64,000 bases of DNA, taken from the IMG/VR virus record IMGVR_UViG_3300024255_000001; one strand, 5' to 3'. This stretch comes from a virus. A model generated the notes under the pieces. That model worked only from the letters and a program-made list of their open reading frames with translations. It ran no database searches and was not told the DNA's origin. The translations under genes were made by a program, and so were the position numbers. This document shows positions 1 to 64,000 of the stretch, piece after piece (the first letter of the stretch is position 1; the number at the start of each line of letters is the position of its first letter).

Positions 1-468
1 TTTAACTTGCAATACTCTCTTATGAATACCTTCGTTCTGTGAACAGACCGCGATATTAATCTGTAGTGCAATATTCTCATGGTCACTAACAATCTTTAGA
101 TAATCACCATCCTGTGATGTTATCGTTGAATAGTCTGCTAAGTCTAATGATTGGGATTTAAGCTCCTTTACATAGGCCTTACCACCATCCATTCTCATAC
201 CATACATAATAACGTCTTTCGACTGATCTTTTTCTAAAGCCTTCCAGCTAAAGTCAAATTGTGTTATTATACCATTTGGTGAGATTGGCTTATTGATTAA
301 AGTTTGCCCTTCTTTTAAAACCTCTTCTAATACAAATAGATTAACAGTTTCATACAGATTTGCAGATACTTCAGGTAGATAGACCTTACCAGTCCAAACA
401 CCTGCTGTGTTCTGTACCAACTGTAATTCAGAAGTAGTACCATTAAAGAATCTTAAATTATTCCACAT
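1..468 (-). CDS. Partial gene running off the window; probable baseplate wedge/structural protein
   Basis: ATG at 468 (MWNNLRFFNGTTSELQLVQ...), open frame to the window edge, downstream of gp6/gp25-like genes. Confidence 0.5.
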   Translation of the reverse strand, partial: MWNNLRFFNGTTSELQLVQNTAGVWTGKVYLPEVSANLYETVNLFVLEEVLKEGQTLINKPISPNGIITQFDFSWKALEKDQSKDVIMYGMRMDGGKAYVKELKSQSLDLADYSTITSQDGDYLKIVSDHENIALQINIAVCSQNEGIHKRVLQVK

Positions 469-470
469 AG

Positions 471-746
471 TTATCTAGTTGTCTCGTCGTCTTTTTGTAC
501 TGTAAAGTTTTTATAGTTCTTTAAATATCTTACTTGATCTAAAAGAGCTACCATATAATCGTTGATAAAGAGTAAAAACTCTCTCATCGTTTGGTTTCTT
601 TGAATATGAGGGGAAACTTGTCTACCGATTAGACCTCTTTGACCAGACTTATAGTCGTACTTGGTATTCTTAAGATCGTCTCTTCTGTGCTTGGCCACTT
701 TATACAGCCTTTTACGTTTGTAAACTAATAGGTCTCTAAATAACAT
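471..746 (-). CDS. Hypothetical protein in baseplate operon
   Basis: 91-aa ORF coupled (TAATG) to the gp6-like gene. Confidence 0.6.
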   Translation of the reverse strand: MLFRDLLVYKRKRLYKVAKHRRDDLKNTKYDYKSGQRGLIGRQVSPHIQRNQTMREFLLFINDYMVALLDQVRYLKNYKNFTVQKDDETTR

Positions 747-2575
747 TATTTCAAGGCTTTTCTATTTCCAGCCTGTACTCTAGTGTATATTGTTCTAGGT
801 ACCGGCGTTTCATCAAAATTCACACTAAGTGCAGCTTCAGCATTAATACGGGCGTCGTCAATAATAGGGTCACCATCTCGGTCTTGCCATCCGCCTCTAA
901 AGACAGCGACTTCTTCTTTCTCCATGATGATGTCACCCCATTCGTCTAAGCCTGCAACTGTATAAGGAATTTGGGTAGTAGCATCTACATCCACGGTCTT
1001 AACTTCCTCAATGCGCTTAAAGAAAATATATTTTTGTTTGCCGTTACCAATATCTTCTAAAACTACAGGTTCTTGTGGAACAACAGATACAGTTTTAGAC
1101 TCATAGTAACCTAGACGTCTAGCTGTCTCTTCTGTTTCCGAGATGAATCTCACATTTACTGCATCAATACCATCAATTTCTTCTAGAATATACACAATAT
1201 CAGATTTAGGTAATTTATCTCTTCTTGTAATATTCAATAAGTAGTCACTTACTTTAGCTCTAACTTCGCTAAAGATTTCTTGTTTCGTATAGCCCTCAAA
1301 ATATCTAATATTAATATCTAAGCTATATTTTCTAATTTGAGGTTTAACAAATACCACTTCAGTAGTAACCATTTGTTGGCCACTATCTTGAATTACTTGT
1401 GACATTTTGTCATATTCGTTTTGGTCAAAGAACATTTCATTCTGTGGAATAGAGAAATAGTCTTGACTTGCTAATAGTTTTCTTTTTATATCTGGTACAG
1501 CAAAAATATAGATAACATTATCATCATCTAAATACTGATCCGATGTGGTATTGTAAGCATCCACATACGAGAACATACCGTATCTTGATAAGAAATACTC
1601 GTAATTGTCTGGAGTTGCTAAGACGTAAGATTTGGAAGCGAGAGGTGCCATTAACTTAGTAAACTCAGTCGACTCTTTGTTTGCGCCCATTTTAGGTGAA
1701 GAAGTTACATTAACCTCTAGGTATTCATTTAAGTCAAAATCATCGCCATTAGAATCTACACCATCTGATAACCATTGAAAAATAATATCTTGACCATCGT
1801 CAATATTACCTAAAGCACCTTTATGTTTTACATATTCAATTTGAATATCAGATCCAGCTGGTGGAATTGCACCAAAATTACCAGTACCAAAGTAAACATC
1901 TAATCCGCCTGAAATACCTGTTTTAAGTATATAGCCTTTTTCTTCATTTAATAAGTCATACATGGACTCATGTTTAGTCCATTGCTGTCCGTTAATAGCA
2001 ACTGTAACTTTTGAATGATCTGTTAACTCATTAATTTTTATATTGTAAGATTGCATTGGCTCTCCAGTTCCAGTAAATGTTTGTTGTTCAAACTGACCTT
2101 GAATAATAGCACACTTAACTTTAAGTTTATTAGATTTTTCCAATCTAAACTTTTCTTGTTGACTTAATATAGTGTATTTTAAACTATTTAATTCACATGA
2201 TAGTTCTGATCTAGCATCAATATTTAAACCAGTACCTGCAATCTTACCAAGATCTGCACCTACTTTCCATCTAAATTCAATCTCGCCAGTTGCAGCAAAA
2301 CCTCTAGTTGCATCATGGCCAGTTAATCTTGATAGACCATATATAGACTCTGGTTGCTGAGCAGTATAAATGTTTTGTTCTACTGTAGCATCTTCTACAT
2401 AGAACATAATTAGTTCACCAAGCTCTGCCATTACATTTACAATCTGAGCAAATGGTGAAGCCTCTGTAAATAGAGTGTTTGCACGATTATACACTCTTGC
2501 AATGTAAGTACGAGCGTCAACCTTAATTTGGTTAGCGCTGGTTCTTAGTGTACTTAAAAATTTTAATTCTGCCAT
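746..2575 (-). CDS. Baseplate wedge subunit (T4 gp6 / baseplate J-like)
   Basis: 609 aa; YTAQQPESIYGLSRLTGH, VYFGTGNFGAIP, GANKES, ATPDNYE motifs typical of gp6-like wedges; next to gp25-like gene. Confidence 0.8.
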   Translation of the reverse strand: MAELKFLSTLRTSANQIKVDARTYIARVYNRANTLFTEASPFAQIVNVMAELGELIMFYVEDATVEQNIYTAQQPESIYGLSRLTGHDATRGFAATGEIEFRWKVGADLGKIAGTGLNIDARSELSCELNSLKYTILSQQEKFRLEKSNKLKVKCAIIQGQFEQQTFTGTGEPMQSYNIKINELTDHSKVTVAINGQQWTKHESMYDLLNEEKGYILKTGISGGLDVYFGTGNFGAIPPAGSDIQIEYVKHKGALGNIDDGQDIIFQWLSDGVDSNGDDFDLNEYLEVNVTSSPKMGANKESTEFTKLMAPLASKSYVLATPDNYEYFLSRYGMFSYVDAYNTTSDQYLDDDNVIYIFAVPDIKRKLLASQDYFSIPQNEMFFDQNEYDKMSQVIQDSGQQMVTTEVVFVKPQIRKYSLDINIRYFEGYTKQEIFSEVRAKVSDYLLNITRRDKLPKSDIVYILEEIDGIDAVNVRFISETEETARRLGYYESKTVSVVPQEPVVLEDIGNGKQKYIFFKRIEEVKTVDVDATTQIPYTVAGLDEWGDIIMEKEEVAVFRGGWQDRDGDPIIDDARINAEAALSVNFDETPVPRTIYTRVQAGNRKALK

Positions 2576-2582
2576 TAGTTAT

Positions 2583-2939
2583 TTATCTTAAATTTACTTG
2601 GATTGTGTATTCATTATTTACAGTAATGTCTACATAACAAATATCTCTAACTTCACCTTTAAAAAACTTAACATCTACTGACGTATCGTATTTTCTAGAA
2701 AGGGGTACGTAATTAGATAGTTGTTTTTCAATCTCGTTTCTAATTTGGAATTCATTTTGGTTTAAACTATACACCAAATCTTCTAAATTACATCCAAAAT
2801 CAGGTTCACCTAATACATCATTCTTTCTAGTAAAAAGAGTATTCTCGATCTGTGTCAATAACTGCTCTATCTCACCGTTGTTTTGTACAACACTTGTTTG
2901 ATAGTTAGGGTCACCTATATGTTTAATGTAAAAATCCAT
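2583..2939 (-). CDS. Baseplate wedge protein, gp25/GPW-like
   Basis: 118 aa; LFTRKNDVLGEPDFGCNLEDL matches the gp25 family pattern. Confidence 0.8.
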   Translation of the reverse strand: MDFYIKHIGDPNYQTSVVQNNGEIEQLLTQIENTLFTRKNDVLGEPDFGCNLEDLVYSLNQNEFQIRNEIEKQLSNYVPLSRKYDTSVDVKFFKGEVRDICYVDITVNNEYTIQVNLR

Positions 2940-2959
2940 TTATATATGTATTCGGCTCA

Positions 2960-3802
2960 TTATGAGTGGAACATCCAGTCCACGCCTTCGTCACCCTTAA
3001 TTTCCTCAATAATCGACTCTAATTCGGTGTCTCCCATGTCTTTTATTGCGTCATAATCAAATTCTACATTACCAGGTAATGCAAATTTAAAGATACCAAG
3101 TTTGGCACCTAAAGACTGCTTTATTTTAGCAGAACAATATCTAAAAAATATTTCATCTTCATAAATAGCACAATCTGGTAGAGTTTCGTATACATGTAGA
3201 ATTACATCCTTCTTAGGTGTATCACCTAAGATCTTTAATTCACCAGTTAATCTTGAGTATTGAAATGAAATAGGATTTTCCAGAATCTGTCTAGACAAAT
3301 CAGCTAAAGATTGATTTAATACATAGTATTGTAATTCTTCTGCAGCTTCCGCACCTCCAGCACCTTCATACATTCCTCTAAATAACATTTTTTCTAAAGC
3401 GAAGTCTCCACCACTTTGAAATCTTGCATCTAATCCACCTCCAGTAGAATTAAAACCAGAACCAGTATCATGGACACCAAATACAGAAAATACTGCACCT
3501 GAACCATCCGCGCTTGCATTAGGTAAATTTAAAGACCTGTGGTTTTTAAAATACGTAGAAGCAAATACTTCTGCTGGAATATGATAATAGTTCTCTCTAA
3601 CAGAGTCTTCATAGTTTTTATAGAACCATTTCTTAGCTCTTTTAACTATATTAGCAATTTCTCTTTGAGGTAGGTTAACAGGAACCATACATGCACCAGT
3701 CATGTCGTCACCCAATTCTTGAAGGAATGCGTTTAAACAACTATCGCCGAATGATCTTTCGGTGCTTAAGTTAGTTTCGTTACCTGATCTTATTTCACTC
3801 AT
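2960..3802 (-). CDS. Putative neck/head-completion protein (T4 gp13-like)
   Basis: VNLPQREIANIVKRAKKWFY and C-terminal KLGIFKFALPGNVEFDYDAI...GDTELE resemble gp13-like neck proteins. Confidence 0.6.
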   Translation of the reverse strand: MSEIRSGNETNLSTERSFGDSCLNAFLQELGDDMTGACMVPVNLPQREIANIVKRAKKWFYKNYEDSVRENYYHIPAEVFASTYFKNHRSLNLPNASADGSGAVFSVFGVHDTGSGFNSTGGGLDARFQSGGDFALEKMLFRGMYEGAGGAEAAEELQYYVLNQSLADLSRQILENPISFQYSRLTGELKILGDTPKKDVILHVYETLPDCAIYEDEIFFRYCSAKIKQSLGAKLGIFKFALPGNVEFDYDAIKDMGDTELESIIEEIKGDEGVDWMFHS

Positions 3803-3803
3803 T

Positions 3804-5114
3804 TTAACTATTTATTTTTGTGCTTACCACTATTTCAGTATCATCAAATCTAGCATGTGGACCAATACCACCCTCTCTGAAAATACCTCCAATCATTCTA
3901 CCTTTGAAAATACCATCTCTTCCAAAGACAAAACAATTTGTTAATTGACAACTACCATGTACATAAGAAGACTCAACTTTTGAATCCTTTACCTCACAAC
4001 CTTTATAGAGTTGTGATCTTATTATCTGTGCACCGCTAACAATACCACCATAAATAGCACTATTTTCGATGTTGCCTGATAGCTCGCAATCTATAAACTC
4101 AAAGCCATCTAACAAGTATGCAGTTTTAAATTTACCACCTTTAACTTGTACCATACCGTAGTCGGAATCGTAGTTAATAATACCCTCTTCCATACCACCG
4201 TGTGCGAGTAACGCTAGAACTTTATGTTTAAATCTGTTCCATTGTACTTCGATTACTTGCTCGTTGTCTGTTAAGTCCACTAATATATTTATCTTCTTCC
4301 AATATTTATTTACTGCTTTGTAATCTTTTAGCATTTCCATTAGAGGTTTATTCTTCTCTAAGATACGCTTAAGTTCGATTTTATTCTCAGGAGTAAATTT
4401 AGGATTAAAACAAGATTTAAAGACAGACATGATAAATCCATCCGCAAGATGTAGAATATCATCTGTTCTTTTCTCATAATCCTTACCACCTAAATATCTA
4501 AACTCTAAATAGTTCTTCTGTGCCTTTTCAAAGTTAATACCATAATATTTAGTATTAGCAAAAGTAAAGTTATCTGAACTAATTAGATTTTCGTTATAGT
4601 AAAAAGCTTCATGTTTAGGCATAATCCATTTAATAGATTTTGCATAAGTAGAATCTTCTCTATTTGGGAAATACTTGTATACCCTAGCTTCATCAAACTC
4701 TAGAATAAATTTCAACACAGACATGCGTTGAACCATATTTTTATCTACTAAATAATCAGGGTTAAATGACATATTAAGGTGGATTGAAGCTCGGTCATTT
4801 GTATAACCATTCTTTTCAATCCATCTTAACATTTTTTGAATTACAATTCTAGCATTTCTATAAGGCATAGGACCCGTTACGAGTTCAATTAAGCCTTTAC
4901 CACCTGACATATCAGGTTCCATCTTAAATACATCAGCGCTTGGCTGGAAATCAGAATGTGCTTTATCTTCTAACTTAATCTTTCTATTTACTAACTCAGA
5001 TATAGATTTTTGTGTTTCCTCTAATTCTAGATTAGAATAAAACTCAAACTCAATTCCAATCTGGCTAGCGTTTAGAATAGATTGCCTATCCGAAGATATG
5101 TTTAGTTTTTGCAT
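3804..5114 (-). CDS. Putative amidoligase (COOH-NH2 ligase type 2) with C-terminal beta-helix-like tail
   Basis: IGIEFEF, ELVTGPM, SIHLNMS, KYYGINF, LEFRYLGG motifs. Confidence 0.75.
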   Translation of the reverse strand: MQKLNISSDRQSILNASQIGIEFEFYSNLELEETQKSISELVNRKIKLEDKAHSDFQPSADVFKMEPDMSGGKGLIELVTGPMPYRNARIVIQKMLRWIEKNGYTNDRASIHLNMSFNPDYLVDKNMVQRMSVLKFILEFDEARVYKYFPNREDSTYAKSIKWIMPKHEAFYYNENLISSDNFTFANTKYYGINFEKAQKNYLEFRYLGGKDYEKRTDDILHLADGFIMSVFKSCFNPKFTPENKIELKRILEKNKPLMEMLKDYKAVNKYWKKINILVDLTDNEQVIEVQWNRFKHKVLALLAHGGMEEGIINYDSDYGMVQVKGGKFKTAYLLDGFEFIDCELSGNIENSAIYGGIVSGAQIIRSQLYKGCEVKDSKVESSYVHGSCQLTNCFVFGRDGIFKGRMIGGIFREGGIGPHARFDDTEIVVSTKINS

Positions 5115-5168
5115 GTTAAGAGTATGATATTACTTTTGAATATATATCAAACTCTGTTGGGATAGTTA

Positions 5169-6449
5169 TTAGGGTAATTTTAAAAATACCTTCATAGACG
5201 ATTCATCAATTCTAGTAATTTGTACATCTAAAGAATCACCTATCATATATTCTTCAAGTTTATTATCTGGAAGCTCACTTACATGTAATAAACCAGTTAC
5301 GCCCTCTTCAATATTTACAAATATACCATAATCCTTTTTAGTCTTTACTTTTGCAGCAACAATAGAGGGTATTTGGTATCTTGATGAAATATTAATCCAT
5401 GGGTTAATAGCAGTCCCCTCTTTTTGAGTTAATGTAATTTTATTATTACTAATAATATCTTTTACAAAGAAGTTAATTGGCTCTCCTGGTTTAATATCTC
5501 TATTCTTAAATCTAACTAAAGTATCTTCATTTAATTCATTATTATGAATCATTCCAGTTAAACATTTATCAAACTCAACAAAGACCCCATATTTTGCAGT
5601 TCCTGTTACGTAACCTTCTTTAGGTTCTTGTATATTTTCTTTTAAGTTATTAATAGCCTGTGGAATTAAAGCTTGTAAATATTTTCTATGTGATACTACA
5701 ATTGTACCTCTATCTGGAGAGAAACTAACTGGTACTACATAAATTTCTTCACCGACGATAGAACTAAAGTCAGATAGTTTATTAATACCTGCAAGTGAAC
5801 CTGGCATAAAGCAATCTATACCTTGTACGCTTACAATATAACCACCATTCTCAATCATATTTTTAACCTTACCGATCCAGGCAGTATTACCCTCTTCGAT
5901 ACCAGCTCTTAGGTCCATGAACGTTTTATGTTTCACTCCACCTGTAATAGATCCAGTTAATGTACCCTTTGTTTCTGTAATTAAGACCGCTGTCTCTTCA
6001 CCAGGCAACATCATTCTAACTTCTTCAGATTCTTTTGAAGCCTTTACATATACAGACTCTCTATATCCTATCTCAACAGTAATCCATTCTTGGTCTACTG
6101 CATAGATATTACCTGTATGGATTTCTCCAATATTTAAACTTGGTTTAATTTCAGGGCTATTTTCAACTAAAATATCATATAGCTCTTGTGCATAAGGTTC
6201 TCTTGAATATACCTTATCACCATGTCTAGTCTTAATATGTGGATTTGGTTTTCTGGTTTTAGTAACACACGTAGCTTCGTATGCGTCCCATAAGAACTCG
6301 CCGCTCTCATCGTAGAACTGTGCGTGGGGATCTTGAGTTTCCTCTTTTACTTCTTTAATTTCTTCTGTGGGTCTTTGAATAGTTTCAACTAATTCAACTG
6401 TGTTTGCCTCTTGGGTTGCAGAAATTCTGCGTCTTTTTTTATCTGACAT
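5169..6449 (-). CDS. rpsA: Ribosomal protein S1 homologue (about four S1/OB domains)
   Basis: Repeated S1 motifs (GGYIVSVQGIDCFMPGS, YGVFVEFDKCLTGMIH, YGIFVNIEEGVTGLLHVSEL); N-terminal EFLWDAYE resembles Bacteroidota bS1. Confidence 0.8.
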   Translation of the reverse strand: MSDKKRRRISATQEANTVELVETIQRPTEEIKEVKEETQDPHAQFYDESGEFLWDAYEATCVTKTRKPNPHIKTRHGDKVYSREPYAQELYDILVENSPEIKPSLNIGEIHTGNIYAVDQEWITVEIGYRESVYVKASKESEEVRMMLPGEETAVLITETKGTLTGSITGGVKHKTFMDLRAGIEEGNTAWIGKVKNMIENGGYIVSVQGIDCFMPGSLAGINKLSDFSSIVGEEIYVVPVSFSPDRGTIVVSHRKYLQALIPQAINNLKENIQEPKEGYVTGTAKYGVFVEFDKCLTGMIHNNELNEDTLVRFKNRDIKPGEPINFFVKDIISNNKITLTQKEGTAINPWINISSRYQIPSIVAAKVKTKKDYGIFVNIEEGVTGLLHVSELPDNKLEEYMIGDSLDVQITRIDESSMKVFLKLP

Positions 6450-6475
6450 TTATTTTAGATTAACAGTGTAACATA

Positions 6476-6484
6476 TTATATATC
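6476..6484 (-). promoter_or_regulatory. Putative late promoter GATATATAA upstream of the S1 gene
   Basis: Exact copy of a motif seen 10 times just upstream of minus-strand genes. Confidence 0.6.
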
Positions 6485-6852
6485 TACTTAAGTACGCGTT
6501 TTATCCATGCGTAATGTTTTCTACCACTTAGGTATCTTAAGTTATCATCATTATCGTAAGCCTCTCTTTCAAACGAGATATTATAGTAGGCTTTTTTACC
6601 ATAAAAGAATAGTTTAATAAACCACTCAGTTACATACCAAATATAAAATGGTATAATTAGCATCTCTTCTTGTTGTTTAATATGAATAGTCTCGTGGTTA
6701 ATTATCCTAGCCGCCTGTCTTCTCCACGGTGGAGTCGAATTGTAAATCTCTCTTAAGATAACATACGGCCAAAGGGTAATACCGCCGATCCTCATAAATA
6801 GACCTATGCGGTCTAAAAATTTATCATTATATTTAATAATAGGTGTTTTCAT
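6484..6852 (-). CDS. HExxH-containing membrane-associated protein (possible Zn peptidase)
   Basis: INHETIHIKQQ, hydrophobic segment, ISFEREAY. Confidence 0.6.
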   Translation of the reverse strand: MKTPIIKYNDKFLDRIGLFMRIGGITLWPYVILREIYNSTPPWRRQAARIINHETIHIKQQEEMLIIPFYIWYVTEWFIKLFFYGKKAYYNISFEREAYDNDDNLRYLSGRKHYAWIKRVLK

Positions 6853-6892
6853 ATAATTTATATATTCTACAAAAAAACTTTGCCATTTTAGG

Positions 6893-6958
6893 CAAAATAA
6901 TTGCCTCTAGATTTTTTTATGTCAATTATTTTTCGTATATTAGTACTGTAATTAAAAA
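6893..6958 (+). promoter_or_regulatory. Putative early (host RNAP) promoter, copy 1 of 5
   Basis: TTTTTTTATGTCA-N11-TATATTAGTACTGTAATTAAAAA directly upstream of ATG 6971. Confidence 0.7.
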
Positions 6959-6970
6959 CAAACAATAACT

Positions 6971-7444
6971 ATGTATATTAAAGAACACAAAGGATTTAGC
7001 GGGGAAACAGTTTACTCAATCGAACAAAACATTGGTGGTAAAATGCACAAATTTCATACAAGCGAATATGGCTTTAAATGGGATGTGGAATATGACTATA
7101 GAGTCGTTACGAAATGTGTAGCCGGATGGATGACTATTACTGAAGGTAAATCAACTCTTGCAGCCCTAGTTAATAGGTATAAGAAGAATGCCTTACAGAC
7201 GATCGAACTTAAGTCTACTCACCCTGGGTCAGACACTTATTTAACTGCATTGGCACTTAAAGCCAATAAGTTCGCCACAGTGGCAAACTGTATCTTGGAG
7301 AACATAACTATAGGTACTATCCATAGTAGCTTCCCAAAGATGGCGGATCATGGCCACTGGAAAAACATTGGTAGTAAGACCTGGGCGGATAACGCTTACA
7401 AATTAGAAGACTCTTTTAAAAATATAACTTTAGTAGAAGCATAA
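6971..7444 (+). CDS. Hypothetical protein (early island)
   Basis: 157-aa ORF after the conserved promoter and A-rich leader. Confidence 0.75.
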   Translation: MYIKEHKGFSGETVYSIEQNIGGKMHKFHTSEYGFKWDVEYDYRVVTKCVAGWMTITEGKSTLAALVNRYKKNALQTIELKSTHPGSDTYLTALALKANKFATVANCILENITIGTIHSSFPKMADHGHWKNIGSKTWADNAYKLEDSFKNITLVEA

Positions 7445-7854
7445 TGGAACAATTTAACTATAAAGAAATCAAATGTAACGGTGTTGGTGGCTCGGGCTAC
7501 CAAGCCGTTCTTAAACACAAAGATCAAATCCAATCTATTTGTCAAGAGGTTCGAGACTTACTCGGCGATAAACTCTGGGATAAAATGATTAAGCAGGCAT
7601 CTGAAGTAGATACTTACACTGAATATCATTCGGGTCGTAGATACAACAGCGTAGAAGATAATGCTTATAGATTGGTTACTGGGATTGCAAGACAAGTATC
7701 TTCTTACCTTAACAATGATTTGCTAATTGAGATGCACGTAGGAGCCATTCTAAACAACCTAACTATTGACGAAAAGGTTTATATGGTTCTTGATGCTCTT
7801 CGCGACTGTGCGTCTGCAGACCATTGGTATACCTTCGAAAAGGACTGGGGTTAA
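7444..7854 (+). CDS. Hypothetical protein (early island)
   Basis: 136-aa ORF, TAATG-coupled to the previous gene. Confidence 0.75.
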   Translation: MEQFNYKEIKCNGVGGSGYQAVLKHKDQIQSICQEVRDLLGDKLWDKMIKQASEVDTYTEYHSGRRYNSVEDNAYRLVTGIARQVSSYLNNDLLIEMHVGAILNNLTIDEKVYMVLDALRDCASADHWYTFEKDWG

Positions 7855-9659
7855 AATACAATCGGTACGAAACCTACCATTGGAACTGGTCCGGCAGGAG
7901 TCGGAATACCACCAAGATAAAGCAACTTAAATTCTAGTAGATGTAGGGCATAAGCTCCTGCAACTGCTGTACTTACTGCCATCGCGGGTGGTTGTGTTGC
8001 CGGCAACTTACTAAAAGACTTACCTGTATTCCAGGCTCTTCTTAAATTATTAGCTAGGCGATTTGCACTTCCATAATAAATTGGAACATAAATACCTGTT
8101 AAAGGTGGAGCAATTAACGCTGGAGGAGCAGAAGGAGTTGGCTTAAATGGTTTAACAACACAAGCATACCAATATGCAATTGTTACTCTAGCCATCATCA
8201 TATATGGATCTCCAGAATAAGTCTTACCTCCAGGTGTTGAACCACTAGGCTCCCATGGATGTGCTACTTCTGTTAAATCTTCTTCACATTCTTCAGCTTT
8301 CTTTTTAGCACATTTAGCTCTATGATATTCATATTTAAAAAGAGTACCTTCTGGTTTTGGATTAATTTGAAAGAATGCTTTTTGTGCATCTGCCTTTTTA
8401 GAAGCAGCCATTAATTTAGACTTTGGTACCTTTCTCCACTTCTTTTCCCATTCATTCCTTTCATAGTTACTCTTTACCCAGTTTTTTGATTTAATAAACT
8501 TAGGTGCATTAGTAACTACACCATTTGCATTTGCAGTAAAATTACCACTTCTTACTCCAGGGTACCAACTAAAAGTAGCCACTACATTTGAGGTTAAAAT
8601 CTTTGGTCTTTGGCTAGGGTTTTCCGGTGGGGAGTGTTCAAAATCATAAGCCACTTGAATTTTATATTCATTCAATGGGCAGTCTAATTCATAGGGTAGA
8701 GTAATTGGTCCGGTTGGATCTTTCATAATTCTTTTTCTTAATACTGTAGTATTAAAGAATGTCCATGTATTCTCCTCTTCTTCAGGATGTACTTCATGGA
8801 TAGCTTCAATACAAAGAGTACTAACATTATCTACTAATTCTTTCCAATCATATCCAGCAGCATTAATATCTGATTTTGCCTGTGAGTTTATATTTGGATA
8901 TGGCATACCAGACCAGCCGCCGCCAAATCCACTTGAGTTGCTATAGTTCTCTGAGCCAAGACATGCTAACCAAATATAGAATTCCCATTTAGTATTCTTA
9001 TTTGTAATCCTTTCAAATTGCTGTAATAGTCTAGATGCAAATATCTTTTCTAATTCATCTTGAGTCTCATTACCATCAATACATGGAAATTGAAAAAATC
9101 TAAATTTATGTAAGTCGTATTCCTCTTTAGCAGTATCAACGAATTGATTAAAAGCCTTATCATTTTCTTTTTCTAATTCTGCTAATTCTTCAGCACTTGG
9201 TAGTTCTACTTCTGGGCAAAAATCAGCATAGGCAGGATGCGACTCTTTCCCCATCTCAATTAGATTACCATCTTCATCATATTGGTCTTGTAGAGGTATA
9301 TCACCCTCTCTTAATAATCGTTCGAATGCAATACCATATCCTTGTTTTAATAACATCTCAGCAGCACCATTATTAATATGGAATTCTGCAACATGGGTTT
9401 GTGCATTATTTTTTACAGCTTCAATATAATGTTCTGCAACCTGAACTCCAAAATCATATCTACCAGATAATGGGTTTGGATTAATCGCATTTACATAATC
9501 AGCTTTATTAGATTTTAAACTATTATTAAGTGGATTACCTACCTCGGATTTGAACTCAGGAAGATCGTAAGAAACTACAGCTCCACCTGGTTTAGTAAAC
9601 TGCTGACTTGTAATAGTGTTAGCCAAGTCAGGAATAAATTTAGGCCACATTGCAGGCAT
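7851..9659 (-). CDS. Putative baseplate-associated virion protein
   Basis: 602 aa directly after the gp5-like spike; Pro/Gly-rich C-terminus (LYLGGIPTPAGPVPMVG). Confidence 0.5.
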   Translation of the reverse strand: MPAMWPKFIPDLANTITSQQFTKPGGAVVSYDLPEFKSEVGNPLNNSLKSNKADYVNAINPNPLSGRYDFGVQVAEHYIEAVKNNAQTHVAEFHINNGAAEMLLKQGYGIAFERLLREGDIPLQDQYDEDGNLIEMGKESHPAYADFCPEVELPSAEELAELEKENDKAFNQFVDTAKEEYDLHKFRFFQFPCIDGNETQDELEKIFASRLLQQFERITNKNTKWEFYIWLACLGSENYSNSSGFGGGWSGMPYPNINSQAKSDINAAGYDWKELVDNVSTLCIEAIHEVHPEEEENTWTFFNTTVLRKRIMKDPTGPITLPYELDCPLNEYKIQVAYDFEHSPPENPSQRPKILTSNVVATFSWYPGVRSGNFTANANGVVTNAPKFIKSKNWVKSNYERNEWEKKWRKVPKSKLMAASKKADAQKAFFQINPKPEGTLFKYEYHRAKCAKKKAEECEEDLTEVAHPWEPSGSTPGGKTYSGDPYMMMARVTIAYWYACVVKPFKPTPSAPPALIAPPLTGIYVPIYYGSANRLANNLRRAWNTGKSFSKLPATQPPAMAVSTAVAGAYALHLLEFKLLYLGGIPTPAGPVPMVGFVPIVF

Positions 9660-9662
9660 AGC

Positions 9663-10379
9663 TTACTTGTTCTTTTGTTGATAGTTAATATGTGTCGAAC
9701 CTAATTTTGCAACTGTTGCCGGAGTAGGAGGCATTGGAGGACCAGATGGCCCAACACCAGTTGGATGGATATGTGCATTGTAATCATCTAATAGAGCCTG
9801 TAACCAATCTTGTAGAGATTGACCTCTTACTGCAGGTTCTGTTTCATCTGCTCCAGACTCACCTGTATTAGATACAAATATATCTCCACAATCTAAAAAG
9901 ACTTTAGCATCTGTAGAAATCTTAATAAAACCCTCTTCATCAATTTGAAGCATAGGTCTTTCTTTTGCGCCCCCACCTCTAGTAATGACCAAGCCATCTT
10001 CTGGTGAGTGGTAAATTCTTAAGTTACGTTCTGCATCGTAAACCAGGGATATAACATCTTGTGGTGCGTCAGATGACTCTAGGATGTCTCCCTTTAAGTC
10101 TTCGTTTTGATCTACTTGAAACCAGTATTCTGGGTGATAAATGTTACCGTTATCAAATCTAACTGCAACAACATCTCCAACTCTAGGAACTGCATGCGCA
10201 CCAACCTGATCCCTATTCATAGGAGTTGCCCATGGAATAGCGTCATCTGTTAATTTATCAAATTTACCGAATACTTTTACTCTAACCCTACCTTGAAGAA
10301 GTGGGTCTTCATTAATAACCACTTCACCTAACCAATGAGTCTCTCGTAAATTATCTCTGTAAAGTTCATTATTATTCAT
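9663..10379 (-). CDS. Baseplate central spike, gp5/VgrG-like (OB fold plus His tip)
   Basis: WLGEVVINEDPLLQGRVRVKVFG...IPWA...VPRVGDVVAVRFDNGNIYHPEY; C-terminal HIHPTGVGPSGPP. Confidence 0.85.
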   Translation of the reverse strand: MNNNELYRDNLRETHWLGEVVINEDPLLQGRVRVKVFGKFDKLTDDAIPWATPMNRDQVGAHAVPRVGDVVAVRFDNGNIYHPEYWFQVDQNEDLKGDILESSDAPQDVISLVYDAERNLRIYHSPEDGLVITRGGGAKERPMLQIDEEGFIKISTDAKVFLDCGDIFVSNTGESGADETEPAVRGQSLQDWLQALLDDYNAHIHPTGVGPSGPPMPPTPATVAKLGSTHINYQQKNK

Positions 10380-11793
10380 GTACGTTTTCGTTTATTGGTC
10401 CATCAGTATCTGGTGGTGTATCACCGTGAATATTATCTGGGCCTAATGAAGCTTCTGGTTGAAGTAGTCCATCATTAAGCTCATCATAAATTTTACCTAA
10501 TTTTATATTATCTGGAGTAGAATCAGATCCAGCTAACCCTACATTACCTAAACCACCAATACTAGGACCTCCATTACCATCGTTATTTTTACCTATTAGA
10601 TTTCCTACTAGGTTGCCGACTGCATTTAAACTACCTGTTTTTAAAGCGGTTGATATATCATTTATTGTACCACCTAACCCGTGAACATTACCTAAAAGTA
10701 GAGACCCTGTTAAATCGTCAGTTGCTTTATCTAAAAGGTTTTTAACAATACCAGGTTGATTTGGGTTAGCGAACGAATTAGCAATACTATTTGCTTGAGC
10801 AGTAGCTGCGTCTTTTGCGTTTTGTAAGACAGATTCAACTTTGCCAATTGTTCTACCTCTAATAGCATCTAAATATTTCTGACCAGTGGATTGACCAGCA
10901 CCATTATCTACTCTACCGACTTTTTGAGCCTCTTCTATTCTTTTATTAATAGGTTTATCTGAATCTTCTTTTTCGTTAAACAAGTTCGAACCTAATTTTT
11001 GATCTATTTGTCTACATGTACCCCAATTAATTTTAATACTCGGTCTTGCAGCTTCTGGGTTTTTAGTTAATTCACCAAAAAACGACGCTAAAGAATCTTT
11101 ATCAAATTCACAATGAGTAAATCTTAATCTAACAAAAGGAGTTACATCAGCTGACGTAAAGTCTTTATTAACATAATTTTCATGTAAATCAGTTATTGTG
11201 CCACCAGCAGAATTACTTGAATTACCAAAAATAGAATCTTCATTATCAGTACTACCTAAGTTTCTAGAATTAGTATCTTTTTGAAATACTCTAATCTCAG
11301 ATACAATTATATCCATCGAAAATTCTCTTAAGTTTCTAGGTACCACCTCTACATATCTTTCAAAATCAAAACAGGCTCTTTTATATAAGTCCATTAAACC
11401 AATTGCTGTAAACTCCATGTTCTCTTCTAGACATGTAATTTCTAGTTCTGGTTTTTCAGCACCTCTCCATGGCTCTGTCATATCACCATAAGTCATAGCA
11501 GCATCTAAGCCTTTTAAACCCTGCCAAAACCAAGGCATTTCTTGATTAACCTTTCTCAATACTCTATTAAAGTTCTTTAAATTAGCAGCAAGTTTATTTC
11601 CAATATCATCTCTAATTACATCTTGTAGATAACGCTCTGCCGTACCATCGAGTAGGGGCGAGTGCCCAACATCACGATGGTCGTCAAAATGGAATAATAT
11701 AAGAAAACTCAAAAACGTAGGATCTTCGTCAATCAAACGTATTCGAGAGCCCTTTTTAAACTCATTCCTTGTTCTAAAATCTAAATCTGCCAT
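10372..11793 (-). CDS. Putative tail tube initiator/baseplate protein
   Basis: Position between hub and spike; tube-like N-terminal half, low-complexity C-terminus. Confidence 0.5.
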   Translation of the reverse strand: MADLDFRTRNEFKKGSRIRLIDEDPTFLSFLILFHFDDHRDVGHSPLLDGTAERYLQDVIRDDIGNKLAANLKNFNRVLRKVNQEMPWFWQGLKGLDAAMTYGDMTEPWRGAEKPELEITCLEENMEFTAIGLMDLYKRACFDFERYVEVVPRNLREFSMDIIVSEIRVFQKDTNSRNLGSTDNEDSIFGNSSNSAGGTITDLHENYVNKDFTSADVTPFVRLRFTHCEFDKDSLASFFGELTKNPEAARPSIKINWGTCRQIDQKLGSNLFNEKEDSDKPINKRIEEAQKVGRVDNGAGQSTGQKYLDAIRGRTIGKVESVLQNAKDAATAQANSIANSFANPNQPGIVKNLLDKATDDLTGSLLLGNVHGLGGTINDISTALKTGSLNAVGNLVGNLIGKNNDGNGGPSIGGLGNVGLAGSDSTPDNIKLGKIYDELNDGLLQPEASLGPDNIHGDTPPDTDGPINENVHE

Positions 11794-11813
11794 AGATTAT
11801 CTATCTTACTTTT

Positions 11814-13322
11814 TTATGCTAGATTTCGAGAACGAGACGGCCACTCTCTCCTAAGTAGAGTGAAGTAGGTTATCATACCATCCTCTTTATCGTATTTATA
11901 GTCAATATTTTCTACCACGTAAAACCCAGATATAAATTTATCCATCATCTGGTCCATTTCATTTAGGTCTACTTTAGGTTTCCCAGCTTGCATAGGCCTT
12001 TCTGTTAAACCAGCCTCTTCTCTCTTTTGATCTGCCTTTTGTTCAGCTTCGATCTTAACTTTATCATAATGGTAAATGATTACAGGTACTTTAGAAAATT
12101 TATACAATGATGGATTAAAACCTTCAACTGTAACCTTTAATTTCATTTTCTCTAATTCCATTTGGTTTTGAGCTCTATGTAGTTTAGTAAATGCAGCGTT
12201 GGCATGTGTATTACCTAATCCATCATCACCAGCATTTTGTCTACCTACATATTTGTACTTAACCTGCTCTTTATACCTCTCGTCTTTTCTATTACCCTTT
12301 AGAGGTTCATCTAATTCAGATAATTCTTCAGTGGTTAAAGGTTCTATTGTAAACTCTTGGAATCTATCTCCAGGTTCAGAATTATTATCATAGATCTGTA
12401 CGTTTCTAGAGTTACCAGCCTTTAAACTTATTTTAGAAGAATTATTTACTATTTCAAAGTCTCTAATATAACAACTTAAACCTGTAAGCTCTACATGGTT
12501 AGTTAATAATAAAGGTACTTTTACGTTATCTGAATCTGTAGTATCTTCTGCAGTTCCTTTCTGTGCTTCTGAATTAGCAAACGAAGTTAATACAGACATT
12601 ACTTCATCTAGCTTAGGATTTTTAGAATTGAATATCTTATTAATATCCACATAGGTTAGATAGTAATATTGGTCAATATACCATTTAGCAAACGCGTCAT
12701 CTGAAATATATGAATCTTCTACAATAGACTTAATAAAATCTAAGAAAGTTTCATAAGCTTGAATTCTAGACTGCTTATCGTCTGTGCTTTCTACATTTGT
12801 AGCCAATCCTAACTCTAAATCTCTAGCAATCTTTTCTAAATGTGCTAATGAAGTATCTGAATCTAATACTTGACAGTCTTCTCCAAATAACCTAGGTATT
12901 TTAGCAATACCCTCTAATGTTATTTCGCTACCACCTTCTACATCCGGGGCATCCGGTGCTGAAATTACTTCTATTATATCAAAATCCATGTGAACTGACT
13001 TAAAAGTCTCTTGGTGTTTTGAATTTAATAGGATTGTAAAGAAGTCACCATCTCTGGGCATTGAATCAACTTTAAAAGCACCTAGATCTGTAAAAGATAC
13101 TGAACATTTAGGTACATTACCACTTAACTCAATTTCAAAAGACTCTATATTAACTCTTTTTACCTGTACACCATTACATAAAATAAAAGGTTCAAACGCA
13201 CCAATAGCTTTAGTTTGCTTATCTACATTATCACCCTTATCTTCTGCTAGGGCTTCCATCTTAATCTCGGTAGGCATAAGAGCCGGCTCAACTACCGCTA
13301 ATATATGATTATCTAATTCCAT
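11814..13322 (-). CDS. Putative baseplate hub protein (gp27-like)
   Basis: 502 aa; C-terminal ISGFYVVENIDYKY...FTLLRREW typical of hub proteins; synteny. Confidence 0.6.
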   Translation of the reverse strand: MELDNHILAVVEPALMPTEIKMEALAEDKGDNVDKQTKAIGAFEPFILCNGVQVKRVNIESFEIELSGNVPKCSVSFTDLGAFKVDSMPRDGDFFTILLNSKHQETFKSVHMDFDIIEVISAPDAPDVEGGSEITLEGIAKIPRLFGEDCQVLDSDTSLAHLEKIARDLELGLATNVESTDDKQSRIQAYETFLDFIKSIVEDSYISDDAFAKWYIDQYYYLTYVDINKIFNSKNPKLDEVMSVLTSFANSEAQKGTAEDTTDSDNVKVPLLLTNHVELTGLSCYIRDFEIVNNSSKISLKAGNSRNVQIYDNNSEPGDRFQEFTIEPLTTEELSELDEPLKGNRKDERYKEQVKYKYVGRQNAGDDGLGNTHANAAFTKLHRAQNQMELEKMKLKVTVEGFNPSLYKFSKVPVIIYHYDKVKIEAEQKADQKREEAGLTERPMQAGKPKVDLNEMDQMMDKFISGFYVVENIDYKYDKEDGMITYFTLLRREWPSRSRNLA

Positions 13323-13331
13323 CTTTTAATA

Positions 13332-14129
13332 TTAGTTACAAGGAGCACCATCATTAGAAACTCCATCTGCATTACCAGTACCCTGAGGGCCATCACCAGT
13401 ATTTTGATTACTAGAATTTTCTGTAGCTGTTAGACCTCGGCCACCGCCTGAACCAGACGTAAGTTTACCTTTACCAACTCCTTTATCTAATAATTTATCA
13501 AGTTGATTTTCAGTTAAACCTCTACCGCCGCCAAAACCAGATCCTCCGCCGGATTCTACATCAGTTGGTGTAAATGTAGCGGCCAAATCAGGAGCCACAT
13601 CTTCTAATATATTTTTCACTACAGGGTCATTAAGTTCTCCTCTTTGAGCCTGCGCACCAAACGTTACTAAACCTTTATCAAACTTATAGTTTTTCTTACC
13701 AATAGGTATTACGTTAGGTGGAAGTAAAACTTCTTTATTGTATTTCTTTTTTAATGCCTCTATTCTTCTATCATCTTTTTTAGAGAATCGCTTACCCTGT
13801 AAAAACTGATTTTTAATAGCATTATCTTCGCCTCCTTCTGGTCTATCTAATTTATGAAATGCAATTCCAGATGAAGGTATTTCTAATACATCTCCAGCCT
13901 GTAATGAGAACGGATCGGAAATGCCGTTATATTTTAAAATAATATCAGTCTTAGTCTGATCTCCATAATATTCTAATGCGATCAAATCAGGTCTAGTTGC
14001 TTCATCATCTTTAACAATATGCTCGCGCACACCAGTCTGTTCAGCTTTATTTGTAAATAACATTGTAGGCTGAGCCATTATTAATTTGACTGTATCTTTA
14101 GTCTTATTTAAAAGTGTTCTAAAATCCAT
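13332..14129 (-). CDS. Baseplate wedge gp53-like / LysM-like tail X protein
   Basis: RPDLIALEYYGD...IILKYNGISDPFSLQAGDVLEIP. Confidence 0.75.
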   Translation of the reverse strand: MDFRTLLNKTKDTVKLIMAQPTMLFTNKAEQTGVREHIVKDDEATRPDLIALEYYGDQTKTDIILKYNGISDPFSLQAGDVLEIPSSGIAFHKLDRPEGGEDNAIKNQFLQGKRFSKKDDRRIEALKKKYNKEVLLPPNVIPIGKKNYKFDKGLVTFGAQAQRGELNDPVVKNILEDVAPDLAATFTPTDVESGGGSGFGGGRGLTENQLDKLLDKGVGKGKLTSGSGGGRGLTATENSSNQNTGDGPQGTGNADGVSNDGAPCN

Positions 14130-14132
14130 CTA

Positions 14133-15944
14133 TTAACCTGCAGCGAAGTCTGAATTTCTAAGCGTTCTATCGCCAGTCATTCTTCTTCTATCTTTATTTC
14201 CAAATTGTGATACATCCATTACATCGTCTAGAGATTTACCTTCAACTTCTGGTTGTAAGTACATTCTACCTCTACCTGCATTAAACATAGACTCAATTTC
14301 TGATTTATCTCTAGGTCTACCAGGTTTTAGAGTTACTACCATCTTTAACTTAGATGGAAAACCTTCAAAACCTAAAGGACCTTCAAATTCAAATTTAGCA
14401 TTTTGTAATGCTAAGTTACCACAAACCAACATAGGGTTCATAGGATTACCTACCGTTAAGTGCCATTGACCTGTTGGATCGCCTGTTAAAAAGGCTTTTA
14501 CAATATCACCACCAGAGGGAGAACCTAAATGCTTCATTAACGCACCACCAACTAGGTTGTCCATAATCTTTGAATCACCAATTGCATTGACATCACCCTT
14601 TAATAAACCTTTTACACCTTTCCCTAAGTCTGCAAAACCAGATCCTAATGAAGATTTTACTTGTGTCATAACAGAACTCAAATAACCAGCATAATCACCA
14701 GACTTTAATTTGTTAAAGTCTCCAAATGGTTTCCCGGTAGAACCACTACCTGAATATCTAGTAGCACCACCCCAGAAAGGAGCATTGTTATATGTAATCG
14801 CTAGTAGATTCGACAGTACGTCCATAAATACTACCTTTGGCGATGTATTATCAAAACCTCTTAAGTCATAGTAGAAATTAAGAGTAAATTCTTTATCAAA
14901 AGTTAAACCTTTATCATCTCTTGCTAATACAGATTTAATTGCATTGTAAGGTCCATATACGTGGTTAGGATATGTGTCTGATAATGGATCGAAACCATGA
15001 CCCTTAGTACTAATCATATCTGATTGCGCAGCGGAATAACCGTTAACACCAGCCTCAACTCCTTTTGCGAAAGGAGATGCTTCAATCATTGCACCTAAAG
15101 TACCTCTTCTCTTTTCAGTACCTGCACTTTGAGCTGTTTGAACGCTAGACTCAACATTTGTCCAACCAAATCCAGTTCCGAATGATAAAACATCTTTCAT
15201 CTCATTGCCTAATTTAGGGGACATCCATGTAATTGCACGTGCTAAATCCGGTTCTGATTTATCAAACTCTTTTCCGGCCTCATCATAAGTTACAGCATTT
15301 CTAATATCATCTCCTACTGGAAATGCAAATCTTCTTAAAGTAACTAAAAACTCATTCGAGATTTGACCATAATGTTCAGCCTGAATAAAGTCTCTATAAC
15401 TATAAGAAAAACCTAAACCACCATTATTACCAGCATATTGCACAATACGCTTAGCTGTTGGGTTTAAAATATTATTTTTATCTGAGTGTAGTACTGTTTT
15501 ATTATAGTCTCCGTATTTTGGGTTTGAATATGAAGTACCATCTGCATAGTTTCTATAATTTAGTAATGTCCATGCATTAGATTTAGATCTTACAGATTTA
15601 ACACCTTCGATAGTTTTATCCGGGTCTTTAATCTCATAAGCCCTACTACCTAAAGCACTATTACCATATAATGAGTTTTGTTCACCAGAACTTGTACTAG
15701 TATTTGTAGTATTACCAGGTGAAGTTACTTCTTTTGACTCAACTGGAGTTGAACCTAATGCCGAATTTTCAGAATTAGCTTGTGCACCTGTATCAGTATT
15801 AGCCTCTGGCAATGGATTACCATTTGAACCTAATGGTGTATCACTAGTTACAACATCTCCAGTCTCAGTATTTTGATATTGAAATGCTGAAGACATTCCT
15901 CCACCTCCTGTTAAAAAGCTAGTATCTATTAATTCACCGCCCAT
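14133..15944 (-). CDS. Putative baseplate-tail tube cap (gp48/gp54-like)
   Basis: First gene of baseplate operon; WHLTVGNPMNPMLVCGNL...GFPSKLKMVVTLKPGRPRDK tube-like fold pattern. Confidence 0.5.
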   Translation of the reverse strand: MGGELIDTSFLTGGGGMSSAFQYQNTETGDVVTSDTPLGSNGNPLPEANTDTGAQANSENSALGSTPVESKEVTSPGNTTNTSTSSGEQNSLYGNSALGSRAYEIKDPDKTIEGVKSVRSKSNAWTLLNYRNYADGTSYSNPKYGDYNKTVLHSDKNNILNPTAKRIVQYAGNNGGLGFSYSYRDFIQAEHYGQISNEFLVTLRRFAFPVGDDIRNAVTYDEAGKEFDKSEPDLARAITWMSPKLGNEMKDVLSFGTGFGWTNVESSVQTAQSAGTEKRRGTLGAMIEASPFAKGVEAGVNGYSAAQSDMISTKGHGFDPLSDTYPNHVYGPYNAIKSVLARDDKGLTFDKEFTLNFYYDLRGFDNTSPKVVFMDVLSNLLAITYNNAPFWGGATRYSGSGSTGKPFGDFNKLKSGDYAGYLSSVMTQVKSSLGSGFADLGKGVKGLLKGDVNAIGDSKIMDNLVGGALMKHLGSPSGGDIVKAFLTGDPTGQWHLTVGNPMNPMLVCGNLALQNAKFEFEGPLGFEGFPSKLKMVVTLKPGRPRDKSEIESMFNAGRGRMYLQPEVEGKSLDDVMDVSQFGNKDRRRMTGDRTLRNSDFAAG

Positions 15945-15965
15945 ATAAATATGATTTCTTTTTTA

Positions 15966-15974
15966 TTATATATC
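15966..15974 (-). promoter_or_regulatory. Putative late promoter GATATATAA heading the baseplate operon
   Basis: Exact motif about 20 bp upstream of ATG 15944. Confidence 0.65.
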
Positions 15975-15998
15975 TGACTATGTATCAGGATATTATAT

Positions 15999-16595
15999 TT
16001 AGACCCACTCTCCTCGGTCTAATTCATCATGATTTGGCCTATAAAGTATAGTATCGACCCAATCTTTATCCTTAGGGTATCTATCTACTAAAAACTTTTG
16101 AAGTGCTTTAACGTATTCACCTTTACTTTGAAACTTAAATTGACCTGTATATTGAGTACGGCTTGTGAGCTCATAGAGTTCCTTTAGAGCCATTTCTACC
16201 TGAAAGTCTTGTATCTTATTGAATAGTTTATCTTGTTCGGCCTTGGTCTTCACACAAAATACTGAATCGACAGTAATAAGATATTGTTTCCATTTCTCAC
16301 CATCAAAGACCCTGTCTTCTAGGGCTTTAACAGTTTTATATTCCTGTCTTTTTAAGTTAATTCTAGTCTCTTTACCTTCAAAGTCTCTGATAAATCGACC
16401 ACCAAATAAGTATGCTTTTAAAAAGACTATATTATCATAGAACTTTTTAATACGAATTTGATACCTAGGGTTTACATCGTCAAATTTAACGTCGTAAATT
16501 AGGGCTCGAACCGGAATAAGTACATTTGGGTTTTGTGTAGTAGATATTAAAGCTTGTACGTATTCACCTTTAGTAAATATCTTATGCTTAATCAT
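15999..16595 (-). CDS. Hypothetical protein
   Basis: 198-aa ORF overlapping its neighbour. Confidence 0.7.
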   Translation of the reverse strand: MIKHKIFTKGEYVQALISTTQNPNVLIPVRALIYDVKFDDVNPRYQIRIKKFYDNIVFLKAYLFGGRFIRDFEGKETRINLKRQEYKTVKALEDRVFDGEKWKQYLITVDSVFCVKTKAEQDKLFNKIQDFQVEMALKELYELTSRTQYTGQFKFQSKGEYVKALQKFLVDRYPKDKDWVDTILYRPNHDELDRGEWV

Positions 16596-16995
16596 GGTCT
16601 ATAAATCTAACATTATCAAACTTACTGAGTACACCTCTTTTAGGGTAATCGCATCTGTTGATAATAATTAGATCCATATCATAAAGTTCACCTGTTAGGT
16701 CCGCTATAAAATGTTTAAAATTTAAAACAGCATTGCTGTCTAAGTTTTTAAACATATAGAGTAACTTTGCATCATTATTTTCACCTTCTAATTTATCGTT
16801 AATTAACTTTTGAATTAATTTACGAATATACAGTGAAACAATTACATCTGATGGTTCCTCGCTATACGGGTCACTTTTAACTAGTCTATTTACAATATCG
16901 AAATAGGATATAGTTAAATCATAATCACCAGACTTTGCTAATTTTTCAAACTCAGTCCTAGTTTTACACCAAACACCTTCTATTTTTAGTGTCAT
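16588..16995 (-). CDS. Hypothetical protein
   Basis: 135-aa ORF, ATGA overlap. Confidence 0.7.
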   Translation of the reverse strand: MTLKIEGVWCKTRTEFEKLAKSGDYDLTISYFDIVNRLVKSDPYSEEPSDVIVSLYIRKLIQKLINDKLEGENNDAKLLYMFKNLDSNAVLNFKHFIADLTGELYDMDLIIINRCDYPKRGVLSKFDNVRFIDHD

Positions 16996-17315
16996 TTCTT
17001 TAGTTTAGCCTCCAGTATTTTTAGTTCTTTTTTTAATTCTGAGGCTCTTAATTTTAATTCAGCTTCATTTGGGTTATACTGTTTACCCCATTCAGTTTTG
17101 ACTACTATTTTATCTCTATCTAAGTCACTACCGGTAGCAAGACCCAAATCTAAAACAATATCTTTTAGAAACTTAACCTGGTTTGCTCGACCGAGCGCAC
17201 TGTCAAATTCATATACAACGCGAGAGGTGAATTCCTCACCTCCGCCATTGACATTATCATCAATTAAAAACTTGACCACGCCATTATCAGCCGGCTCAAT
17301 TTGAATAGTAACCAT
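16992..17315 (-). CDS. Hypothetical protein with C-terminal coiled coil
   Basis: 107-aa ORF in operon. Confidence 0.7.
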   Translation of the reverse strand: MVTIQIEPADNGVVKFLIDDNVNGGGEEFTSRVVYEFDSALGRANQVKFLKDIVLDLGLATGSDLDRDKIVVKTEWGKQYNPNEAELKLRASELKKELKILEAKLKK

Positions 17316-17324
17316 TAACTAGTA

Positions 17325-17777
17325 TTATTTTTTACGAGAATTTAAAGACGCATTTGCCTCTTTATAGAGAGCTTTGATTTTCTTCTTATCCTCTCTATAG
17401 GTCTCTTTATCTTTTACAATAGATAACGCCCATGCTTCTTCAAGCATTTCCATTTCTTTTGCATTGTAACCTATATTCTTCCATGTATCTTTTAAACCAT
17501 CTACGTGCTCACCTTCTTCATTGGTATAACCCTCTAGCTTTCTTTCAAGCATTTCATGGTTTCTTTTTTCTTGAATATCAAGATGTCTTTGATGTAGCTT
17601 TCTACCGTTCTCTATGTTTGCTTGCTGAATTTTTAATCTTTCAGCTAAAGGTAGTTTGCTAATATATTTTAGCACACCTTGTTGTTTCATCATGAATCTT
17701 CTCTGCCTTCTAGTAAGTAATGTCTGGCCCTGATTCTGTTGTTGATTTACTTCTTGTGTTTGTTCTTTTTCTGCCAT
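17325..17777 (-). CDS. Hypothetical basic helical protein
   Basis: 150-aa ORF; LTRRQRR motif. Confidence 0.7.
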   Translation of the reverse strand: MAEKEQTQEVNQQQNQGQTLLTRRQRRFMMKQQGVLKYISKLPLAERLKIQQANIENGRKLHQRHLDIQEKRNHEMLERKLEGYTNEEGEHVDGLKDTWKNIGYNAKEMEMLEEAWALSIVKDKETYREDKKKIKALYKEANASLNSRKK

Positions 17778-18300
17778 CGTAATATGATTTAATAAATTCT
17801 TCAGCTTGTGGTTTTAGTTGTTTTTGTAAGTTATCTATCTGGCTCATTACAAGCGCTAAAATTTGCTCATTTAGATCTGACTTAGTAATATCCATCTGGT
17901 CTTTAAATAATTCATATACCTCATGCGAAGGTACATTTAATTGTAAAGGCATCTCGATTGAATTCTTAGCACTAAGCTTTCTTAGCATTTCTAACATAAC
18001 ATTTACCTCTGCGTTATTTTGAGCCACGGGTTGAGGTGTTGCCTTAACCGGTGTTTCATCAACTGGCTCTGGGCCTGTAGATGCACTAGTACTTTTAAAT
18101 GGAGTTGCTAAAACTTTAGCATTTGAAATATCCTTCGCTTCCATTAAGAGTTCTGGTATAATATTAGAGAAAACTTTAGTTCCATCTGTAAATAAAGTAA
18201 ATTCACCATCTACTTTATCAAATGTAACAATGTCTCCTGCACGTTCTGTTTTAGTCCAAACGTAAATTTGCTCTTTCTGTTCAGTTAATTGCTCTGCCAT
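17710..18300 (-). CDS. Hypothetical protein (start revised to MAEQLTE)
   Basis: ATG at 18300 lies downstream of a TAAAC-N16-GTATAA promoter at 18363-18389. Confidence 0.65.
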   Translation of the reverse strand: MAEQLTEQKEQIYVWTKTERAGDIVTFDKVDGEFTLFTDGTKVFSNIIPELLMEAKDISNAKVLATPFKSTSASTGPEPVDETPVKATPQPVAQNNAEVNVMLEMLRKLSAKNSIEMPLQLNVPSHEVYELFKDQMDITKSDLNEQILALVMSQIDNLQKQLKPQAEEFIKSYYDGRKRTNTRSKSTTESGPDITY

Positions 18301-18310
18301 ATTCTTATTT

Positions 18311-18538
18311 TTAAATAATTGACCAATCAAAGTCAAACTCGAGCTGACCAGTCTTTCTATAGTTATACTCACGATTTAAAAATTGTTTAATAAAGTCATC
18401 GGAGCCGACAGGTCCCATGATAGCATCTGTCTTTTCATACCTTGATTTCCAATGATTTGTAAACTGTTCAACTCCTTGTTCTTTTAATTGTTTTTTTAAT
18501 TCTACCAACTCTGGTAGAAATAGTTTGTTAAATCCCAT
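18311..18538 (-). CDS. Hypothetical protein
   Basis: 75-aa ORF in operon. Confidence 0.65.
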   Translation of the reverse strand: MGFNKLFLPELVELKKQLKEQGVEQFTNHWKSRYEKTDAIMGPVGSDDFIKQFLNREYNYRKTGQLEFDFDWSII

Positions 18539-18539
18539 A

Positions 18540-19130
18540 TTAATTTTCTGTGTTAAAAAAGAATGTTTGAAATAATCTACCTGTTTCCAGGTCTTTACCG
18601 AAATAATCTAATGATGCATGAAATAGATCGCCAGGATAAAGTACTAATCTATTATAGACATTACCTATAGTATCTACCAATTCCCACTTAGTGTAGTCTT
18701 GGCCATCCATATTAAGTTTGTCTAATAATTCAAAGTCTTTTTCTCCGTTTGCTAATCTAGGGCATGAAATAAGTCCGGTTTCTTTATGTCTATAAATACC
18801 AGTTCCTCCAGTAACAGGAGCATCTGGAGTCAAATAACATACTCCTGCCCAGTCGTTCCAGCCATCACAATGAATCCAAGTTCTATCCGCTGCAGTTGTA
18901 TATTGAAATGCACCACAATATTCTTCTTTGCCTTCTTGTGGCCAGATAGGTTCGCCGTGCACTCCTTTTAAATGATGTGTAATCCAATTTTTAATTGATG
19001 GTGATAGGAACGCTTGAGTCCTATGACCTGGATAGTTACCGTCTACATTAAAGTCTTGTTGTAAAGCAAAGCCTCTAACATCATCCGGATTATCGTAAAA
19101 GTTGTCTATAATAATTGCGCTATATGCCAT
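18540..19130 (-). CDS. 2OG-Fe(II) oxygenase-like protein (DUF6445-like)
   Basis: IIDNFYDNPD, WIHCD (HxD), YNRLVLY...LFHAS, GRLFQTFFF. Confidence 0.75.
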   Translation of the reverse strand: MAYSAIIIDNFYDNPDDVRGFALQQDFNVDGNYPGHRTQAFLSPSIKNWITHHLKGVHGEPIWPQEGKEEYCGAFQYTTAADRTWIHCDGWNDWAGVCYLTPDAPVTGGTGIYRHKETGLISCPRLANGEKDFELLDKLNMDGQDYTKWELVDTIGNVYNRLVLYPGDLFHASLDYFGKDLETGRLFQTFFFNTEN

Positions 19131-20866
19131 TAGTAAATTGTTTTAATTCTTTCTTCAAATGATGGCGGGAATGACCCCTTTTTATTTATCAGGCTTCTAA
19201 AGCAAGCATCCAGGATATAGGTAACTGCCCAATCATCTTTAGATCTGATACTACGACCAGCTCCCTGTTGAATAGCAATACCTGTTTTCCAATCATACCA
19301 TCCTGGAAATGTTTTCATCTTGGCTTTCACAAGTGGATCGCCTAACGATGGATATGGTACTTTAAAGAAGATCTGAAATCTAGATTTATCGTCTTTAAGA
19401 TCTAACCCTTCTAATAGAGATGGACCTAAAAGTATTTTGCCTTCAGTTTTGTTAAACAGATCGATCGCGCCGCCCCTCTCCTTTGCCATGTCATAGGTAA
19501 TAAAACTGAACTTATGTTTAGAATGTTGATTGATGAAGTTCATGAAATCATAGGAACCTGCGTGAATAATTCCACTTTGACCTTTATGTTTCTCTAGGAT
19601 TTTGTCTAAGGTCTTTACTACATGGGGGAGATTTTGTTCGCGTTCTCTAAAAGACAGTTTGTGCCTGTTGACGAAAACGATGGGGGATTTTTTGTAATCA
19701 AAATTATTGTTCATTCTAATAACCCTAGCATTACCCATTGAAGTATGTTTCGCAAATGATTTAATATCACCTAATGTCGCTGACATGAATACTTTGAATC
19801 CTGATTTCTTTTGTAAGAATTTATCAATCATCATTGCTTCCTCTAAACATAAGAACTTTACTTCAGTTTCTTTACGATCAATAACGATAGCGTCATTTCC
19901 GAGTTCTTTAATAATGTCATGATAGTCATCAAACTTACACCATATATCTTTAAGTCTATCCATTCGCCCAAAAAAAGTCTGCCATTCTTTAGGAACATCT
20001 CCAGTTCGATACTGTAGTTTGCTGACCTTAAGAGCTGCAGTTCTGGCCTTGCGGTAAACCTTGGCAATACCTCTGAACTCGCTGATGTGCCTCATAAGCT
20101 CCTGGTGATCGTCTTCCCGCATTAAGCGGTCGACTATATCTTCTATTCTGTTATCAGATACCCAGGCAGTTTGCAATCCATGCTTCTGTATAAACCTGTT
20201 TACTTCTTTAAATAACTTTGGTGTACCCACATCTATTCTAGGACTAAAGTGTGATTGTACTATACTGTCTACTTTATGTGCTTCATCAAAGAATACAAAG
20301 TCTCTCTTAGGAAATGGTACCTCTCTGTCTTGTTCTTGCATCTTATCCTCTACATAATTCCTTTGTATTAGATAATATGAATAGTTGAAGAGAGCTACAG
20401 GTAGCTCCTTCGCGCGCCGCCTAGCCTGAAGATACCCACAGGTTCCCCAGCATTTTAGTTTCTCGGCAGCTTCATACCCAATCCCTTTCATCTTACAATC
20501 TGCAAGAGAGAATGGCAGATCGTTTACATTACAATTATAGTTGTCTACCCCTCTTATACTGGGCCAATCCAACTTTAGTCTTTTAAAGTCTTCTTCATAC
20601 TGATCTTGTAGCATTAGATCAGAGGTTACTAAATAACCTCTTTTACCGAGTTCTTTTAGGACGTGCGCGGACCACATAGCAATTAGTGATTTACCGCTTC
20701 CAGTTGGGGCATCTAAGATAATAGTTCCCTCTGGATCTTGAAGATAGTGATTGCAGATAGCTTCGACGACTTCTCTTTGCCCTGCTCTAAATTCAAAGCC
20801 TTGGCCAAATTTATTTGCCTTTAAGGCATCATCAATAATACTTTCTACTCGTCCGCGTTCCAACAT
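19130..20866 (-). CDS. DinG/XPD-family SF2 DNA helicase
   Basis: APTGSGKS, DEAH, MSATL, LEGLDL, QGAGRSIRSKDDWA; Cys cluster for Fe-S. Confidence 0.9.
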   Translation of the reverse strand: MLERGRVESIIDDALKANKFGQGFEFRAGQREVVEAICNHYLQDPEGTIILDAPTGSGKSLIAMWSAHVLKELGKRGYLVTSDLMLQDQYEEDFKRLKLDWPSIRGVDNYNCNVNDLPFSLADCKMKGIGYEAAEKLKCWGTCGYLQARRRAKELPVALFNYSYYLIQRNYVEDKMQEQDREVPFPKRDFVFFDEAHKVDSIVQSHFSPRIDVGTPKLFKEVNRFIQKHGLQTAWVSDNRIEDIVDRLMREDDHQELMRHISEFRGIAKVYRKARTAALKVSKLQYRTGDVPKEWQTFFGRMDRLKDIWCKFDDYHDIIKELGNDAIVIDRKETEVKFLCLEEAMMIDKFLQKKSGFKVFMSATLGDIKSFAKHTSMGNARVIRMNNNFDYKKSPIVFVNRHKLSFREREQNLPHVVKTLDKILEKHKGQSGIIHAGSYDFMNFINQHSKHKFSFITYDMAKERGGAIDLFNKTEGKILLGPSLLEGLDLKDDKSRFQIFFKVPYPSLGDPLVKAKMKTFPGWYDWKTGIAIQQGAGRSIRSKDDWAVTYILDACFRSLINKKGSFPPSFEERIKTIY

Positions 20867-21354
20867 ATAACCTCTTTAACTTCGATACCTGCCTTTTCTA
20901 AGAGTCCTATGCCAGACATATCTCTATAATCCTCTGAAAAGAATACTCTTTTAATACCTGATTGAATAATTAATTTTGCGCAATCAAAACATGGACATGT
21001 AGTGATATACATATCTGCGCCTTCTGCACTTAATGTAGATTTACTTACCTTTGCTAGAGCATTAGACTCTGCATGTAAGACCTCTCTTTTAGTTACCTCT
21101 TTAGAACAACATGAGTCATCGCAATCATAACCCTTTTCTTCTAGGACTTGTTTATGATTTTCATTCTCAATCTCTCTGACTTGTTCCTCTTCACAGTTGT
21201 TATCAAAGCCATGTGGCGTACCGTTATATCCAGTTGATATTACCTGTGTATCTTTTACAATAATACAACCAACGCGCCTACGTTTAGCATACGAGAGCTT
21301 AGCTATCTGATAAGCCATCTGCATATAAATTAAGTCTACGGGTATTCTTGGCAT
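20845..21354 (-). CDS. dCMP deaminase (ComEB family)
   Basis: TGYNGTP, LHAESNAL, PCFDCAK. Confidence 0.9.
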   Translation of the reverse strand: MPRIPVDLIYMQMAYQIAKLSYAKRRRVGCIIVKDTQVISTGYNGTPHGFDNNCEEEQVREIENENHKQVLEEKGYDCDDSCCSKEVTKREVLHAESNALAKVSKSTLSAEGADMYITTCPCFDCAKLIIQSGIKRVFFSEDYRDMSGIGLLEKAGIEVKEVICWNADE

Positions 21355-21357
21355 ACT

Positions 21358-21395
21358 AAAAAAGTCTATGTATTCAATTAATTATACATAGACTT
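21358..21395 (-). terminator. Hairpin terminator overlapping a promoter -10 box
   Basis: AAGTCTATGTAT/ATACATAGACTT 12-bp inverted repeat with U-tract on minus strand. Confidence 0.5.
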
Positions 21396-21408
21396 CTCTA
21401 AAAGTTTC
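21382..21408 (-). promoter_or_regulatory. Putative middle promoter GAAAC-N16-GTATAA
   Basis: Motif recurs with fixed spacing upstream of nine genes. Confidence 0.6.
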
Positions 21409-21421
21409 TAAATGTGTGTAC

Positions 21422-21484
21422 CTAATATGCAGGCTTCCAGGGTTTAATCCAATATTCCCAGAAAATTTGTTTTGCCTTTTTCAT
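21422..21484 (-). CDS. Candidate 20-aa micropeptide MKKAKQIFWEYWIKPWKPAY
   Basis: TAATG coupling to upstream stop; fills the intergenic gap. Confidence 0.35.
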   Translation of the reverse strand: MKKAKQIFWEYWIKPWKPAY

Positions 21485-22101
21485 TAGTATTCAAATGGTG
21501 GAGCTATATCATCATCCTTTTCCATACCGTACCACACGCCCTTGGATTGCCAGTAGAACCATCCGTACTTATCGTCAATAACTACTTCAAATTTACCTTT
21601 AGGTATATCTACAGACTTCTTAGGAGCTCTTGCGATATACTTAAGTACTGGTACGCCATCATCCCAGGTTTTCTTAGTAGACCTTGCGTCTACTGTTTCA
21701 CCATCACCGAATGCCATGTGATATTCTGCACCTTCAATCTCTTGAGCTAATAACATTGTAGGAGTTGCGTCAGATTCTAATAGAACTGATTCGTTTCTTT
21801 CTCTTTTATATGCTTGTTGTAACTCTTTAAATTCTGCTTTTAGTTTAGAACCAATGGTTTTCTTAATACCCCAGTAGTCACCAAAGATTAGGGGAGCCAC
21901 TGCGCCCATACCAGCCTTTTGAACTTGGTTAGCATATTTTCTAGCATAGACAGATCTATCAAACCAGTCTAATGCAGCTTGAGCCATTTCTTTAGAGATC
22001 TTCTGACCTTCAATTTCAGAGGTGCTACCGTTAGCTACCATTTTAAATAGTTTCTTTGCTGGAGCCTGTCTTGCCTCGTTAAGTGGTTTAATATATTTCA
22101 T
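21484..22101 (-). CDS. Putative internal head protein (MKYIKPLNE leader)
   Basis: Shared leader motif; internal ESVLLE site. Confidence 0.6.
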   Translation of the reverse strand: MKYIKPLNEARQAPAKKLFKMVANGSTSEIEGQKISKEMAQAALDWFDRSVYARKYANQVQKAGMGAVAPLIFGDYWGIKKTIGSKLKAEFKELQQAYKRERNESVLLESDATPTMLLAQEIEGAEYHMAFGDGETVDARSTKKTWDDGVPVLKYIARAPKKSVDIPKGKFEVVIDDKYGWFYWQSKGVWYGMEKDDDIAPPFEY

Positions 22102-22102
22102 A

Positions 22103-22762
22103 TTATTCTTTACCTGCGCCGTATGTTTCTTTTAACTCGTCTATCTTTTTAGCATAAGCCTCTTTCATCTCATTACAGTGAGCCTCATACATTTCTTGAG
22201 TTAATTCTGTTTCTTTAACTTCACCATAACTTTCTTCCATTGCCTTTGCAGCAAGAGTCGCTACTAGAGCAGCATTCTCTTTCATATACATTTCTAATGT
22301 GTGGTCTTGGTATTCGTCATTCTCATAAGCACATGCAGCTTCTTTTACTTTTGCATAGCCTTCAACTAACATTTCTTCTACTGTTGATGGAGCTTCTGCT
22401 TCTCCTTCTGATTCAACTTCTTCAACTTCTTCTTCATGAGCTTCTTCAGAATCTTCTTCATCATCATCTTCATCTTCGTCGTCATCGTCGTCGTCTTCAT
22501 CATCGTCATCGTCGTCATCTTCGTCAGAATCGTCGTCATCAGACTCTTCAGAATCATCAATATCGTCGTCAGAATCATCTTCTTCGTCTTCTATTTCTTC
22601 AGCAGGTAATTCAGTGCCTTCTTCACACTCTAAACAATTACCTTCTTCGTCGGTACCACATGGGCACTCTTCGTTTTCTACTTCTTCTGTAGTATCTACG
22701 TTATCTTGCCCAGCCTTTAACTGAACTTGATACTCTTCGAATGATAGGATTTTTTTAGCCAT
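22103..22762 (-). CDS. Highly acidic protein with Asp/Glu tract; putative internal head/scaffold protein
   Basis: KKILSFEEY leader, long D/E run, late promoter at 22783-22791. Confidence 0.6.
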   Translation of the reverse strand: MAKKILSFEEYQVQLKAGQDNVDTTEEVENEECPCGTDEEGNCLECEEGTELPAEEIEDEEDDSDDDIDDSEESDDDDSDEDDDDDDDEDDDDDDEDEDDDEEDSEEAHEEEVEEVESEGEAEAPSTVEEMLVEGYAKVKEAACAYENDEYQDHTLEMYMKENAALVATLAAKAMEESYGEVKETELTQEMYEAHCNEMKEAYAKKIDELKETYGAGKE

Positions 22763-22813
22763 TTTTATATTGTTTTATTTAATTATATATCAATTTTTTA
22801 TTATAGTTGTTAA

Positions 22814-24586
22814 TTATACTTGGTTTGTAAATTTTACGCGTTCATCTGTGTTGTGGAATAATATACCATCAGCCATATAGACGTCTTCAGTTTCTACGTC
22901 AATTGAATATGTATTAACAGTTTCCGTAACATACTCAGTGCTGGTTACCTTTACCCACCCGTTTGCACTGTAGAATGAATCTCCAACTATAACATCAGCT
23001 GCCTGCTTAAACGAAATATCATTACCAACATTCATTACTAGGATAGGGTGTTCACCAGTTACCTTTGTTAAACCGTTATTAAAGTTATGATATGCAGTAT
23101 GCTGACCTGCGATTACTCTAGTAACGGTTGCGCTACTTGAGCTAGCTGAGAATTGATTAATTTGACTTGAGTATTCTTCCCAAGTTGATTTTGTTCCATC
23201 ATCGCCTAACCCTGTAATATCATAAGAGGCTAGAACGTCACCCACTTGCAGATCTTCTACTAGTTTAGTTGTACCATCAGCCAAATTCATTACTGTACCT
23301 TCTACGTGACATGGTTCCCATGCAAAGGAGATGCTGTCTACACTAGTCGAATCCAATGTGAAACTACTACCTGAGTTAAAATCAATAGTTAAATTCTCCC
23401 CGTTGCTGGTGTTATTTGAACCTTCATTAATCCAAGCAGTTACCTGTCCATTATTTACAGAAACTGAGTCAATATATGAATTAGCAGGACTGCTCGGATT
23501 TTCTACATTAAAATAGATGTAGTTTCCGTTACTATCCGTCTCGGATATATCTACATGATAATCGCCATTCCAATTAAAGCTAGCTATTACTGGTCCGGTA
23601 CCTTGCATGTCACCAGGTTGCCCACTGTAATTTACCGCGGTAAATTCAAAATGCAATTCAGGTATCGGCGCTGACGTCGTCGTTATAGATGTAATAGGAG
23701 CTGTAATTAAAACAGAACACCAGTGGCTTGTATCATCTGGATGTCTAACAATTAAATAAATTTGATTAGCCGGCAACCCGTTGAACTCAGCAGCTTGTGT
23801 GCTAGCACTCTCTTCTGTATAAGGTTGACTTTTTAAAAGCCCACCACTATTAGCATTTGGATCAACATGTTCATAAGAAACCTGTACCTGTCCAGTACTC
23901 GGAGAATTATTAACTGTTAAATTTTCAACCCAATATGGAGTAATACTCGACTGGTGATTAGAATCATCCGGTTTAGTATATGCCCAATATACATCATTAT
24001 CTTTTACTAGAGTTGCATCAGGGTCTAGCGTAAAAGTATATGTTGTTGCCGCGTCTGGCGATTGACTTGAATTATTATCACTATATTCACTACCTCCTTG
24101 GCCAGAAATATGTTCTGCTACAACAGTAGCATTACTGGACGCTAATAAAATACTATTAAGTGGCGCAGCTGTAGTTGTCGCAGCTGTAGTTGTCGTTGTT
24201 TCCTCTAATGTTGTAGTCGTTTCTTCAGCTGTAGTTGTCGTTGTTTCCTCTAATGTTGTAGTCGTTTCTTCAGCTGTAGTTGTCGTTGTTTCCTCTAATG
24301 TTGTAGTCGTTGTAGTCGCACTGACTGTACCATCCCCAGTTTGTGTAATAGTAAAACTATCTACTAATGTGTTATCATTAACATAGTTCCAATGCCTTAC
24401 TTCCCATTGAGATGTTCTAGTCGCGCCAGTATCGTTATCTTGAATAGAAAAGTCTGATGTACCTGTAGTTACTGTATCAGATCTTGTGATCCACGATACA
24501 CTATTCACATTAACCCATGTAAAATTTGGATTTGATGTAGTATTATTTCCTGTATAAGTAACAGATCTTTGAATTATTGAAGGCAT
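22814..24586 (-). CDS. Virion protein: BACON-like N-domain, Thr-rich stalk, C-terminal Hint domain
   Basis: SWIT...NDTGATRT...FTITQ; EETTTTT repeats; CHVEGT...TGEHP...ILFHN-T. Confidence 0.75.
   Translation of the reverse strand: MPSIIQRSVTYTGNNTTSNPNFTWVNVNSVSWITRSDTVTTGTSDFSIQDNDTGATRTSQWEVRHWNYVNDNTLVDSFTITQTGDGTVSATTTTTTLEETTTTTAEETTTTLEETTTTTAEETTTTLEETTTTTAATTTAAPLNSILLASSNATVVAEHISGQGGSEYSDNNSSQSPDAATTYTFTLDPDATLVKDNDVYWAYTKPDDSNHQSSITPYWVENLTVNNSPSTGQVQVSYEHVDPNANSGGLLKSQPYTEESASTQAAEFNGLPANQIYLIVRHPDDTSHWCSVLITAPITSITTTSAPIPELHFEFTAVNYSGQPGDMQGTGPVIASFNWNGDYHVDISETDSNGNYIYFNVENPSSPANSYIDSVSVNNGQVTAWINEGSNNTSNGENLTIDFNSGSSFTLDSTSVDSISFAWEPCHVEGTVMNLADGTTKLVEDLQVGDVLASYDITGLGDDGTKSTWEEYSSQINQFSASSSSATVTRVIAGQHTAYHNFNNGLTKVTGEHPILVMNVGNDISFKQAADVIVGDSFYSANGWVKVTSTEYVTETVNTYSIDVETEDVYMADGILFHNTDERVKFTNQV
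22850..23311 (-). other. Hint (mini-intein/BIL-like) domain, 154 aa
   Basis: Cys1 (CHVEGT), block B TGEH, block F YSIDVE, terminal HN followed by Thr. Confidence 0.8.
24170..24320. repeat. Coding tandem repeat, about 45-bp unit (AEETTTTLEETTTTT)
   Basis: Direct repeats of gctgtagttgtcgttgtttcctctaatgttgtagtcgtt. Confidence 0.8.
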
Positions 24587-24623
24587 ATTGACTTTATTCT
24601 ATTTTTATATATATTACTTTTTA

Positions 24624-26141
24624 TTAACTACTGTATACACTAGGCGCACCTATTGTGTTTTGCCAGTTCATATTAAATGTTAATCTATTTGTTGATGCAC
24701 TATATGATGCTGTAGGTTCATACCCTGGTGGGTTGTTTTGGGTAAAACTATAAATTGTGCCTCCTATCCAATCTGTTGGATCTAAAACATTTAAGAAAGC
24801 TGCATACCCTGCACCAACTCCATCAATACTTCCATCCAGTGATGATGGAACTGTATAATAGTGAGTCTTCCCATATATTGACATACCGATACGATTACCC
24901 GTTCTAGGGACACCTGTCAATTCCCATTGATATGAACGACCCGTGCTATAACTAGTACCACTTGTCGCGACTGTTGTAAAGTCAAGTAGTGGTTCAGTTG
25001 TCGTTGTAAGCCCACTACAATCTATTGCAGTCGCCGGCGATGAGTGGTTTACAATATGATTATTATACTGGAATCCAGGTTCAGTGCTACTTACTATTTT
25101 ATAGAAAACACCAGAAGATCCGTTATACTCGTCATCGTTCATAATAGCAGTTGTAAGAGTACTCAATGTCGCCAATCCGGTTTCTGGGGCTTCATACGTA
25201 GCTGTTTTAGGATTATTAGTGAGTGCACATGTACTATATTGGTAGTAATTACCTGAAATATAACTAACAGTATATAGTGTTGGATATGATGTATCGTTTA
25301 TATCTACTGCAGTCTGTACATTTCCGGTTGAATAACCATTCTCATCGGTTGCATATAAACTAAATGTTAAGGTTTCAGAACCTTCTAGCTTGTTATCATT
25401 CTTTACTGTTATTGTATGGCTACCAGTATTACTATTCATAGTTACCCAATTACCCCAAGAAGAACCGCTTGGCGAATCTCCCGCACCTGCACCAGACGAC
25501 CAACCAGACGTTATATCATCTTGGTTAACAGCATCTGGTAAATTAGAATACATATTCACCCATACACGACTTCCGTTAGCTATATTACTACCAGTTACTG
25601 TTATTGTAATCTGTTGTCCTTCATCAACTGTACCTGATGGGTTTGCTGTAATATTGCTATAAGTTGGCGTTGGTGCTACATACTGTGTTGTTGGTGCTAC
25701 ATATTGTGTTGTTGGTGCTACATATTGTGTTGTTGGTGCTACATATTGTGTTGTTGGCGTCGGAGCTTGTGTTGTTGGCGTCGGAGCCTGTGTTGTTGGC
25801 GCTTGTGTTGTTGGCGTCGGAGCTAAAGTGGTAACATTAATAGTTCCATTTGCATCCGCATGTTGTGTAATTGTAAATTGCTTACTTAAACCTGGATCAT
25901 TCGGATAAGCTGAAGCTTGCCAGTGGTTTACTTCATAAGTTACTGCTCTAGTTGCACCGGATGCACCTGTAGTCCAATCTTCTACTTCAAATTGCCAAAT
26001 ATCAGATGACGCCTCTGTTGCTGTTACCCAGCCGCTACCACCAGAAGTCCACGTTGCAGTCCAGGTATATCTATCAGTTCCCTCTGGAATCTGATCTAGA
26101 TCACCATTAAATTCTACTACTTTTTGAATTGTTACTGACAT
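24624..26141 (-). CDS. Virion protein: BACON-like N-domain, APTTQ stalk, Calx-beta/Ig-like domain
   Basis: N-terminus paralogous to 22814-24586; APTTQYV repeats; DEGQQITITV...DNKLEGSETLTFSL. Confidence 0.7.
   Translation of the reverse strand: MSVTIQKVVEFNGDLDQIPEGTDRYTWTATWTSGGSGWVTATEASSDIWQFEVEDWTTGASGATRAVTYEVNHWQASAYPNDPGLSKQFTITQHADANGTINVTTLAPTPTTQAPTTQAPTPTTQAPTPTTQYVAPTTQYVAPTTQYVAPTTQYVAPTPTYSNITANPSGTVDEGQQITITVTGSNIANGSRVWVNMYSNLPDAVNQDDITSGWSSGAGAGDSPSGSSWGNWVTMNSNTGSHTITVKNDNKLEGSETLTFSLYATDENGYSTGNVQTAVDINDTSYPTLYTVSYISGNYYQYSTCALTNNPKTATYEAPETGLATLSTLTTAIMNDDEYNGSSGVFYKIVSSTEPGFQYNNHIVNHSSPATAIDCSGLTTTTEPLLDFTTVATSGTSYSTGRSYQWELTGVPRTGNRIGMSIYGKTHYYTVPSSLDGSIDGVGAGYAAFLNVLDPTDWIGGTIYSFTQNNPPGYEPTASYSASTNRLTFNMNWQNTIGAPSVYSS
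25665..25825. repeat. Coding tandem repeat, 15/21-bp units (APTTQ/APTTQYV)
   Basis: Repeated tgtgttgttggtgctacatat. Confidence 0.8.
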
Positions 26142-26157
26142 AATTATTATTTAATTT

Positions 26158-28002
26158 TTATAGTGTTTTAATTTGGTTATCCTTCATCCACGCCTCTAGC
26201 TTCTCAACAGCTGCGTTAAATACTCTACTTCTGTTAGTTTCCATACCGAAGTTATTAAAGTATTCTTTCATTAGATAGTACGCTGGTTCAATTGACTCAC
26301 CGTTAGCTTCCATATCTCTAATATGTTTACTAACTTCTAATGCTGCTACCGCACCTTGCCAGAAGAACATAGTGTAACCAGTTATATCATTCCAGAATCT
26401 TTGGATAAATTTGTAACCCATTTCACCGAACTCTTTCTTACCTTTATCATCATAAGCATATAGTTCAGATCTAGTCTTGTTGTCAAAAGAGCCCAACCAA
26501 ATAGACATATAATGGTGTTCACTTTTATAGACCTTTTCCATAAAACCACCATCAATAATCTCTTTTGATTTTACTTTAATCCATTTTGGAAATTTAATCT
26601 TACCATTCTCTTTAACCCAATTGCCATACTCATAAGAGCTTAGACTTTCGTTAACTGATTCTGGTAGAGGTATTGAATCTTCGTATCTTAGTTTTTTATA
26701 TAGTTGATTAGATAGAATATAGTTGCTAGCAAAATCTTCTAATTCTTTTTCACTACCAAACCTACGACCACCTACATCAATATCATGTCCTTTATAGTAA
26801 AGGTTGTAATGTGCACCCTTTGAGTCCTCTTTAGTTTTAAGATAAACTATATCATCATTACCAATATATTTCTTTGGCATTTTAGCTTCATCTACTGACT
26901 CGCTAAATAGAGTTTCTCCAGTATTAGACTCAACACTTATTACAGCATTAGGATATTGTTTTTGTAATTCATTAAATACTGCAGGAACTGCAGCTGGTGT
27001 ATCAACTAATTCTTGTTTAACAACCATACCACTATTAATTACTACAATACTTACAGGATAACTTCCTTTCTTTGCAGCTTTATGGATTGCACCTCTTTTA
27101 GCTTCATGTAGTGGTTTAATGTATTTCATTTGTTTTGACTCTTTCATAGCGTCTATTTCTTTTGATTTTTCAATTGCCCAATCAACACCTTCGTCGCCAC
27201 CCCAGATTAACCAGGCTACATAGCCTCTATCTTTCCATGGAGTATCTTTATGTTCTGGTGCAATTGATGAATTTTTTCTGTGTCTATTAAATGCAGACAT
27301 TCTCTTAACTGTATCTGCTGAGATCTTTTCACCTTTAGCTAGTTGATGAGCTCTTGCCCAACCAACTGGAGTTCCAGCAGGTACTTCATCTCTACCATAC
27401 TTCTCTTTCCAATCAATAGCCATTTGTGCATTCTTCTTTGCAGCAGCTGGATAATCATCATAAGAGTCTTCTTCGTTTAAGACAGATTCTTTAATAATAT
27501 TATGTAAGACCATTGAGTGGTAAATATCAGAACCAACGCCTTTTAAATCTTCACTACCTAAATGAGTCTTACCATGATTCTTAATATAATTATCTTCTAG
27601 ATATTTAATCTTTTCATCTTTAGACATTCTATTAATCTTGGCTCTATTCTTGTAAACCCATTTTTGAAATTGTAAAAGGGAAAAAGAATTGTAAAGAGGC
27701 TCTTGTAAACTTTCATCCATTTTATCGATTAGGTCTTGTCTATCTAATTGTTTATAGACTTCTTTTCTTACCTTCTCCATCTTCTCTGCGTACTTAGGAT
27801 CATCACCTCTATTAAAAACTATTTGTTGAGTTAAAGAACCACTAATCTTCTTTACATCCTTCTTTCTGGTCTTAATTAACCATGCTGCAAGATCCTTGAT
27901 ACCTAGGTCTTTAAATCTACCTTCGGCATCAGGAGCATCCGAGTGATGAAACTCAGGAGCGCCTTTTGGCTTCTTTTCGTTAAGTGGTTTTATGTGCCTC
28001 AT
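26158..28002 (-). CDS. Putative internal head polyprotein (multiple modules separated by ES-hydrophobic-x-E sites)
   Basis: MRHIKPLNE leader, internal MKYIKPLHE, ESLQE, ESVLNEE, ESVDE, ESVNE. Confidence 0.6.
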   Translation of the reverse strand: MRHIKPLNEKKPKGAPEFHHSDAPDAEGRFKDLGIKDLAAWLIKTRKKDVKKISGSLTQQIVFNRGDDPKYAEKMEKVRKEVYKQLDRQDLIDKMDESLQEPLYNSFSLLQFQKWVYKNRAKINRMSKDEKIKYLEDNYIKNHGKTHLGSEDLKGVGSDIYHSMVLHNIIKESVLNEEDSYDDYPAAAKKNAQMAIDWKEKYGRDEVPAGTPVGWARAHQLAKGEKISADTVKRMSAFNRHRKNSSIAPEHKDTPWKDRGYVAWLIWGGDEGVDWAIEKSKEIDAMKESKQMKYIKPLHEAKRGAIHKAAKKGSYPVSIVVINSGMVVKQELVDTPAAVPAVFNELQKQYPNAVISVESNTGETLFSESVDEAKMPKKYIGNDDIVYLKTKEDSKGAHYNLYYKGHDIDVGGRRFGSEKELEDFASNYILSNQLYKKLRYEDSIPLPESVNESLSSYEYGNWVKENGKIKFPKWIKVKSKEIIDGGFMEKVYKSEHHYMSIWLGSFDNKTRSELYAYDDKGKKEFGEMGYKFIQRFWNDITGYTMFFWQGAVAALEVSKHIRDMEANGESIEPAYYLMKEYFNNFGMETNRSRVFNAAVEKLEAWMKDNQIKTL

Positions 28003-28005
28003 ATT

Positions 28006-28692
28006 CTATTTATCTAACTTAAATCCTAATTGTTTTGCGCGAGCTGTCCATTTGACCAAGACCTCTTCTCTTTCTTTAGATGTAATCTCTCCCATCTCTT
28101 CTTTTTGATCTAAATATCTATTAACAGCATCAATAGTTTTTTCTTTACGTTTCTTAGCTTCAAACCTTAGGCCTTGTAGATTTGCATCCACTTCTTTAGG
28201 TAAAAGTAGATAATGCATCTTAGATAACATACCACTATTAATCATCGCTCTCATCATATCATCTGGCTCATTAGGTTTGCCCTTTCTATAGTTACCAATA
28301 TCAATACCATCTTGAGTGATGTGTTCGATCTCGTGCCTTAAGACATCTGCTAAGTGGAAGTAAATATCTGACCAATAAGTAGGTAACCAATCTGGGTTAC
28401 AAGCAAAGTCTACATTAATAAATGGATCTTGCCAATCACCGTCATCATCTTCATCTCTACCATCAGCTCCAGTAGAGTTTAAGACTTCAAATCCTTTACC
28501 TTTAAAATAGATAGAGCAGTTTAAGTCAAATGTTAGACCTGGATTCTCTACTTCAAACGAATAATGAGAAGACTTCTTGCCTCTTTCAAAATCCAATACC
28601 CACTGTCTAAAGCAATCACCTAATAATTTATTAGAGATTGAATCTAGTTTAGTATATCGCTCAAATATAGCCTGTGATTTAATATGTTTCAT
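28006..28692 (-). CDS. HExxH zinc-metallopeptidase-like protein with head-targeting-like leader
   Basis: MKHIKSQAIFE; LRHEIEHITQ...EVDAN; late promoter 28696-28704. Confidence 0.6.
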   Translation of the reverse strand: MKHIKSQAIFERYTKLDSISNKLLGDCFRQWVLDFERGKKSSHYSFEVENPGLTFDLNCSIYFKGKGFEVLNSTGADGRDEDDDGDWQDPFINVDFACNPDWLPTYWSDIYFHLADVLRHEIEHITQDGIDIGNYRKGKPNEPDDMMRAMINSGMLSKMHYLLLPKEVDANLQGLRFEAKKRKEKTIDAVNRYLDQKEEMGEITSKEREEVLVKWTARAKQLGFKLDK

Positions 28693-28706
28693 TTATTATA
28701 TATCAC

Positions 28707-28737
28707 AAAAAAAGAGGACCCAATATTGGGTCCTCTT
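28707..28737 (-). terminator. Rho-independent terminator
   Basis: Perfect palindrome AAGAGGACCCAATATTGGGTCCTCTT (28712-28737) plus U-tract. Confidence 0.85.
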
Positions 28738-28770
28738 GCTCCTTAGTTATCTATGTCTAGCCTAAATAAA

Positions 28771-29019
28771 TCAACTATTAACGGAGCCTTCTTGAGCTAC
28801 TTTCGATACGCCTTCTCCAGTTTGAATGAAGATTTCGTCTAACGCTTCTAAGCAATCATTTGCGTTAGCTACTTTTTCTACGAGTGTTGCCATCTCTTCG
28901 ATAATTTGCGGGTGTTCTCCGATTCCGGCTGCGTTCTTAACGTATACCTCAAGTGTTGCGATTGCTTCAAGTTTTTCAGCTTGATACCTTGCTCTAAGAG
29001 CATCTACTTTCAAGTCCAT
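28771..29019 (-). CDS. Conserved phage hypothetical protein (GIGEH motif)
   Basis: 82 aa; NAAGIGEHPQIIEEM. Confidence 0.7.
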   Translation of the reverse strand: MDLKVDALRARYQAEKLEAIATLEVYVKNAAGIGEHPQIIEEMATLVEKVANANDCLEALDEIFIQTGEGVSKVAQEGSVNS

Positions 29020-29021
29020 AT

Positions 29022-29234
29022 TTAATTTTTAGAATTTAATTTAATTTCATTGATAATGTTTTGAACTCCAGTGAAAATGATTCCAAAACCAAGTACTATC
29101 CAAAATTGAGGCTTTCCAATGTAAAGGAATGATGCGAACATCCATAATAGTCCGATAACATAGAACCATTGACTTAAAATTGAAGTTAATACTAGGTTTA
29201 ATCCTGCTTTTAATGTGTTTAAAACTTTTGTCAT
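29022..29234 (-). CDS. Small membrane protein
   Basis: Two hydrophobic segments; promoter motif at 29252-29279. Confidence 0.65.
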   Translation of the reverse strand: MTKVLNTLKAGLNLVLTSILSQWFYVIGLLWMFASFLYIGKPQFWIVLGFGIIFTGVQNIINEIKLNSKN

Positions 29235-29251
29235 GAATAATTATTTAAGGG

Positions 29252-30175
29252 TTATACTAACTCGTTAATGAATTGTTTCACATATTTTTGAACAGCTAAT
29301 TCTTTTGCTTTCGCTTCTAGCTCGATGTCTAGATTAAGGCCATAAGTATTAATATGTTCGTAAATATAATCTGCATGTGCACGAGCCATTACACTTGCAT
29401 CCTCGTGAATTTGTTTACAAGATGAGTAGTGACACAATTGCTTGATACCTTTAGGCCAAGTAGTTGAAGCCATCTTGAGAGCTTCTTCCTGTGTTAATTC
29501 ACCAGGGTGACACCAATGGTGATGGTAGTCAAATGTAATTGGAATGTTAATCTTACTGTAGATACCTTGGTAAAGATCTTCTACAGCGTATTGTTTTTGT
29601 TTGTCGTCATTTTCTACAACAAGTCTGGTTTTGACAGATGGGTCTAGTTCATGGAACGCATCTACAAATCTTTGCATTGCTTCCTCTTTACCACCTTGTG
29701 TAGTATTGACATGAATGTTGATCGCAGCATAGGGAGTACGAGGTAGACCCATAAGGTCAAATATTTCACCATGCTTGTTGAGATCAGCAATAGATTTGGT
29801 GACAACGTTTTCATTTTTAGATGCGAGGACATCGAATGGTCCGGGGTGGAATGTAATCCTCTGTCCGTACTCCCTTGCCAGATCGCCACAGTCTTCTAGA
29901 ATAGTTCTGATAATTCTAAAGTCTTTAAGATCTGATATATTATACTCTGACATCCACGGCATAATATCTGAAGACATACGATAAAGCTTGATACCATTGG
30001 CTTCATTCCATTTGATAATCTCACGTAGATCTCGCACGTTCTGTACAATAAGTTCTGACGCATAGTCCATGCCTTTGTCTTGGAATGTACGTTTAATCAT
30101 GGAACGATTTGTAGTAATACTGGGCTTTTGTTGCCTGAGTTGCATATTGATGCAACAATATCCGTAGTTTGTCAT
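29252..30175 (-). CDS. uvsE: UV damage endonuclease UvsE/UVDE
   Basis: YGYCCIN, LYRMSSD, RITFHPG, LVVENDD, FDYHHH, HYS, RAHAD, ELEAKAKE; start revised to MTNYGY because a promoter overlaps 30193. Confidence 0.9.
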   Translation of the reverse strand: MTNYGYCCINMQLRQQKPSITTNRSMIKRTFQDKGMDYASELIVQNVRDLREIIKWNEANGIKLYRMSSDIMPWMSEYNISDLKDFRIIRTILEDCGDLAREYGQRITFHPGPFDVLASKNENVVTKSIADLNKHGEIFDLMGLPRTPYAAINIHVNTTQGGKEEAMQRFVDAFHELDPSVKTRLVVENDDKQKQYAVEDLYQGIYSKINIPITFDYHHHWCHPGELTQEEALKMASTTWPKGIKQLCHYSSCKQIHEDASVMARAHADYIYEHINTYGLNLDIELEAKAKELAVQKYVKQFINELV

Positions 30176-30202
30176 AAGGCTAGATTTATTCATTATACGT
30201 GG

Positions 30203-30790
30203 TTATTGGTAATTGTTCCAATTAAGAAACTGTTCCCATTTGTTTTCTTTTATTAGTTTCATCCAAAGATCTACATACTTTCTCTCTTTAGGTTTAAGTA
30301 TATGTCTTGGTTGCTCAGGTATCAGTCGTTGTTGTTTATCAGGATCGAACTTCTTACCTAAGGCTATTGATTTAATATGGAAGTAAAACTCTCTAGTTGT
30401 ACCATTGAATTCTTCCATCTCTTCTAGAATTCTATCCTGTCCAACACCAAACTCTTCTGATAGTTTTTCTCTTAACTTATGAAGTAGTTTATGTTCAGCT
30501 TCAAGATGAGCTTTCATAATTAAGTTCTGTCTCTTTCTGTATTGTTTTCTTTCTGGTTGGATTTGTTCTAGGTAAGACTCTTCAGTTAGCCAAGGCTTTT
30601 CTTTTTTAAGAGCCTTCTCTTTTTGCTCAAAGATCAATTCTTCTAGCATATATTCTCTACCAAGATTATCAACCTCGTATTCGCCGAACTCAATCCTCTG
30701 TTGCAATTCACTAGCAGCCTTGTACAGCATTTGCTTAGGCATATTTCTTACGCCCCAGAATCTACGCCACCATGTAAATTGCCTACTCAT
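30203..30790 (-). CDS. Hypothetical protein
   Basis: 195-aa ORF. Confidence 0.7.
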   Translation of the reverse strand: MSRQFTWWRRFWGVRNMPKQMLYKAASELQQRIEFGEYEVDNLGREYMLEELIFEQKEKALKKEKPWLTEESYLEQIQPERKQYRKRQNLIMKAHLEAEHKLLHKLREKLSEEFGVGQDRILEEMEEFNGTTREFYFHIKSIALGKKFDPDKQQRLIPEQPRHILKPKERKYVDLWMKLIKENKWEQFLNWNNYQ

Positions 30791-30978
30791 TAGATTCGAT
30801 CTAGTTCTGCAATTAATTCATCGATAGAACCAATTGCTAATTCACATTCGTTTGTTTCAGACTCGCCGTCTTCTACTTCGGTTACTGCTAGAAAGTATAA
30901 GTCTCTAACTTCTTCGTCTAATTGCGGGTATTGTTTTGAAACCCCTTCTGCGTAATTTTTTAATTCTGATAATGTCAT
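30790..30978 (-). CDS. Small acidic hypothetical protein
   Basis: 62-aa ORF with promoter motif at 31007-31033. Confidence 0.65.
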   Translation of the reverse strand: MTLSELKNYAEGVSKQYPQLDEEVRDLYFLAVTEVEDGESETNECELAIGSIDELIAELDRI

Positions 30979-31030
30979 AGTTTAATTTATTTAGGTTATA
31001 CAGTTATTATAGTTTAAAATTGGTTAATGT

Positions 31031-31279
31031 TTATGGTTTGAATCTGCCTAAAGAGCTATTGAATTCGTCTTCCTCTATTTTGCGGATTCTGTCTGATTCT
31101 TCTCTTGCATCTGCCCAATCATCTGCAAATTTACACATGATTTTCTTTTCTTCAGGTAAGAATGTTTTAGCAATTGCGATTGCATATTCCATACCTTGCC
31201 AAACTTCTTTTGGACTATTTTCTAATTCTTCTTGCATTGCCTCTATTAACAACGCGACTGGTGTTTGTCTTTTACTCAT
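31031..31279 (-). CDS. Hypothetical protein
   Basis: 82-aa ORF. Confidence 0.65.
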   Translation of the reverse strand: MSKRQTPVALLIEAMQEELENSPKEVWQGMEYAIAIAKTFLPEEKKIMCKFADDWADAREESDRIRKIEEDEFNSSLGRFKP

Positions 31280-31793
31280 AAGCTGCGGGTGATGTTAAAC
31301 CAGAATATGCACAGTATTCTTTCTCGCTGTCATAAACTAGTGTTGCGTTAAACGTTTCGATTAATTTCTTTTCATTAAATCCTGCGTGGCCATGGATTGA
31401 TTTACCTCCAGTTGCTTTCGCTTCTAAGACTGGCATGATAACATCAGTCGCTACCTCGTAGATTTTCTTGATAGTAACTCCATCTCTGACGGCAAAGTAC
31501 ATGTTATTCGTTTGTGCGTACTTTTCGATTTTGTTTTCAGATAACCAATGGAACTGGAAAGTACCAGATTTACCCTTGTTTCTCATATTAATTGCCTTGT
31601 ACTCTGTTGGAGTTTTAGTGACATCTAAGGCGTCTCCACCCTGAGTATTGTTACCATACTCATGGCCTAAATGATTTGCCATGAACATCTCTATGAACCT
31701 CTCATTATAGAATATATTGTCAAGTCCTAGTTCGTCTTTGGCGATCTGTTCTGCCTCTTGCAGAAGTGATTGTATTTGTTGTATTGCTTTCAT
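31272..31793 (-). CDS. PvuII-like PD-(D/E)xK endonuclease
   Basis: GLDNIFYN, GGDALD, TEYKAIN, KIEKYAQ, FAVRDGVTIKKIY align by eye to PvuII. Confidence 0.6.
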   Translation of the reverse strand: MKAIQQIQSLLQEAEQIAKDELGLDNIFYNERFIEMFMANHLGHEYGNNTQGGDALDVTKTPTEYKAINMRNKGKSGTFQFHWLSENKIEKYAQTNNMYFAVRDGVTIKKIYEVATDVIMPVLEAKATGGKSIHGHAGFNEKKLIETFNATLVYDSEKEYCAYSGLTSPAAYE

Positions 31794-31823
31794 ATTAGTA
31801 TAATTACATGTTTATTTTAAAAC

Positions 31824-32033
31824 TTACAAACTATGGCCAATTTTTTCATGTAATCTTTTCATGTGTTTACATGGTGAGTATGACCTAAAGCTCCTTGCGG
31901 GACATTCACAGTCCACTATTTTGTAGTCAGTTACTTTTACATTATAGTAACTGAGCTTACCGGTTTTCTTATTGCGAGATCCCATTTCTCGATAGTACCA
32001 CGAGGTACCTTTTGGATTTGTGTAGATACTCAT
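31824..32033 (-). CDS. SWIM zinc-finger protein
   Basis: CECPA...PCKH. Confidence 0.75.
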   Translation of the reverse strand: MSIYTNPKGTSWYYREMGSRNKKTGKLSYYNVKVTDYKIVDCECPARSFRSYSPCKHMKRLHEKIGHSL

Positions 32034-32347
32034 TATGCTTCTATTCTATCGTGAACAGGAATCGGCGCTCTGCCAGGAAACCTTGAATCTGAAGTGTGGA
32101 TAAAATTACCACCGAACATTGAATGTTTATTACTCTTGTAAATTCCAGCAGGAACTGCATACCAGGCATCTTCTCCGAATAGTTGTCTTTCTACTAAAAC
32201 CAATTCATCATCTGGAATTAAAGTAAGGTCTGCTAAATCAGCATCAGGGCCGTGATGTAGAACGATTGAGTCTTCTCTTGAAGTAAGACCATTGTTTGTT
32301 GAATCTCCCATGGAGTTTCTAAGTACGAATGTTAAAATGCTTGACAT
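32033..32347 (-). CDS. Hypothetical early protein
   Basis: 104 aa, GDSTNNGLTS...MFGGNFIHTSDSRF; directly after early promoter. Confidence 0.75.
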   Translation of the reverse strand: MSSILTFVLRNSMGDSTNNGLTSREDSIVLHHGPDADLADLTLIPDDELVLVERQLFGEDAWYAVPAGIYKSNKHSMFGGNFIHTSDSRFPGRAPIPVHDRIEA

Positions 32348-32359
32348 AGTTTTTGTTTG

Positions 32360-32423
32360 TTTTTAATTACAGTACTAATATACGAAAAAAAAGTGACATA
32401 AAAAAATTCTATGTCACTTTTTT
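32360..32423 (-). promoter_or_regulatory. Putative early promoter, copy 2, overlapped by a 14-bp inverted repeat
   Basis: TATGTCA-N11-TATATTAGTACTGTAATT; AAAAAAGTGACATA/TATGTCACTTTTTT. Confidence 0.7.
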
Positions 32424-32442
32424 GTTAAAGTTATTAACAATT

Positions 32443-32904
32443 TTAGAAATCACCAGGAGCAACTTGCATACAAGTTAATCCATTGTCTCTCCACATGTCA
32501 ACTACTTTCTGTCTGTCATCAAAGACACAAACGATGTCATTCTTATCATTGAAAAGTTGGTCAAGCCATATTTGCTTAAGCTTGTCATCAGGCATGAACA
32601 TAAAGTCCTTGCTTGTAGGTCTCAGCTTCAGTACATCAAACGGTACATTATGCTTTTTCAACCAAGCTTTAGTAGCATCTTTAGTAGCTTTACTTCTACC
32701 ACTAAGAATAACAATCATGTGGCCAGCTGCGTCAAGCATTTGAGCCATCGCAATCACTGCATGGTTTGGTTGGTCAAGGTCGATGTTCTTAGGATCGAAG
32801 AATACATCCCAATCCATCTTGCCATCTGGCTTCTTAGAAATCTTTCTCCTATCATCAATAAGAGCTAAAGTTCCATCGAGGTCGAAAATTACTTTTTTAT
32901 CCAT
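32443..32904 (-). CDS. HAD phosphatase, polynucleotide kinase 3'-phosphatase (PseT C-terminal)-like
   Basis: IFDLDGTLA, LSGR, VFDDRQKVVDMWR. Confidence 0.85.
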   Translation of the reverse strand: MDKKVIFDLDGTLALIDDRRKISKKPDGKMDWDVFFDPKNIDLDQPNHAVIAMAQMLDAAGHMIVILSGRSKATKDATKAWLKKHNVPFDVLKLRPTSKDFMFMPDDKLKQIWLDQLFNDKNDIVCVFDDRQKVVDMWRDNGLTCMQVAPGDF

Positions 32905-32912
32905 ATTATTAG

Positions 32913-32978
32913 TTTTTAATTATAGTACTAATATAATCAATTTTTCTGACATAAAAAAATCTAGAGGCAATTATTTTG
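32913..32978 (-). promoter_or_regulatory. Putative early promoter, copy 3
   Basis: AAAATAATTGCCTCTAGATTTTTTTATGTCA-N11-TATATTAGTACT. Confidence 0.7.
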
Positions 32979-33201
32979 CAATTATTTTGCGGACTTCGCT
33001 AAATCGGCGTTCCATATTAGCAGCCTCTTCTAATGTAAATACATCTAAGTCTTGAAATAAAAGACCTGATGCAGTTTCTACAAAAAGAACATCATCTCCT
33101 AAAGGTACAATATCTAAAACTTCATATACAGTAGAATCTTCTATTCTAACAACATGTGTTGTATCTAGAACTCTCATGATTCTATCATGCATATCCATCA
33201 T
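32971..33201 (-). CDS. Hypothetical protein
   Basis: 76-aa ORF. Confidence 0.6.
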   Translation of the reverse strand: MMDMHDRIMRVLDTTHVVRIEDSTVYEVLDIVPLGDDVLFVETASGLLFQDLDVFTLEEAANMERRFSEVRKIIAK

Positions 33202-33431
33202 AAAGATCTATTTTTTATTTTAAGAATTTTCTTAAACTCTGTTAATTGTTTCTCACAGAATTGAGCTTGTCTTTCAGTCTTTTCAAAATGAGATAAGTAT
33301 TTCTCTAAGTTAGCTACATAGTTATATGCGCCTTCAAGTTGTATTGCATTATGACATGAACTAATTACCTTTGAAGTCTTTCTCATTAGATCAAAGATGT
33401 AGTCCATATTAGTTTTAAAAATCCAATCCAT
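33198..33431 (-). CDS. Hypothetical protein
   Basis: 77-aa ORF. Confidence 0.6.
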   Translation of the reverse strand: MDWIFKTNMDYIFDLMRKTSKVISSCHNAIQLEGAYNYVANLEKYLSHFEKTERQAQFCEKQLTEFKKILKIKNRSL

Positions 33432-33432
33432 T

Positions 33433-33894
33433 TTAGGGTTGTAAATAGTTTAATATACTTTTCCAATCTGGAAATGAATCACTTCCAAACTGAATCAACT
33501 CACCGCTGAATTCACCAGCTCCATTCTTAGTTCTATCATCGATGAGGTAGTCGCCCATGTTTAGGTTTTTATTATGAGACAGAATAAGTCTCTTGTAAGC
33601 GCCTTCACCTAGGTACTTGTCAACCCACAATCTTTTGTGCATCCATGCTGATGGATTTCCCCATGGCGCAGTACTTAAGATATAGCAGTCATATTTGTCT
33701 GAGTTGACAAACTTATTGAATGCATCTATTGCACCTTTCATTGGAGGTGGGTCTAAAAAGAGCGCAGGCATCTGATCTACTAGATCTAATTCTTCTGCTC
33801 TCTTAACTGCTTCTGGAGGGTACTCGGCTATTTTAGCTGCTAGATCTACTAACACACCATCCATATCAAAATATATTATTTTCTTATTCTCCAT
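33433..33894 (-). CDS. 5'(3')-deoxyribonucleotidase (NT5C family)
   Basis: YFDMDGVLVD, LSTAPW, GDYLIDDR. Confidence 0.9.
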   Translation of the reverse strand: MENKKIIYFDMDGVLVDLAAKIAEYPPEAVKRAEELDLVDQMPALFLDPPPMKGAIDAFNKFVNSDKYDCYILSTAPWGNPSAWMHKRLWVDKYLGEGAYKRLILSHNKNLNMGDYLIDDRTKNGAGEFSGELIQFGSDSFPDWKSILNYLQP

Positions 33895-34093
33895 CCTTTG
33901 ACTTTATAGTAGCTTTTGTACCTGGAAATAAAATGTAATACAAGAGCATTAAGCCAAACATTTGCCATGGCCCAACAGGATTAGCCCAAGTAACTGCTTC
34001 AGTTAAAACAACATTCCATAAGTATGTTGCTGTTAAAACAGCCAAAGGTACTGCTAAAAAAATAATTAGTAGTGGTCCGATTAAATTCTTCAT
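33884..34093 (-). CDS. Small membrane protein (early)
   Basis: Two hydrophobic segments; after early promoter copy 4. Confidence 0.7.
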   Translation of the reverse strand: MKNLIGPLLIIFLAVPLAVLTATYLWNVVLTEAVTWANPVGPWQMFGLMLLYYILFPGTKATIKSKDGE

Positions 34094-34101
34094 ATATTTA
34101 G

Positions 34102-34152
34102 TTTTAATTAGAGTACTAATATAATCATTTTTTCTGACATAGAAAAATTATT
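34102..34152 (-). promoter_or_regulatory. Putative early promoter, copy 4
   Basis: TATGTCA-N11-TATATTAGTACTCTAATTAAAA. Confidence 0.65.
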
Positions 34153-34279
34153 TAGTACTTTTTTTGTTTGTTTTCTCTTTCTTTAGGTTTTTTACAACTT
34201 CTTTTAACTTACTGTGACCAATGCCTTGTTTTGCCATTGCCCTTAATGTTGCTATTGATAGTTGTTTAGGTTTTTCCAT
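34148..34279 (-). CDS. Small basic hypothetical protein (start revised to MEKPKQ)
   Basis: 43-aa ORF; avoids long overlap. Confidence 0.45.
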   Translation of the reverse strand: MEKPKQLSIATLRAMAKQGIGHSKLKEVVKNLKKEKTNKKSTK

Positions 34280-34523
34280 ATTTGTTAATAACCTCGTATT
34301 TCTTAATGTTATATTTCTTTTGCCATGTTTCAATAAAAACTTCACCTATCCCCAATTCTAGAATGTCATATTTGTGGTCAACCACGGGTTTTGTAGCTCT
34401 TCCATTATTTAAAATATCCACATGAATATCAGTTACAATCATATAGTATTTCTTTCCTGTTTTGGTTTTTCTATAAACCACTACATTTGTAGGTTTTCCT
34501 TTTTCTTTCCAGGGTAATTTCAT
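34266..34523 (-). CDS. Hypothetical protein (start revised to MKLPWK)
   Basis: ATGA overlap with upstream gene. Confidence 0.55.
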   Translation of the reverse strand: MKLPWKEKGKPTNVVVYRKTKTGKKYYMIVTDIHVDILNNGRATKPVVDHKYDILELGIGEVFIETWQKKYNIKKYEVINKYGKT

Positions 34524-34870
34524 GATGTCTTCCAAAAAAGTTGTACACAAATTAACAGTGCTGCTAATCCTAAACTAACCCATGTTTTCATAGTAATGCC
34601 TTCGCCCATAAAATAGTATGTTAAAAAGGCAAATGATGTAATACCCATTGAAAAGCCTAAGAATCTTCCAGGCCAAAGTAATCCATCATAATGCTCTGCA
34701 ATTAATCTAGTTCCATGAATAAAGAAATAGCTAATTGTAGTTCCACCGACAAGAGCTAAGAGTAAAGTATTTCTTTTAGCCCATGGTGAAATAAATTGTC
34801 CGTTAGTTTGAAACCAAATTAGAGTCTGTCCTATTAAAAAACATAGGATGCCTAATACTAGACCTCTCAA
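34520..34870 (-). CDS. Four-TM membrane protein (DMT/SMR-like)
   Basis: Four hydrophobic helices; TTG start overlapping rnhB stop. Confidence 0.6.
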   Translation of the reverse strand: MRGLVLGILCFLIGQTLIWFQTNGQFISPWAKRNTLLLALVGGTTISYFFIHGTRLIAEHYDGLLWPGRFLGFSMGITSFAFLTYYFMGEGITMKTWVSLGLAALLICVQLFWKTS

Positions 34871-35493
34871 AATAATTGATTTGTGGTAGTTAATAAATGT
34901 GAGCAAAAAGATTCTCTATGGTGGTCAGTTAATCCAGACTCTTTAATAGCCGTAATATGCTGTTTAGTTCCATATCCTTTATTAGAACCCCATCCATATA
35001 CATTACCACCTTCAATAGACTTCATATATGCATCTCTTTCAGTCTTTGCTAAAATACTTGCAGCTGCAATACTCGTATAGATATTATCACCACCAACTAT
35101 AGTTCCAAATGGTTTACCATCAAATCCATGAAATTGATCTCCATCAACTAGAATAAAACCAAAGTCGTGTTTTTTTGCAGTGGCATCAAGAGCCCTCCTC
35201 ATGCCTTCTAATGTAGCCTTTAAAATATTAGTATTCTCTATATCTTCTACTCCAACGTGTTGAATAGAGTATGCTAACGCGTTGTCTAAGATCATCTGTC
35301 TAGCTTCTGCACGTTGACTTTCATTTAGAAGTTTAGAATCTTTAATAAGTTCATGTTGGAATCCGAATGGCATAATACATGCCGCTACAGTTACTGGCCC
35401 GGCGAGTGCGCCTCTACCAGCTTCATCTACACCAACCTCTATAATATTAGGGTCGTTTAAATGACTGCTCTTTAAAATAATGCGTTTAGACAT
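34867..35493 (-). CDS. rnhB: Ribonuclease HII
   Basis: GVDEAGRGALAGPV, KDSKLL, LVDG, SIAAASILAK, NKGYGT, HRESF. Confidence 0.95.
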   Translation of the reverse strand: MSKRIILKSSHLNDPNIIEVGVDEAGRGALAGPVTVAACIMPFGFQHELIKDSKLLNESQRAEARQMILDNALAYSIQHVGVEDIENTNILKATLEGMRRALDATAKKHDFGFILVDGDQFHGFDGKPFGTIVGGDNIYTSIAAASILAKTERDAYMKSIEGGNVYGWGSNKGYGTKQHITAIKESGLTDHHRESFCSHLLTTTNQLF

Positions 35494-35520
35494 AGATATA
35501 ACTTGTTTAGTAGTTATATC

Positions 35521-36003
35521 CTAAAATAGCTTATTGTTTCTAATTTTACTACTAGCAGATAAATCAGCTGGTCGATCCCACCTCATTTGAACTTCCTTCT
35601 GATAGAAGCCACATTTCTCATAAAAACCTATATTATCTTCTGAACAATTAAGAACTACTTTATAGCAACCTCTTTCGACCGCTAAGTCTTTTAGTCTTTC
35701 AATTAATAGTTTACCTAGGCCTCTACTTCCAGCGTGCTTAGAAACTGCAACATCTTCTATTTGAGCAACTCTATTACCACCTCTAATTAATTTATTGATA
35801 GTAATTAATGAAGCAACTCCTACCACATAACCACCTTCTTCTGCAACATAGTAGTGAATATTAGGATTATCTAAAATATTCCACCACTGTCTATTAGATG
35901 GACTGGTCTTACCATTAAAGGCTTCTGTATAAATATCACAGATAGGTTCTAAATCCTCGTAAGTTGCTTTACGAATCTTTACTTTTTGTTCTGAATTTTC
36001 CAT
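35521..36003 (-). CDS. GNAT acetyltransferase, glucosamine-6-phosphate N-acetyltransferase (GNA1)-like
   Basis: KLIRGGNRVAQIEDVAV, GLGKLLI, GCYKVVLNCSEDNIGFYEKCGF. Confidence 0.75.
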   Translation of the reverse strand: MENSEQKVKIRKATYEDLEPICDIYTEAFNGKTSPSNRQWWNILDNPNIHYYVAEEGGYVVGVASLITINKLIRGGNRVAQIEDVAVSKHAGSRGLGKLLIERLKDLAVERGCYKVVLNCSEDNIGFYEKCGFYQKEVQMRWDRPADLSASSKIRNNKLF

Positions 36004-36659
36004 TTGTCATATCGTGTCACGACCTCTTGAAGTATTTTAGCCCTAACAATATCTGACTCAGTAAAGATATGAGTACTAATGCCTCTTATACCTTCTAATA
36101 ATTCTATAAAACCAGGAAGACTAACTTGCGAAGCTGCAATATCTGCTTGGCTTACATCCCCTGTAACTACCACTTTACTTGACTTACCCATTCTTGTTAC
36201 AAATAACATCAACTGTTTATATGTTGCGTTCTGTGCTTCATCAAGAATCATTAGGGCATCATCAAAAGTATCTCCTCTCATATAGGCTAGTGGTTCGAAT
36301 CGAATTACTTTTTTATCAAATAAGGTTTTAGTTAGCTCAACACCGATTATCTTTTCTATATTAGATTTGTAAGATCTCATATAAGGATCTACTTTATCAT
36401 TAATATCTCCTGGTAAGTGACCCAACTTTTCACCCGCTTCTTGGATCGGCTTACATAATATAATTTCTTTAATCTTCTTTTCTTGCAACATTTCTAGCGC
36501 AGTATAACACGCTGTAAATGTTTTCGAAGTTCCAGCTGGTCCGTAACAAAACGTAATATCATTTTTATCAATAGTATCTACGTAATTTCTTTGGTTAGGT
36601 TTTAATTGAATTCTTTTCAATCCTGCTGTAATCGATGCTGCTCTAGAGGTTCTTGCCAT
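35979..36659 (-). CDS. phoH: PhoH-family ATPase
   Basis: GPAGTSKT, LGHLPGD, PLAYMRGDTF, ILDEAQN, TRMG, VTGDVSQ. Confidence 0.95.
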   Translation of the reverse strand: MARTSRAASITAGLKRIQLKPNQRNYVDTIDKNDITFCYGPAGTSKTFTACYTALEMLQEKKIKEIILCKPIQEAGEKLGHLPGDINDKVDPYMRSYKSNIEKIIGVELTKTLFDKKVIRFEPLAYMRGDTFDDALMILDEAQNATYKQLMLFVTRMGKSSKVVVTGDVSQADIAASQVSLPGFIELLEGIRGISTHIFTESDIVRAKILQEVVTRYDKWKIQNKK

Positions 36660-36672
36660 AGTTTTAATTTAT

Positions 36673-36969
36673 TTAATCACCGGCCATTATGACCAGTTCA
36701 CGTAGTTTCATTAACTTATTACATTTTTCATACTCTTCTAGAGATTCAAAATATTTTATCATTAAGTCAATAAACTTAGACCTTTGTGAAATTCCATGTG
36801 GAATTTCTATTAAACGGTCCTCATCTTTAAATGCGACGAAGCGGTTTACAGTCTTTGTAAAATTCCTAGTTATCTGATAATAACTTGCCCTCATTATGCT
36901 GTCTTTATCGGAGTTTGATACAAATCCGCTCATCTCAGTTACTGTAATTTTTTGGTTGTTACTAACCAT
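36673..36969 (-). CDS. UVR (UvrB/C)-like motif protein, paralogue 1
   Basis: C-terminal MIKYFESLEEYEKCNKL. Confidence 0.6.
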   Translation of the reverse strand: MVSNNQKITVTEMSGFVSNSDKDSIMRASYYQITRNFTKTVNRFVAFKDEDRLIEIPHGISQRSKFIDLMIKYFESLEEYEKCNKLMKLRELVIMAGD

Positions 36970-37052
36970 GTTATATATTTTAGTTACTCCCTATCTAAAG
37001 CTAAATAAAGAGTTGAAATTATTAGTATATTATTCTAATACACGGTCAAAAA

Positions 37053-37253
37053 TTAAAGTTGTTGATCTTCTCTTGTTTTTAGCTGCTGTATGTATTTAGC
37101 TTTTTGCTTTTGCAGTCTTTTCTCTTGAGAAGGTTTTGTGAATTGTTTGCGATCTCTTAACGCGCGAAGTTGTTTTGTTCTAATTACTTTAGATTTAAGT
37201 TGTTTTAGAGCTTTTTCAATATTGGTTTTCTTATCTAGTTTTATTATTAACAT
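37053..37253 (-). CDS. rpsU: Ribosomal protein bS21 (Bacteroidota type)
   Basis: MLII...NIEKALKQLKSKV...LRDRKQFTKPSQEKRLQKQKAKYIQ. Confidence 0.85.
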   Translation of the reverse strand: MLIIKLDKKTNIEKALKQLKSKVIRTKQLRALRDRKQFTKPSQEKRLQKQKAKYIQQLKTREDQQL

Positions 37254-37522
37254 AAATTTTGATTTACTTGTTGCTGCATTTCATATAATTTAGCACACTT
37301 TTCGAAATCTTCACGGTCTTCATAATGTTTTAACATATTGCCTAATAGCTCAATTTTTCGGTCGGCTGGCATGTCTGATAAAATAACGTATGCTGGATGT
37401 TCCATCATCGCTTGATACAATGCAGTGAAAAAAGTAGACTTATTACTAACCATTAGGCCTTCGATAATAATATCCCACCTAGAGTTCATTCTTCGTCTAT
37501 TTTTTCTAAAAAATTTATCCAT
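37247..37522 (-). CDS. UVR-like motif protein, paralogue 2
   Basis: C-terminal MLKHYEDREDFEKCAKL. Confidence 0.6.
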   Translation of the reverse strand: MDKFFRKNRRRMNSRWDIIIEGLMVSNKSTFFTALYQAMMEHPAYVILSDMPADRKIELLGNMLKHYEDREDFEKCAKLYEMQQQVNQNLC

Positions 37523-37571
37523 GATTTTATTATGTACTTTCTTTATATATTCCAGCTTTATTGTTTTTAAT

Positions 37572-38153
37572 TCAAAATATCTTTATGGCTTTTTTATACA
37601 AATGTCCGTTTGCCACAGCTTCATAGTTTTTAGTATACGGAAACACCACCTCTCTAGACCACATTCCATCTTTCCATTTACCATCTTCACTTAAATGTTT
37701 ACTATCACCATTTTTGATAAAAGTATTTGAAAAATGATATATTGTTTTTTTAGTAGACGCCCATGCCGGTGGATTAGGATTTCCATTATGCATTTTATAG
37801 TAGCCTTGGATTTGTGGGTTTTGTTGCCATTCATATAAATCAAATAATTCATCTAAATAAACTACATCTGGGTATATCCCATACTTAAAACCTAAATGTG
37901 TAATCCAAGTCATAGCAGATCTAATATTACTAGGAATATAGGGTCCTGTAATTACAAAATCAGCATCCCAAGAAATCCAATCTTCTAAAATACTACCAGT
38001 TAAATGAAGCTCATGTTCACTAAATAAATATGGTTTACTTTTAATCTCTTTTAAAAAATCTTGAAACTTTTCATTTTCAAAAGAGTCAATACCATACCAG
38101 ACGTCTGATTTATAGCCGCCGTATTCAATAAGAGAATTATCCTTTGGAGTCAT
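37572..38153 (-). CDS. Putative nucleotidyltransferase-fold protein
   Basis: LTGSILEDWISWDADFVI (GS...DxD) and a later YPDV. Confidence 0.5.
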   Translation of the reverse strand: MTPKDNSLIEYGGYKSDVWYGIDSFENEKFQDFLKEIKSKPYLFSEHELHLTGSILEDWISWDADFVITGPYIPSNIRSAMTWITHLGFKYGIYPDVVYLDELFDLYEWQQNPQIQGYYKMHNGNPNPPAWASTKKTIYHFSNTFIKNGDSKHLSEDGKWKDGMWSREVVFPYTKNYEAVANGHLYKKAIKIF

Positions 38154-38937
38154 TTATTTTCTTAATATATTCAATTTGTGTATCATTTAACTCAGGGAAG
38201 CTAGCATTTATTTTACAAAGAAGACTACCTCTAATCTGAGTATCGTAATTAGGCCATCCCTTTTCACGAACCCTTAATACTTTACCGGGCGTTGTTGCCT
38301 TTGGCACATGAATTGTAATCGGACCATCTAATGTAGATATTGTAATTTTAGTACCTGCCATAATTTCATACCATGGTAGACTTACTTCTACCCATATATC
38401 ATTATTTTGGTCTATAATAAATTCTGAACTCATTCTTACATGAATGTTCACTAATAAGTCTCCAGGTGGTAGTGAGCTATTAAATGGATGTGCTTGCCCT
38501 TTACCTGCTAATTTAAACCTTTGTCCAGTTTTAACACCTGGTTTTAAATTAATAGTAGACTCATATCCATTTACTTGAAATGTTTTACTACACCCTTGAA
38601 ATGCTTCTTCAAATGAAATGTGCATATCTACTTTAATATCAGCACCTCTTGTTTGTTGGCGCCTTTGGTCACCAAAGAATTGATTGAATAGATCTCCGAA
38701 GTTACCATCCATTCCACCCATGTTACCAAAGCTGGCAAATGGATTATCTTGCATAGCATTATACTGTTGACGTTTTTGTTCATCGCCAACTACAGCATAA
38801 GCGTCTGCAATTTCTTTAAACTTATTTTCATCACCACCTCGATCTGGGTGATATTGCATACTAAGTTTCCTATAAGCTTTCTTAATTTCTGACTGAGTTG
38901 CTGTTTTGTCTACGCCTAAAGTTGCATAGTGGCTCAC
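38137..38937 (-). CDS. dnaJ: DnaJ/CbpA-class co-chaperone (J domain plus C-terminal domains, no Zn finger)
   Basis: EIKKAYRKLSMQYHPDR, G/F region, RGADI, LAGKG, PGDLLV. Confidence 0.9.
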   Translation of the reverse strand: MSHYATLGVDKTATQSEIKKAYRKLSMQYHPDRGGDENKFKEIADAYAVVGDEQKRQQYNAMQDNPFASFGNMGGMDGNFGDLFNQFFGDQRRQQTRGADIKVDMHISFEEAFQGCSKTFQVNGYESTINLKPGVKTGQRFKLAGKGQAHPFNSSLPPGDLLVNIHVRMSSEFIIDQNNDIWVEVSLPWYEIMAGTKITISTLDGPITIHVPKATTPGKVLRVREKGWPNYDTQIRGSLLCKINASFPELNDTQIEYIKKINDSKG

Positions 38938-39095
38938 TCGCTTTCAGATTTAGATTGTCTTATTTCACGAACCTGTAAGGACTCTAGTTTAGCTTTTCTT
39001 TTCTCAGCTACAGTCTCACGTTTGTTCTTTGCTTCCATTGCGTCGGCAATTCTCTTAAGTTGTTTTGCTATTTCGCTAGCTGTCTTTTCGTCCAT
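38934..39095 (-). CDS. 53-aa helical protein not in the ORF track (MDEKTASEIAKQLKRIADAME...)
   Basis: Fills the gap; its stop overlaps the GTG start of dnaJ. Confidence 0.55.
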   Translation of the reverse strand: MDEKTASEIAKQLKRIADAMEAKNKRETVAEKRKAKLESLQVREIRQSKSESE

Positions 39096-39330
39096 ATCTA
39101 TTCTTAATTAAATCTGACTTGCCATTTTGAAAATCTTGATAAGGTAATGACTTATCCTTCTCTTCCTTATGAGGGCCATTAACCATTATAGTATCTTTAT
39201 ATGGATTTGTTTCAACGCCTTGATCTTCTAACCAAGACATCATATCCTTTACAGAACCTTTAAATTGTCTAATTCTTTCTAACTCAGGGTGGTCTATAGC
39301 GAAGTCTTCAAATAATTTAATATGTTTCAT
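39076..39330 (-). CDS. Putative internal head protein (MKHIKLFEDF leader)
   Basis: Shared leader motif. Confidence 0.6.
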   Translation of the reverse strand: MKHIKLFEDFAIDHPELERIRQFKGSVKDMMSWLEDQGVETNPYKDTIMVNGPHKEEKDKSLPYQDFQNGKSDLIKNRYGRKDS

Positions 39331-39773
39331 TAGTCTAGGCTTCCGTGTTTACCAGATGACATTGCTTTTCCAAAGTCATCACTTCGTTTTGTTCTGTATG
39401 AAATATATGCAGGATCAGAGTTGTGGTTTCTACCACCTGATCCATAATAAGATGATAACAAATAAGTGTGTATTACTTCCTCGTTCTTACCAAATGCTTT
39501 ATCTGCATCTTTAACCAATTTAATTACCTTATTAATTTTTGAAGAATTAAAAGGGCCTTTAATCTCTATTGATTCTGGATTAAAAGAACTAGTACCTGTT
39601 TGAACTTTAATAGATTGTAAAGTTTCAGGTATCTCTTTTATTAGCTTAATAAAATCTTTTAGGCTATCAGCAGAACCTGCCCAATCAGATTCAATCTTCT
39701 TACCATTAATAATAGAGTAAGACTTTTCTATCTTCTCGTTTAAGAATGTATTGTATGTTTGGATATGTTTCAT
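39330..39773 (-). CDS. Putative internal head protein (MKHIQTYNTFLNE leader)
   Basis: Shared leader motif; late promoter 39777-39785. Confidence 0.6.
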   Translation of the reverse strand: MKHIQTYNTFLNEKIEKSYSIINGKKIESDWAGSADSLKDFIKLIKEIPETLQSIKVQTGTSSFNPESIEIKGPFNSSKINKVIKLVKDADKAFGKNEEVIHTYLLSSYYGSGGRNHNSDPAYISYRTKRSDDFGKAMSSGKHGSLD

Positions 39774-39788
39774 AGGTTATATATCAAT

Positions 39789-39865
39789 AAAAAAACCCGC
39801 GGAAATACTAGATTTCCTACGGGTTCATTTCGGGGGCCCGCACTTCCGTTATGGATGTGCGTTAA
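39789..39865 (-). ncRNA. Candidate small structured RNA (about 75 nt, two hairpins)
   Basis: Own GATATATAA promoter (39867-39875), GC-rich hairpin, terminator hairpin with U7, no ORF. Confidence 0.5.
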
Positions 39866-39874
39866 GTTATATAT

Positions 39875-40171
39875 CTAAGAAACTCGCTCTAAAAGACTTT
39901 CTATCTTATCAAGCTCGTTTTTTAAGACTCCACACTTCTCATATTCCTCTAGGTCAATGAAGTGTTTTGTCATATAGGCTATAGTTTCTCTTAGCTGAAT
40001 CATATCATCTCTTTCCATGTGGCGGATGTGCCAATCAGAGATACCGTTCTCTTTGATATTTTTATAGTTAGTTTCGATTGCTTCTTCGATCATGGCATTT
40101 TTATATGCCTCCATCTTCTGTTCGAATTCTGGATCGTTTAGGTAATCATCAATGTTAAAGTCATCATTCAT
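39875..40171 (-). CDS. UVR-like motif protein, paralogue 3 (start revised to MNDDFN)
   Basis: C-terminal MTKHFIDLEEYEKCGVLKNEL. Confidence 0.6.
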   Translation of the reverse strand: MNDDFNIDDYLNDPEFEQKMEAYKNAMIEEAIETNYKNIKENGISDWHIRHMERDDMIQLRETIAYMTKHFIDLEEYEKCGVLKNELDKIESLLERVS

Positions 40172-40172
40172 A

Positions 40173-40304
40173 TTAAGCAAATGTAATATTATCAGATTTG
40201 AATGCCATTTTGTATTCGTGAACCAAGTATTCAGCTTCGTCCACTGTTTCGGCCGTGTCAATTACCTCTCGGCCATAGGTTGAATCGTAGAAAATTTCGT
40301 ACAT
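40173..40304 (-). CDS. 43-aa acidic early protein not in the ORF track (MYEIFYDSTYGREVIDTAET...)
   Basis: ATG directly downstream of early promoter copy 5. Confidence 0.6.
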   Translation of the reverse strand: MYEIFYDSTYGREVIDTAETVDEAEYLVHEYKMAFKSDNITFA

Positions 40305-40316
40305 TATATTTATTGA

Positions 40317-40383
40317 TTTTTTAATTACAGTACTAATATACGAAAAATATCTGACATAAAAAAATTCTAAGGCAATTATTTTG
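40317..40383 (-). promoter_or_regulatory. Putative early promoter, copy 5
   Basis: AAAATAATTGCCTTAGAATTTTTTTATGTCA-N11-TATATTAGTACTGTAATT. Confidence 0.7.
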
Positions 40384-40397
40384 AAGAAATCTCTATC

Positions 40398-40769
40398 TTA
40401 TTTGATAGAGATCTTCTTCTTGTTATCAGCTGAATCAAACTTAAGAGTCAAGATACCATTTGTCATAGTAGCGTTGATTGAATCCATATCTACTGTGCTA
40501 GGTAATCTAAACTTCTTAGTAAATGATTGTGCAAATCCTTCGTCTTTCTTTTCAGAAGAGATCGTTAAGATCTGACCTTCAACTTCAATGTTAATATCCT
40601 TCTTGCTAAATCCTGGCAAGCTAACATCTAGTTTATTATCACCCACTTTATATTCTGGGCCTAGGATATTTAATGTGTCCCACTCTCTTCTTGGGATTAC
40701 GTTAAAGAATGAATCGAATGCTCCGTCGAAAGAGTCTTGTGCTAATTTTGATAAGTTTGTTAAATACAT
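40398..40769 (-). CDS. Small heat-shock protein Hsp20/alpha-crystallin
   Basis: LPGFSKKDINIEVEGQILTIS...FTKKFRLP...ATMTNGILTL. Confidence 0.9.
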   Translation of the reverse strand: MYLTNLSKLAQDSFDGAFDSFFNVIPRREWDTLNILGPEYKVGDNKLDVSLPGFSKKDINIEVEGQILTISSEKKDEGFAQSFTKKFRLPSTVDMDSINATMTNGILTLKFDSADNKKKISIK

Positions 40770-40873
40770 GTTTTAGAATTTATTTTGTTTCTTGTGCAAT
40801 ATCGCACAGTAACTATAGTGAAAAAAGTGTACCAAAGCTATTTTTGTGACGTATTGTCACCTTTTCTAAAATT

Positions 40874-41605
40874 TTATTGACAGATTGGCATACCAGACAT
40901 CTTTAAGATGACATTTGCTGTAGCCTTAATATCTTTTTCGCAATAAGTTTTAATCTCTTCATGTCTACCATTCCAGTAATATTCTGAAACTTCTGACCCT
41001 GACATTGCGTCTTTTGGTGAGGGAATACCTAGGACTTCTGAGATGAGACCAAGTTTAGCTGAGTCCCAACCTCCGAATTGCCAAGTCTCTTTAGTATCGA
41101 GTAAGCAGTTCTCCCAAGGTTTTTGTTTGTGTAAGTGAAAGTGTTTAGGAACAGAGACTTCATTTATTAGAGACCTCTTAATAATATATGGCATATCGAA
41201 ACCTTTGATAAAGTGACCAACCCACTTCATCGCTGGGTACTTCTGCATGATCTTAGAGCTCATATCCTGGAAATCCTTTAGTATCTTATGTTCATCGGTG
41301 CCGCTAAATGAGACAGCCTTAAAACCATTAGGAAAGCCTGTTTCATCAAATTGAATCTGACCAACTGAAATACAAACAATTCTACCCCATTCTGGATTTA
41401 ATCCAGCCATTCGAGGCCACATCTTATGTGGATCTGAGTAGTCTGCTAATTCAACTGGATTTTTTTGTACCAGTTGCATGGTCTTTAAATCCCAGTATTG
41501 TTCTAATTCTGGGTTCTCGTCAATTACTTCTTGAAACGTCTCTTTCTGAGTTGCGGTTTCAATGTCGATGAAAATCATCTGCTTTAATTCGTCTAATGTG
41601 TACAT
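40874..41605 (-). CDS. 3'-5' exonuclease (PolB-exo-related DEDD family)
   Basis: FIDIET, GRIVCISVG, GHFIKGFDMPY, YCEKDI. Confidence 0.85.
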   Translation of the reverse strand: MYTLDELKQMIFIDIETATQKETFQEVIDENPELEQYWDLKTMQLVQKNPVELADYSDPHKMWPRMAGLNPEWGRIVCISVGQIQFDETGFPNGFKAVSFSGTDEHKILKDFQDMSSKIMQKYPAMKWVGHFIKGFDMPYIIKRSLINEVSVPKHFHLHKQKPWENCLLDTKETWQFGGWDSAKLGLISEVLGIPSPKDAMSGSEVSEYYWNGRHEEIKTYCEKDIKATANVILKMSGMPICQ

Positions 41606-41628
41606 ATCTTTAATTTCCTTTAAATACT

Positions 41629-41656
41629 AAAAAACATCTAGCGTTAACTAGATGTT
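41629..41656 (-). terminator. Hairpin terminator adjacent to a middle promoter
   Basis: AACATCTAG-N6-CTAGATGTT plus U-tract. Confidence 0.55.
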
Positions 41657-41674
41657 CTTTATACGTTCGAAGTC

Positions 41675-41779
41675 TTATTTGTTTCTTAAGAACTTCCAGA
41701 TTAGTCCTATTAAACTATCAGCTTTAAATTTCTTGCCTTTGTAGTTTAATAAGTAATCTTTTCTTTCATTGTTTTTCAT
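41675..41779 (-). CDS. Candidate 34-aa peptide (MKNNERKDYLL...)
   Basis: A-rich leader, fills the gap. Confidence 0.4.
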   Translation of the reverse strand: MKNNERKDYLLNYKGKKFKADSLIGLIWKFLRNK

Positions 41780-41789
41780 AATTATTGTT

Positions 41790-42029
41790 TTAAGTCATCC
41801 AACCGTTAGATTCTTCCCAGTCTTTATGGGAAGATAGCATTGAATACGCCTCAAAAGAAAGTGTTACTTCAACATAACCCCCTGTTATAGATTGGGGGCA
41901 TTTAGACTCACTTAGGTACCAGTTGGGTGCATCTTTAATCCTACCATTTAAAAAATCAAATAGTGGATCTATGTGCATGTGGTGTACCCATATATTGATA
42001 TGCATACATGTCATATTTGCTTTACCCAT
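41790..42029 (-). CDS. Hypothetical protein
   Basis: 79-aa ORF overlapping upstream stop. Confidence 0.55.
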   Translation of the reverse strand: MGKANMTCMHINIWVHHMHIDPLFDFLNGRIKDAPNWYLSESKCPQSITGGYVEVTLSFEAYSMLSSHKDWEESNGWMT

Positions 42030-42951
42030 TTTCTACGCTAAATCTTTTTTTGTCAAAGTTAATTGTACTTTTAATATCTTTCTTTTGGTACATATCTATC
42101 TGTTCGATTTCAGATGATTGTAATTTTTTACCATAATGCTCTTGATAGACTTTTTTATAGATAAGTGCCATAACACCATAGAGAGGAGCAAACTCTGAAG
42201 ACATTTCCACTACCCATGGTTTCCCATCTGTATCTACCATCAGGTCTATTGAGTATATGTCTAGACCTTCATGTGCCTCATTCATTTCTTGAAATACTTC
42301 ATTCCATTCGTTTGGCATTTTACTTAGATCTTTTAACACATACTTAAAGAATAGCTTGTCTTCTTTTTTCTTTGTCATCTCTTTGGTCTCCTTGTTACCA
42401 TGTACTCTTTGTACCCACATAACAGGCTCACCTCTCCACATCATTATTCTATGTTCTTCATCGATGTCTATCTTCTCGCTGAAAACTTCAAAATCTTTTA
42501 AATCCTCTTTCTTAGCATCTTCCAAAGTATCAAATTTTACAATACCCATTCCTGAGTATCTGTTATCTGGTTTTGCTATAATAGGGAATTTTAATTGATC
42601 TAGATCTTTAGCATCTGTTACAGTCTTAGGCACAAATTTACTATCTTTATGGGTAGCGTGCCATTTAACTTTAGATGCAATTTCCATTTTCTTTTCTTCA
42701 GGGTTATAGATTAAGTCTTTAGGAGTACCCGCATCTAATAATTTTTTAGTGTGGATATTACAAAAGTTAATCACTGGTAACTGAGACTTAAACGGCTCAT
42801 CACCCTTTGTAAACAGAGTCATAAAGTTTTTAGTATATGTGTCTTTATCTGTAACATACTTGAAATCTGTAATCTCAGTAGAAACACACATAATAACCTT
42901 ATGTAAATCTCCATCTCTTTCGTTAAGAAATGTTTGAAAATCTTTAATCAT
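42022..42951 (-). CDS. ATP-grasp (RimK-like) ligase with head-targeting-like leader
   Basis: FPIIAKPDNRYSGMGI, EKIDIDEEHRI, YSIDLM...PWVVEMSS; MIKDFQTFLNE leader; late promoter 42955-42963. Confidence 0.7.
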   Translation of the reverse strand: MIKDFQTFLNERDGDLHKVIMCVSTEITDFKYVTDKDTYTKNFMTLFTKGDEPFKSQLPVINFCNIHTKKLLDAGTPKDLIYNPEEKKMEIASKVKWHATHKDSKFVPKTVTDAKDLDQLKFPIIAKPDNRYSGMGIVKFDTLEDAKKEDLKDFEVFSEKIDIDEEHRIMMWRGEPVMWVQRVHGNKETKEMTKKKEDKLFFKYVLKDLSKMPNEWNEVFQEMNEAHEGLDIYSIDLMVDTDGKPWVVEMSSEFAPLYGVMALIYKKVYQEHYGKKLQSSEIEQIDMYQKKDIKSTINFDKKRFSVENG

Positions 42952-43017
42952 AGTTTATATATCTTGCTGTGTGGAAACTAATAGTTTACTTACCAGCTTA
43001 TTTTTAAACCTATGAAT

Positions 43018-43446
43018 TTAAGATGGGAATACTTCAATCGTTCTTTCTTCTCTAACTAAATCTGCCCACTTGCCTTCGTATCTTGTACCTTTGACAATGT
43101 GGTTATCAACCCAGTGATAGTTACCACCTCTTGGTTTACCCATTAGTAGACCATGGTATTTGAAGCCATGTTTATTTAGCCAAGTTTCTGTAATCTCTCT
43201 TACTTCTTCAGTTCTTGAAGTAAAGAAAGTAATTACATGGCCTTCGTCAAACCATTTATTTAAAGTTTCTTTTGCACCTGCATAAGGTAAGACTATTGCC
43301 ATTCTCTCTGGCTCTTCATTTGGTACATCATCTGTAACCGTGCCGTCAATGTCAATTAGATAGTTCTTACACCCTGCGTTTAAAACAGGAGAGACTAGGT
43401 GTCCGTCATCTCCTACTGAGGAGTTTAAATTTAATTCTCTTTTCAT
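43018..43446 (-). CDS. HAD-superfamily phosphatase (capsule-biosynthesis phosphatase-like); start revised to MKRELN
   Basis: LIDIDGTV, FTSR, LLMGKP, WVDN. Confidence 0.75.
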   Translation of the reverse strand: MKRELNLNSSVGDDGHLVSPVLNAGCKNYLIDIDGTVTDDVPNEEPERMAIVLPYAGAKETLNKWFDEGHVITFFTSRTEEVREITETWLNKHGFKYHGLLMGKPRGGNYHWVDNHIVKGTRYEGKWADLVREERTIEVFPS

Positions 43447-43462
43447 ATTAATTATTTGTATA

Positions 43463-44890
43463 TTAAGGTTCTTCGTGGTTTCTAATAAATGATACAATAA
43501 TATATCTCTTACCACTTGTAATTGGCCTCGCGCCATGTCTATGTGTAATCATTCCAGGGTGGAGTACTGCTGTACCTATTCGATCTGGATTGGATAATTT
43601 TTGATACTGGGGGAACCAAGTTCCACCACCACTAAATTCATCATTTAATTTAATAACCATCGTTAGATGGCTTCTATCATGATGTAGAGATAGGTGTGAT
43701 TGTCTATTCGTTGTATACCTAGCCATGAAGTTTTCATTTGAGAATGCGTCCCACTGTTTACCTTCTAGGCTCCATTGGTGAATTGCAAGAGGTCTAACTA
43801 CTTCATGTAATACTTTATTGTAAATTTCATCTAAACCAATATCTTGTAATAAGACATCATTAGTTGGATAATGTTCGTGTCTGTCAATAGTCCACTTATC
43901 TTTAGCCTCTGCTAGAGCAATTGCTTCTCTACAGAATTTAGGAGTGAATAACGGGAATTCATATACGTTATCTCCTCTATCTGAAACCATTAAGTCATAC
44001 TCTCCCTTTGATACTGATAGATTAATATACTTCTCTTTCCATTCATCCCAATTAGACGTATCTAATATTTCAAAATATTCTGAGGCACTAGTATCAAATT
44101 CTGGTCTTACATATTCTGTTTGAGTTTGTTCAGGTTCCTGGTTAATTATTTCAGGTTGGTTTGGACTACCCACTTCTGGTTCTATTGTAGAACCTGCAAG
44201 TTTACCACCTCTATCCTGTACTATAAAATTTTGATCGCGTGTTGCTAATATAGTTAATGATTTTGGAAATAGTTCTTGAATATCATGCCTTCTATGTGGA
44301 TAACCTAATGCACTTAAATACTCATCTACAGGAATCACGTTTTCTTTTAATCCACCTGATAATAATAGTTTTGCTACATTAGGGTTTTTAATAATATATG
44401 CATGTGCATTATACCAATGTCTAGGATAAAGCCAAGTTTCATTAATAACCTCTTCTTCAACTTCTTTTTCAATTATATCTCTACCTAATAAGGCAACATC
44501 CCAATTAGTATCTACTGGAGGCTCTGCTAACATTGACATTGAATTACCTTCATTAAAGAAATCTTCTTCTAATATCAGTATTGGGCCTAGTCCATCGAAT
44601 ACTGCAGCTTCCCATACTTTTCTATGTGAAATTGCACACCCAACCTCTCCTGGTAAAACAGACCTTCTCCACCAATCATTCCAAGAATAAGGTGACTCAG
44701 GGCCCACATCCCATTTATCATAAACGGTATAACCCTCTTTTATATCACCTTCTCTACCATCAAATGCAGAAATAATTTCATACGGAGTATTTTCATAAAA
44801 ACCGCATGATTGTAACTTTTCTTCTATTGTTTGCTGAAGACTATCTCTATTTGTATCTAAAGCTATAACATAAATTTTATTAATTCTCAT
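43463..44890 (-). CDS. Fusion of GT25 (collagen galactosyltransferase-like) and PLOD-like lysyl hydroxylase domain
   Basis: N-terminal AFDG, GEVGCAISH..VW, ILEED, VIPVDEYL; C-terminal WKEKYI, VYEFPLF, YPTND, NFMARY, HHDRS, LHPGMITHRH, RYIIVSF. Confidence 0.85.
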   Translation of the reverse strand: MRINKIYVIALDTNRDSLQQTIEEKLQSCGFYENTPYEIISAFDGREGDIKEGYTVYDKWDVGPESPYSWNDWWRRSVLPGEVGCAISHRKVWEAAVFDGLGPILILEEDFFNEGNSMSMLAEPPVDTNWDVALLGRDIIEKEVEEEVINETWLYPRHWYNAHAYIIKNPNVAKLLLSGGLKENVIPVDEYLSALGYPHRRHDIQELFPKSLTILATRDQNFIVQDRGGKLAGSTIEPEVGSPNQPEIINQEPEQTQTEYVRPEFDTSASEYFEILDTSNWDEWKEKYINLSVSKGEYDLMVSDRGDNVYEFPLFTPKFCREAIALAEAKDKWTIDRHEHYPTNDVLLQDIGLDEIYNKVLHEVVRPLAIHQWSLEGKQWDAFSNENFMARYTTNRQSHLSLHHDRSHLTMVIKLNDEFSGGGTWFPQYQKLSNPDRIGTAVLHPGMITHRHGARPITSGKRYIIVSFIRNHEEP

Positions 44891-44911
44891 TATTAGTTAT
44901 GAATTTTTATA

Positions 44912-44938
44912 TTATACTAGAGTAACGCGAAAAGTTTC
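44912..44938 (-). promoter_or_regulatory. Putative middle promoter of the GT25-LH gene
   Basis: GAAAC-N16-GTATAA. Confidence 0.6.
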
Positions 44939-46485
44939 TCGCCCTCTAATAAGCTATTATTATTTTTTTTAATATAGTATTGATCTACCTCTGTTAAGAT
45001 ACCCATAATATTTTTATAGTCTTCAGAGGCTAACATTTCTTCTTTCGAATTAAAGTGTTTAATACCATCAAGATCAAAATATTTTAAATCACCATTTTCG
45101 TCTATCGCACAATTATATACATTTACTATATCAGTTAAAAGTATATTATGTTCTAGGGCTGCTTTAAAATGTTTTAAAATCTGTGGGTAAACTCCAATAT
45201 CTACTGGCCACTTCCAGTCTTCCCATTCCGGATATATGTTGTATTTTGAACAAAGAACTTGACTTGCTTCATATTTTTCTTGGACTACAAATAACACACC
45301 CTTATAGATACCGACATCATATAATTTAGGTATTATTCCTAATTCATATAATATTGAGTTTGTCTTTTTAATAACCAATGATAGTCTCATAGATGAAACG
45401 GGTGATGAAGCTCCAAAAGAAAATGGGTCTAGTGATGCTTTACATGGATATATAAATTTTAGTAGATAATCATCAAAGTAAAAAACTTTATGATAATATC
45501 TAAAATCACCATCATTACCCTTAAGTAAGGGTTCATCAAAAAGCCCACGGTATCTGTCTTGAATTAGTTTTTTAGTATCAATATTATCTACATTGATCTT
45601 TATATCACATTCATTTACCTCAGCAATTACCTTTCCTGTTTCAGCCCACCAGTCTTTATATTCTAGCTTAAATTTAGCTCTCTCAGGTTTGTGATATTTG
45701 TTTATTTGAACATCGTTTAAATAGCAATCAATACCTAACCCTACATCTTGCATGTATTTCTTTTGAATCTTATTACCAAGCTTAGCATCTATAGTATCAA
45801 CCCAAGTACCTACTTGTCCAATCCTAAAATCATGAGTTGTATATTTAATATCTGTATTAGCCCCGTTAGGTAGTCTTACATCAACAGGTTTACTAATAGT
45901 ATGTCCTAAGAATTTTGCTATCTTATTTACAGAAGAATCATACTCATTTATTATCTCTTCAAATGAAATGATTTCCATGTCAAGATCAAGAAGTTCTCTG
46001 CTCATATAAACAGAAAACCAGTTCTTGTAATAATCTATTAATAGATCTAAAAGGTTATCATGTTTTTTATCTGAAGACTTATATCCATTAAAATCAAAGT
46101 TTTCATAAAAGTCAGAGAAAGAAGTATACTTATTTTTAATATGAGGCCTATGGTAACATGAGGTCATTATATCTCTAACATCTCTATAGATTAAGATTAT
46201 TTTTGACTCAGAAAATATTTTTTGTAGTTTTTCTTCATCACCTAAATCAATGGAATGATTGTGTTTGTAAAAACTTCTATAGTTATGAGAATGTGTCCAT
46301 GTTACTTTATTACCTTCATTCATCCACCCATATAAACCGTTAAGTGCTGGCCATTCAAACTTAGTATAATCAAGATAATTTTTATCGATACTTTCATATC
46401 CAAAATTATTTACTATCAGATCTACTAATAAGTGAGTACCTCCTCTTCTTGCAGAAACTACTATAACATTCTTTTTAGAATCCAT
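44917..46485 (-). CDS. Sulfotransferase-like domain fused to a kinase-like domain
   Basis: SARRGGTHLL (5'-PSB), YRDVRDIMTS (3'-PB), SFEE, FRIGQVGTW; C-terminal PKLYD, VQEKY, TDIVNVYN, FDLDG. Confidence 0.65.
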   Translation of the reverse strand: MDSKKNVIVVSARRGGTHLLVDLIVNNFGYESIDKNYLDYTKFEWPALNGLYGWMNEGNKVTWTHSHNYRSFYKHNHSIDLGDEEKLQKIFSESKIILIYRDVRDIMTSCYHRPHIKNKYTSFSDFYENFDFNGYKSSDKKHDNLLDLLIDYYKNWFSVYMSRELLDLDMEIISFEEIINEYDSSVNKIAKFLGHTISKPVDVRLPNGANTDIKYTTHDFRIGQVGTWVDTIDAKLGNKIQKKYMQDVGLGIDCYLNDVQINKYHKPERAKFKLEYKDWWAETGKVIAEVNECDIKINVDNIDTKKLIQDRYRGLFDEPLLKGNDGDFRYYHKVFYFDDYLLKFIYPCKASLDPFSFGASSPVSSMRLSLVIKKTNSILYELGIIPKLYDVGIYKGVLFVVQEKYEASQVLCSKYNIYPEWEDWKWPVDIGVYPQILKHFKAALEHNILLTDIVNVYNCAIDENGDLKYFDLDGIKHFNSKEEMLASEDYKNIMGILTEVDQYYIKKNNNSLLEGEKLFALL

Positions 46486-48511
46486 CTATACCATCGGTTC
46501 TAGGGTTATCTTCTGTGATGCCGTTTCTTTCGAGCATCTTTTTATAGTCATCATTTATATTTCTGTCAAGAGTATTATATTGAGTATGCCAGTGGTATTT
46601 TAACCATTGGAACCCACCATAATCATATTTCCACGTATCATAAAATGGTTTATATTGTTCATAGTGTGCTCTTAAAACTTCTTCACTAAAGAATGTGTGG
46701 AAATTACCCACATTTTTATGAATAGACCATTTATATTTTCTAGAATCATCTATACCAAGGGGTTCTAACTCTAAAAACTCAGAAACTTCACCTAAAAATT
46801 TACCTTGGTTCCAAAGTACATCTTCATATCTTAATACAATACAGTTATCTCCAAATTGTTTTGTATATGATTCTATTAATTGTATTTGTTTATCTGCAAT
46901 TTCATTTATGAATTCTGCAGCTCTAATATCATCTGGATTATTTATGTAATCTTTTGAATACATGTGAAGCCCATTATCAAAATTTAAAATATTAATAGCA
47001 ACTTCTCTAGGGTCAGATATAACTAAAAATACTTTAGTTTTATTTACATCAATAAACTCATCAATAACTTTATCTTCCAATGGAACATGGCTCTTAGACC
47101 ATTTCGTTAAGTCAACTGTTTCTGGAAAGTTTTCTCTAATTAACTCTTTAGATAATTCTGAACCAACCATTCTCCAGCCTACTAAAAGATATTCATTATT
47201 TTCATTAGGTTTCCTAAGCCATGTATCAGGTCCATTTCGCCATACACCAGGTCTTTCTTCTTTCCAATCTCCCTGCAAACCCATTGAATTTGTTACAGGC
47301 CTCACATTCTGTTCTAATAACTTATGTTTTATTTTAAAATACTGCTCTGCATTATTTGTTATATGTGAATGCCACGCTTCTGCTGCTGCGTCCCACGTAA
47401 AATACCCTGCGGAATGTTCAGCATTACGTAATGCTTTATTTTTTAATTCTGTATCTATATCTAATAAAATATTAGCGGCAAGATCAAACATCGTATCATA
47501 ATCACTAAATGGCATAATTACCCCATCTTTAACAACTGATGGTAAAGCCGCTTTATCTGAAACAATACACAAGACTCCATTCATTTGCATTTCTAATGCA
47601 GTTATACAAAATGTTTCTTCATAATCAGAAAGATATAACCAATATGTAGCTTTTTGAGCAGCAGAATATAATTCTTGTTTAGAGACTGAGCCCATGTCGG
47701 TGACTCCCTCGTCCTTTAAATCATTTAATCTATCTACTACACCATCGATATTATACCAACTTTCCTGTCCAGTTTCATTTGGATCAGAATATTTTGGATA
47801 GTAAACATCTAAGGTTGCATTAGGCATTACCTTTTTAATTTTATACCAATTATCTAATAAAGCTACTAAACCTCTATCTACAGCAGATGCCCATATAAAT
47901 TTATTTGGATCTTTAACAGTAGGTGCATTGTAGAAATCTTCTTTATTAATTCCATTAGGAATGGACATAAGTCCACCTCGCCATGTTGAATTATCTAGTC
48001 TAGCTGCATTTGCAACTTGGCCAGTAATTAAATTAGGATATTTATTTTGAATTATATTTTCTATAATATGGTTAGATGCCCAATCTGATGGAGTTGTAAT
48101 ACATTGTATTTCGGTTAAATGTTTAAACTCTTCAAGACCTTCTATTGGTCTACCTTTATACCATGGTTCATATTCAGTGTTGTGCATCCAAATCCATTTA
48201 TATTTTGGATCTAGATCAGCATCTTCTAAGTAGTTTAAAAAGTTTATATAGTTTACACCTATTACTATATCAAAGTAATCACTAGGTCTATGTAAAAAAT
48301 TAAATTCAAATTCACCTAGGGCATGCCAAGTAACTCCATCAATCTTTTCACCATGTGAACTTTCAACCTCTCCGGCTACATGTACTTCATGGCCAAAATT
48401 TGATAATCGTTTACTTATCTCTATTACTGCTGTTTCTGTTCCGCCTAAACCGGTAGTTGTATTACCGTTAAATGTTTCAAATCGGTAACCTGTCCAAAAT
48501 AGTATTCTCAT
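46475..48511 (-). CDS. GT4 (GT-B) glycosyltransferase fused to a sulfotransferase-like domain; start revised to MRILFW
   Basis: GLGGTET, WMHN, IPNGI, SAVDRGL, EETFCITALE; C-terminal SKSH, SDPREV, LRYEDV. Confidence 0.7.
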   Translation of the reverse strand: MRILFWTGYRFETFNGNTTTGLGGTETAVIEISKRLSNFGHEVHVAGEVESSHGEKIDGVTWHALGEFEFNFLHRPSDYFDIVIGVNYINFLNYLEDADLDPKYKWIWMHNTEYEPWYKGRPIEGLEEFKHLTEIQCITTPSDWASNHIIENIIQNKYPNLITGQVANAARLDNSTWRGGLMSIPNGINKEDFYNAPTVKDPNKFIWASAVDRGLVALLDNWYKIKKVMPNATLDVYYPKYSDPNETGQESWYNIDGVVDRLNDLKDEGVTDMGSVSKQELYSAAQKATYWLYLSDYEETFCITALEMQMNGVLCIVSDKAALPSVVKDGVIMPFSDYDTMFDLAANILLDIDTELKNKALRNAEHSAGYFTWDAAAEAWHSHITNNAEQYFKIKHKLLEQNVRPVTNSMGLQGDWKEERPGVWRNGPDTWLRKPNENNEYLLVGWRMVGSELSKELIRENFPETVDLTKWSKSHVPLEDKVIDEFIDVNKTKVFLVISDPREVAINILNFDNGLHMYSKDYINNPDDIRAAEFINEIADKQIQLIESYTKQFGDNCIVLRYEDVLWNQGKFLGEVSEFLELEPLGIDDSRKYKWSIHKNVGNFHTFFSEEVLRAHYEQYKPFYDTWKYDYGGFQWLKYHWHTQYNTLDRNINDDYKKMLERNGITEDNPRTDGIDGF

Positions 48512-48512
48512 A

Positions 48513-49136
48513 TTATTTGTAATGTGAGCCACCAACCCATAAAACTAAAGATCTTCTAGTACCCTTGGTGACAGGAGATACTCTATGCATCATATAACTT
48601 GGAAAAAGAACTGCGACTCCTCTACCTCTCGGGCAGGTTGTTGCTCCCCAATCATTTGAAGTATCACCACCGGAAGTAATTTGTAATTCACCACCTTCAT
48701 ATTCGTCTGAATCTGATAATTGAATTGTAATAGAAACTTTTCTTCTAGAGGGTAATTCACCAGGACCTATATCTTGGTGCCAGTCGTAGTGCCCATTTTC
48801 ATGAGCATAATATTCTGTGTATTGAATTTGTTCTGGAGCAGAGTGTAGATCGAATTGCCATAGATTATTATTTGCTTCTTCAGCAAAACCAATTAATCTT
48901 TTATACAGCCAATCCCAATCTCTATTCTGTGGAACCCATTTTACCATTGAGGAACGAACTCCTTCAGGATCGTTACCCTCAATAGCTTCGCCATCTGAGC
49001 CTATTGTAGTTGCTCGTTCTACTGGAAGTTCACTAGCTAATTTAATAATTTTACTAACCTCTTCCTTAGTTAAACCTTCTTTAAACCAATACCATTGTTG
49101 TGGATCGTTTGTTGGTTGATTAAAACTGTAAGTCAT
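48513..49136 (-). CDS. 2OG-Fe(II) oxygenase (prolyl 4-hydroxylase/PKHD-type)
   Basis: QYTEY, YDWHQD, RKVSITIQLS, YEGGEL, FPSYMMHRVSPVTKGTRRSLVLW. Confidence 0.85.
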   Translation of the reverse strand: MTYSFNQPTNDPQQWYWFKEGLTKEEVSKIIKLASELPVERATTIGSDGEAIEGNDPEGVRSSMVKWVPQNRDWDWLYKRLIGFAEEANNNLWQFDLHSAPEQIQYTEYYAHENGHYDWHQDIGPGELPSRRKVSITIQLSDSDEYEGGELQITSGGDTSNDWGATTCPRGRGVAVLFPSYMMHRVSPVTKGTRRSLVLWVGGSHYK

Positions 49137-49153
49137 GAAATAATGTTTAATAG

Positions 49154-49180
49154 TTATACAATAAAAAGTAAAAAAGTTTA
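49154..49180 (-). promoter_or_regulatory. Putative middle promoter of the hydroxylase/GT operon
   Basis: TAAAC-N16-GTATAA; late-like GATAAATAA at 49185-49193 just upstream. Confidence 0.55.
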
Positions 49181-49200
49181 CAGTTTATTTATCAACCTTA

Positions 49201-50121
49201 TTAAACATCAGTTAAAGTAGCTGTAGCAGTTAATACAGGTACGCCCTTATTATTACTATCAATATTATTTAATGTCATGATAATAGTTTCATCTTCCTCC
49301 TTCTCATTATCTAAGACGTAGTTCAATGTAACTTGAGCTTGTCCGTTTGTAAATACAAATTTACCAAAAGCCCAACCCATCGTTGATGGTTCATAATCAG
49401 CTAAACCTACGTAACCCTCTACTTCAGCTTGAGCGCGGACCTCTAAAATATCTTGCCAAGAGTTAGCAACTAACCCTGCGCTTTCATCTGCCGTTACATC
49501 CCATATATTAGCAGTACCAAGAAGGTAGAACGAAACTATAGTTCCATCAGGTACGTTATCTGCAGTTAGAGTCCATGTTGAGCTAGTACCTTCAGGTGAT
49601 ATTGCAGGAGTAACTGACAACTGATAATTAGTTGGAAGTACCTCTGATACTGTAGTAGTAGCCACCGGTGTTGGATAAGTCTCTGCTGGCATGCCTAATT
49701 GTGCTTTAACAGCTTCTGCTCTAGCATTTAATTCATTAAGTGCATCTAAACATAAAACTGAAAGAGCTTCATAGTCTATCCAATAATAATCCTCATCTTC
49801 ATCTAGCCAGTCCATAACCCTTACAAGACTTGGTTCTACTGCAGCTAATTCTTGTGCAATCAAACCAATTCTTTTAGGTTGTACTCCACCAAATTCTTCA
49901 GGTCTATCCCATCCAAATTGCTGACCTAATTCGTTCATATAGAAATAATAGGTTTCTAAAGTTCTAATTTTTTCAGTAGCAGAACCAACTGGTAAATTAA
50001 TCTCTTTAGATAAAAGGTATTGTGCCGCTGGTTTAATATCAACCGCGTACGCCCATCCACCAGAACCGTCGTTCTTTAAACTAAATCCAGGATCGTAATT
50101 CCAATTCTCTATACCTGCCAT
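49201..50121 (-). CDS. Stand-alone degenerate S74-type intramolecular chaperone domain plus Calx-beta/Ig-like domain
   Basis: IGLIAQELAAVEPSLV...IDYEALSVLCLDALNEL without SDxRLK; DNEKEEDETIIMTL. Confidence 0.65.
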   Translation of the reverse strand: MAGIENWNYDPGFSLKNDGSGGWAYAVDIKPAAQYLLSKEINLPVGSATEKIRTLETYYFYMNELGQQFGWDRPEEFGGVQPKRIGLIAQELAAVEPSLVRVMDWLDEDEDYYWIDYEALSVLCLDALNELNARAEAVKAQLGMPAETYPTPVATTTVSEVLPTNYQLSVTPAISPEGTSSTWTLTADNVPDGTIVSFYLLGTANIWDVTADESAGLVANSWQDILEVRAQAEVEGYVGLADYEPSTMGWAFGKFVFTNGQAQVTLNYVLDNEKEEDETIIMTLNNIDSNNKGVPVLTATATLTDV

Positions 50122-50150
50122 TTTATATTTATATTTTTATTTTATATTTA

Positions 50151-52157
50151 TTATCTATAGCCCATGTAACACATGCCGTAATCAGGACCGTCAACACTAG
50201 CACAACCCGAAACATATTGAATTGAACATGCACAAATGTATGTACTGGAGTAGCTATATCCAGATGTGGTTTGCCTATTTCCTGCACAGTCTGTATAGTA
50301 AACAGTACTATAACATCCGGATCTGTTTATCATGTAATCGTAACATTGACATACAGATCCAGCAGGGCCTTGAGTACCTGAAGCACCAGTATCACCTTTT
50401 GGACCTTTAGGTCCAGTTGAACCAACTCCACCTGATGCTCCTGTCGGTCCTTGTGAGCCTGCAGCACCTTTTGGACCAGTACCACCTTGTGCACCAGTTG
50501 CACCTTTTGGTCCGGTAGGGCCAGTTGGACCTTGTGGACCTGCAGCACCAGTATCACCTGTAGCACCTTTTGGTCCAGTAGCGCCAGGAAGTCCACCGGG
50601 ACCTTGTGCACCTTGATTACCAATTGCACCTTGTGGACCAGTAGGGCCTTGAGCACCAGTTGCGCCTTTAGCACCTTGGCCACCTTGTGGACCTTGATTA
50701 CCGCCGCCACCAGAAGGGCCTGCTACACCTGTTGCTCCAGTAGCGCCTTGGTTTCCAATAGCACCTGTATCTCCACCTGGGCTTGGACCAACATAACCTT
50801 TAGCACCTTGGCCACCAATTGGACTATTACCTATTATACCTTTTTGACCAATATCTCCACCAGCACCTTTAGAACCTTGATCTCCGGTTGCACCTACGCC
50901 TCCTGTATCTCCACCACCGCCTGTAGCACCTTGAGCTCCACCATCACCATTAGCACCGGTTAAACCTGTAAGACCGGTTTTGCCTTGATCTCCGCCGCCA
51001 CCTACAGCACCTTGACCACCTAAATCACCACCAGCACCTTTAGAACCCTGGTCACCAATAATACCCTGGTCACCACCGCCACCTACAGCACCTTGATCAC
51101 CACCGCCACCAACTGGACTATTACCAACGCCACCTTTGGGGCCTTGATCTCCGGTTGCACCAGTTGCACCAATAGCACCTTGAGCACCTGTATCACCACC
51201 GGTACCAGAAGGACCTGATGGACCTGTTGCTCCAATTGGAGCAGTTCCCTGTGGACCTATTATACCTTTTTGACCAATATCTCCACCAGCACCTTTAGAA
51301 CCAGTATTACCAGTATCACCTATAGCACCAGTTGCACCGACAGCACCTTGAGCACCAATTGGACTATCACCAACAACACCAATTGCCCCAGTATTACCTA
51401 TATCTCCGCCGCCACCAACAGCACCAACATTACCTAAATCACCACCGCCGCCGATAGCACCTGTTCCGCCTTGATCTCCACCAGGGCTAGTACCTTGAGC
51501 TCCGCCGCCACCTTGAGTACCGATTGCACCTTGATCACCTTGGCCACCAAGAGCACCTTTTGGACCTTGATCTCCGCCGCCACCTTGAGTACCGATTGCA
51601 CCAAGATCACCTCCACCGCCGATAGCACCTGTTCCGCCTTGATCACCAGTACCACCTGGAGAACCGATTGCACCAGTATCACCTGTTATGCCTTTTGGAG
51701 AATCACCACCAGCACCTTTAGCACCAGTATCACCAGTTGCACCTTGTGGGCCTTGATCACCAACAACACCTGCAATACCGTCACCACCGCCAGCACCTTT
51801 AGCACCAGTATCTCCGCCACCGCCGACATCACCAGTTGGACCAGTAGTACCTATATCACCTTTTGAAACAGGAGCAGTATGGTTATCACCAGCACCACCT
51901 AAATCACCTGGAGCACCTTGGTCACCACCATCACCGCCTCCACCAAAAGCACCTTTATTACCTTTGTTTCCTGGAGCACCTTGTGGACCTTTGACGCCTT
52001 GGTCACCACCGCCACCACCAGCACCTTTAGCACCTTTTGCACCTGTAACACCTTTTTCACCTGGCTCTCCTAATAAATAAGGAAAGTTTTTAGGTTCAAA
52101 ATTAGAATCAGTCAGTACTTGGTTACCTGCGACAAGTATGTTTCTGTAATCAGCCAT
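50151..52157 (-). CDS. Collagen-like fibre B (Asp/Gly-rich, interrupted) with Cys-rich C-terminal domain
   Basis: About 570 aa of Gly-X-Y; 8 Cys in the last 67 aa. Confidence 0.9.
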
Positions 52158-52175
52158 TTATTATTTTATGTTTAT

Positions 52176-54302
52176 TTAAGAACCTAATTGACTCTCAATA
52201 TCTGTTAATTTCGTATCTAATTCCTTAATAGCCTCAATTAAAATAGCAGATAGTTTAGAGTAATCAACTCCTCTATAACCTTCTTCTGGATCTAATCCTG
52301 GAATTTGGAATACTAATTCTGGGAATTGAGCTTGTACCTCTTCGGCAAGCACACCCATTCTAGGAGCAGTACCCATTCCTAATGATTGTGCGAATTCATT
52401 TGGATTCCAAATTACACCTCTAATTGCATTAATTTTAGTTAAGGTATTTCCAATTGGACCTTCAACATTCTTTAATCTAGAATCTGAAGTTCCTGGAGGG
52501 CCTTGTGGACCTTGTGCACCTTTTTGACCTTTTTGACCTGTTGGACCGGTTGGACCTTTAGCACCAGTACCACCAGTACCACCAGTATTACCTTTTAAAC
52601 CTGCTGGACCTGTTGGACCAGTATTACCTTTCGGGCCTGTTGGACCTGTACCACCGCCACCACCTTGTGGACCTTGTGCACCAGTATTACCTTTTACACC
52701 TTGTGGACCAGTTGGACCTTTCGGGCCAGTTGGACCCATTGGACCAGTATTACCTTTCGGGCCTGTTACACCTGTTGCACCAGTTGCGCCTTTAGTACCT
52801 TGTGGACCAGTAGGGCCTTGACTACCTGTAGGACCTTTAAGACCTGTTGGACCTGAAGGACCAGTAGGACCTTGTGGGCCAGTATTACCTTTTGGACCAG
52901 TTGCTCCTTTGACTCCAGTTGCTCCTTGGACACCTCGAGGTCCCGTTGGACCTTGTGGACCAGTAGGACCTTGAAGACCAGTACCACCCTGTGGACCTTT
53001 CAGGCCTTGTGGACCTGTTGGACCTTTAGTACCTTGTGGACCAGTTGGACCCTTTGGACCTCCAGGACCAGTTGCACCTTTTTGACCTTTTTGACCTTGA
53101 GGACCTGTTCCACCACCTGCACCAGTTGCACCTTTAATACCTTGTGGACCTGTACCACCCTGAGGACCTTTAAGACCTTGTGGGCCAGTATTACCTTTTG
53201 GACCTTGTGGACCTTTAAGACCTTGTGGACCAGTTGGACCTTTCAGGCCTTGTGGACCAGTATCACCTTTCGGGCCTGTTGGACCGGTTGGACCTTTTGG
53301 ACCTTGTGGACCTTGACCACCTTGATTACCCTTAGGACCTTTAAGACCTTGTGGACCTGAAGGACCGGTTGGACCTTGTGGACCAGCAATACCCTGTGGA
53401 CCTTGTAGGCCTTGACCACCCTGAGGACCTTTAGCTCCTTGTGGACCAGTACCACCTTGTGGGCCTTTAGCTCCTTGTGGACCAGTTGGACCAGTTATAC
53501 CTTTAAGACCTTGTGGACCTTTAGCTCCTTGTGGACCAGTATTACCTTTTGGCCCTTTTGGACCTTGTGGACCTTGACCACCTTGAGGACCTTTAGCTCC
53601 TTGTGGACCAGTTGGACCAGTTTGACCTTTAACTCCTTGAGGACCCTGTGGACCTTTTAATCCACTAGGACCTTGTGGACCTTGTGGGCCTTTAGCTCCT
53701 TGAAGACCTTGTGAACCTGTTGAACCTTTTAATCCACTAGGACCTTGTGAACCTTGTGGACCTTTTGCACCCTGACCCCCTTGAGGACCTTGTGGGCCTT
53801 TAACTCCTTGAGGACCTTGTGGGCCTTTAGCTCCTTGAAGACCTTGTGGACCGGTTGGACCTTTCGGGCCTTGTGCACCAGTTGCACCTTTAATACCTTG
53901 TGCACCAGTTTGACCTTTAGTTCCAGGACCACCCTGCGGTCCCTTTTCACCTTGTGCACCTCCTGGGCCTTTAGCTCCTTGTGGGCCTTTAACACCAATT
54001 TCACCTTTTTGGCCTTTTGAACCAGCTAAACCTGGGGCACCCTTTGCACCGCCAACACCTTTAGCTCCTTGTCCACCTTTTTGACCTTTTTCACCTGCAT
54101 CACCGCCACCACCTTGTGGACCTTTGGGACCTTGACCTCCAACTTCACCTTTTTGACCCTTTGCTCCACCAGGACCTTGTTGTCCAGTGTCGCCTGTTGG
54201 ACCTTTAGCTCCTTTCATGGCACTATATTGTGTAGGGTCGAAGTTTCCAGCTGTTAGAATAATAGATCCTTGTACTGTAGCTCCTGCTTTTAAATTTGCC
54301 AT
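52176..54302 (-). CDS. Collagen-like fibre A (Lys/Pro/Gln/Thr-rich) with C-terminal S74 autocleaving chaperone
   Basis: About 575 aa of Gly-X-Y; SDSRLK...GVLAEEV...FPELV...VDYSKL...EAIKEL. Confidence 0.9.
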
Positions 54303-54324
54303 TTCTTAGTTTTTCTTATTTTAT

Positions 54325-54333
54325 TTATATATC
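54325..54333 (-). promoter_or_regulatory. Putative late promoter of the collagen genes
   Basis: Exact GATATATAA. Confidence 0.65.
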
Positions 54334-54350
54334 AAATTTCTGTTATTAGG

Positions 54351-56498
54351 TTATACTTCTGAGAAATCCCAAAAGAAAATATTACCTTCATCTGTTATGT
54401 TCATTGGATCAATTTCTATGATAAATGGGTACATAAATTCTGCCCATAAATCAGTTCCTTGATATTGTTCAATTCTTATAGTTGGTTTTATATGTGTAGT
54501 ACTAGTTGTCATACCACATACATAACCAGCCGTAGCTGGCAAAATTCCATAACCATTAACTCCAGACATATTAACATCTGGGTTAGATCCATTACCATGT
54601 TCAAAGTCACCAGCCCATTTACCCCAATAACTATTCTTCCAAGCTGTTCTCTCTGTAGAAGTCATCCAAGATGGTAAATAAAATCCACTTATTAACTTCC
54701 ATTCATTTCTATTACCCGATCCATCAGTTGCACTAAAATCTTGGTATGCATAATTATCTTCGTGTATAGATGTTAAATAGTTTTGTCCTTTAGTAATTGT
54801 AGAAGTTCCTATTCCGTAACTATCAATAGATGAACCGCCTGAACCCGTAATATCTCCTACTAAAGACATTCTATTAGGAGCTTGGTATACATCAGTTCCG
54901 TCATTTCTTCTTACCTTTGCCCAAACACCAGCCATGTATACTTTTTTATGGTTAACTGCAATTCCAGCACCTGCTCCACTTCCGGTTCCACCACCAATAA
55001 TAGTATCATAATAACCATTAACTGAGGCATTATAGATCTCATGAATCCAACCGTATGATTGTGTATCTGCCTGGTGAGTAGCTCCTCTAAACATAGTATT
55101 AAACCACTTAATAAAGTTATATCTTCCCTGTTGTCCATAATTCTCTGAATTACCATTTCTAGTTTGATAATTTATAGGCCTATAGAAGCCAGTTGTTGTA
55201 GACGTTGCTGTATTAGATGTTTGTAGAGAATATGAAACATTATTACCTGCTAAATTTCTATCACTATTCCAAAAAGCCGTAAACGAATCAGGATCTCCAA
55301 TTTCAAATGGACCTGGAGATTCACTTACATTTAATCCATTTACATGGAACTTATGTACGTTTGCATCTCTTTGTGTATCTGGTGAATTTCCAGCTTTAAA
55401 AACCTGTAGATTTTTAATATCTACTGTATCATATCCTTTTCCTGTTCCAGAACCACCGTATGCTGTTACTTCAATTACTAATTCACTAGCTAATGAAGTT
55501 TTTTCTAATGTAATTTCTTGTTTATACCAACCATCTGTAGCTTGGTGCCCAACCTGTCCAGCCTGATTATTAGTCGACTGCGATGCGGATATACCGGTAG
55601 CTAATGAAACTTGTTTTAAACTAACTAAAGCATAACCTGAATAATCTGCAGCACCTGCTCCAATTCTAGTTTCAAAGCTAGCTCTAACATGTTCACCAAC
55701 ATTTACACCATACTTATCTGCATTTTGCCATGGAATAGTTATATTTTGTGTATTTGTAACTCCGGCTGCTGCCATGTTTAAATATGACGAACCTGAACCT
55801 AAACCAGATGATAACTCTTGTCCATATCCAGCATGTCCTATTGTATTAGACGAATGTTCTATTACAGTAGAAGAATGTGCAGGTGCATGGTTTGTAAGTG
55901 GACCAGCTAGATTTTCACTTAAAAAACCAAGTTGGTTTACATTAGTTCCAATCGCAGCATACGTATGATTTGTTGCTGTTGTACTAGTACCTCTAGATTG
56001 TGTCCATCTCCAAGATCTACATTTTTGTTGCATTACAGTATAAAGTGATGAACTACTCTTTGTACCATTTAAACCGAATATTACATAAACCCATGAATTA
56101 TTATCACTATGTATAATATCAAGTTCGTCAGCTAATTCGTCAGCCGTTAATGCCTCACTAGCAGAATTTAATCTTATACCTGGAGATGTACTACCACCAT
56201 TATATGCCATAGTATCATTAAAGTACTTAAATTTAAGTAATGTAAATCCATCTTGACCTGAAGATGTATTTAATGTATAAGATAGGTAACCATTATTAGA
56301 AAATGCAGCTGTAGAGATTCTATTACTATTAAGATAGCCTGAGCCACTTTTGTTATTGGGTACCCAATTTACAACTGCAGCAGAGTTGGTAGAAGTTGAG
56401 GTTGCTCCCTCAACTTCCAACCATGTATCTGTGTAACTTCCTCCTACGGCCACTCTATCGTGTGATGCCGCTCTATATTTTGTTAGTTCAAAACTCAT
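54351..56498 (-). CDS. Putative virion structural/receptor-binding protein with beta-sandwich (CBM-like) domains
   Basis: 715 aa, G/S/T/N/Y/W rich; YMAGVWAKV...EWKLISGFYLP; between fibre genes. Confidence 0.5.
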   Translation of the reverse strand: MSFELTKYRAASHDRVAVGGSYTDTWLEVEGATSTSTNSAAVVNWVPNNKSGSGYLNSNRISTAAFSNNGYLSYTLNTSSGQDGFTLLKFKYFNDTMAYNGGSTSPGIRLNSASEALTADELADELDIIHSDNNSWVYVIFGLNGTKSSSSLYTVMQQKCRSWRWTQSRGTSTTATNHTYAAIGTNVNQLGFLSENLAGPLTNHAPAHSSTVIEHSSNTIGHAGYGQELSSGLGSGSSYLNMAAAGVTNTQNITIPWQNADKYGVNVGEHVRASFETRIGAGAADYSGYALVSLKQVSLATGISASQSTNNQAGQVGHQATDGWYKQEITLEKTSLASELVIEVTAYGGSGTGKGYDTVDIKNLQVFKAGNSPDTQRDANVHKFHVNGLNVSESPGPFEIGDPDSFTAFWNSDRNLAGNNVSYSLQTSNTATSTTTGFYRPINYQTRNGNSENYGQQGRYNFIKWFNTMFRGATHQADTQSYGWIHEIYNASVNGYYDTIIGGGTGSGAGAGIAVNHKKVYMAGVWAKVRRNDGTDVYQAPNRMSLVGDITGSGGSSIDSYGIGTSTITKGQNYLTSIHEDNYAYQDFSATDGSGNRNEWKLISGFYLPSWMTSTERTAWKNSYWGKWAGDFEHGNGSNPDVNMSGVNGYGILPATAGYVCGMTTSTTHIKPTIRIEQYQGTDLWAEFMYPFIIEIDPMNITDEGNIFFWDFSEV

Positions 56499-56518
56499 GT
56501 GTTATCCTTTACTGTTTA

Positions 56519-59380
56519 TTAAAATTCGAATCTTATTGTACTACCATCTGATGTTATTTCACCCCCGCTATTAAAGACGTATTTTGTAGTTACAATATGT
56601 CCGGTTGAAACAGTAAGAATACTTGTTGAATCATTAAATGTCATATTACTTTCTCCAGTAAACGGTGTGCCTGAATTACCTGTCATAGTAACAACTCGGT
56701 TATTCACGTTACCTCCTGAAATAGAAGTACTTGCTGGAGTACCTGATGTACCTGATGAACCAGAAGTTCCAGATGAACCAGAAGTTCCAGATGAACCAGA
56801 TGTTCCAGATGAACCTGAGCTACCTGAAGAACCAGATGAACCGCTTGTTCCAGAAGAACCAGATGAACCGCTTGTTCCAGATGAACCAGATGAACCTGAC
56901 GTTCCAGATGAACCAGATGAACCACTTGTTCCAGATGAACCACTTGAACCAGATGAACCTGAAGTTCCAGAAGAACCAGATGAACCTGAAGTTCCAGAAG
57001 AACCTGAGCTACCTGAAGTACCGTTTAAATCATGTACTGGATTCCAGTTACTACCATCCCATTGTAAAACTTGTCCATTAGCAGTATAACCTAATTGTCC
57101 AACAAATTCACCATTACCTAGGTCTTCAACATCAGTTCCTGATTTAGCACCTGTATAACCAGATGAACCAGAAGAACCAGATGAACCAGAAGAACCAGAT
57201 GAACCTGAAGTTCCAGATGAACCGCTTGTTCCAGATGAACCAGATGAACCGCTTGTTCCAGAAGAACCACTTGAACCAGATGAACCTGAAGTTCCAGAAG
57301 AACCAGATGAACCTGAAGTTCCAGAAGAACCAGATGAACCTGAAGTTCCAGAAGAACCAGATGAACCTGAAGTTCCAGAAGAACCACTTGAACCAGATGA
57401 ACCTGAAGTTCCAGAAGAACCAGATGAACCGCTTGTTCCAGAAGAACCAGATGAACCGCTTGTTCCAGAAGAACCAGATGAGCCGCTTGTTCCAGAAGCA
57501 CCAGTATCACCTTTATCACCAGTTGCAACTAATGAAATTACAATATCATCTCCGTTTGTAAATGGAGCTGGGCTTGATGAACCTACATTTGATAAATCAG
57601 TTAATGTCCACCATGCACCATTATCTGTTAAATTACCGATTGCAAATAATAAGTATTCGTCGGTATTGAATTTTTTAGATATTCTAATGTGTGCCTTAAT
57701 ACCAGATGTTACTGCATCTAAAGCTGTAAAGAATGACTCCACACTACCATTATCATCGTCAGTTTGTGATATGTAAATATTACCTGCACTTGTTTGTGTT
57801 GTAAAGTTATCTAATCTTAGTCTACCATCAGCAGGTTGAGATGCGCCTACAGCAGATGCAAATGTATAATCAAATGATGCACCACCAAAGTTACCGTCTT
57901 GTCCTGATGTACCTGAAGAACCAGATGTACCTGAAGAACCTGAAGAACCGCTTGTTCCAGATGAACCAGATGAGCCGCTTGTTCCAGATGAACCTGATGA
58001 ACCACTTGTTCCAGATGAACCTGAAGTTCCAGATGAACCTGAAGAACCGCTTGTTCCAGATGAACCTGAAGTTCCAGATGAACCCGAAGAACCGCTTGTT
58101 CCAGATGAACCTGAAGAACCTGAAGTTCCAGAAGAACCACTTGTTCCAGATGAACCTGAAGAACCGCTTGTTCCAGATGAACCTGAAGAACCTGAAGTTC
58201 CAGAAGAACCACTTGAACCAGAAGTACCATTTAAGTCACCTACTGGATTCCATGTTACTCCATCCCATTCATATATGATACCATCTGCCGTATAACCTAA
58301 TTGGCCGACAAACTCACCACTACCTAATCCTTCAATATTTTCTGCTGATTTAGCACCTGAGTAACCAGATGAACCTGAAGAACCTGAAGTTCCAGAAGAA
58401 CCACTTGAACCAGATGAACCTGAAGTTCCAGAAGAACCAGATGAACCGCTTGTTCCAGAAGAACCAGATGAACCGCTTGTTCCAGAAGAACCGCTTGAAC
58501 CTGAAGAACCTGAAGTTCCAGAAGAACCTGAAGAACCACTTGTTCCAGATGAACCTGAAGAACCGCTTGTTCCAGATGAACCTGAAGAACCTGAAGTTCC
58601 TGAAGAACCGCTTGAACCACTTGAACCTGAAGTTCCTGAAGAACCACTTGAACCAGATGATCCGTTTAAATCGTTTAATGTAACCCATGTTGCTCCATCC
58701 CATTGGTGTACCAGACCGTCAGCAGTATAACCTAATTGACCTACAAACTCACCATCACCTAATCCTGCAACTTCTGTTGCTGATTTAGCACCTGAGTAAC
58801 CAGATGAACCTGAGCTACCAGATGAGCCTGCTGAACCTGAAGTTCCTGAAGAGCCTGAAGTTCCTGAAGAGCCAGAAGTTCCTGAGCTACCTGAAGAGCC
58901 AGAAGTTCCTGAGCTACCTGAAGAGCCAGAAGTACCATCAATACCCGATGAACCGCTTGAGCCTGAAGTCCCATCAATACCTGATGAACCACTTGAGCCT
59001 GAAGTCCCATCAATACCTGATGAACCACTTGAGCCTGAAGTCCCATCAATACCTGATGAACCACTTGAACCTGAAGTCCCATCAATACCTGATGAACCGC
59101 TTGAACCTGATGTTCCACTTGAACCTGATGTTCCTGAAGAGCCTGATGAACCAGAAGTTCCTGAGCTACCTGAAGAGCCAGAAGTACCATCAATACCTGA
59201 TGAACCACTTGAGCCTGAGGTTCCTGATGAACCACTTGAGCCTGAAGTACCAGATGAACCATCTAATGGTGCAGCTTGGTTTTCCCATTTGCCCGTAACG
59301 TTGTTGTATGCTAAATAATCACCGTTTTGAGGATTATTTAACAAAAATTCTTGTATTTGTTTTAATCTTAGTCTAGACAT
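56519..59380 (-). CDS. (Gly-Ser-Ser/Gly-Thr-Ser)n fibre with three repeated knob domains
   Basis: Long GSSGTS runs; GEFVGQLGYTA(D/N)G...WDG..W knob x3; late promoter 59411-59419. Confidence 0.85.
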   Translation of the reverse strand: MSRLRLKQIQEFLLNNPQNGDYLAYNNVTGKWENQAAPLDGSSGTSGSSGSSGTSGSSGSSGIDGTSGSSGSSGTSGSSGSSGTSGSSGTSGSSGSSGIDGTSGSSGSSGIDGTSGSSGSSGIDGTSGSSGSSGIDGTSGSSGSSGIDGTSGSSGSSGTSGSSGSSGTSGSSGTSGSSGTSGSAGSSGSSGSSGYSGAKSATEVAGLGDGEFVGQLGYTADGLVHQWDGATWVTLNDLNGSSGSSGSSGTSGSSGSSGSSGTSGSSGSSGTSGSSGSSGTSGSSGSSGTSGSSGSSGSSGTSGSSGSSGTSGSSGSSGTSGSSGSSGSSGTSGSSGSSGYSGAKSAENIEGLGSGEFVGQLGYTADGIIYEWDGVTWNPVGDLNGTSGSSGSSGTSGSSGSSGTSGSSGSSGTSGSSGTSGSSGSSGTSGSSGSSGTSGSSGTSGSSGSSGTSGSSGTSGSSGSSGTSGSSGSSGTSGSSGSSGTSGSSGTSGQDGNFGGASFDYTFASAVGASQPADGRLRLDNFTTQTSAGNIYISQTDDDNGSVESFFTALDAVTSGIKAHIRISKKFNTDEYLLFAIGNLTDNGAWWTLTDLSNVGSSSPAPFTNGDDIVISLVATGDKGDTGASGTSGSSGSSGTSGSSGSSGTSGSSGSSGTSGSSGSSGSSGTSGSSGSSGTSGSSGSSGTSGSSGSSGTSGSSGSSGSSGTSGSSGSSGTSGSSGTSGSSGSSGSSGSSGSSGYTGAKSGTDVEDLGNGEFVGQLGYTANGQVLQWDGSNWNPVHDLNGTSGSSGSSGTSGSSGSSGTSGSSGSSGSSGTSGSSGSSGTSGSSGSSGTSGSSGSSGTSGSSGSSGSSGSSGTSGSSGTSGSSGTSGSSGTSGTPASTSISGGNVNNRVVTMTGNSGTPFTGESNMTFNDSTSILTVSTGHIVTTKYVFNSGGEITSDGSTIRFEF

Positions 59381-59466
59381 GTAATACCTTTGTATTTTTA
59401 GCGCGTTATATTATATATCCGTAGATATTTACGTCGTGGTAAAATATCTAGCTAGATTTTATATAT

Positions 59467-60255
59467 TTACAGATCCCAAATTCCGTGATAATGACACCTA
59501 ACATAAAAACCATCATTTATTAACATTCCATGCCCTTCTTTTCTAATACTTCTTGCAAAAAGAGTGTCTTCAGAAATACCGCCTGCTTTAGGATCTGATA
59601 TATGGTCTTTCCATTTAGAATTACAATCTGATACATGAACTGTTGCCCATGTTGTTGATTGTACATTTTTAGTAGGTTCATCCATAGAATACTTTTGCCA
59701 TTTACCCTTTAGACCTTTTATTTTAAACGGATCTGTTTTAGGTGCGAATAATTGACTAGGTTTATTTTCAATCCATTTTGACATAGCTTCATTTTCAATC
59801 CAATGTGTCATTGCTCCCCATTTAAAATCTTTACCTGGATTATTTTTTACATTAGCATTCCAAAAACCTCTAATTATTTGTGCTGCGTTTGGCATTAAGA
59901 AGTCATCCGAGTCTATATAAGCAGTAAGATACCCTTCCGCTAACGCGCGTGCGGCTTGTCTAGGCACACCTCTATAATATTGGTTGTTACTACCATCTTC
60001 AGACTTTTCGTACATCTTAGGTGTGTTCTTGTCTACGAAAACATACTCTATATTTGGTTCTTTTTTAAAATGTTTAAAATATAATTTTTCAGTAATTTTA
60101 CAACCATCAGAAGCAATTACTAATTGAATTCTTTCATCTTTCATTGCTAAAAAAGATTTAACCGCTCTAATAAACTTTTTATCTGAATCAGATCTACTAC
60201 CTTCATACTCACCAAGGTAAGATTGCATAATCCAAGTTATATCATATTTCCACAT
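59467..60255 (-). CDS. GT2/GT-A-like glycosyltransferase
   Basis: LVIASDGC, GVPRQ, AYIDSDDFL, SEDTLF. Confidence 0.7.
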   Translation of the reverse strand: MWKYDITWIMQSYLGEYEGSRSDSDKKFIRAVKSFLAMKDERIQLVIASDGCKITEKLYFKHFKKEPNIEYVFVDKNTPKMYEKSEDGSNNQYYRGVPRQAARALAEGYLTAYIDSDDFLMPNAAQIIRGFWNANVKNNPGKDFKWGAMTHWIENEAMSKWIENKPSQLFAPKTDPFKIKGLKGKWQKYSMDEPTKNVQSTTWATVHVSDCNSKWKDHISDPKAGGISEDTLFARSIRKEGHGMLINDGFYVRCHYHGIWDL

Positions 60256-60257
60256 AG

Positions 60258-60947
60258 TTATAGTTCTTTTATATGTTTTACATATCCATCCTCATCATCC
60301 TGTGATAATGAAACAACCATATAACCTAATTTTTTATATACTAGGTCAATAACATACATATTTTTTAATAATGCAAAGCTTCTTCTAATAGGTTCTATTT
60401 CCCAATCAGACTTTCTTCTTAAGCCAGGATTCCAACTAAAACCCATATAATTATCTACTAATTGATTTTCTTTAATTTTAAAACTAACTGGAAGAACTCT
60501 TCTAACAGTTACGCCCCCTGGTAAAGTAAACTTTCTTTTTTCAATTGGATTGGATATTTTATCTGATTTTGGTCTAATCCAAACCTGTAGAACTTTAGGT
60601 TGGCTTTCTAATACCTTTAGCGAATCCTCAATAAATCCACCTTTATAGAATTCCCAATCATGTTCACAGTGGAATATGTAATCGGTTTGTACATTTGCAT
60701 ACATTTTATCAATGGAAGCGGTTAGACCTATATTATTACTATTAAAAATAAGTTTAAATCGCTTATTCCATTTATTGTTATTTAAACTAACAATTTTATT
60801 CCATACAGTAGTATCACCTGAGTCTTCTATAATAAACCATTCTTTGATCGGGTAATCATTAAACTTAAGAAAACTATCTATAGTTTTTTCTAATTCATCT
60901 ATCTTACCGTAGCTAGTTAAACAAAATGTTACTTCTTTATGTTCCAT
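60258..60947 (-). CDS. GT2/GT-A-like glycosyltransferase
   Basis: CLTSYG, IIEDSG, NIGLTASID, FHCEHDWEF, FSWNPGLRR. Confidence 0.75.
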   Translation of the reverse strand: MEHKEVTFCLTSYGKIDELEKTIDSFLKFNDYPIKEWFIIEDSGDTTVWNKIVSLNNNKWNKRFKLIFNSNNIGLTASIDKMYANVQTDYIFHCEHDWEFYKGGFIEDSLKVLESQPKVLQVWIRPKSDKISNPIEKRKFTLPGGVTVRRVLPVSFKIKENQLVDNYMGFSWNPGLRRKSDWEIEPIRRSFALLKNMYVIDLVYKKLGYMVVSLSQDDEDGYVKHIKEL

Positions 60948-62170
60948 TACTTATATAAATTAGTTTTCCAATCATAATCGTATGTTAAACCGGACTCTCT
61001 TTTACCGGACATAAGATCTTTAATTAATTTTTTGTAAGTATCAACTAAGCCTTCATTAAATACTGTGTATCTCTCTAAGACATCTTCTGATCTATCATTA
61101 TATTCCTCTAGATTATCATCATGTGTTTCAATAATCTTTTTTAATTGTTCAGCGCCTTTATGTATTTCAAATTCCGGGTAATAGTAACCAGCATCTTGAA
61201 TCATATCAGCATTGTGAATTAAAGGGTATCTTAAATATAATGTATCTAAATAAGCATAGTTAAGTGGGTTGTGCCATTGATGTGATACAACAATATCTGC
61301 TAATTTAGAAAGTGTAGATATGACTGGTAATCTACCATGTGTTTTAATATTTGTATCTCCAGGGACTGCTAAATCTAAAGTAGTTATGATACTTTTCCAA
61401 TATGAATTAGTTATTAAAGATGTACTACTCATTAAATTTAATTGGCCCACTTTATTACCCTCTCGTTTCCATAATTCGACAATTAAAATCGGTAATATAT
61501 TAAACTTAACTACATTTAAGTTGGGTTCCATGACACAAAATTTTAAAGTGTCTTTAGGTTTTCCAGGAATATAAACAGGAAAGCCAATGTTTGGATTTTC
61601 AGCCATGGCTTTATCCCATTTATCTAATTCTTCATCTAAGAAACATGGATCCCAAATAAATGGAACTGGAATAACTTTTTCTAAAGGTAAATTATATAAG
61701 GCAGCATAATAGCCTTTATTTTGGTGACCTTGTTGAGGTACATACCAACATTCGTCTATGCAATCTCTTTGGTAAGCAGCCTCGCCCATTTCCCTAGGAT
61801 TTTTCTTTGGGAAGATAGACCTTTCCATATCTATTACATAGTTATTACCACAATGATATTTAATTACCCTTCTTTTAGGTTTAAACTTTTTCCAAGCTTT
61901 AATTAATTTTACATTAAAAGAAGTACCCAACATAATTAACATATCTATATGTTGAGATGCGTCCGAGTATTTTTCTGTAGGGAATTCTTTTAAATCCCAC
62001 CTTACATTTTCTTGAGTTATATCTTTAACAGAACTACCAGTATCTAATATAGTAACTTTATGACCGGTTTTTTGTAGAGCTTTACTTAAGAAGAGTGCAT
62101 TTAATTTAATACCATTTATCCAAAGACTTTCCTTCTCTGATTGCAGGCTTATAGTAATTCCAATATGCAT
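60947..62170 (-). CDS. DUF2827-like GT-B glycosyltransferase
   Basis: IGITI...LWINGIKLN, CGNNY, EPNLNVVK, VSHQWHNPLNY, YPLIHN, GYYYP. Confidence 0.7.
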   Translation of the reverse strand: MHIGITISLQSEKESLWINGIKLNALFLSKALQKTGHKVTILDTGSSVKDITQENVRWDLKEFPTEKYSDASQHIDMLIMLGTSFNVKLIKAWKKFKPKRRVIKYHCGNNYVIDMERSIFPKKNPREMGEAAYQRDCIDECWYVPQQGHQNKGYYAALYNLPLEKVIPVPFIWDPCFLDEELDKWDKAMAENPNIGFPVYIPGKPKDTLKFCVMEPNLNVVKFNILPILIVELWKREGNKVGQLNLMSSTSLITNSYWKSIITTLDLAVPGDTNIKTHGRLPVISTLSKLADIVVSHQWHNPLNYAYLDTLYLRYPLIHNADMIQDAGYYYPEFEIHKGAEQLKKIIETHDDNLEEYNDRSEDVLERYTVFNEGLVDTYKKLIKDLMSGKRESGLTYDYDWKTNLYK

Positions 62171-62210
62171 AAAAATAAATTTGATTTAGCTACTGTTTAT
62201 ATATCTAAAT

Positions 62211-62238
62211 AAAAAAAGGGCCCCAATTGGGGCCCTTT
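62211..62238 (-). terminator. Rho-independent terminator followed by a late promoter (62197-62205)
   Basis: Perfect palindrome AAAGGGCCCCAATTGGGGCCCTTT plus U-tract. Confidence 0.85.
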
Positions 62239-62267
62239 CAGTTTTCTAATAAATTAGAACTTTCAGA

Positions 62268-63722
62268 TTATCCTCTGATACCAATCACTGTTACGTGGTC
62301 AGTAACGTCAATGTCATATCCAATAGATACTAAATTAAACGTTGCACCGTCTGCAGTTGTGTAACCATCAGTTCCACCTTCGGACGAACTATCCTTGTGG
62401 ATGTTATGTCCGTTAATGAATACTAATAAGTCATCGTTAGAACCGAATTTAACCGGAGTGTTTAACGTAAACTGAGTAGGACCAGCTACTGTTGCACCTT
62501 GCTCAAATACTAAGTCATATAATTCTAATGAATCGATAGAAGCATTAATAGCATTAACTTCATTACCAGTAGCGGTAATTTCATCACCTAATGCAGTTTC
62601 TAATGAATCGATAGAAGCGATAGCTGCATCTTCAGCCGTTTCTAATGAATCGATAGAAGCATTTACTTCAGTTGCAACTGCTGCTGCACCTGCTAAAGTT
62701 TCTAATGAATCGATAGAAGCGATAGCACTGTCTTCAAACGTTTCTAATGAATCGATAGAAGCATCTACTACAGTTTTAACCGCTGCTGCGCCTGCTAAAG
62801 TTTCTAATGAATCGATAGAAGCGATAGCTGCATCTTCAAACGTTTCTAATGAATCAATAGAAGCATCTACTACAGTTTTAACCGCTGCTGCACCTGCTAA
62901 AGTTTCTAATGAATCGATAGAAGCGATAGCTGCATCTTCAGCTATTTCTAATGAATCGATAGAAGCACCAGAACCACCAGTTAATCCAGATACTACAATC
63001 TCTAATGAATCGATAGAAGCACCAGTAGCTGAAGTTAAGTCAGAAACTAAACCATCATTTAATGTGTCAACTGATTCAACGAATGATACGATTTCAGCAA
63101 ATGTATCTAGATCTAATGAAGAACCAGATAACATATTAGAAATCGCTGTTTCGTTAGCACCTGCTAAAGTTTCTAATGAATCGATAGAAGCGATAGCTGC
63201 ATCTTCAGCCGTTTCTAATGAATCGATAGAAGCGTTTACTACCGTCGCAACTGCTGCTGCACCCGCTAAAGTTTCTAATGAATCGATAGAAGCATCTACT
63301 ACAGTTTTAACCGCTGCTGCGCCTGCTAAAGTTTCTAATGAATCGATAGAAGCGATAGCTGCATCTTCAAACGTTTCTAATGAATCAATAGAAGCATTTA
63401 CTTCAGTTGCAACTGCTGCTGCACCTGCTAAAGTTTCTAATGAATCGATAGAAGCATCTACTACAGTTTTAACCGCTGCCGCACCTGCTAAAGTTTCTAA
63501 TGAATCGATAGAAGCATTTACTTCAGTTGCAACTGCTGCTGCACCTGCTAAAGTTTCTAATGAATCGATAGAAGCGATAGCTGCATCTTCAGCTATTTCT
63601 AATGAATCAACAGAAGCTTCGACTGCATCAATTAGAGCTGCATTCTGATCTGTATCATTATCAATTAATGATTGAACTGCGCTTGTAAAGTCACTAATTT
63701 GTTTTGTCTTTAATCTTGCCAT
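62268..63722 (-). CDS. Coiled-coil fibre protein with 19 (S)IDSLE repeats
   Basis: 14- and 20-aa repeat units; LDTFAEI knob; C-terminal LVFING...GYDID domain. Confidence 0.85.
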   Translation of the reverse strand: MARLKTKQISDFTSAVQSLIDNDTDQNAALIDAVEASVDSLEIAEDAAIASIDSLETLAGAAAVATEVNASIDSLETLAGAAAVKTVVDASIDSLETLAGAAAVATEVNASIDSLETFEDAAIASIDSLETLAGAAAVKTVVDASIDSLETLAGAAAVATVVNASIDSLETAEDAAIASIDSLETLAGANETAISNMLSGSSLDLDTFAEIVSFVESVDTLNDGLVSDLTSATGASIDSLEIVVSGLTGGSGASIDSLEIAEDAAIASIDSLETLAGAAAVKTVVDASIDSLETFEDAAIASIDSLETLAGAAAVKTVVDASIDSLETFEDSAIASIDSLETLAGAAAVATEVNASIDSLETAEDAAIASIDSLETALGDEITATGNEVNAINASIDSLELYDLVFEQGATVAGPTQFTLNTPVKFGSNDDLLVFINGHNIHKDSSSEGGTDGYTTADGATFNLVSIGYDIDVTDHVTVIGIRG

Positions 63723-63842
63723 GTTTATTGTTGTTTATATTTAGGCCTAAAGCACGTTAGTGTGCTTTCAATATTATTTATCTACGTTGGAAAATATTTT
63801 AGCAGTATAACGCTAAATATTTAGTTTTATTTTTAACTAAAT

Positions 63843-63887
63843 AAAAAAGCCGCATAAGCGGCTTTTAAAGCCACATAAGCGGCTTTT
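63843..63887 (-). terminator. Tandem double hairpin terminator
   Basis: AAAGCCGC-ATAA-GCGGCTTT repeated twice (second with one G-U change). Confidence 0.75.
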
Positions 63888-63911
63888 AGTCTATTAAAAT
63901 TAATATTAAGT

Positions 63912-64000
63912 TTACACGTCGTTTGATGATGCATCATAAACAATATCAATATCATCATCAATTTCTAGTTCGTAACCTGCAATCGATCCCATCCAATATA
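63912..64000 (-). CDS. C-terminal end of a virion protein entering from outside the window
   Basis: ...YWMGSIAGYELEIDDDIDIVYDASSNDV*, resembling the C-terminus of 62268-63722. Confidence 0.5.
   Translation of the reverse strand, partial: YWMGSIAGYELEIDDDIDIVYDASSNDV

Follow-up and report, generated by a model that had tools for sequence, protein, structure and literature searches.

A predicted collagen-modification cassette beside collagen-like tail fibre genes in a large marine T4-like phage

Described collagen-modifying systems

In animals, collagen lysine is converted to hydroxylysine, then to Gal-Hyl and finally to Glc-Gal-Hyl, and PLOD enzymes act on Lys at the Y position of Gly-X-Y triplets. 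We analysed a 64,000-nucleotide stretch of DNA (the window) from a large, marine, T4-like phage that encodes collagen-like fibres together with members of the same two enzyme families as animal PLOD1-3/LH3 and COLGALT1 (PDB 6fxk, 8zgc, 9evj), and its fibres carry the same X-Lys-Gly motif. The animal LH3 and COLGALT1 proteins assemble into a complex, with both chains present in 8zgc, whereas the window has a single chain, and the setting here is the bacterial cytoplasm, without an ER. The second sugar, which the GT-A domain of LH3 adds in animals, would probably be added by a GT4 enzyme, and the lysyl-oxidase cross-linking context is absent from the window. Since Pro is found in X and not in Y in the window fibres, classical 4-Hyp stabilisation is unlikely.

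Mimivirus modifies collagen with L230, a lysyl hydroxylase (LH) and Hyl glucosyltransferase, and with R699 (PMC9546862). As in the window, collagen-like proteins and a bifunctional LH-plus-glycosyltransferase (GT) enzyme are encoded by a single virus, and the LH domain of L230 (PDB 6ax6) is the closest solved relative of the window LH domain. However, the Mimivirus host is an amoeba and not a bacterium; its L230 GT is PLOD-type, whereas that of the window is a COLGALT-type GT25 in a 475-aa protein; and the window adds a GT4, a P4H-type oxygenase and a sulfotransferase/kinase module, with a tail fibre bearing an S74 chaperone as the proposed substrate.

The cultured Roseobacter phage CRP-6 (MK613348, 45 kb) encodes a collagen-like fibre, gp60 (99 triplets, Lys at Y in 26 and at X in 0), followed by a chaperone and then by gp58, in which GT25, a PLOD-GT domain and LH form a single 589-aa chain; unlike the window, it lacks the second oxygenase (OXY2), GT4, sulfotransferase and kinase. 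gp58 is annotated as a hypothetical protein, and the paper describing the phage mentions neither collagen nor hydroxylase. Iyer et al. 2010 (PMC2938197) predicted bacterial hydroxylase and sulfotransferase operons with collagen-like or tail-collar proteins, in which 2OG oxygenases would hydroxylate the collagen-like proteins and the hydroxyl would then be sulfated. Those operons are bacterial and lack GT25, whereas in the window, which belongs to a phage, one sulfotransferase is joined to a GT and the other to a kinase fold, suggesting sugar acceptors. We found no publications on a GT25-LH system or on fibre sulfation cassettes in phages.

Fibre proteins and core enzymes

Every gene between positions 43018 and 54333 lies on the minus strand. 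The contig of one relative was binned in a Flavobacteriaceae MAG. The features discussed are as follows, in the order of transcription, with a third collagen-like gene that lies beyond this region listed first.

56519-59380, minus: third collagen-like protein, 953 aa
52176-54302, minus: fibre A, collagen-like tail fibre, 708 aa, proposed main substrate
50151-52157, minus: fibre B, collagen-like, 668 aa
49201-50121, minus: 306-aa protein, N-terminal part S74-chaperone-like
48513-49136, minus: OXY2, 2OG-Fe(II) dioxygenase, P4Hc/PKHD (PiuC/YbiX-like), PF13640 56 bits
47336-48511, minus: GT4-type domain (GT-B, retaining family), N-terminal part of GT4::ST2
46475-47335, minus: ST2, divergent sulfotransferase-like domain fused to GT4
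45706-46485, minus: ST1, SULT-type sulfotransferase, residues 1-260 of a 522-aa protein
44917-45588, minus: protein-kinase-like domain (RIO/Bud32/WbdD-like), residues 300-522 of the same protein
44171-44890, minus: GT25 (COLGALT-like) domain, N-terminal part of a 475-aa fusion
43463-44083, minus: PLOD-type LH domain, C-terminal part of the same fusion
43018-43536 (43018-43446 from M31), minus: HAD phosphatase, 142 aa from M31

Two long Gly-X-Y fibres had been placed upstream of the enzymes in the preliminary description, and we counted 192 triplets in fibre A and 184 in fibre B. Those of fibre A form a single uninterrupted run (residues 31-606), with a Peptidase_S74 intramolecular chaperone domain at the C-terminus (Pfam), while in fibre B short G-x-[SA]-P-x interruptions divide them into 9 runs, followed by a Cys-rich C-terminal domain; runs of such length cannot have arisen by chance. 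Lysine occupies Y in 56 triplets of fibre A (29%), in keeping with the earlier estimate of about every third triplet, and is never at X, giving 56 X-Lys-Gly sites, and fibre B has 22 Lys at Y and 1 at X. Pro shows the opposite placement in fibre A (88 at X, 3 at Y). The 306-aa protein, which keeps its place between fibres and enzymes in relatives, probably serves as a fibre tip or in fibre assembly. The third collagen-like protein has 5 blocks that together hold 201 G-[ST]-S triplets, contains only 4 Lys and is a possible Ser/Thr O-glycosylation or phosphorylation substrate. With regard to the earlier proposal of middle promoters for the enzymes and late promoters for the collagens, the sequence TATAAATA has 6 copies in the window, below chance expectation, including one just upstream of fibre A (54322-54329) and one before the 306-aa ORF (50126-50133); a sigma-70 scan of the window gave matches at chance level.

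The GT25::LH fusion (43463-44890, minus strand, 475 aa) was identified by Pfam, PDB and fold searches. Its GT25 domain matches PF01755 (45 bits) and COLGALT1 (E = 5e-8 over 127 residues, EDD motif region included); the window reads E-E-D where COLGALT1 has EDD and the family consensus is E-D-D. Over ~200 residues, the LH domain aligns with Mimivirus L230 (E = 2e-28) and with human LH3 (6e-24), its HxD...H iron triad and 2OG-binding Arg (H403/D405, H452, R462) are invariant in 33 homologues, and collagen LHs are far more similar to it than any nucleic-acid oxygenase. In OXY2, residues H120, D122, H184 and R194 are invariant among 20 orthologues, and the enzyme is a candidate for hydroxylating prolines, or a second residue, in the fibres. 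The GT4::ST2 fusion (46475-48535, minus strand, 686 aa) probably starts at an ATG near 48508-48511. Its GT4 domain reaches 26.7 bits for PF00534 (cut-off 26.4) in a scan confined to the N-terminal half and matches phrog_2170 (E = 3.6e-10); it is a separate 403-aa gene in the relative L052 and a candidate second-sugar transferase. Altogether, domain searches agree with the 2OG hydroxylase, GT4-sulfotransferase, sulfotransferase-kinase, GT25-LH and HAD assignments made earlier, with ST2 falling under the Pfam cut-off (PF00685, 20.3 bits against 22) but retaining the sulfotransferase motifs.

Membership of the HAD phosphatase in the system was not supported. Its translation probably begins at M31 (43446), which yields the 142-aa length found in relatives. 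Together with an ATP-grasp gene it is 85-91% identical in loci where GT25-LH reaches only ~50-55%, and both genes are missing beside the cassette in other lineages; they look like conserved neighbours, probably outside the system.

Synteny and lysine position across phages

We compared 25 IMG/VR loci carrying a GT25::LH fusion with 26 sulfotransferase-kinase loci from similar phages. A collagen-like ORF lay within 10 kb upstream on the same strand in 19 of the former and in none of the latter (Fisher p = 4e-9), and the gene order in those 19 loci was collagen, OXY2, GT4, GT25-LH. Four of the 6 exceptions were cut by the contig end, and the other 2 had collagens elsewhere on the record. By this comparison, collagen, oxygenase, GT4 and GT25-LH make up a conserved cassette in many uncultured phages. 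The cassette-linked collagens, pooled over 6296 triplets, carry 1075 Lys at Y versus 37 at X, and one record with GT4, GT25 and LH (G052), which like CRP-6 represents an independent lineage, has a collagen with Lys at Y in 193 of its 352 triplets. In a set of 71 arbitrary viral collagen records, strong matches to LH occurred only in 2 of the 9 with Lys at Y in at least 17% of triplets and in 0 of the 62 others. Several viral records that are nearly complete and carry Lys-rich collagens lack LH, and the cassette loci of the L007 group and L013 have only Ser/Thr-type, Lys-poor collagens. The G-[ST]-S type found at 56519-59380 also adjoins cassettes in L007, L018 and L026.

A reading in which both oxygenases have targets other than collagen (nucleic acid, or host or phage proteins such as translation factors) and are linked to the collagens only incidentally is highly improbable. 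Against it stand the synteny statistics, the restriction of Lys to Y, the closer similarity of the LH domain to collagen LHs and the OXY2 orthologue of G003, which adjoins collagens and not LH. OXY2 accompanies the cassette in separate lineages. In favour of such targets, both oxygenases match phrog_61, a 2OG oxygenase family that is very common in phages but has no assigned role, and PiuC and YbiX, the nearest solved relatives of OXY2, are named only generically as 'PKHD-type hydroxylase' (PDB, NCBIfam); a literature search on PiuC found nothing. Standalone PLOD-like domains (~50% identical) also occur in Thiotrichaceae chromosomes, amid housekeeping genes and with no collagen within 10 kb, which indicates that the PLOD-type domain is not associated with collagen everywhere.

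The sulfotransferase/kinase module and the proposed pathway

The ST1::kinase-fold fusion (44917-46485, minus strand, 522 aa) has an ST1 domain that matches PF00685 (43 bits), adopts a SULT fold (Foldseek E = 1e-6) and retains the PAPS-binding loop, 3'-phosphate motif and conserved His. The kinase-like domain resembles RIOK2 (Foldseek E = 5e-5) and Rio2 (VIA-align Z 10.8, rmsd 5.0, 175 residues aligned), with K343, D452, N458, D471, D473 and G474 invariant. The ST2 family is small (29 representatives in 1.8 billion proteins), mostly standalone and ~250 aa long. A motif search of the window for PAPS-synthesis genes found none.

Judged by its distribution, ST2 with ST1-kinase is a separate, tightly conserved two-gene module that was inserted into the cassette only in the closest lineage of the window, being absent from the next relatives, L002 and L003 (69-74% identity). 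It recurs in 29 other loci, all without collagen or LH within 10 kb, and in 9 of these it follows, or is fused to, its own LH-less GT25; S74-type non-collagen tail fibres are often its immediate upstream neighbours (L176, L200). The module may represent a juxtaposition in a hypervariable fibre region and not a shared substrate, since it is usually found without collagen or LH. We consider it unlikely, though a serious alternative, that the core modifies the collagen fibres while the module is an independent neighbour acting on a non-collagen fibre protein, the G-S-S fibre (56519-59380) or a GT25-installed glycan on another acceptor. Against this independence, the module sits in the window between GT4 and GT25-LH, ST2 forms a single protein with GT4 in a fusion retained in three sequence clusters, stop and start codons overlap along OXY2, GT4::ST2 and ST1::kinase, and the usual partner elsewhere is GT25, the only one here being LH-fused. 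ST2 is fused to GTs in two ways (GT25::ST2 in L200, L197 and L205, GT4::ST2 in the window), suggesting a sugar acceptor.

A top fold match of the kinase domain was WbdD of E. coli O9a (PDB 4azt, E = 1.2e-4), a kinase and methyltransferase that caps O-antigen. Both proteins fuse a small kinase-like domain to a second group-transfer domain, acting on a glycan in WbdD, but the partner in the window is a sulfotransferase, and the resemblance is one of fold only (12-15% identity). This match, and the presence of LPS/LOS enzymes among the GT25 and GT4 families (Pfam name, NCBIfam matches), would suit a role for the GTs, sulfotransferases and kinase in remodelling the LPS or capsule of the infected host, for instance as a barrier to superinfection, and GTs in the tail-fibre region of marine T4-like phages (pelagimyophage host-recognition cluster) have been read as O-chain modifiers (PMC7029224). 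Such a role is improbable here, as GT25 shares its chain with a homologue of peptidyl-lysine hydroxylases and the two domains track Y-Lys collagens across lineages, the cassette directly follows the fibre genes on the same strand, and no membrane-anchor, flippase or undecaprenyl-linked functions were found among the scanned neighbours.

We favour, with a probability of roughly 0.6, a system that post-translationally modifies the phage's own collagen-like tail fibres, combining a hydroxylation/glycosylation core with a sulfotransferase/kinase step. The hydroxylysine-glycosylated fibres predicted earlier gain comparative support from cassette synteny and Y-position Lys, while sulfation or phosphorylation of the fibre glycan, suggested by gene position and the GT::ST fusions, is plausible but weaker because the module is usually found without collagen or LH and enters the cassette only in the nearest lineage. 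We infer each chemical step, the donor sugars, the sulfotransferase/kinase acceptor and the benefit to the phage. The PLOD-type domain would first hydroxylate the Y-Lys of Gly-X-Lys in unfolded fibre chains (56 sites in fibre A, 22 in fibre B), and the COLGALT-like GT25 domain would add a hexose to the new hydroxyl. GT4 would then extend the sugar, replacing the PLOD-GT domain that other phages, CRP-6 among them, carry in the same chain, and the P4H/PiuC-type oxygenase would hydroxylate a further residue of the fibres, the abundant X-position prolines being the likeliest target. In this lineage only, the imported module would probably add sulfate and phosphate to the sugar, drawing on host PAPS and ATP. 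The modifications may serve fibre stability, protease resistance or receptor binding. The fibres are thus probably decorated much like animal collagen, a decoration that, in the literature we found, is described only for animals and giant viruses.

Layout of the region and its collagen-like fibres

The genes of the region are tightly packed and lie on the minus strand throughout.

Genes of the fibre region, listed from first to last in transcription order
56519-59380, minus: 953-aa collagen-like protein with 201 G-[ST]-S triplets
minus: 715-aa protein with no family match
52176-54302, minus: fibre A, collagen-like tail fibre, 708 aa
50151-52157, minus: fibre B, collagen-like tail fibre, 668 aa
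minus: 306-aa protein with an S74-chaperone-like part
48513-49136, minus: OXY2, 2OG-Fe(II) oxygenase, 207 aa
46475-48535, minus: GT4::ST2, fusion of a GT4 glycosyltransferase and a sulfotransferase-like domain, 686 aa
44917-46485, minus: ST1::kinase, fusion of a sulfotransferase and a kinase-fold domain, 522 aa
43463-44890, minus: GT25::LH, fusion of a GT25 glycosyltransferase and a lysyl hydroxylase, 475 aa
43018-43446, minus: HAD
42022-42951, minus: ATP-grasp protein

The virus is marked as a T4-like myovirus by a homologue of a baseplate wedge protein encoded at another place in the window. With 6 copies in the window, where about 11 would be expected, the T4-type late motif TATAAATA is under-represented; two of its three copies on the gene strand stand directly before fibre A (54322-54329, minus) and the 306-aa ORF (50126-50133, minus). 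Scans of the window for sigma-70 promoters and terminators remained at chance level. A megablast comparison of the enzyme block with 50,697 phage records gave no match, and the record nearest to the window, G001, is a 26-kb fragment that does not contain the GT25::LH fusion.

Both fibres matched the collagen repeat family PF01391 (E 9e-72 and 2e-24). Fibre A contains 192 uninterrupted Gly-X-Y triplets in which Lys occurs 56 times at Y and never at X, and Pro 88 times at X and 3 times at Y, while fibre B has 184 triplets arranged in nine runs, with 22 Lys at Y and one at X. By these long repeats fibres A and B are predicted collagen triple-helix proteins, and the preliminary description was accurate in presenting them as long Gly-X-Y repeats, with Lys in the Y position of fibre A. 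The breaks in fibre B add two residues to the repeat, with the pattern G-x-[SA]-P-x-G, and are regularly placed, three times after exactly 13 triplets; its C-terminal end is a domain of about 65 residues with 10 Cys and many Tyr. The 953-aa protein encoded at 56519-59380 is composed of five G-[ST]-S blocks separated by short non-collagen linkers and contains 4 Lys. Ser/Thr-type collagens of this kind also adjoin cassettes of the predicted modification genes in L007, L018, and L026, and the 953-aa protein could be a candidate substrate for O-glycosylation or phosphorylation.

Lysyl hydroxylase, GT25, and oxygenase genes beside the collagens

We consider it probable, at about three chances in four, that the lysines of the fibres are hydroxylated and glycosylated, as judged from the predicted enzymes, the position of lysine in the repeats, and the order of the genes. 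By phmmer, the C-terminal 200 residues of the GT25::LH fusion matched the Mimivirus lysyl hydroxylase L230 (6ax6; E 2e-28, query residues 280-469) and human LH3 (E 6e-24). Residues H403, D405, H452, and R462, corresponding to the HxD...H iron triad and the 2OG-binding Arg, are invariant in 33 homologues and align with the motifs of L230 and LH3, and the domain is a predicted member of the PLOD/LH, L230-type lysyl hydroxylase family. The GT25 domain scored 45 bits with PF01755 (cut-off 24) and matched the catalytic domain of COLGALT1 (E 5e-8) over residues 73-199, which include the EDD motif region. Its acidic metal-binding motif reads E-E-D in the window, aligned to E-D-D in COLGALT1 and in the family consensus, a conservative substitution. 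Both halves of the GT25-lysyl hydroxylase fusion that had been proposed from the sequence were confirmed by homology. From the fusion to LH alone, we infer that the GT25 domain would transfer Gal from UDP-Gal to hydroxylysine. That the LH domain may act on the Lys of X-Lys-Gly is suggested indirectly, by the restriction of Lys to Y in the neighbouring fibres and by synteny.

OXY2 scored 56 bits with PF13640 (cut-off 27) and carries an HxD...H...R motif (H120, D122, H184, and R194) that is invariant in 20 orthologues. Its profile matched PiuC at 1e-8 and prolyl 4-hydroxylase at 2e-4, indicating a predicted 2OG oxygenase of the P4Hc/PKHD type with an intact motif. A literature search on PiuC function returned nothing. 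Collagen proline is a candidate target of OXY2 through its linkage with the collagens; animal C-P4H uses Pro in the Y position, unlike the fibres, where Pro sits at X. The profile-profile relation of OXY2 to the LH fusion was weak (probability 28%), and an origin as a recent LH paralogue was rejected.

The distribution of these genes was compared across viral loci. A locus search with the single GT25::LH protein returned 2 loci, and one with an alignment returned 39. No fewer than 518 proteins belong to the fusion family; marine metagenomes supplied most of them, and several lie on contigs of 190-260 kb. The fusion was compared at 25 IMG/VR loci, and at 19 of them a collagen-like ORF lies on the same strand within 10 kb upstream; the genes mostly follow one set order: collagen(s), an S74-like protein in some cases, OXY2, GT4, and GT25-LH (hereafter the cassette). 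Four of the six remaining loci are cut by a contig end, and the other two have collagens elsewhere on the record. In the matched comparison set of 26 sulfotransferase-kinase loci from similar phages, no collagen ORF was present (Fisher p = 4e-9). The synteny check suggested from the sequence came out in favour of a link between LH-GT25 and collagen genes.

Two distant lineages, as predicted from their genes, repeat the collagen/cassette pattern. In the cultured Roseobacter phage CRP-6 (L001, MK613348; 6128-9740), the collagen-like tail fibre gp60, with Lys at Y only, and a tail assembly chaperone precede gp58, annotated as hypothetical, in which Pfam identified GT25, PLOD-GT, and LH, three animal activities in one chain. 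The viral record G052 combines GT4, GT25, and LH with a 352-triplet collagen in which Lys fills the Y position 193 times. The genes are arranged otherwise on the 66-kb viral contig G003 (L025; L041, L046, and L050), where giant collagen-like ORFs (2707, 1268, and 658 aa) have an OXY2 orthologue next to them but are separated by more than 20 kb from GT25-LH and GT4. A 24-kb contig (L214, PAUJ01000013.1) carries two collagens, OXY2, GT4, GT25-LH, HAD, and ATP-grasp and is binned in a Flavobacteriaceae MAG, which is either a hint of the host or a binning artefact.

Pooled, the cassette-linked collagens have 1075 Lys at Y versus 37 at X in 6296 triplets, and 80 arbitrary viral collagen loci are mostly devoid of any Lys. 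Strong LH matches were found in two of 71 searchable viral collagen records, both among the nine with Y-position Lys of at least 17% (hypergeometric probability 72/4970 = 0.014). Several nearly complete records with Lys-rich collagens have no LH, and some cassette loci contain Ser/Thr-type collagens only. The association between LH and Y-position Lys is real but not absolute. Thiotrichaceae chromosomes and an Aquificaceae MAG (L215-L224) encode stand-alone LH-like proteins of 255 aa that share about 50% identity with the LH domain of the phage, one of these PLOD-like oxygenases being encoded on the Thiothrix fructosivorans chromosome (L220, 9827-10594). No collagen-like gene was found within 10 kb of these copies, whose neighbours are transporters, cytochromes, and housekeeping genes. 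The stand-alone Thiotrichaceae copies therefore indicate that this type of LH domain is not tied to collagen everywhere.

The sulfotransferase/kinase module and the HAD gene

ST1 scored 43 bits with PF00685 (cut-off 22), its AF2 model (pLDDT 86.8) matched cytosolic SULTs with E of about 1e-6, and residues R13, R14, G16, T17, H65, R101, D102, and S109 are invariant. By Pfam, PAPS motifs, and fold, it is a predicted SULT-type sulfotransferase, as had been proposed for this half of the fusion. The C-terminal 220 residues of the same 522-aa protein gave no significant result by sequence alone (Pfam PIP49_C, E 0.011), and a sequence-profile search against the PDB found nothing meaningful (best E 0.88). 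Foldseek with the whole model returned sulfotransferases only, and the C-terminal domain became visible once it was folded separately (AF2 pLDDT 88.7). It then matched RIOK2 (E 5e-5) and WbdD (1.2e-4) in Foldseek and Rio2 in VIA-align (Z 10.8, rmsd 5.0, 175 aligned). K343, D452, N458, D471, D473, and G474, which form the Lys, D...N loop, and DxDG motif, are invariant. The model thus predicts a small fold of the protein-kinase-like type whose closest counterparts are the RIO, Bud32, and WbdD kinases, and the kinase assignment is confirmed at fold level.

The GT4-sulfotransferase fusion was upheld less evenly. Its N-terminal 400 residues alone passed the PF00534 cut-off marginally (26.7 versus 26.4 bits), matched phrog_2170 over 356 residues (E 3.6e-10), and gave weak NCBIfam matches to BshA, MshA, and an LPS GlcNAc transferase, indicating a predicted GT4-type GT-B enzyme. 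ST2 (46475-47335, the C-terminal 286 residues) scored 20.3 bits with PF00685, below the cut-off of 22. Its GSE loop, KxH, DPR, and YED-like motifs are sulfotransferase-like and kept in 17 relatives; other residues, however, occupy the positions of the usual 3'-phosphate Arg and Ser. Among 1.8 billion proteins, the very small ST2 family has 29 representatives.

ST2 and the sulfotransferase::kinase gene behind it form a conserved two-gene module. It occurs inside a collagen cassette only in the window, in L051 (98% identical), and in L052/L054 (73% identical), where GT4 and ST2 are separate genes. In the relatives L002 and L003 (69-74% identity), GT4 is followed directly by GT25-LH with no module between them, so the module is a recent insertion. 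In another 29 loci, 26 of them from IMG/VR and the remaining 3 on other contigs, neither collagen nor LH was found within 10 kb of the module. Nine of these loci carry a GT25-type transferase lacking LH, either immediately upstream of ST2 or in one chain with it.

Loci with GT25 (sometimes fused), ST2, and sulfotransferase::kinase, no LH or collagen, downstream of S74 tail fibres
L200 (8449-11581; 520-aa GT25::ST2, with non-collagen S74 tail fibres upstream), L197, L201, L205, L177, L190, L191, L194, L210

The repeated fusion of the module to two different glycosyltransferases suggests that it acts on a sugar. The only GT25 at the window's locus is the one fused to LH, and together these features make sulfation or phosphorylation of a Hyl-linked glycan a reasonable, if weaker, proposal. 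We hold only tentatively, at somewhat below even odds, that the module acts on the same glycan as the fibre lysine modification. The proposed sulfated or phosphorylated fibres agree with the presence of the module in the cassette, but the module also occurs elsewhere without collagen or LH. A crude motif search of the ORFs in the 64-kb window (APS-kinase P-loop, ATP-sulfurylase HxxH, and PP-loop) found no candidate for PAPS supply.

The HAD protein scored 32.6 bits with PF24694 (cut-off 27.7). It travels with the ATP-grasp gene, and the two are 85-91% identical where GT25-LH is about 50-55% identical. HAD is not beside the cassette in L009, L017, L025, L027-L032, CRP-6, and G052, and the ATP-grasp gene is likewise missing from that position in other lineages. 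We read HAD and ATP-grasp as probable conserved neighbours that border a variable fibre region. HAD does not co-vary with the collagen/LH cassette and was rejected as a component of the system; its membership is very improbable, although the protein is a HAD as first described. The ATP-grasp protein (42022-42951, minus), highly conserved beside HAD in relatives, weakly matches two groups of peptide or protein ligases, R2K clade 3 and the tubulin-tyrosine-ligase family, and may be a protein-modifying ligase.

Relation to known systems and significance

To our knowledge, glycosylation of collagen hydroxylysine counts as an animal trait, and Mimivirus is the single exception among viruses. It has been published for the animal PLOD/COLGALT pathway and for Mimivirus L230/R699. 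Reviews describe bacterial and phage collagens as mostly lacking hydroxylysine glycosylation (PMC8968730). Iyer et al. 2010 predicted that bacteria hydroxylate and afterwards sulfate collagen-like and tail-collar proteins, in systems that use oxygenase families other than those of the window (PMC2938197). The paper describing CRP-6 makes no mention of collagen or hydroxylase, and literature searches on phage lysyl hydroxylase, hydroxylysine, and tail-fibre sulfation found nothing relevant and no paper on such a phage system.

The idea of an animal-style collagen maturation system in a phage thus stands in its observations and in the linkage of the hydroxylase/GT25 core to collagens; HAD falls away, and the sulfotransferase/kinase share is weaker. 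We regard as doubtful its fullest form, in which virion fibres would carry a proteoglycan-like decoration of Hyl-linked di-saccharides, sulfated and phosphorylated by the GT::sulfotransferase and sulfotransferase::kinase pair. If true, it would be the first known case in a bacterial virus of a sulfated glycoprotein and also of a hydroxylysine glycan, and it would give the widespread phage module of small sulfotransferase and sulfotransferase-kinase its first function. The module is also a testable lead on the role of phage sulfotransferases.

A compact, soluble, single-chain LH and GT25, common in marine phages and located beside the protein that it likely modifies, would demonstrate that this chemistry can run in a bacterial cytoplasm. 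It would also bear on the origin of the PLOD and COLGALT families and would offer a simple tool for producing hydroxylated, glycosylated recombinant collagen in E. coli. The cultured phage CRP-6, with gp60 and gp58, is a ready experimental system that makes the core claim directly testable. Glycosyltransferases of phage host-recognition regions, at present read as host LPS modifiers in the fibre region of pelagimyophages (PMC7029224), would then be read differently.

Follow-up and report, generated by a model that had tools for sequence, protein, structure and literature searches.

One gene of a marine bacteriophage joins a GT25 glycosyltransferase domain to a PLOD-type lysyl hydroxylase domain. 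It lies in the window, the whole 64,000-nucleotide stretch of viral DNA analysed here, downstream of two genes for collagen-like fibres. The product is best explained as a minimal enzyme with two activities, hydroxylation and glycosylation, both directed at lysines in the phage's own fibres, a reading with a probability of roughly 0.65. The model is built on the domains, catalytic residues, gene linkage and substrate composition observed, and takes its chemistry and order of steps from mimivirus L230 and human COLGALT1. Hydroxylation of the fibre lysines by the fusion is highly probable on this analysis; glycosylation of the fibre hydroxylysine by the GT25 half is favoured with less assurance. 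Consecutive hydroxylation and glycosylation of lysine, as put forward in the original prediction, thus appears to have been right as a proposal.

The phage and the fusion gene

The window has a GC content of about 35% and nearly all of its genes are on one strand. Among its products are baseplate proteins, an S1-domain protein (5169-6449), the ribosomal protein bS21, PhoH, DnaJ and Hsp20. The bS21 and baseplate genes mark it as part of a tailed jumbo phage; a relative of the window sits on a 263-kb contig, and the sequencing runs that contain its DNA come from seawater. The window therefore belongs to a marine tailed jumbo phage. Lake phages with bS21 were predicted to infect Bacteroidota (PMC9723584) and a contig related to the window was binned with a Flavobacteriaceae genome, from which a Bacteroidota host may be inferred. 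The bS21 gene lies here between DnaJ and PhoH; in the lake phages it lies in the terminase and capsid block.

Table 1 Positions of the fusion gene, its parts and other features in the window
Feature	Position	Strand	Remarks
Baseplate genes	746-10379		
Ribosomal protein bS21	37053..37253	-	
HAD/LNS2-type phosphatase	43018..43536	-	Directly downstream of fusion
GT25 and lysyl hydroxylase fusion gene	43463..44890	-	475 aa
PLOD-type Fe(II)/2OG lysyl hydroxylase domain	43466..44083	-	aa 270-475
Disordered P/E/Q-rich linker	44084..44206	-	aa 229-269; length and sequence vary
GT25 domain	44207..44890	-	aa 1-228; Pfam PF01755 1e-11, profile against PDB 5e-25, Foldseek 1e-12
D189-E190	44321..44326	-	COLGALT1 D522 (catalytic base) and E523 (hydroxylysine-amine anchor)
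E108-E109-D110 metal/nucleotide motif	44561..44569	-	COLGALT1 E435-D436-D437
Sulfotransferase	44917..46485	-	C-terminal domain without Pfam match; seen in few related loci
GT4 glycosyltransferase fused to sulfotransferase-like domain	46475..48535	-	Candidate second sugar transferase
Second 2OG-Fe(II) oxygenase	48513..49136	-	P4H/PKHD-like, not PLOD-like
S74-type tail fibre chaperone protein	49201..50121	-	
Collagen-like fibre B	50151..52157	-	668 aa; second inferred substrate
Collagen-like fibre A	52176..54302	-	708 aa; C-terminal S74 chaperone domain; main inferred substrate

The fusion ends a conserved run of genes made up of collagen fibres, chaperone, 2OG oxygenase, GT4 and the fusion itself (Table 1). 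The second oxygenase would usually be taken for a prolyl 4-hydroxylase, but the fibres have few prolines at Y, and the PDB entries that it matches best are PKHD-type hydroxylases. The true start of the HAD phosphatase is probably later than the one listed, because the protein has 142 aa in relatives. An ATP-grasp (R2K-like) peptide ligase (42022-42951), two genes downstream of the fusion, is kept in most related loci. On the other side of the fibres, a 953-aa protein (56519-59380) with about 200 Gly-Ser-Ser/Gly-Thr-Ser triplets is a candidate Ser/Thr-glycosylated fibre; upstream of it are a GT2 gene (60258-60947) and a DUF2827 gene (60947-62170). An acidic protein of 484 aa, rich in ASIDSLE repeats, is encoded at 62268-63722; its sole family match is a PHROG of unknown function.

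The fusion is not an assembly chimera, since the best 120 homologues, out of 517 proteins that match with an E value of at most 1e-10, cover 99-100% of the query, and the gene also lies within a contig (43028-50237) assembled from an unrelated sequencing run. An RNA-library contig (X16, 43084-44904) also covers it; contigs cannot show transcription. All motifs quoted for the gene in the original prediction are present in the open reading frame. Landmarks of the GT25 half are GEVGC (residues 81-85), EED (108-110), GR (136-137) and DE (189-190); those of the hydroxylase half are YPT (341), Y392, H403-x-D405, H452 and R462.

A Pfam scan of the 475 residues placed GT25 at 4-120 and found no match to the GT_PLOD domain PF25342. 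Its matches in the second half of the protein, of OGFOD2-like and 2OG type, were weak, the OGFOD2-like one falling below cut-off. The AlphaFold model consists of two confident domains, with pLDDT below 50 across most of the linker (228-269). Mean identity among homologues is 76% in the hydroxylase half, 46% in the GT half and 24% in the linker, which is not conserved. A 43-sequence profile scored 126 bits against L230, 106 against LH3, 73 against COLGALT1, 26 against a bacterial GT25 and 19 against a Bacillus prolyl 4-hydroxylase (P4H). When the predicted structure was searched with Foldseek, LH3, L230 and COLGALT1 all ranked above every prolyl hydroxylase and bacterial GT25.

The hydroxylase domain

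By its sequence, the C-terminal domain is a PLOD-type lysyl hydroxylase that has kept its iron triad and 2OG residues. Residues 280-469 match the hydroxylase domain of L230 at E 2e-28 and human LH3 at E 6e-24, which bears out the PLOD-like assignment first made from the motifs. Residues Y392, H403, D405, H452 and R462 align with L230 Y814, H825, D827, H877 and R887, each of which stops activity when mutated; the earlier claim of an intact iron triad and 2OG-binding arginine therefore holds. None of the 120 best homologues deviates at the triad, Y392 or R462. The Foldseek TM score of the domain is 0.83-0.85 to the L230 domain and about 0.6 to prolyl hydroxylases. Grouping with generic 2OG oxygenases, the contrary outcome envisaged by the original prediction, was not seen, either in the profile scores for L230 and LH3 against P4H or in the tree.

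L230 forms a tail-to-tail dimer through a leucine, L873, set in an aromatic pocket; compared by sequence only, this pocket appears partly kept in the fusion. L873 corresponds to I448 (Ile or Val in the family); in the aromatic pocket, Y798 corresponds to the invariant W373 and Y831 to the non-aromatic L409, and the equivalent of Y801 is ambiguous at an alignment gap. Complex prediction for a homodimer of the hydroxylase domain scored 0.29 against a mark of 0.42, which speaks neither for nor against a dimer.

The GT25 domain

The COLGALT-like nature of the N-terminal half, also part of the original prediction, was confirmed. In a search against solved structures, residues 73-199 match COLGALT1 at E 2e-7, and the family profile of this half finds the second domain of COLGALT1, its catalytic GT2 lobe, with 91 bits (E 5e-25). 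Bacterial GT25 (E 1e-7) and mimivirus R655 reach 34-36 bits, and over the first 120 residues only. The profile comparison shows a GT2-like lobe alone; the GT1 lobe of COLGALT is absent from the fusion.

Several catalytic positions are conserved, with C85 equivalent to COLGALT1 C412, Y160 to Y494 and E108-x-D110 to E435-x-D437. The metal motif is EDD in most homologues and EED in the copy described here. Together, C85, the ExD motif, Y160, D189 and E190 are retained in about 100 of the 120 best homologues as well as in this copy. E190 was considered as a mark of hydroxylysine-specific GT25 enzymes and rejected, as GT25 proteins of Aureibacter and Thiotrichaceae carry it too. In the acceptor cleft, W495 of COLGALT1 is replaced by N161 and K470 by D138. 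The W495A mutant of COLGALT1 has no activity, so the asparagine is a real caution for transferase activity. Two L230-type proteins likewise lack this tryptophan.

The GT25 step is dispensable in some lineages, since the GT motif test is failed by 18 of the 120 best homologues, all of which retain the hydroxylase, and one locus (L025) has the hydroxylase and no GT25. Members of one fusion subclade (L007:10001-11290 and L390:10001-11293) have a degenerate GT25 domain, with the metal motif and GExGC gone, together with an intact hydroxylase, a GT4 and very lysine-rich collagens.

These facts bear on an unlikely but credible alternative, in which the hydroxylase acts on the fibre lysines, the GT25 half serves as a scaffold or substrate-binding module or has another acceptor, and GT4 adds the first sugar. 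The other acceptor could be a sugar or the Ser/Thr residues of the Gly-Ser-Ser repeat protein encoded in this window. Loss of the W495 and K470 equivalents would fit such a role, as would the subclade with a dead GT domain, which keeps GT4 and lysine-rich collagen (149 lysines at Y in L390), and the existence of GT4-hydroxylase fusions without GT25. Against it stand the five retained catalytic positions, the absence of the same tryptophan from some L230-type proteins, and the constant tie between GT25 and hydroxylase, by fusion or by translational coupling, across all phage groups that were compared. The bifunctional enzyme is preferred. Its sugar donor is not fixed by homology because the homologous L230 domain uses glucose; galactose, named in the original prediction, is unsupported.

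Collagen-like fibres as candidate substrates

The likely substrate was not mentioned in the original prediction. In fibre A, Gly-X-Y repeats 192 times without a break, and all 56 lysines of the repeat are at Y; fibre B has 180 triplets in eight runs with 21 lysines at Y. The two fibres thus offer 77 Y-position lysines, 5-11 kb upstream of the fusion. Prolines of the window fibres number 111 at X and 8 at Y. Hydroxylated X-Lys-Gly is the motif recognised by COLGALT1, whose cleft takes only an unfolded chain. The preference of lysine for Y over X does not discriminate, for phage collagens of hydroxylase-free records share it.

Salt bridges that stabilise collagens arise at Lys-Gly-Asp/Glu, and lysines meant for modification might therefore be expected to be freer of Asp/Glu. 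In the window, 5% of the Y-lysines precede Gly-Asp/Glu; the median over 26 hydroxylase-linked loci is 16%. It is 60% in nine near-complete hydroxylase-free records (p 0.004 against the hydroxylase-linked loci), and these nine were chosen by a Lys-Gly-Pro pattern, which biases the share downward. When records were chosen by a lysine-neutral pattern, 9 of 15 without hydroxylase had no Y-lysine at all, and Lys-Gly-Asp/Glu made up 43 of 53 Y-lysines in hydroxylase-free records against 16 of 53 in two positive ones. The enzyme was present in 7 of 46 records selected by Lys-Gly-Pro collagen and in 0 of 49 selected by Lys-Gly-Asp; the latter set is circular for composition and serves for enzyme presence only.

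Exceptions to the low share are found in loci L011 (78%) and L022 (65%) and in the L006 record (18 of 19), and L012/L013 have almost no lysine-bearing collagen in a record that is 45% complete. The p-values on composition are overstated, as kinship, genome size and habitat confound the comparisons and some records are fragmentary. The trend supports, and does not prove, that the fibres are substrates of the enzyme.

Recurrence in other phages and bacteria

Among 28 fusion loci with upstream DNA, many of them close kin, Gly-X-Y genes were found in 22, at least 9 Y-lysines in 15 and a GT4 gene upstream in 25. The association is not confined to fusions of this layout. The cultured Roseobacter phage CRP-6 (45 kb) encodes a GT25, PLOD-GT and hydroxylase protein (gp58), and the fibre gp60, two genes ahead, has 99 triplets with 26 Y-lysines (L057:8287-11899). 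The cyanophages S-CAM9 and S-8S55 have the same three-domain protein; the assignment is from domain scans in these two and CRP-6, and from hydroxylase match, length and position in S-PRM1. In S-CAM9 (gp27-gp31, L405:9399-18258) and S-PRM1 (L406:3666-12507) the fibre lies four genes upstream, with 22-23 Y-lysines in 59 triplets. This protein, unannotated in CRP-6, S-CAM9 and S-PRM1, may combine all three steps of the animal pathway within about 600 aa. In phages of about 67 kb, GT25 and hydroxylase are overlapping separate genes, and long collagens with many Y-lysines are encoded elsewhere. Four or more phage groups with no relation to each other thus show the linkage to lysine-bearing collagen.

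Distant relatives of the hydroxylase occur as GT4-GT25-LH, GT4-LH, PLOD-GT-LH and GT25-PLOD-GT-accessory-LH fusions and as stand-alone proteins. The original statement that exactly these two steps are fused is consequently unsupported, the hydroxylase being joined also to GT4 or the PLOD GT, or to nothing. The GT4-GT25-LH triple fusion suggests that the neighbouring GT4 works in the same pathway, where it may add a second sugar.

In Thiotrichaceae (L042-L050; Thiothrix fructosivorans, L046:9827-10594), a stand-alone PLOD-like hydroxylase shows about 50% identity to the phage domain. No collagen gene adjoins it at those loci. Three of five Thiotrichaceae have long collagen-like proteins elsewhere, with lysine at X or in Lys-Gly-Asp. 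Two further proteins (P0235 and P0264) have the L230-type order of GT25 and hydroxylase behind hydrophobic, signal-peptide-like N-termini and are possibly fusions from cellular eukaryotes.

Recurrence also bears on a quite improbable reading, in which the target is another virion or host protein, a host surface glycan or a small molecule, and the fusion belongs to a generic island of late glycosyltransferase and oxygenase genes beside the fibres. Variable clusters of such genes in jumbo phages have been ascribed to changes of surface polysaccharides (PMC7824862), Pfam classes the hydroxylase domain as no more than OGFOD2-like, and that below cut-off, and the bacterial stand-alone relatives have no adjacent collagen. 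Such an island would leave unaccounted for the linkage in unrelated phages, the way in which collagen composition tracks the presence of the enzyme, and the distance of the domain from generic oxygenases in the tree.

Evolutionary origin

The hydroxylase tree unites animal, choanoflagellate and L230-type sequences in a single clade (99/87), with phage and Thiotrichaceae sequences outside it and P4H-like oxygenases far off on a long supported branch. In the GT25 tree, support is 99/94 for a group of COLGALT and L230-type sequences and 99/97 for a phage group, which stands apart from the named Megavirus, Moumouvirus and Tupanvirus orthologues. The root of both trees is uncertain and fixes no donor, and the placement of CRP-6 and the outgroups suffers from long branches. 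Given their position outside the animal and L230-type clades in both trees, the two domains represent, at the level of these phylogenies, a separate phage radiation. Recent capture of the fusion from an animal is rejected, as neither half nests in animal clades.

The separate lineage leaves room for drift in specificity, so that the domain might hydroxylate the fibres at another residue or position, such as X-position proline (111 in these fibres) or C3/C4 of lysine; this is very improbable, because LH3 and L230 are much closer than all prolyl hydroxylases in both fold and sequence, lysine is the residue that shows the composition signal, and the fibre repeat of CRP-6 has 6 prolines against 26 lysines.

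Proposed function and significance

In the favoured model of a bifunctional lysine-modifying enzyme, a cytoplasmic phage protein would mature the phage's own collagen-like fibres. With Fe(II), 2-oxoglutarate and O2, the C-terminal domain would act on chains that are still unfolded and hydroxylate the lysines of their Gly-X-Lys-Gly repeats. The GT25 domain tethered to it would then move a hexose from a UDP-sugar to the new hydroxyl by an inverting, Mn-dependent mechanism like that of COLGALT1. The neighbouring GT4 and, in this phage, sulfotransferases may extend the sugar, and the modified chains would trimerise with help from the S74 chaperone. On the virion, the modification may stabilise the helix, shield it from proteases or recognition, or serve in host binding. 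A wider scheme is doubtful: it combines an extended, sulfated hydroxylysine-linked glycan on the fibres, made by hydroxylase, GT25, GT4 and sulfotransferases for host binding or shielding, with a phage and bacterial radiation that was the source pool of L230 and of animal PLOD and COLGALT.

Hydroxylation and glycosylation of collagen lysines have so far been described for animals and giant viruses. Literature searches, in which subscription papers were thinly covered, found no paper on this modification in bacteriophages. If the model is correct, the modification is common on bacteriophage fibres too and represents a new kind of phage protein modification. The cultured phages CRP-6, S-CAM9 and S-PRM1 are practical systems for testing it. 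The phage family also widens the question of the origin of PLOD and COLGALT, and a 475-aa enzyme suited to the bacterial cytoplasm could help to produce modified recombinant collagen. The surprise is tempered by L230, which already has both activities in one viral chain.

Comparison with known enzymes

The closest known counterpart is L230 of Acanthamoeba polyphaga mimivirus (PDB 6AX6; PMC9614988, PMC9546862, PMC5802723), also a single viral chain with an N-terminal GT25 and a C-terminal PLOD-type hydroxylase. Its N-terminal domain (1-194) is a GLT25D1-like transferase, and both its hydroxylase and its glycosyltransferase activities have been assayed, with glucose as the sugar and glucosyl-hydroxylysine as the product (PMC9614988). 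It hydroxylates collagen on co-expression in E. coli. The original prediction had set the fusion apart from L230 as an enzyme of PLOD-type GT and hydroxylase layout; the contrast was mistaken, since L230 starts with the GLT25D1-like domain and its orthologues in Megavirus and Moumouvirus begin with GT25. The two proteins share the iron and 2OG residues, the presence of collagen-like proteins with Y-lysines in the same genome, and the lack of a signal peptide. Unlike the 895-aa L230, the fusion is without the middle of about 500 residues that holds the PLOD GT and accessory domains. Moreover, it comes from a tailed bacteriophage rather than a giant virus, both of its halves fall outside the L230-type clade, and its acceptor motif is WYN instead of SYW.

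Human LH3/PLOD3 (PDB 6FXK) and PLOD1/2 have a homologous hydroxylase domain of about 200 aa with the same triad and 2OG ligands. They differ in their three-domain layout, as the fusion has no PLOD GT or accessory domain; in addition, its loop before the PT motif is shorter, the dimer leucine is isoleucine, and it would act in the cytoplasm rather than the ER. With the GT2 lobe of human COLGALT1/GLT25D1 (PDB 9EVJ, 9U7H; PMC12003778, PMC12987934), the fusion shares the GT25 fold, GExGC, the ExD metal motif and the Y494, D522 and E523 equivalents; it differs in having no GT1 lobe, Asn for W495, Asp for K470 and Glu in the middle of EDD. Bacterial GT25 (a beta-1,4-galactosyltransferase, PDB 8XLZ) and mimivirus R655 are of the same family and share the N-terminal nucleotide-binding motifs. 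Being without the extra domains of L230, PLOD and COLGALT and outside their clades, the fusion is a strict orthologue of none of them. The joining of GT25 and lysyl hydroxylase is thus of an already known and assayed kind, that of L230; new are its occurrence in a bacteriophage and its reduction to two domains.
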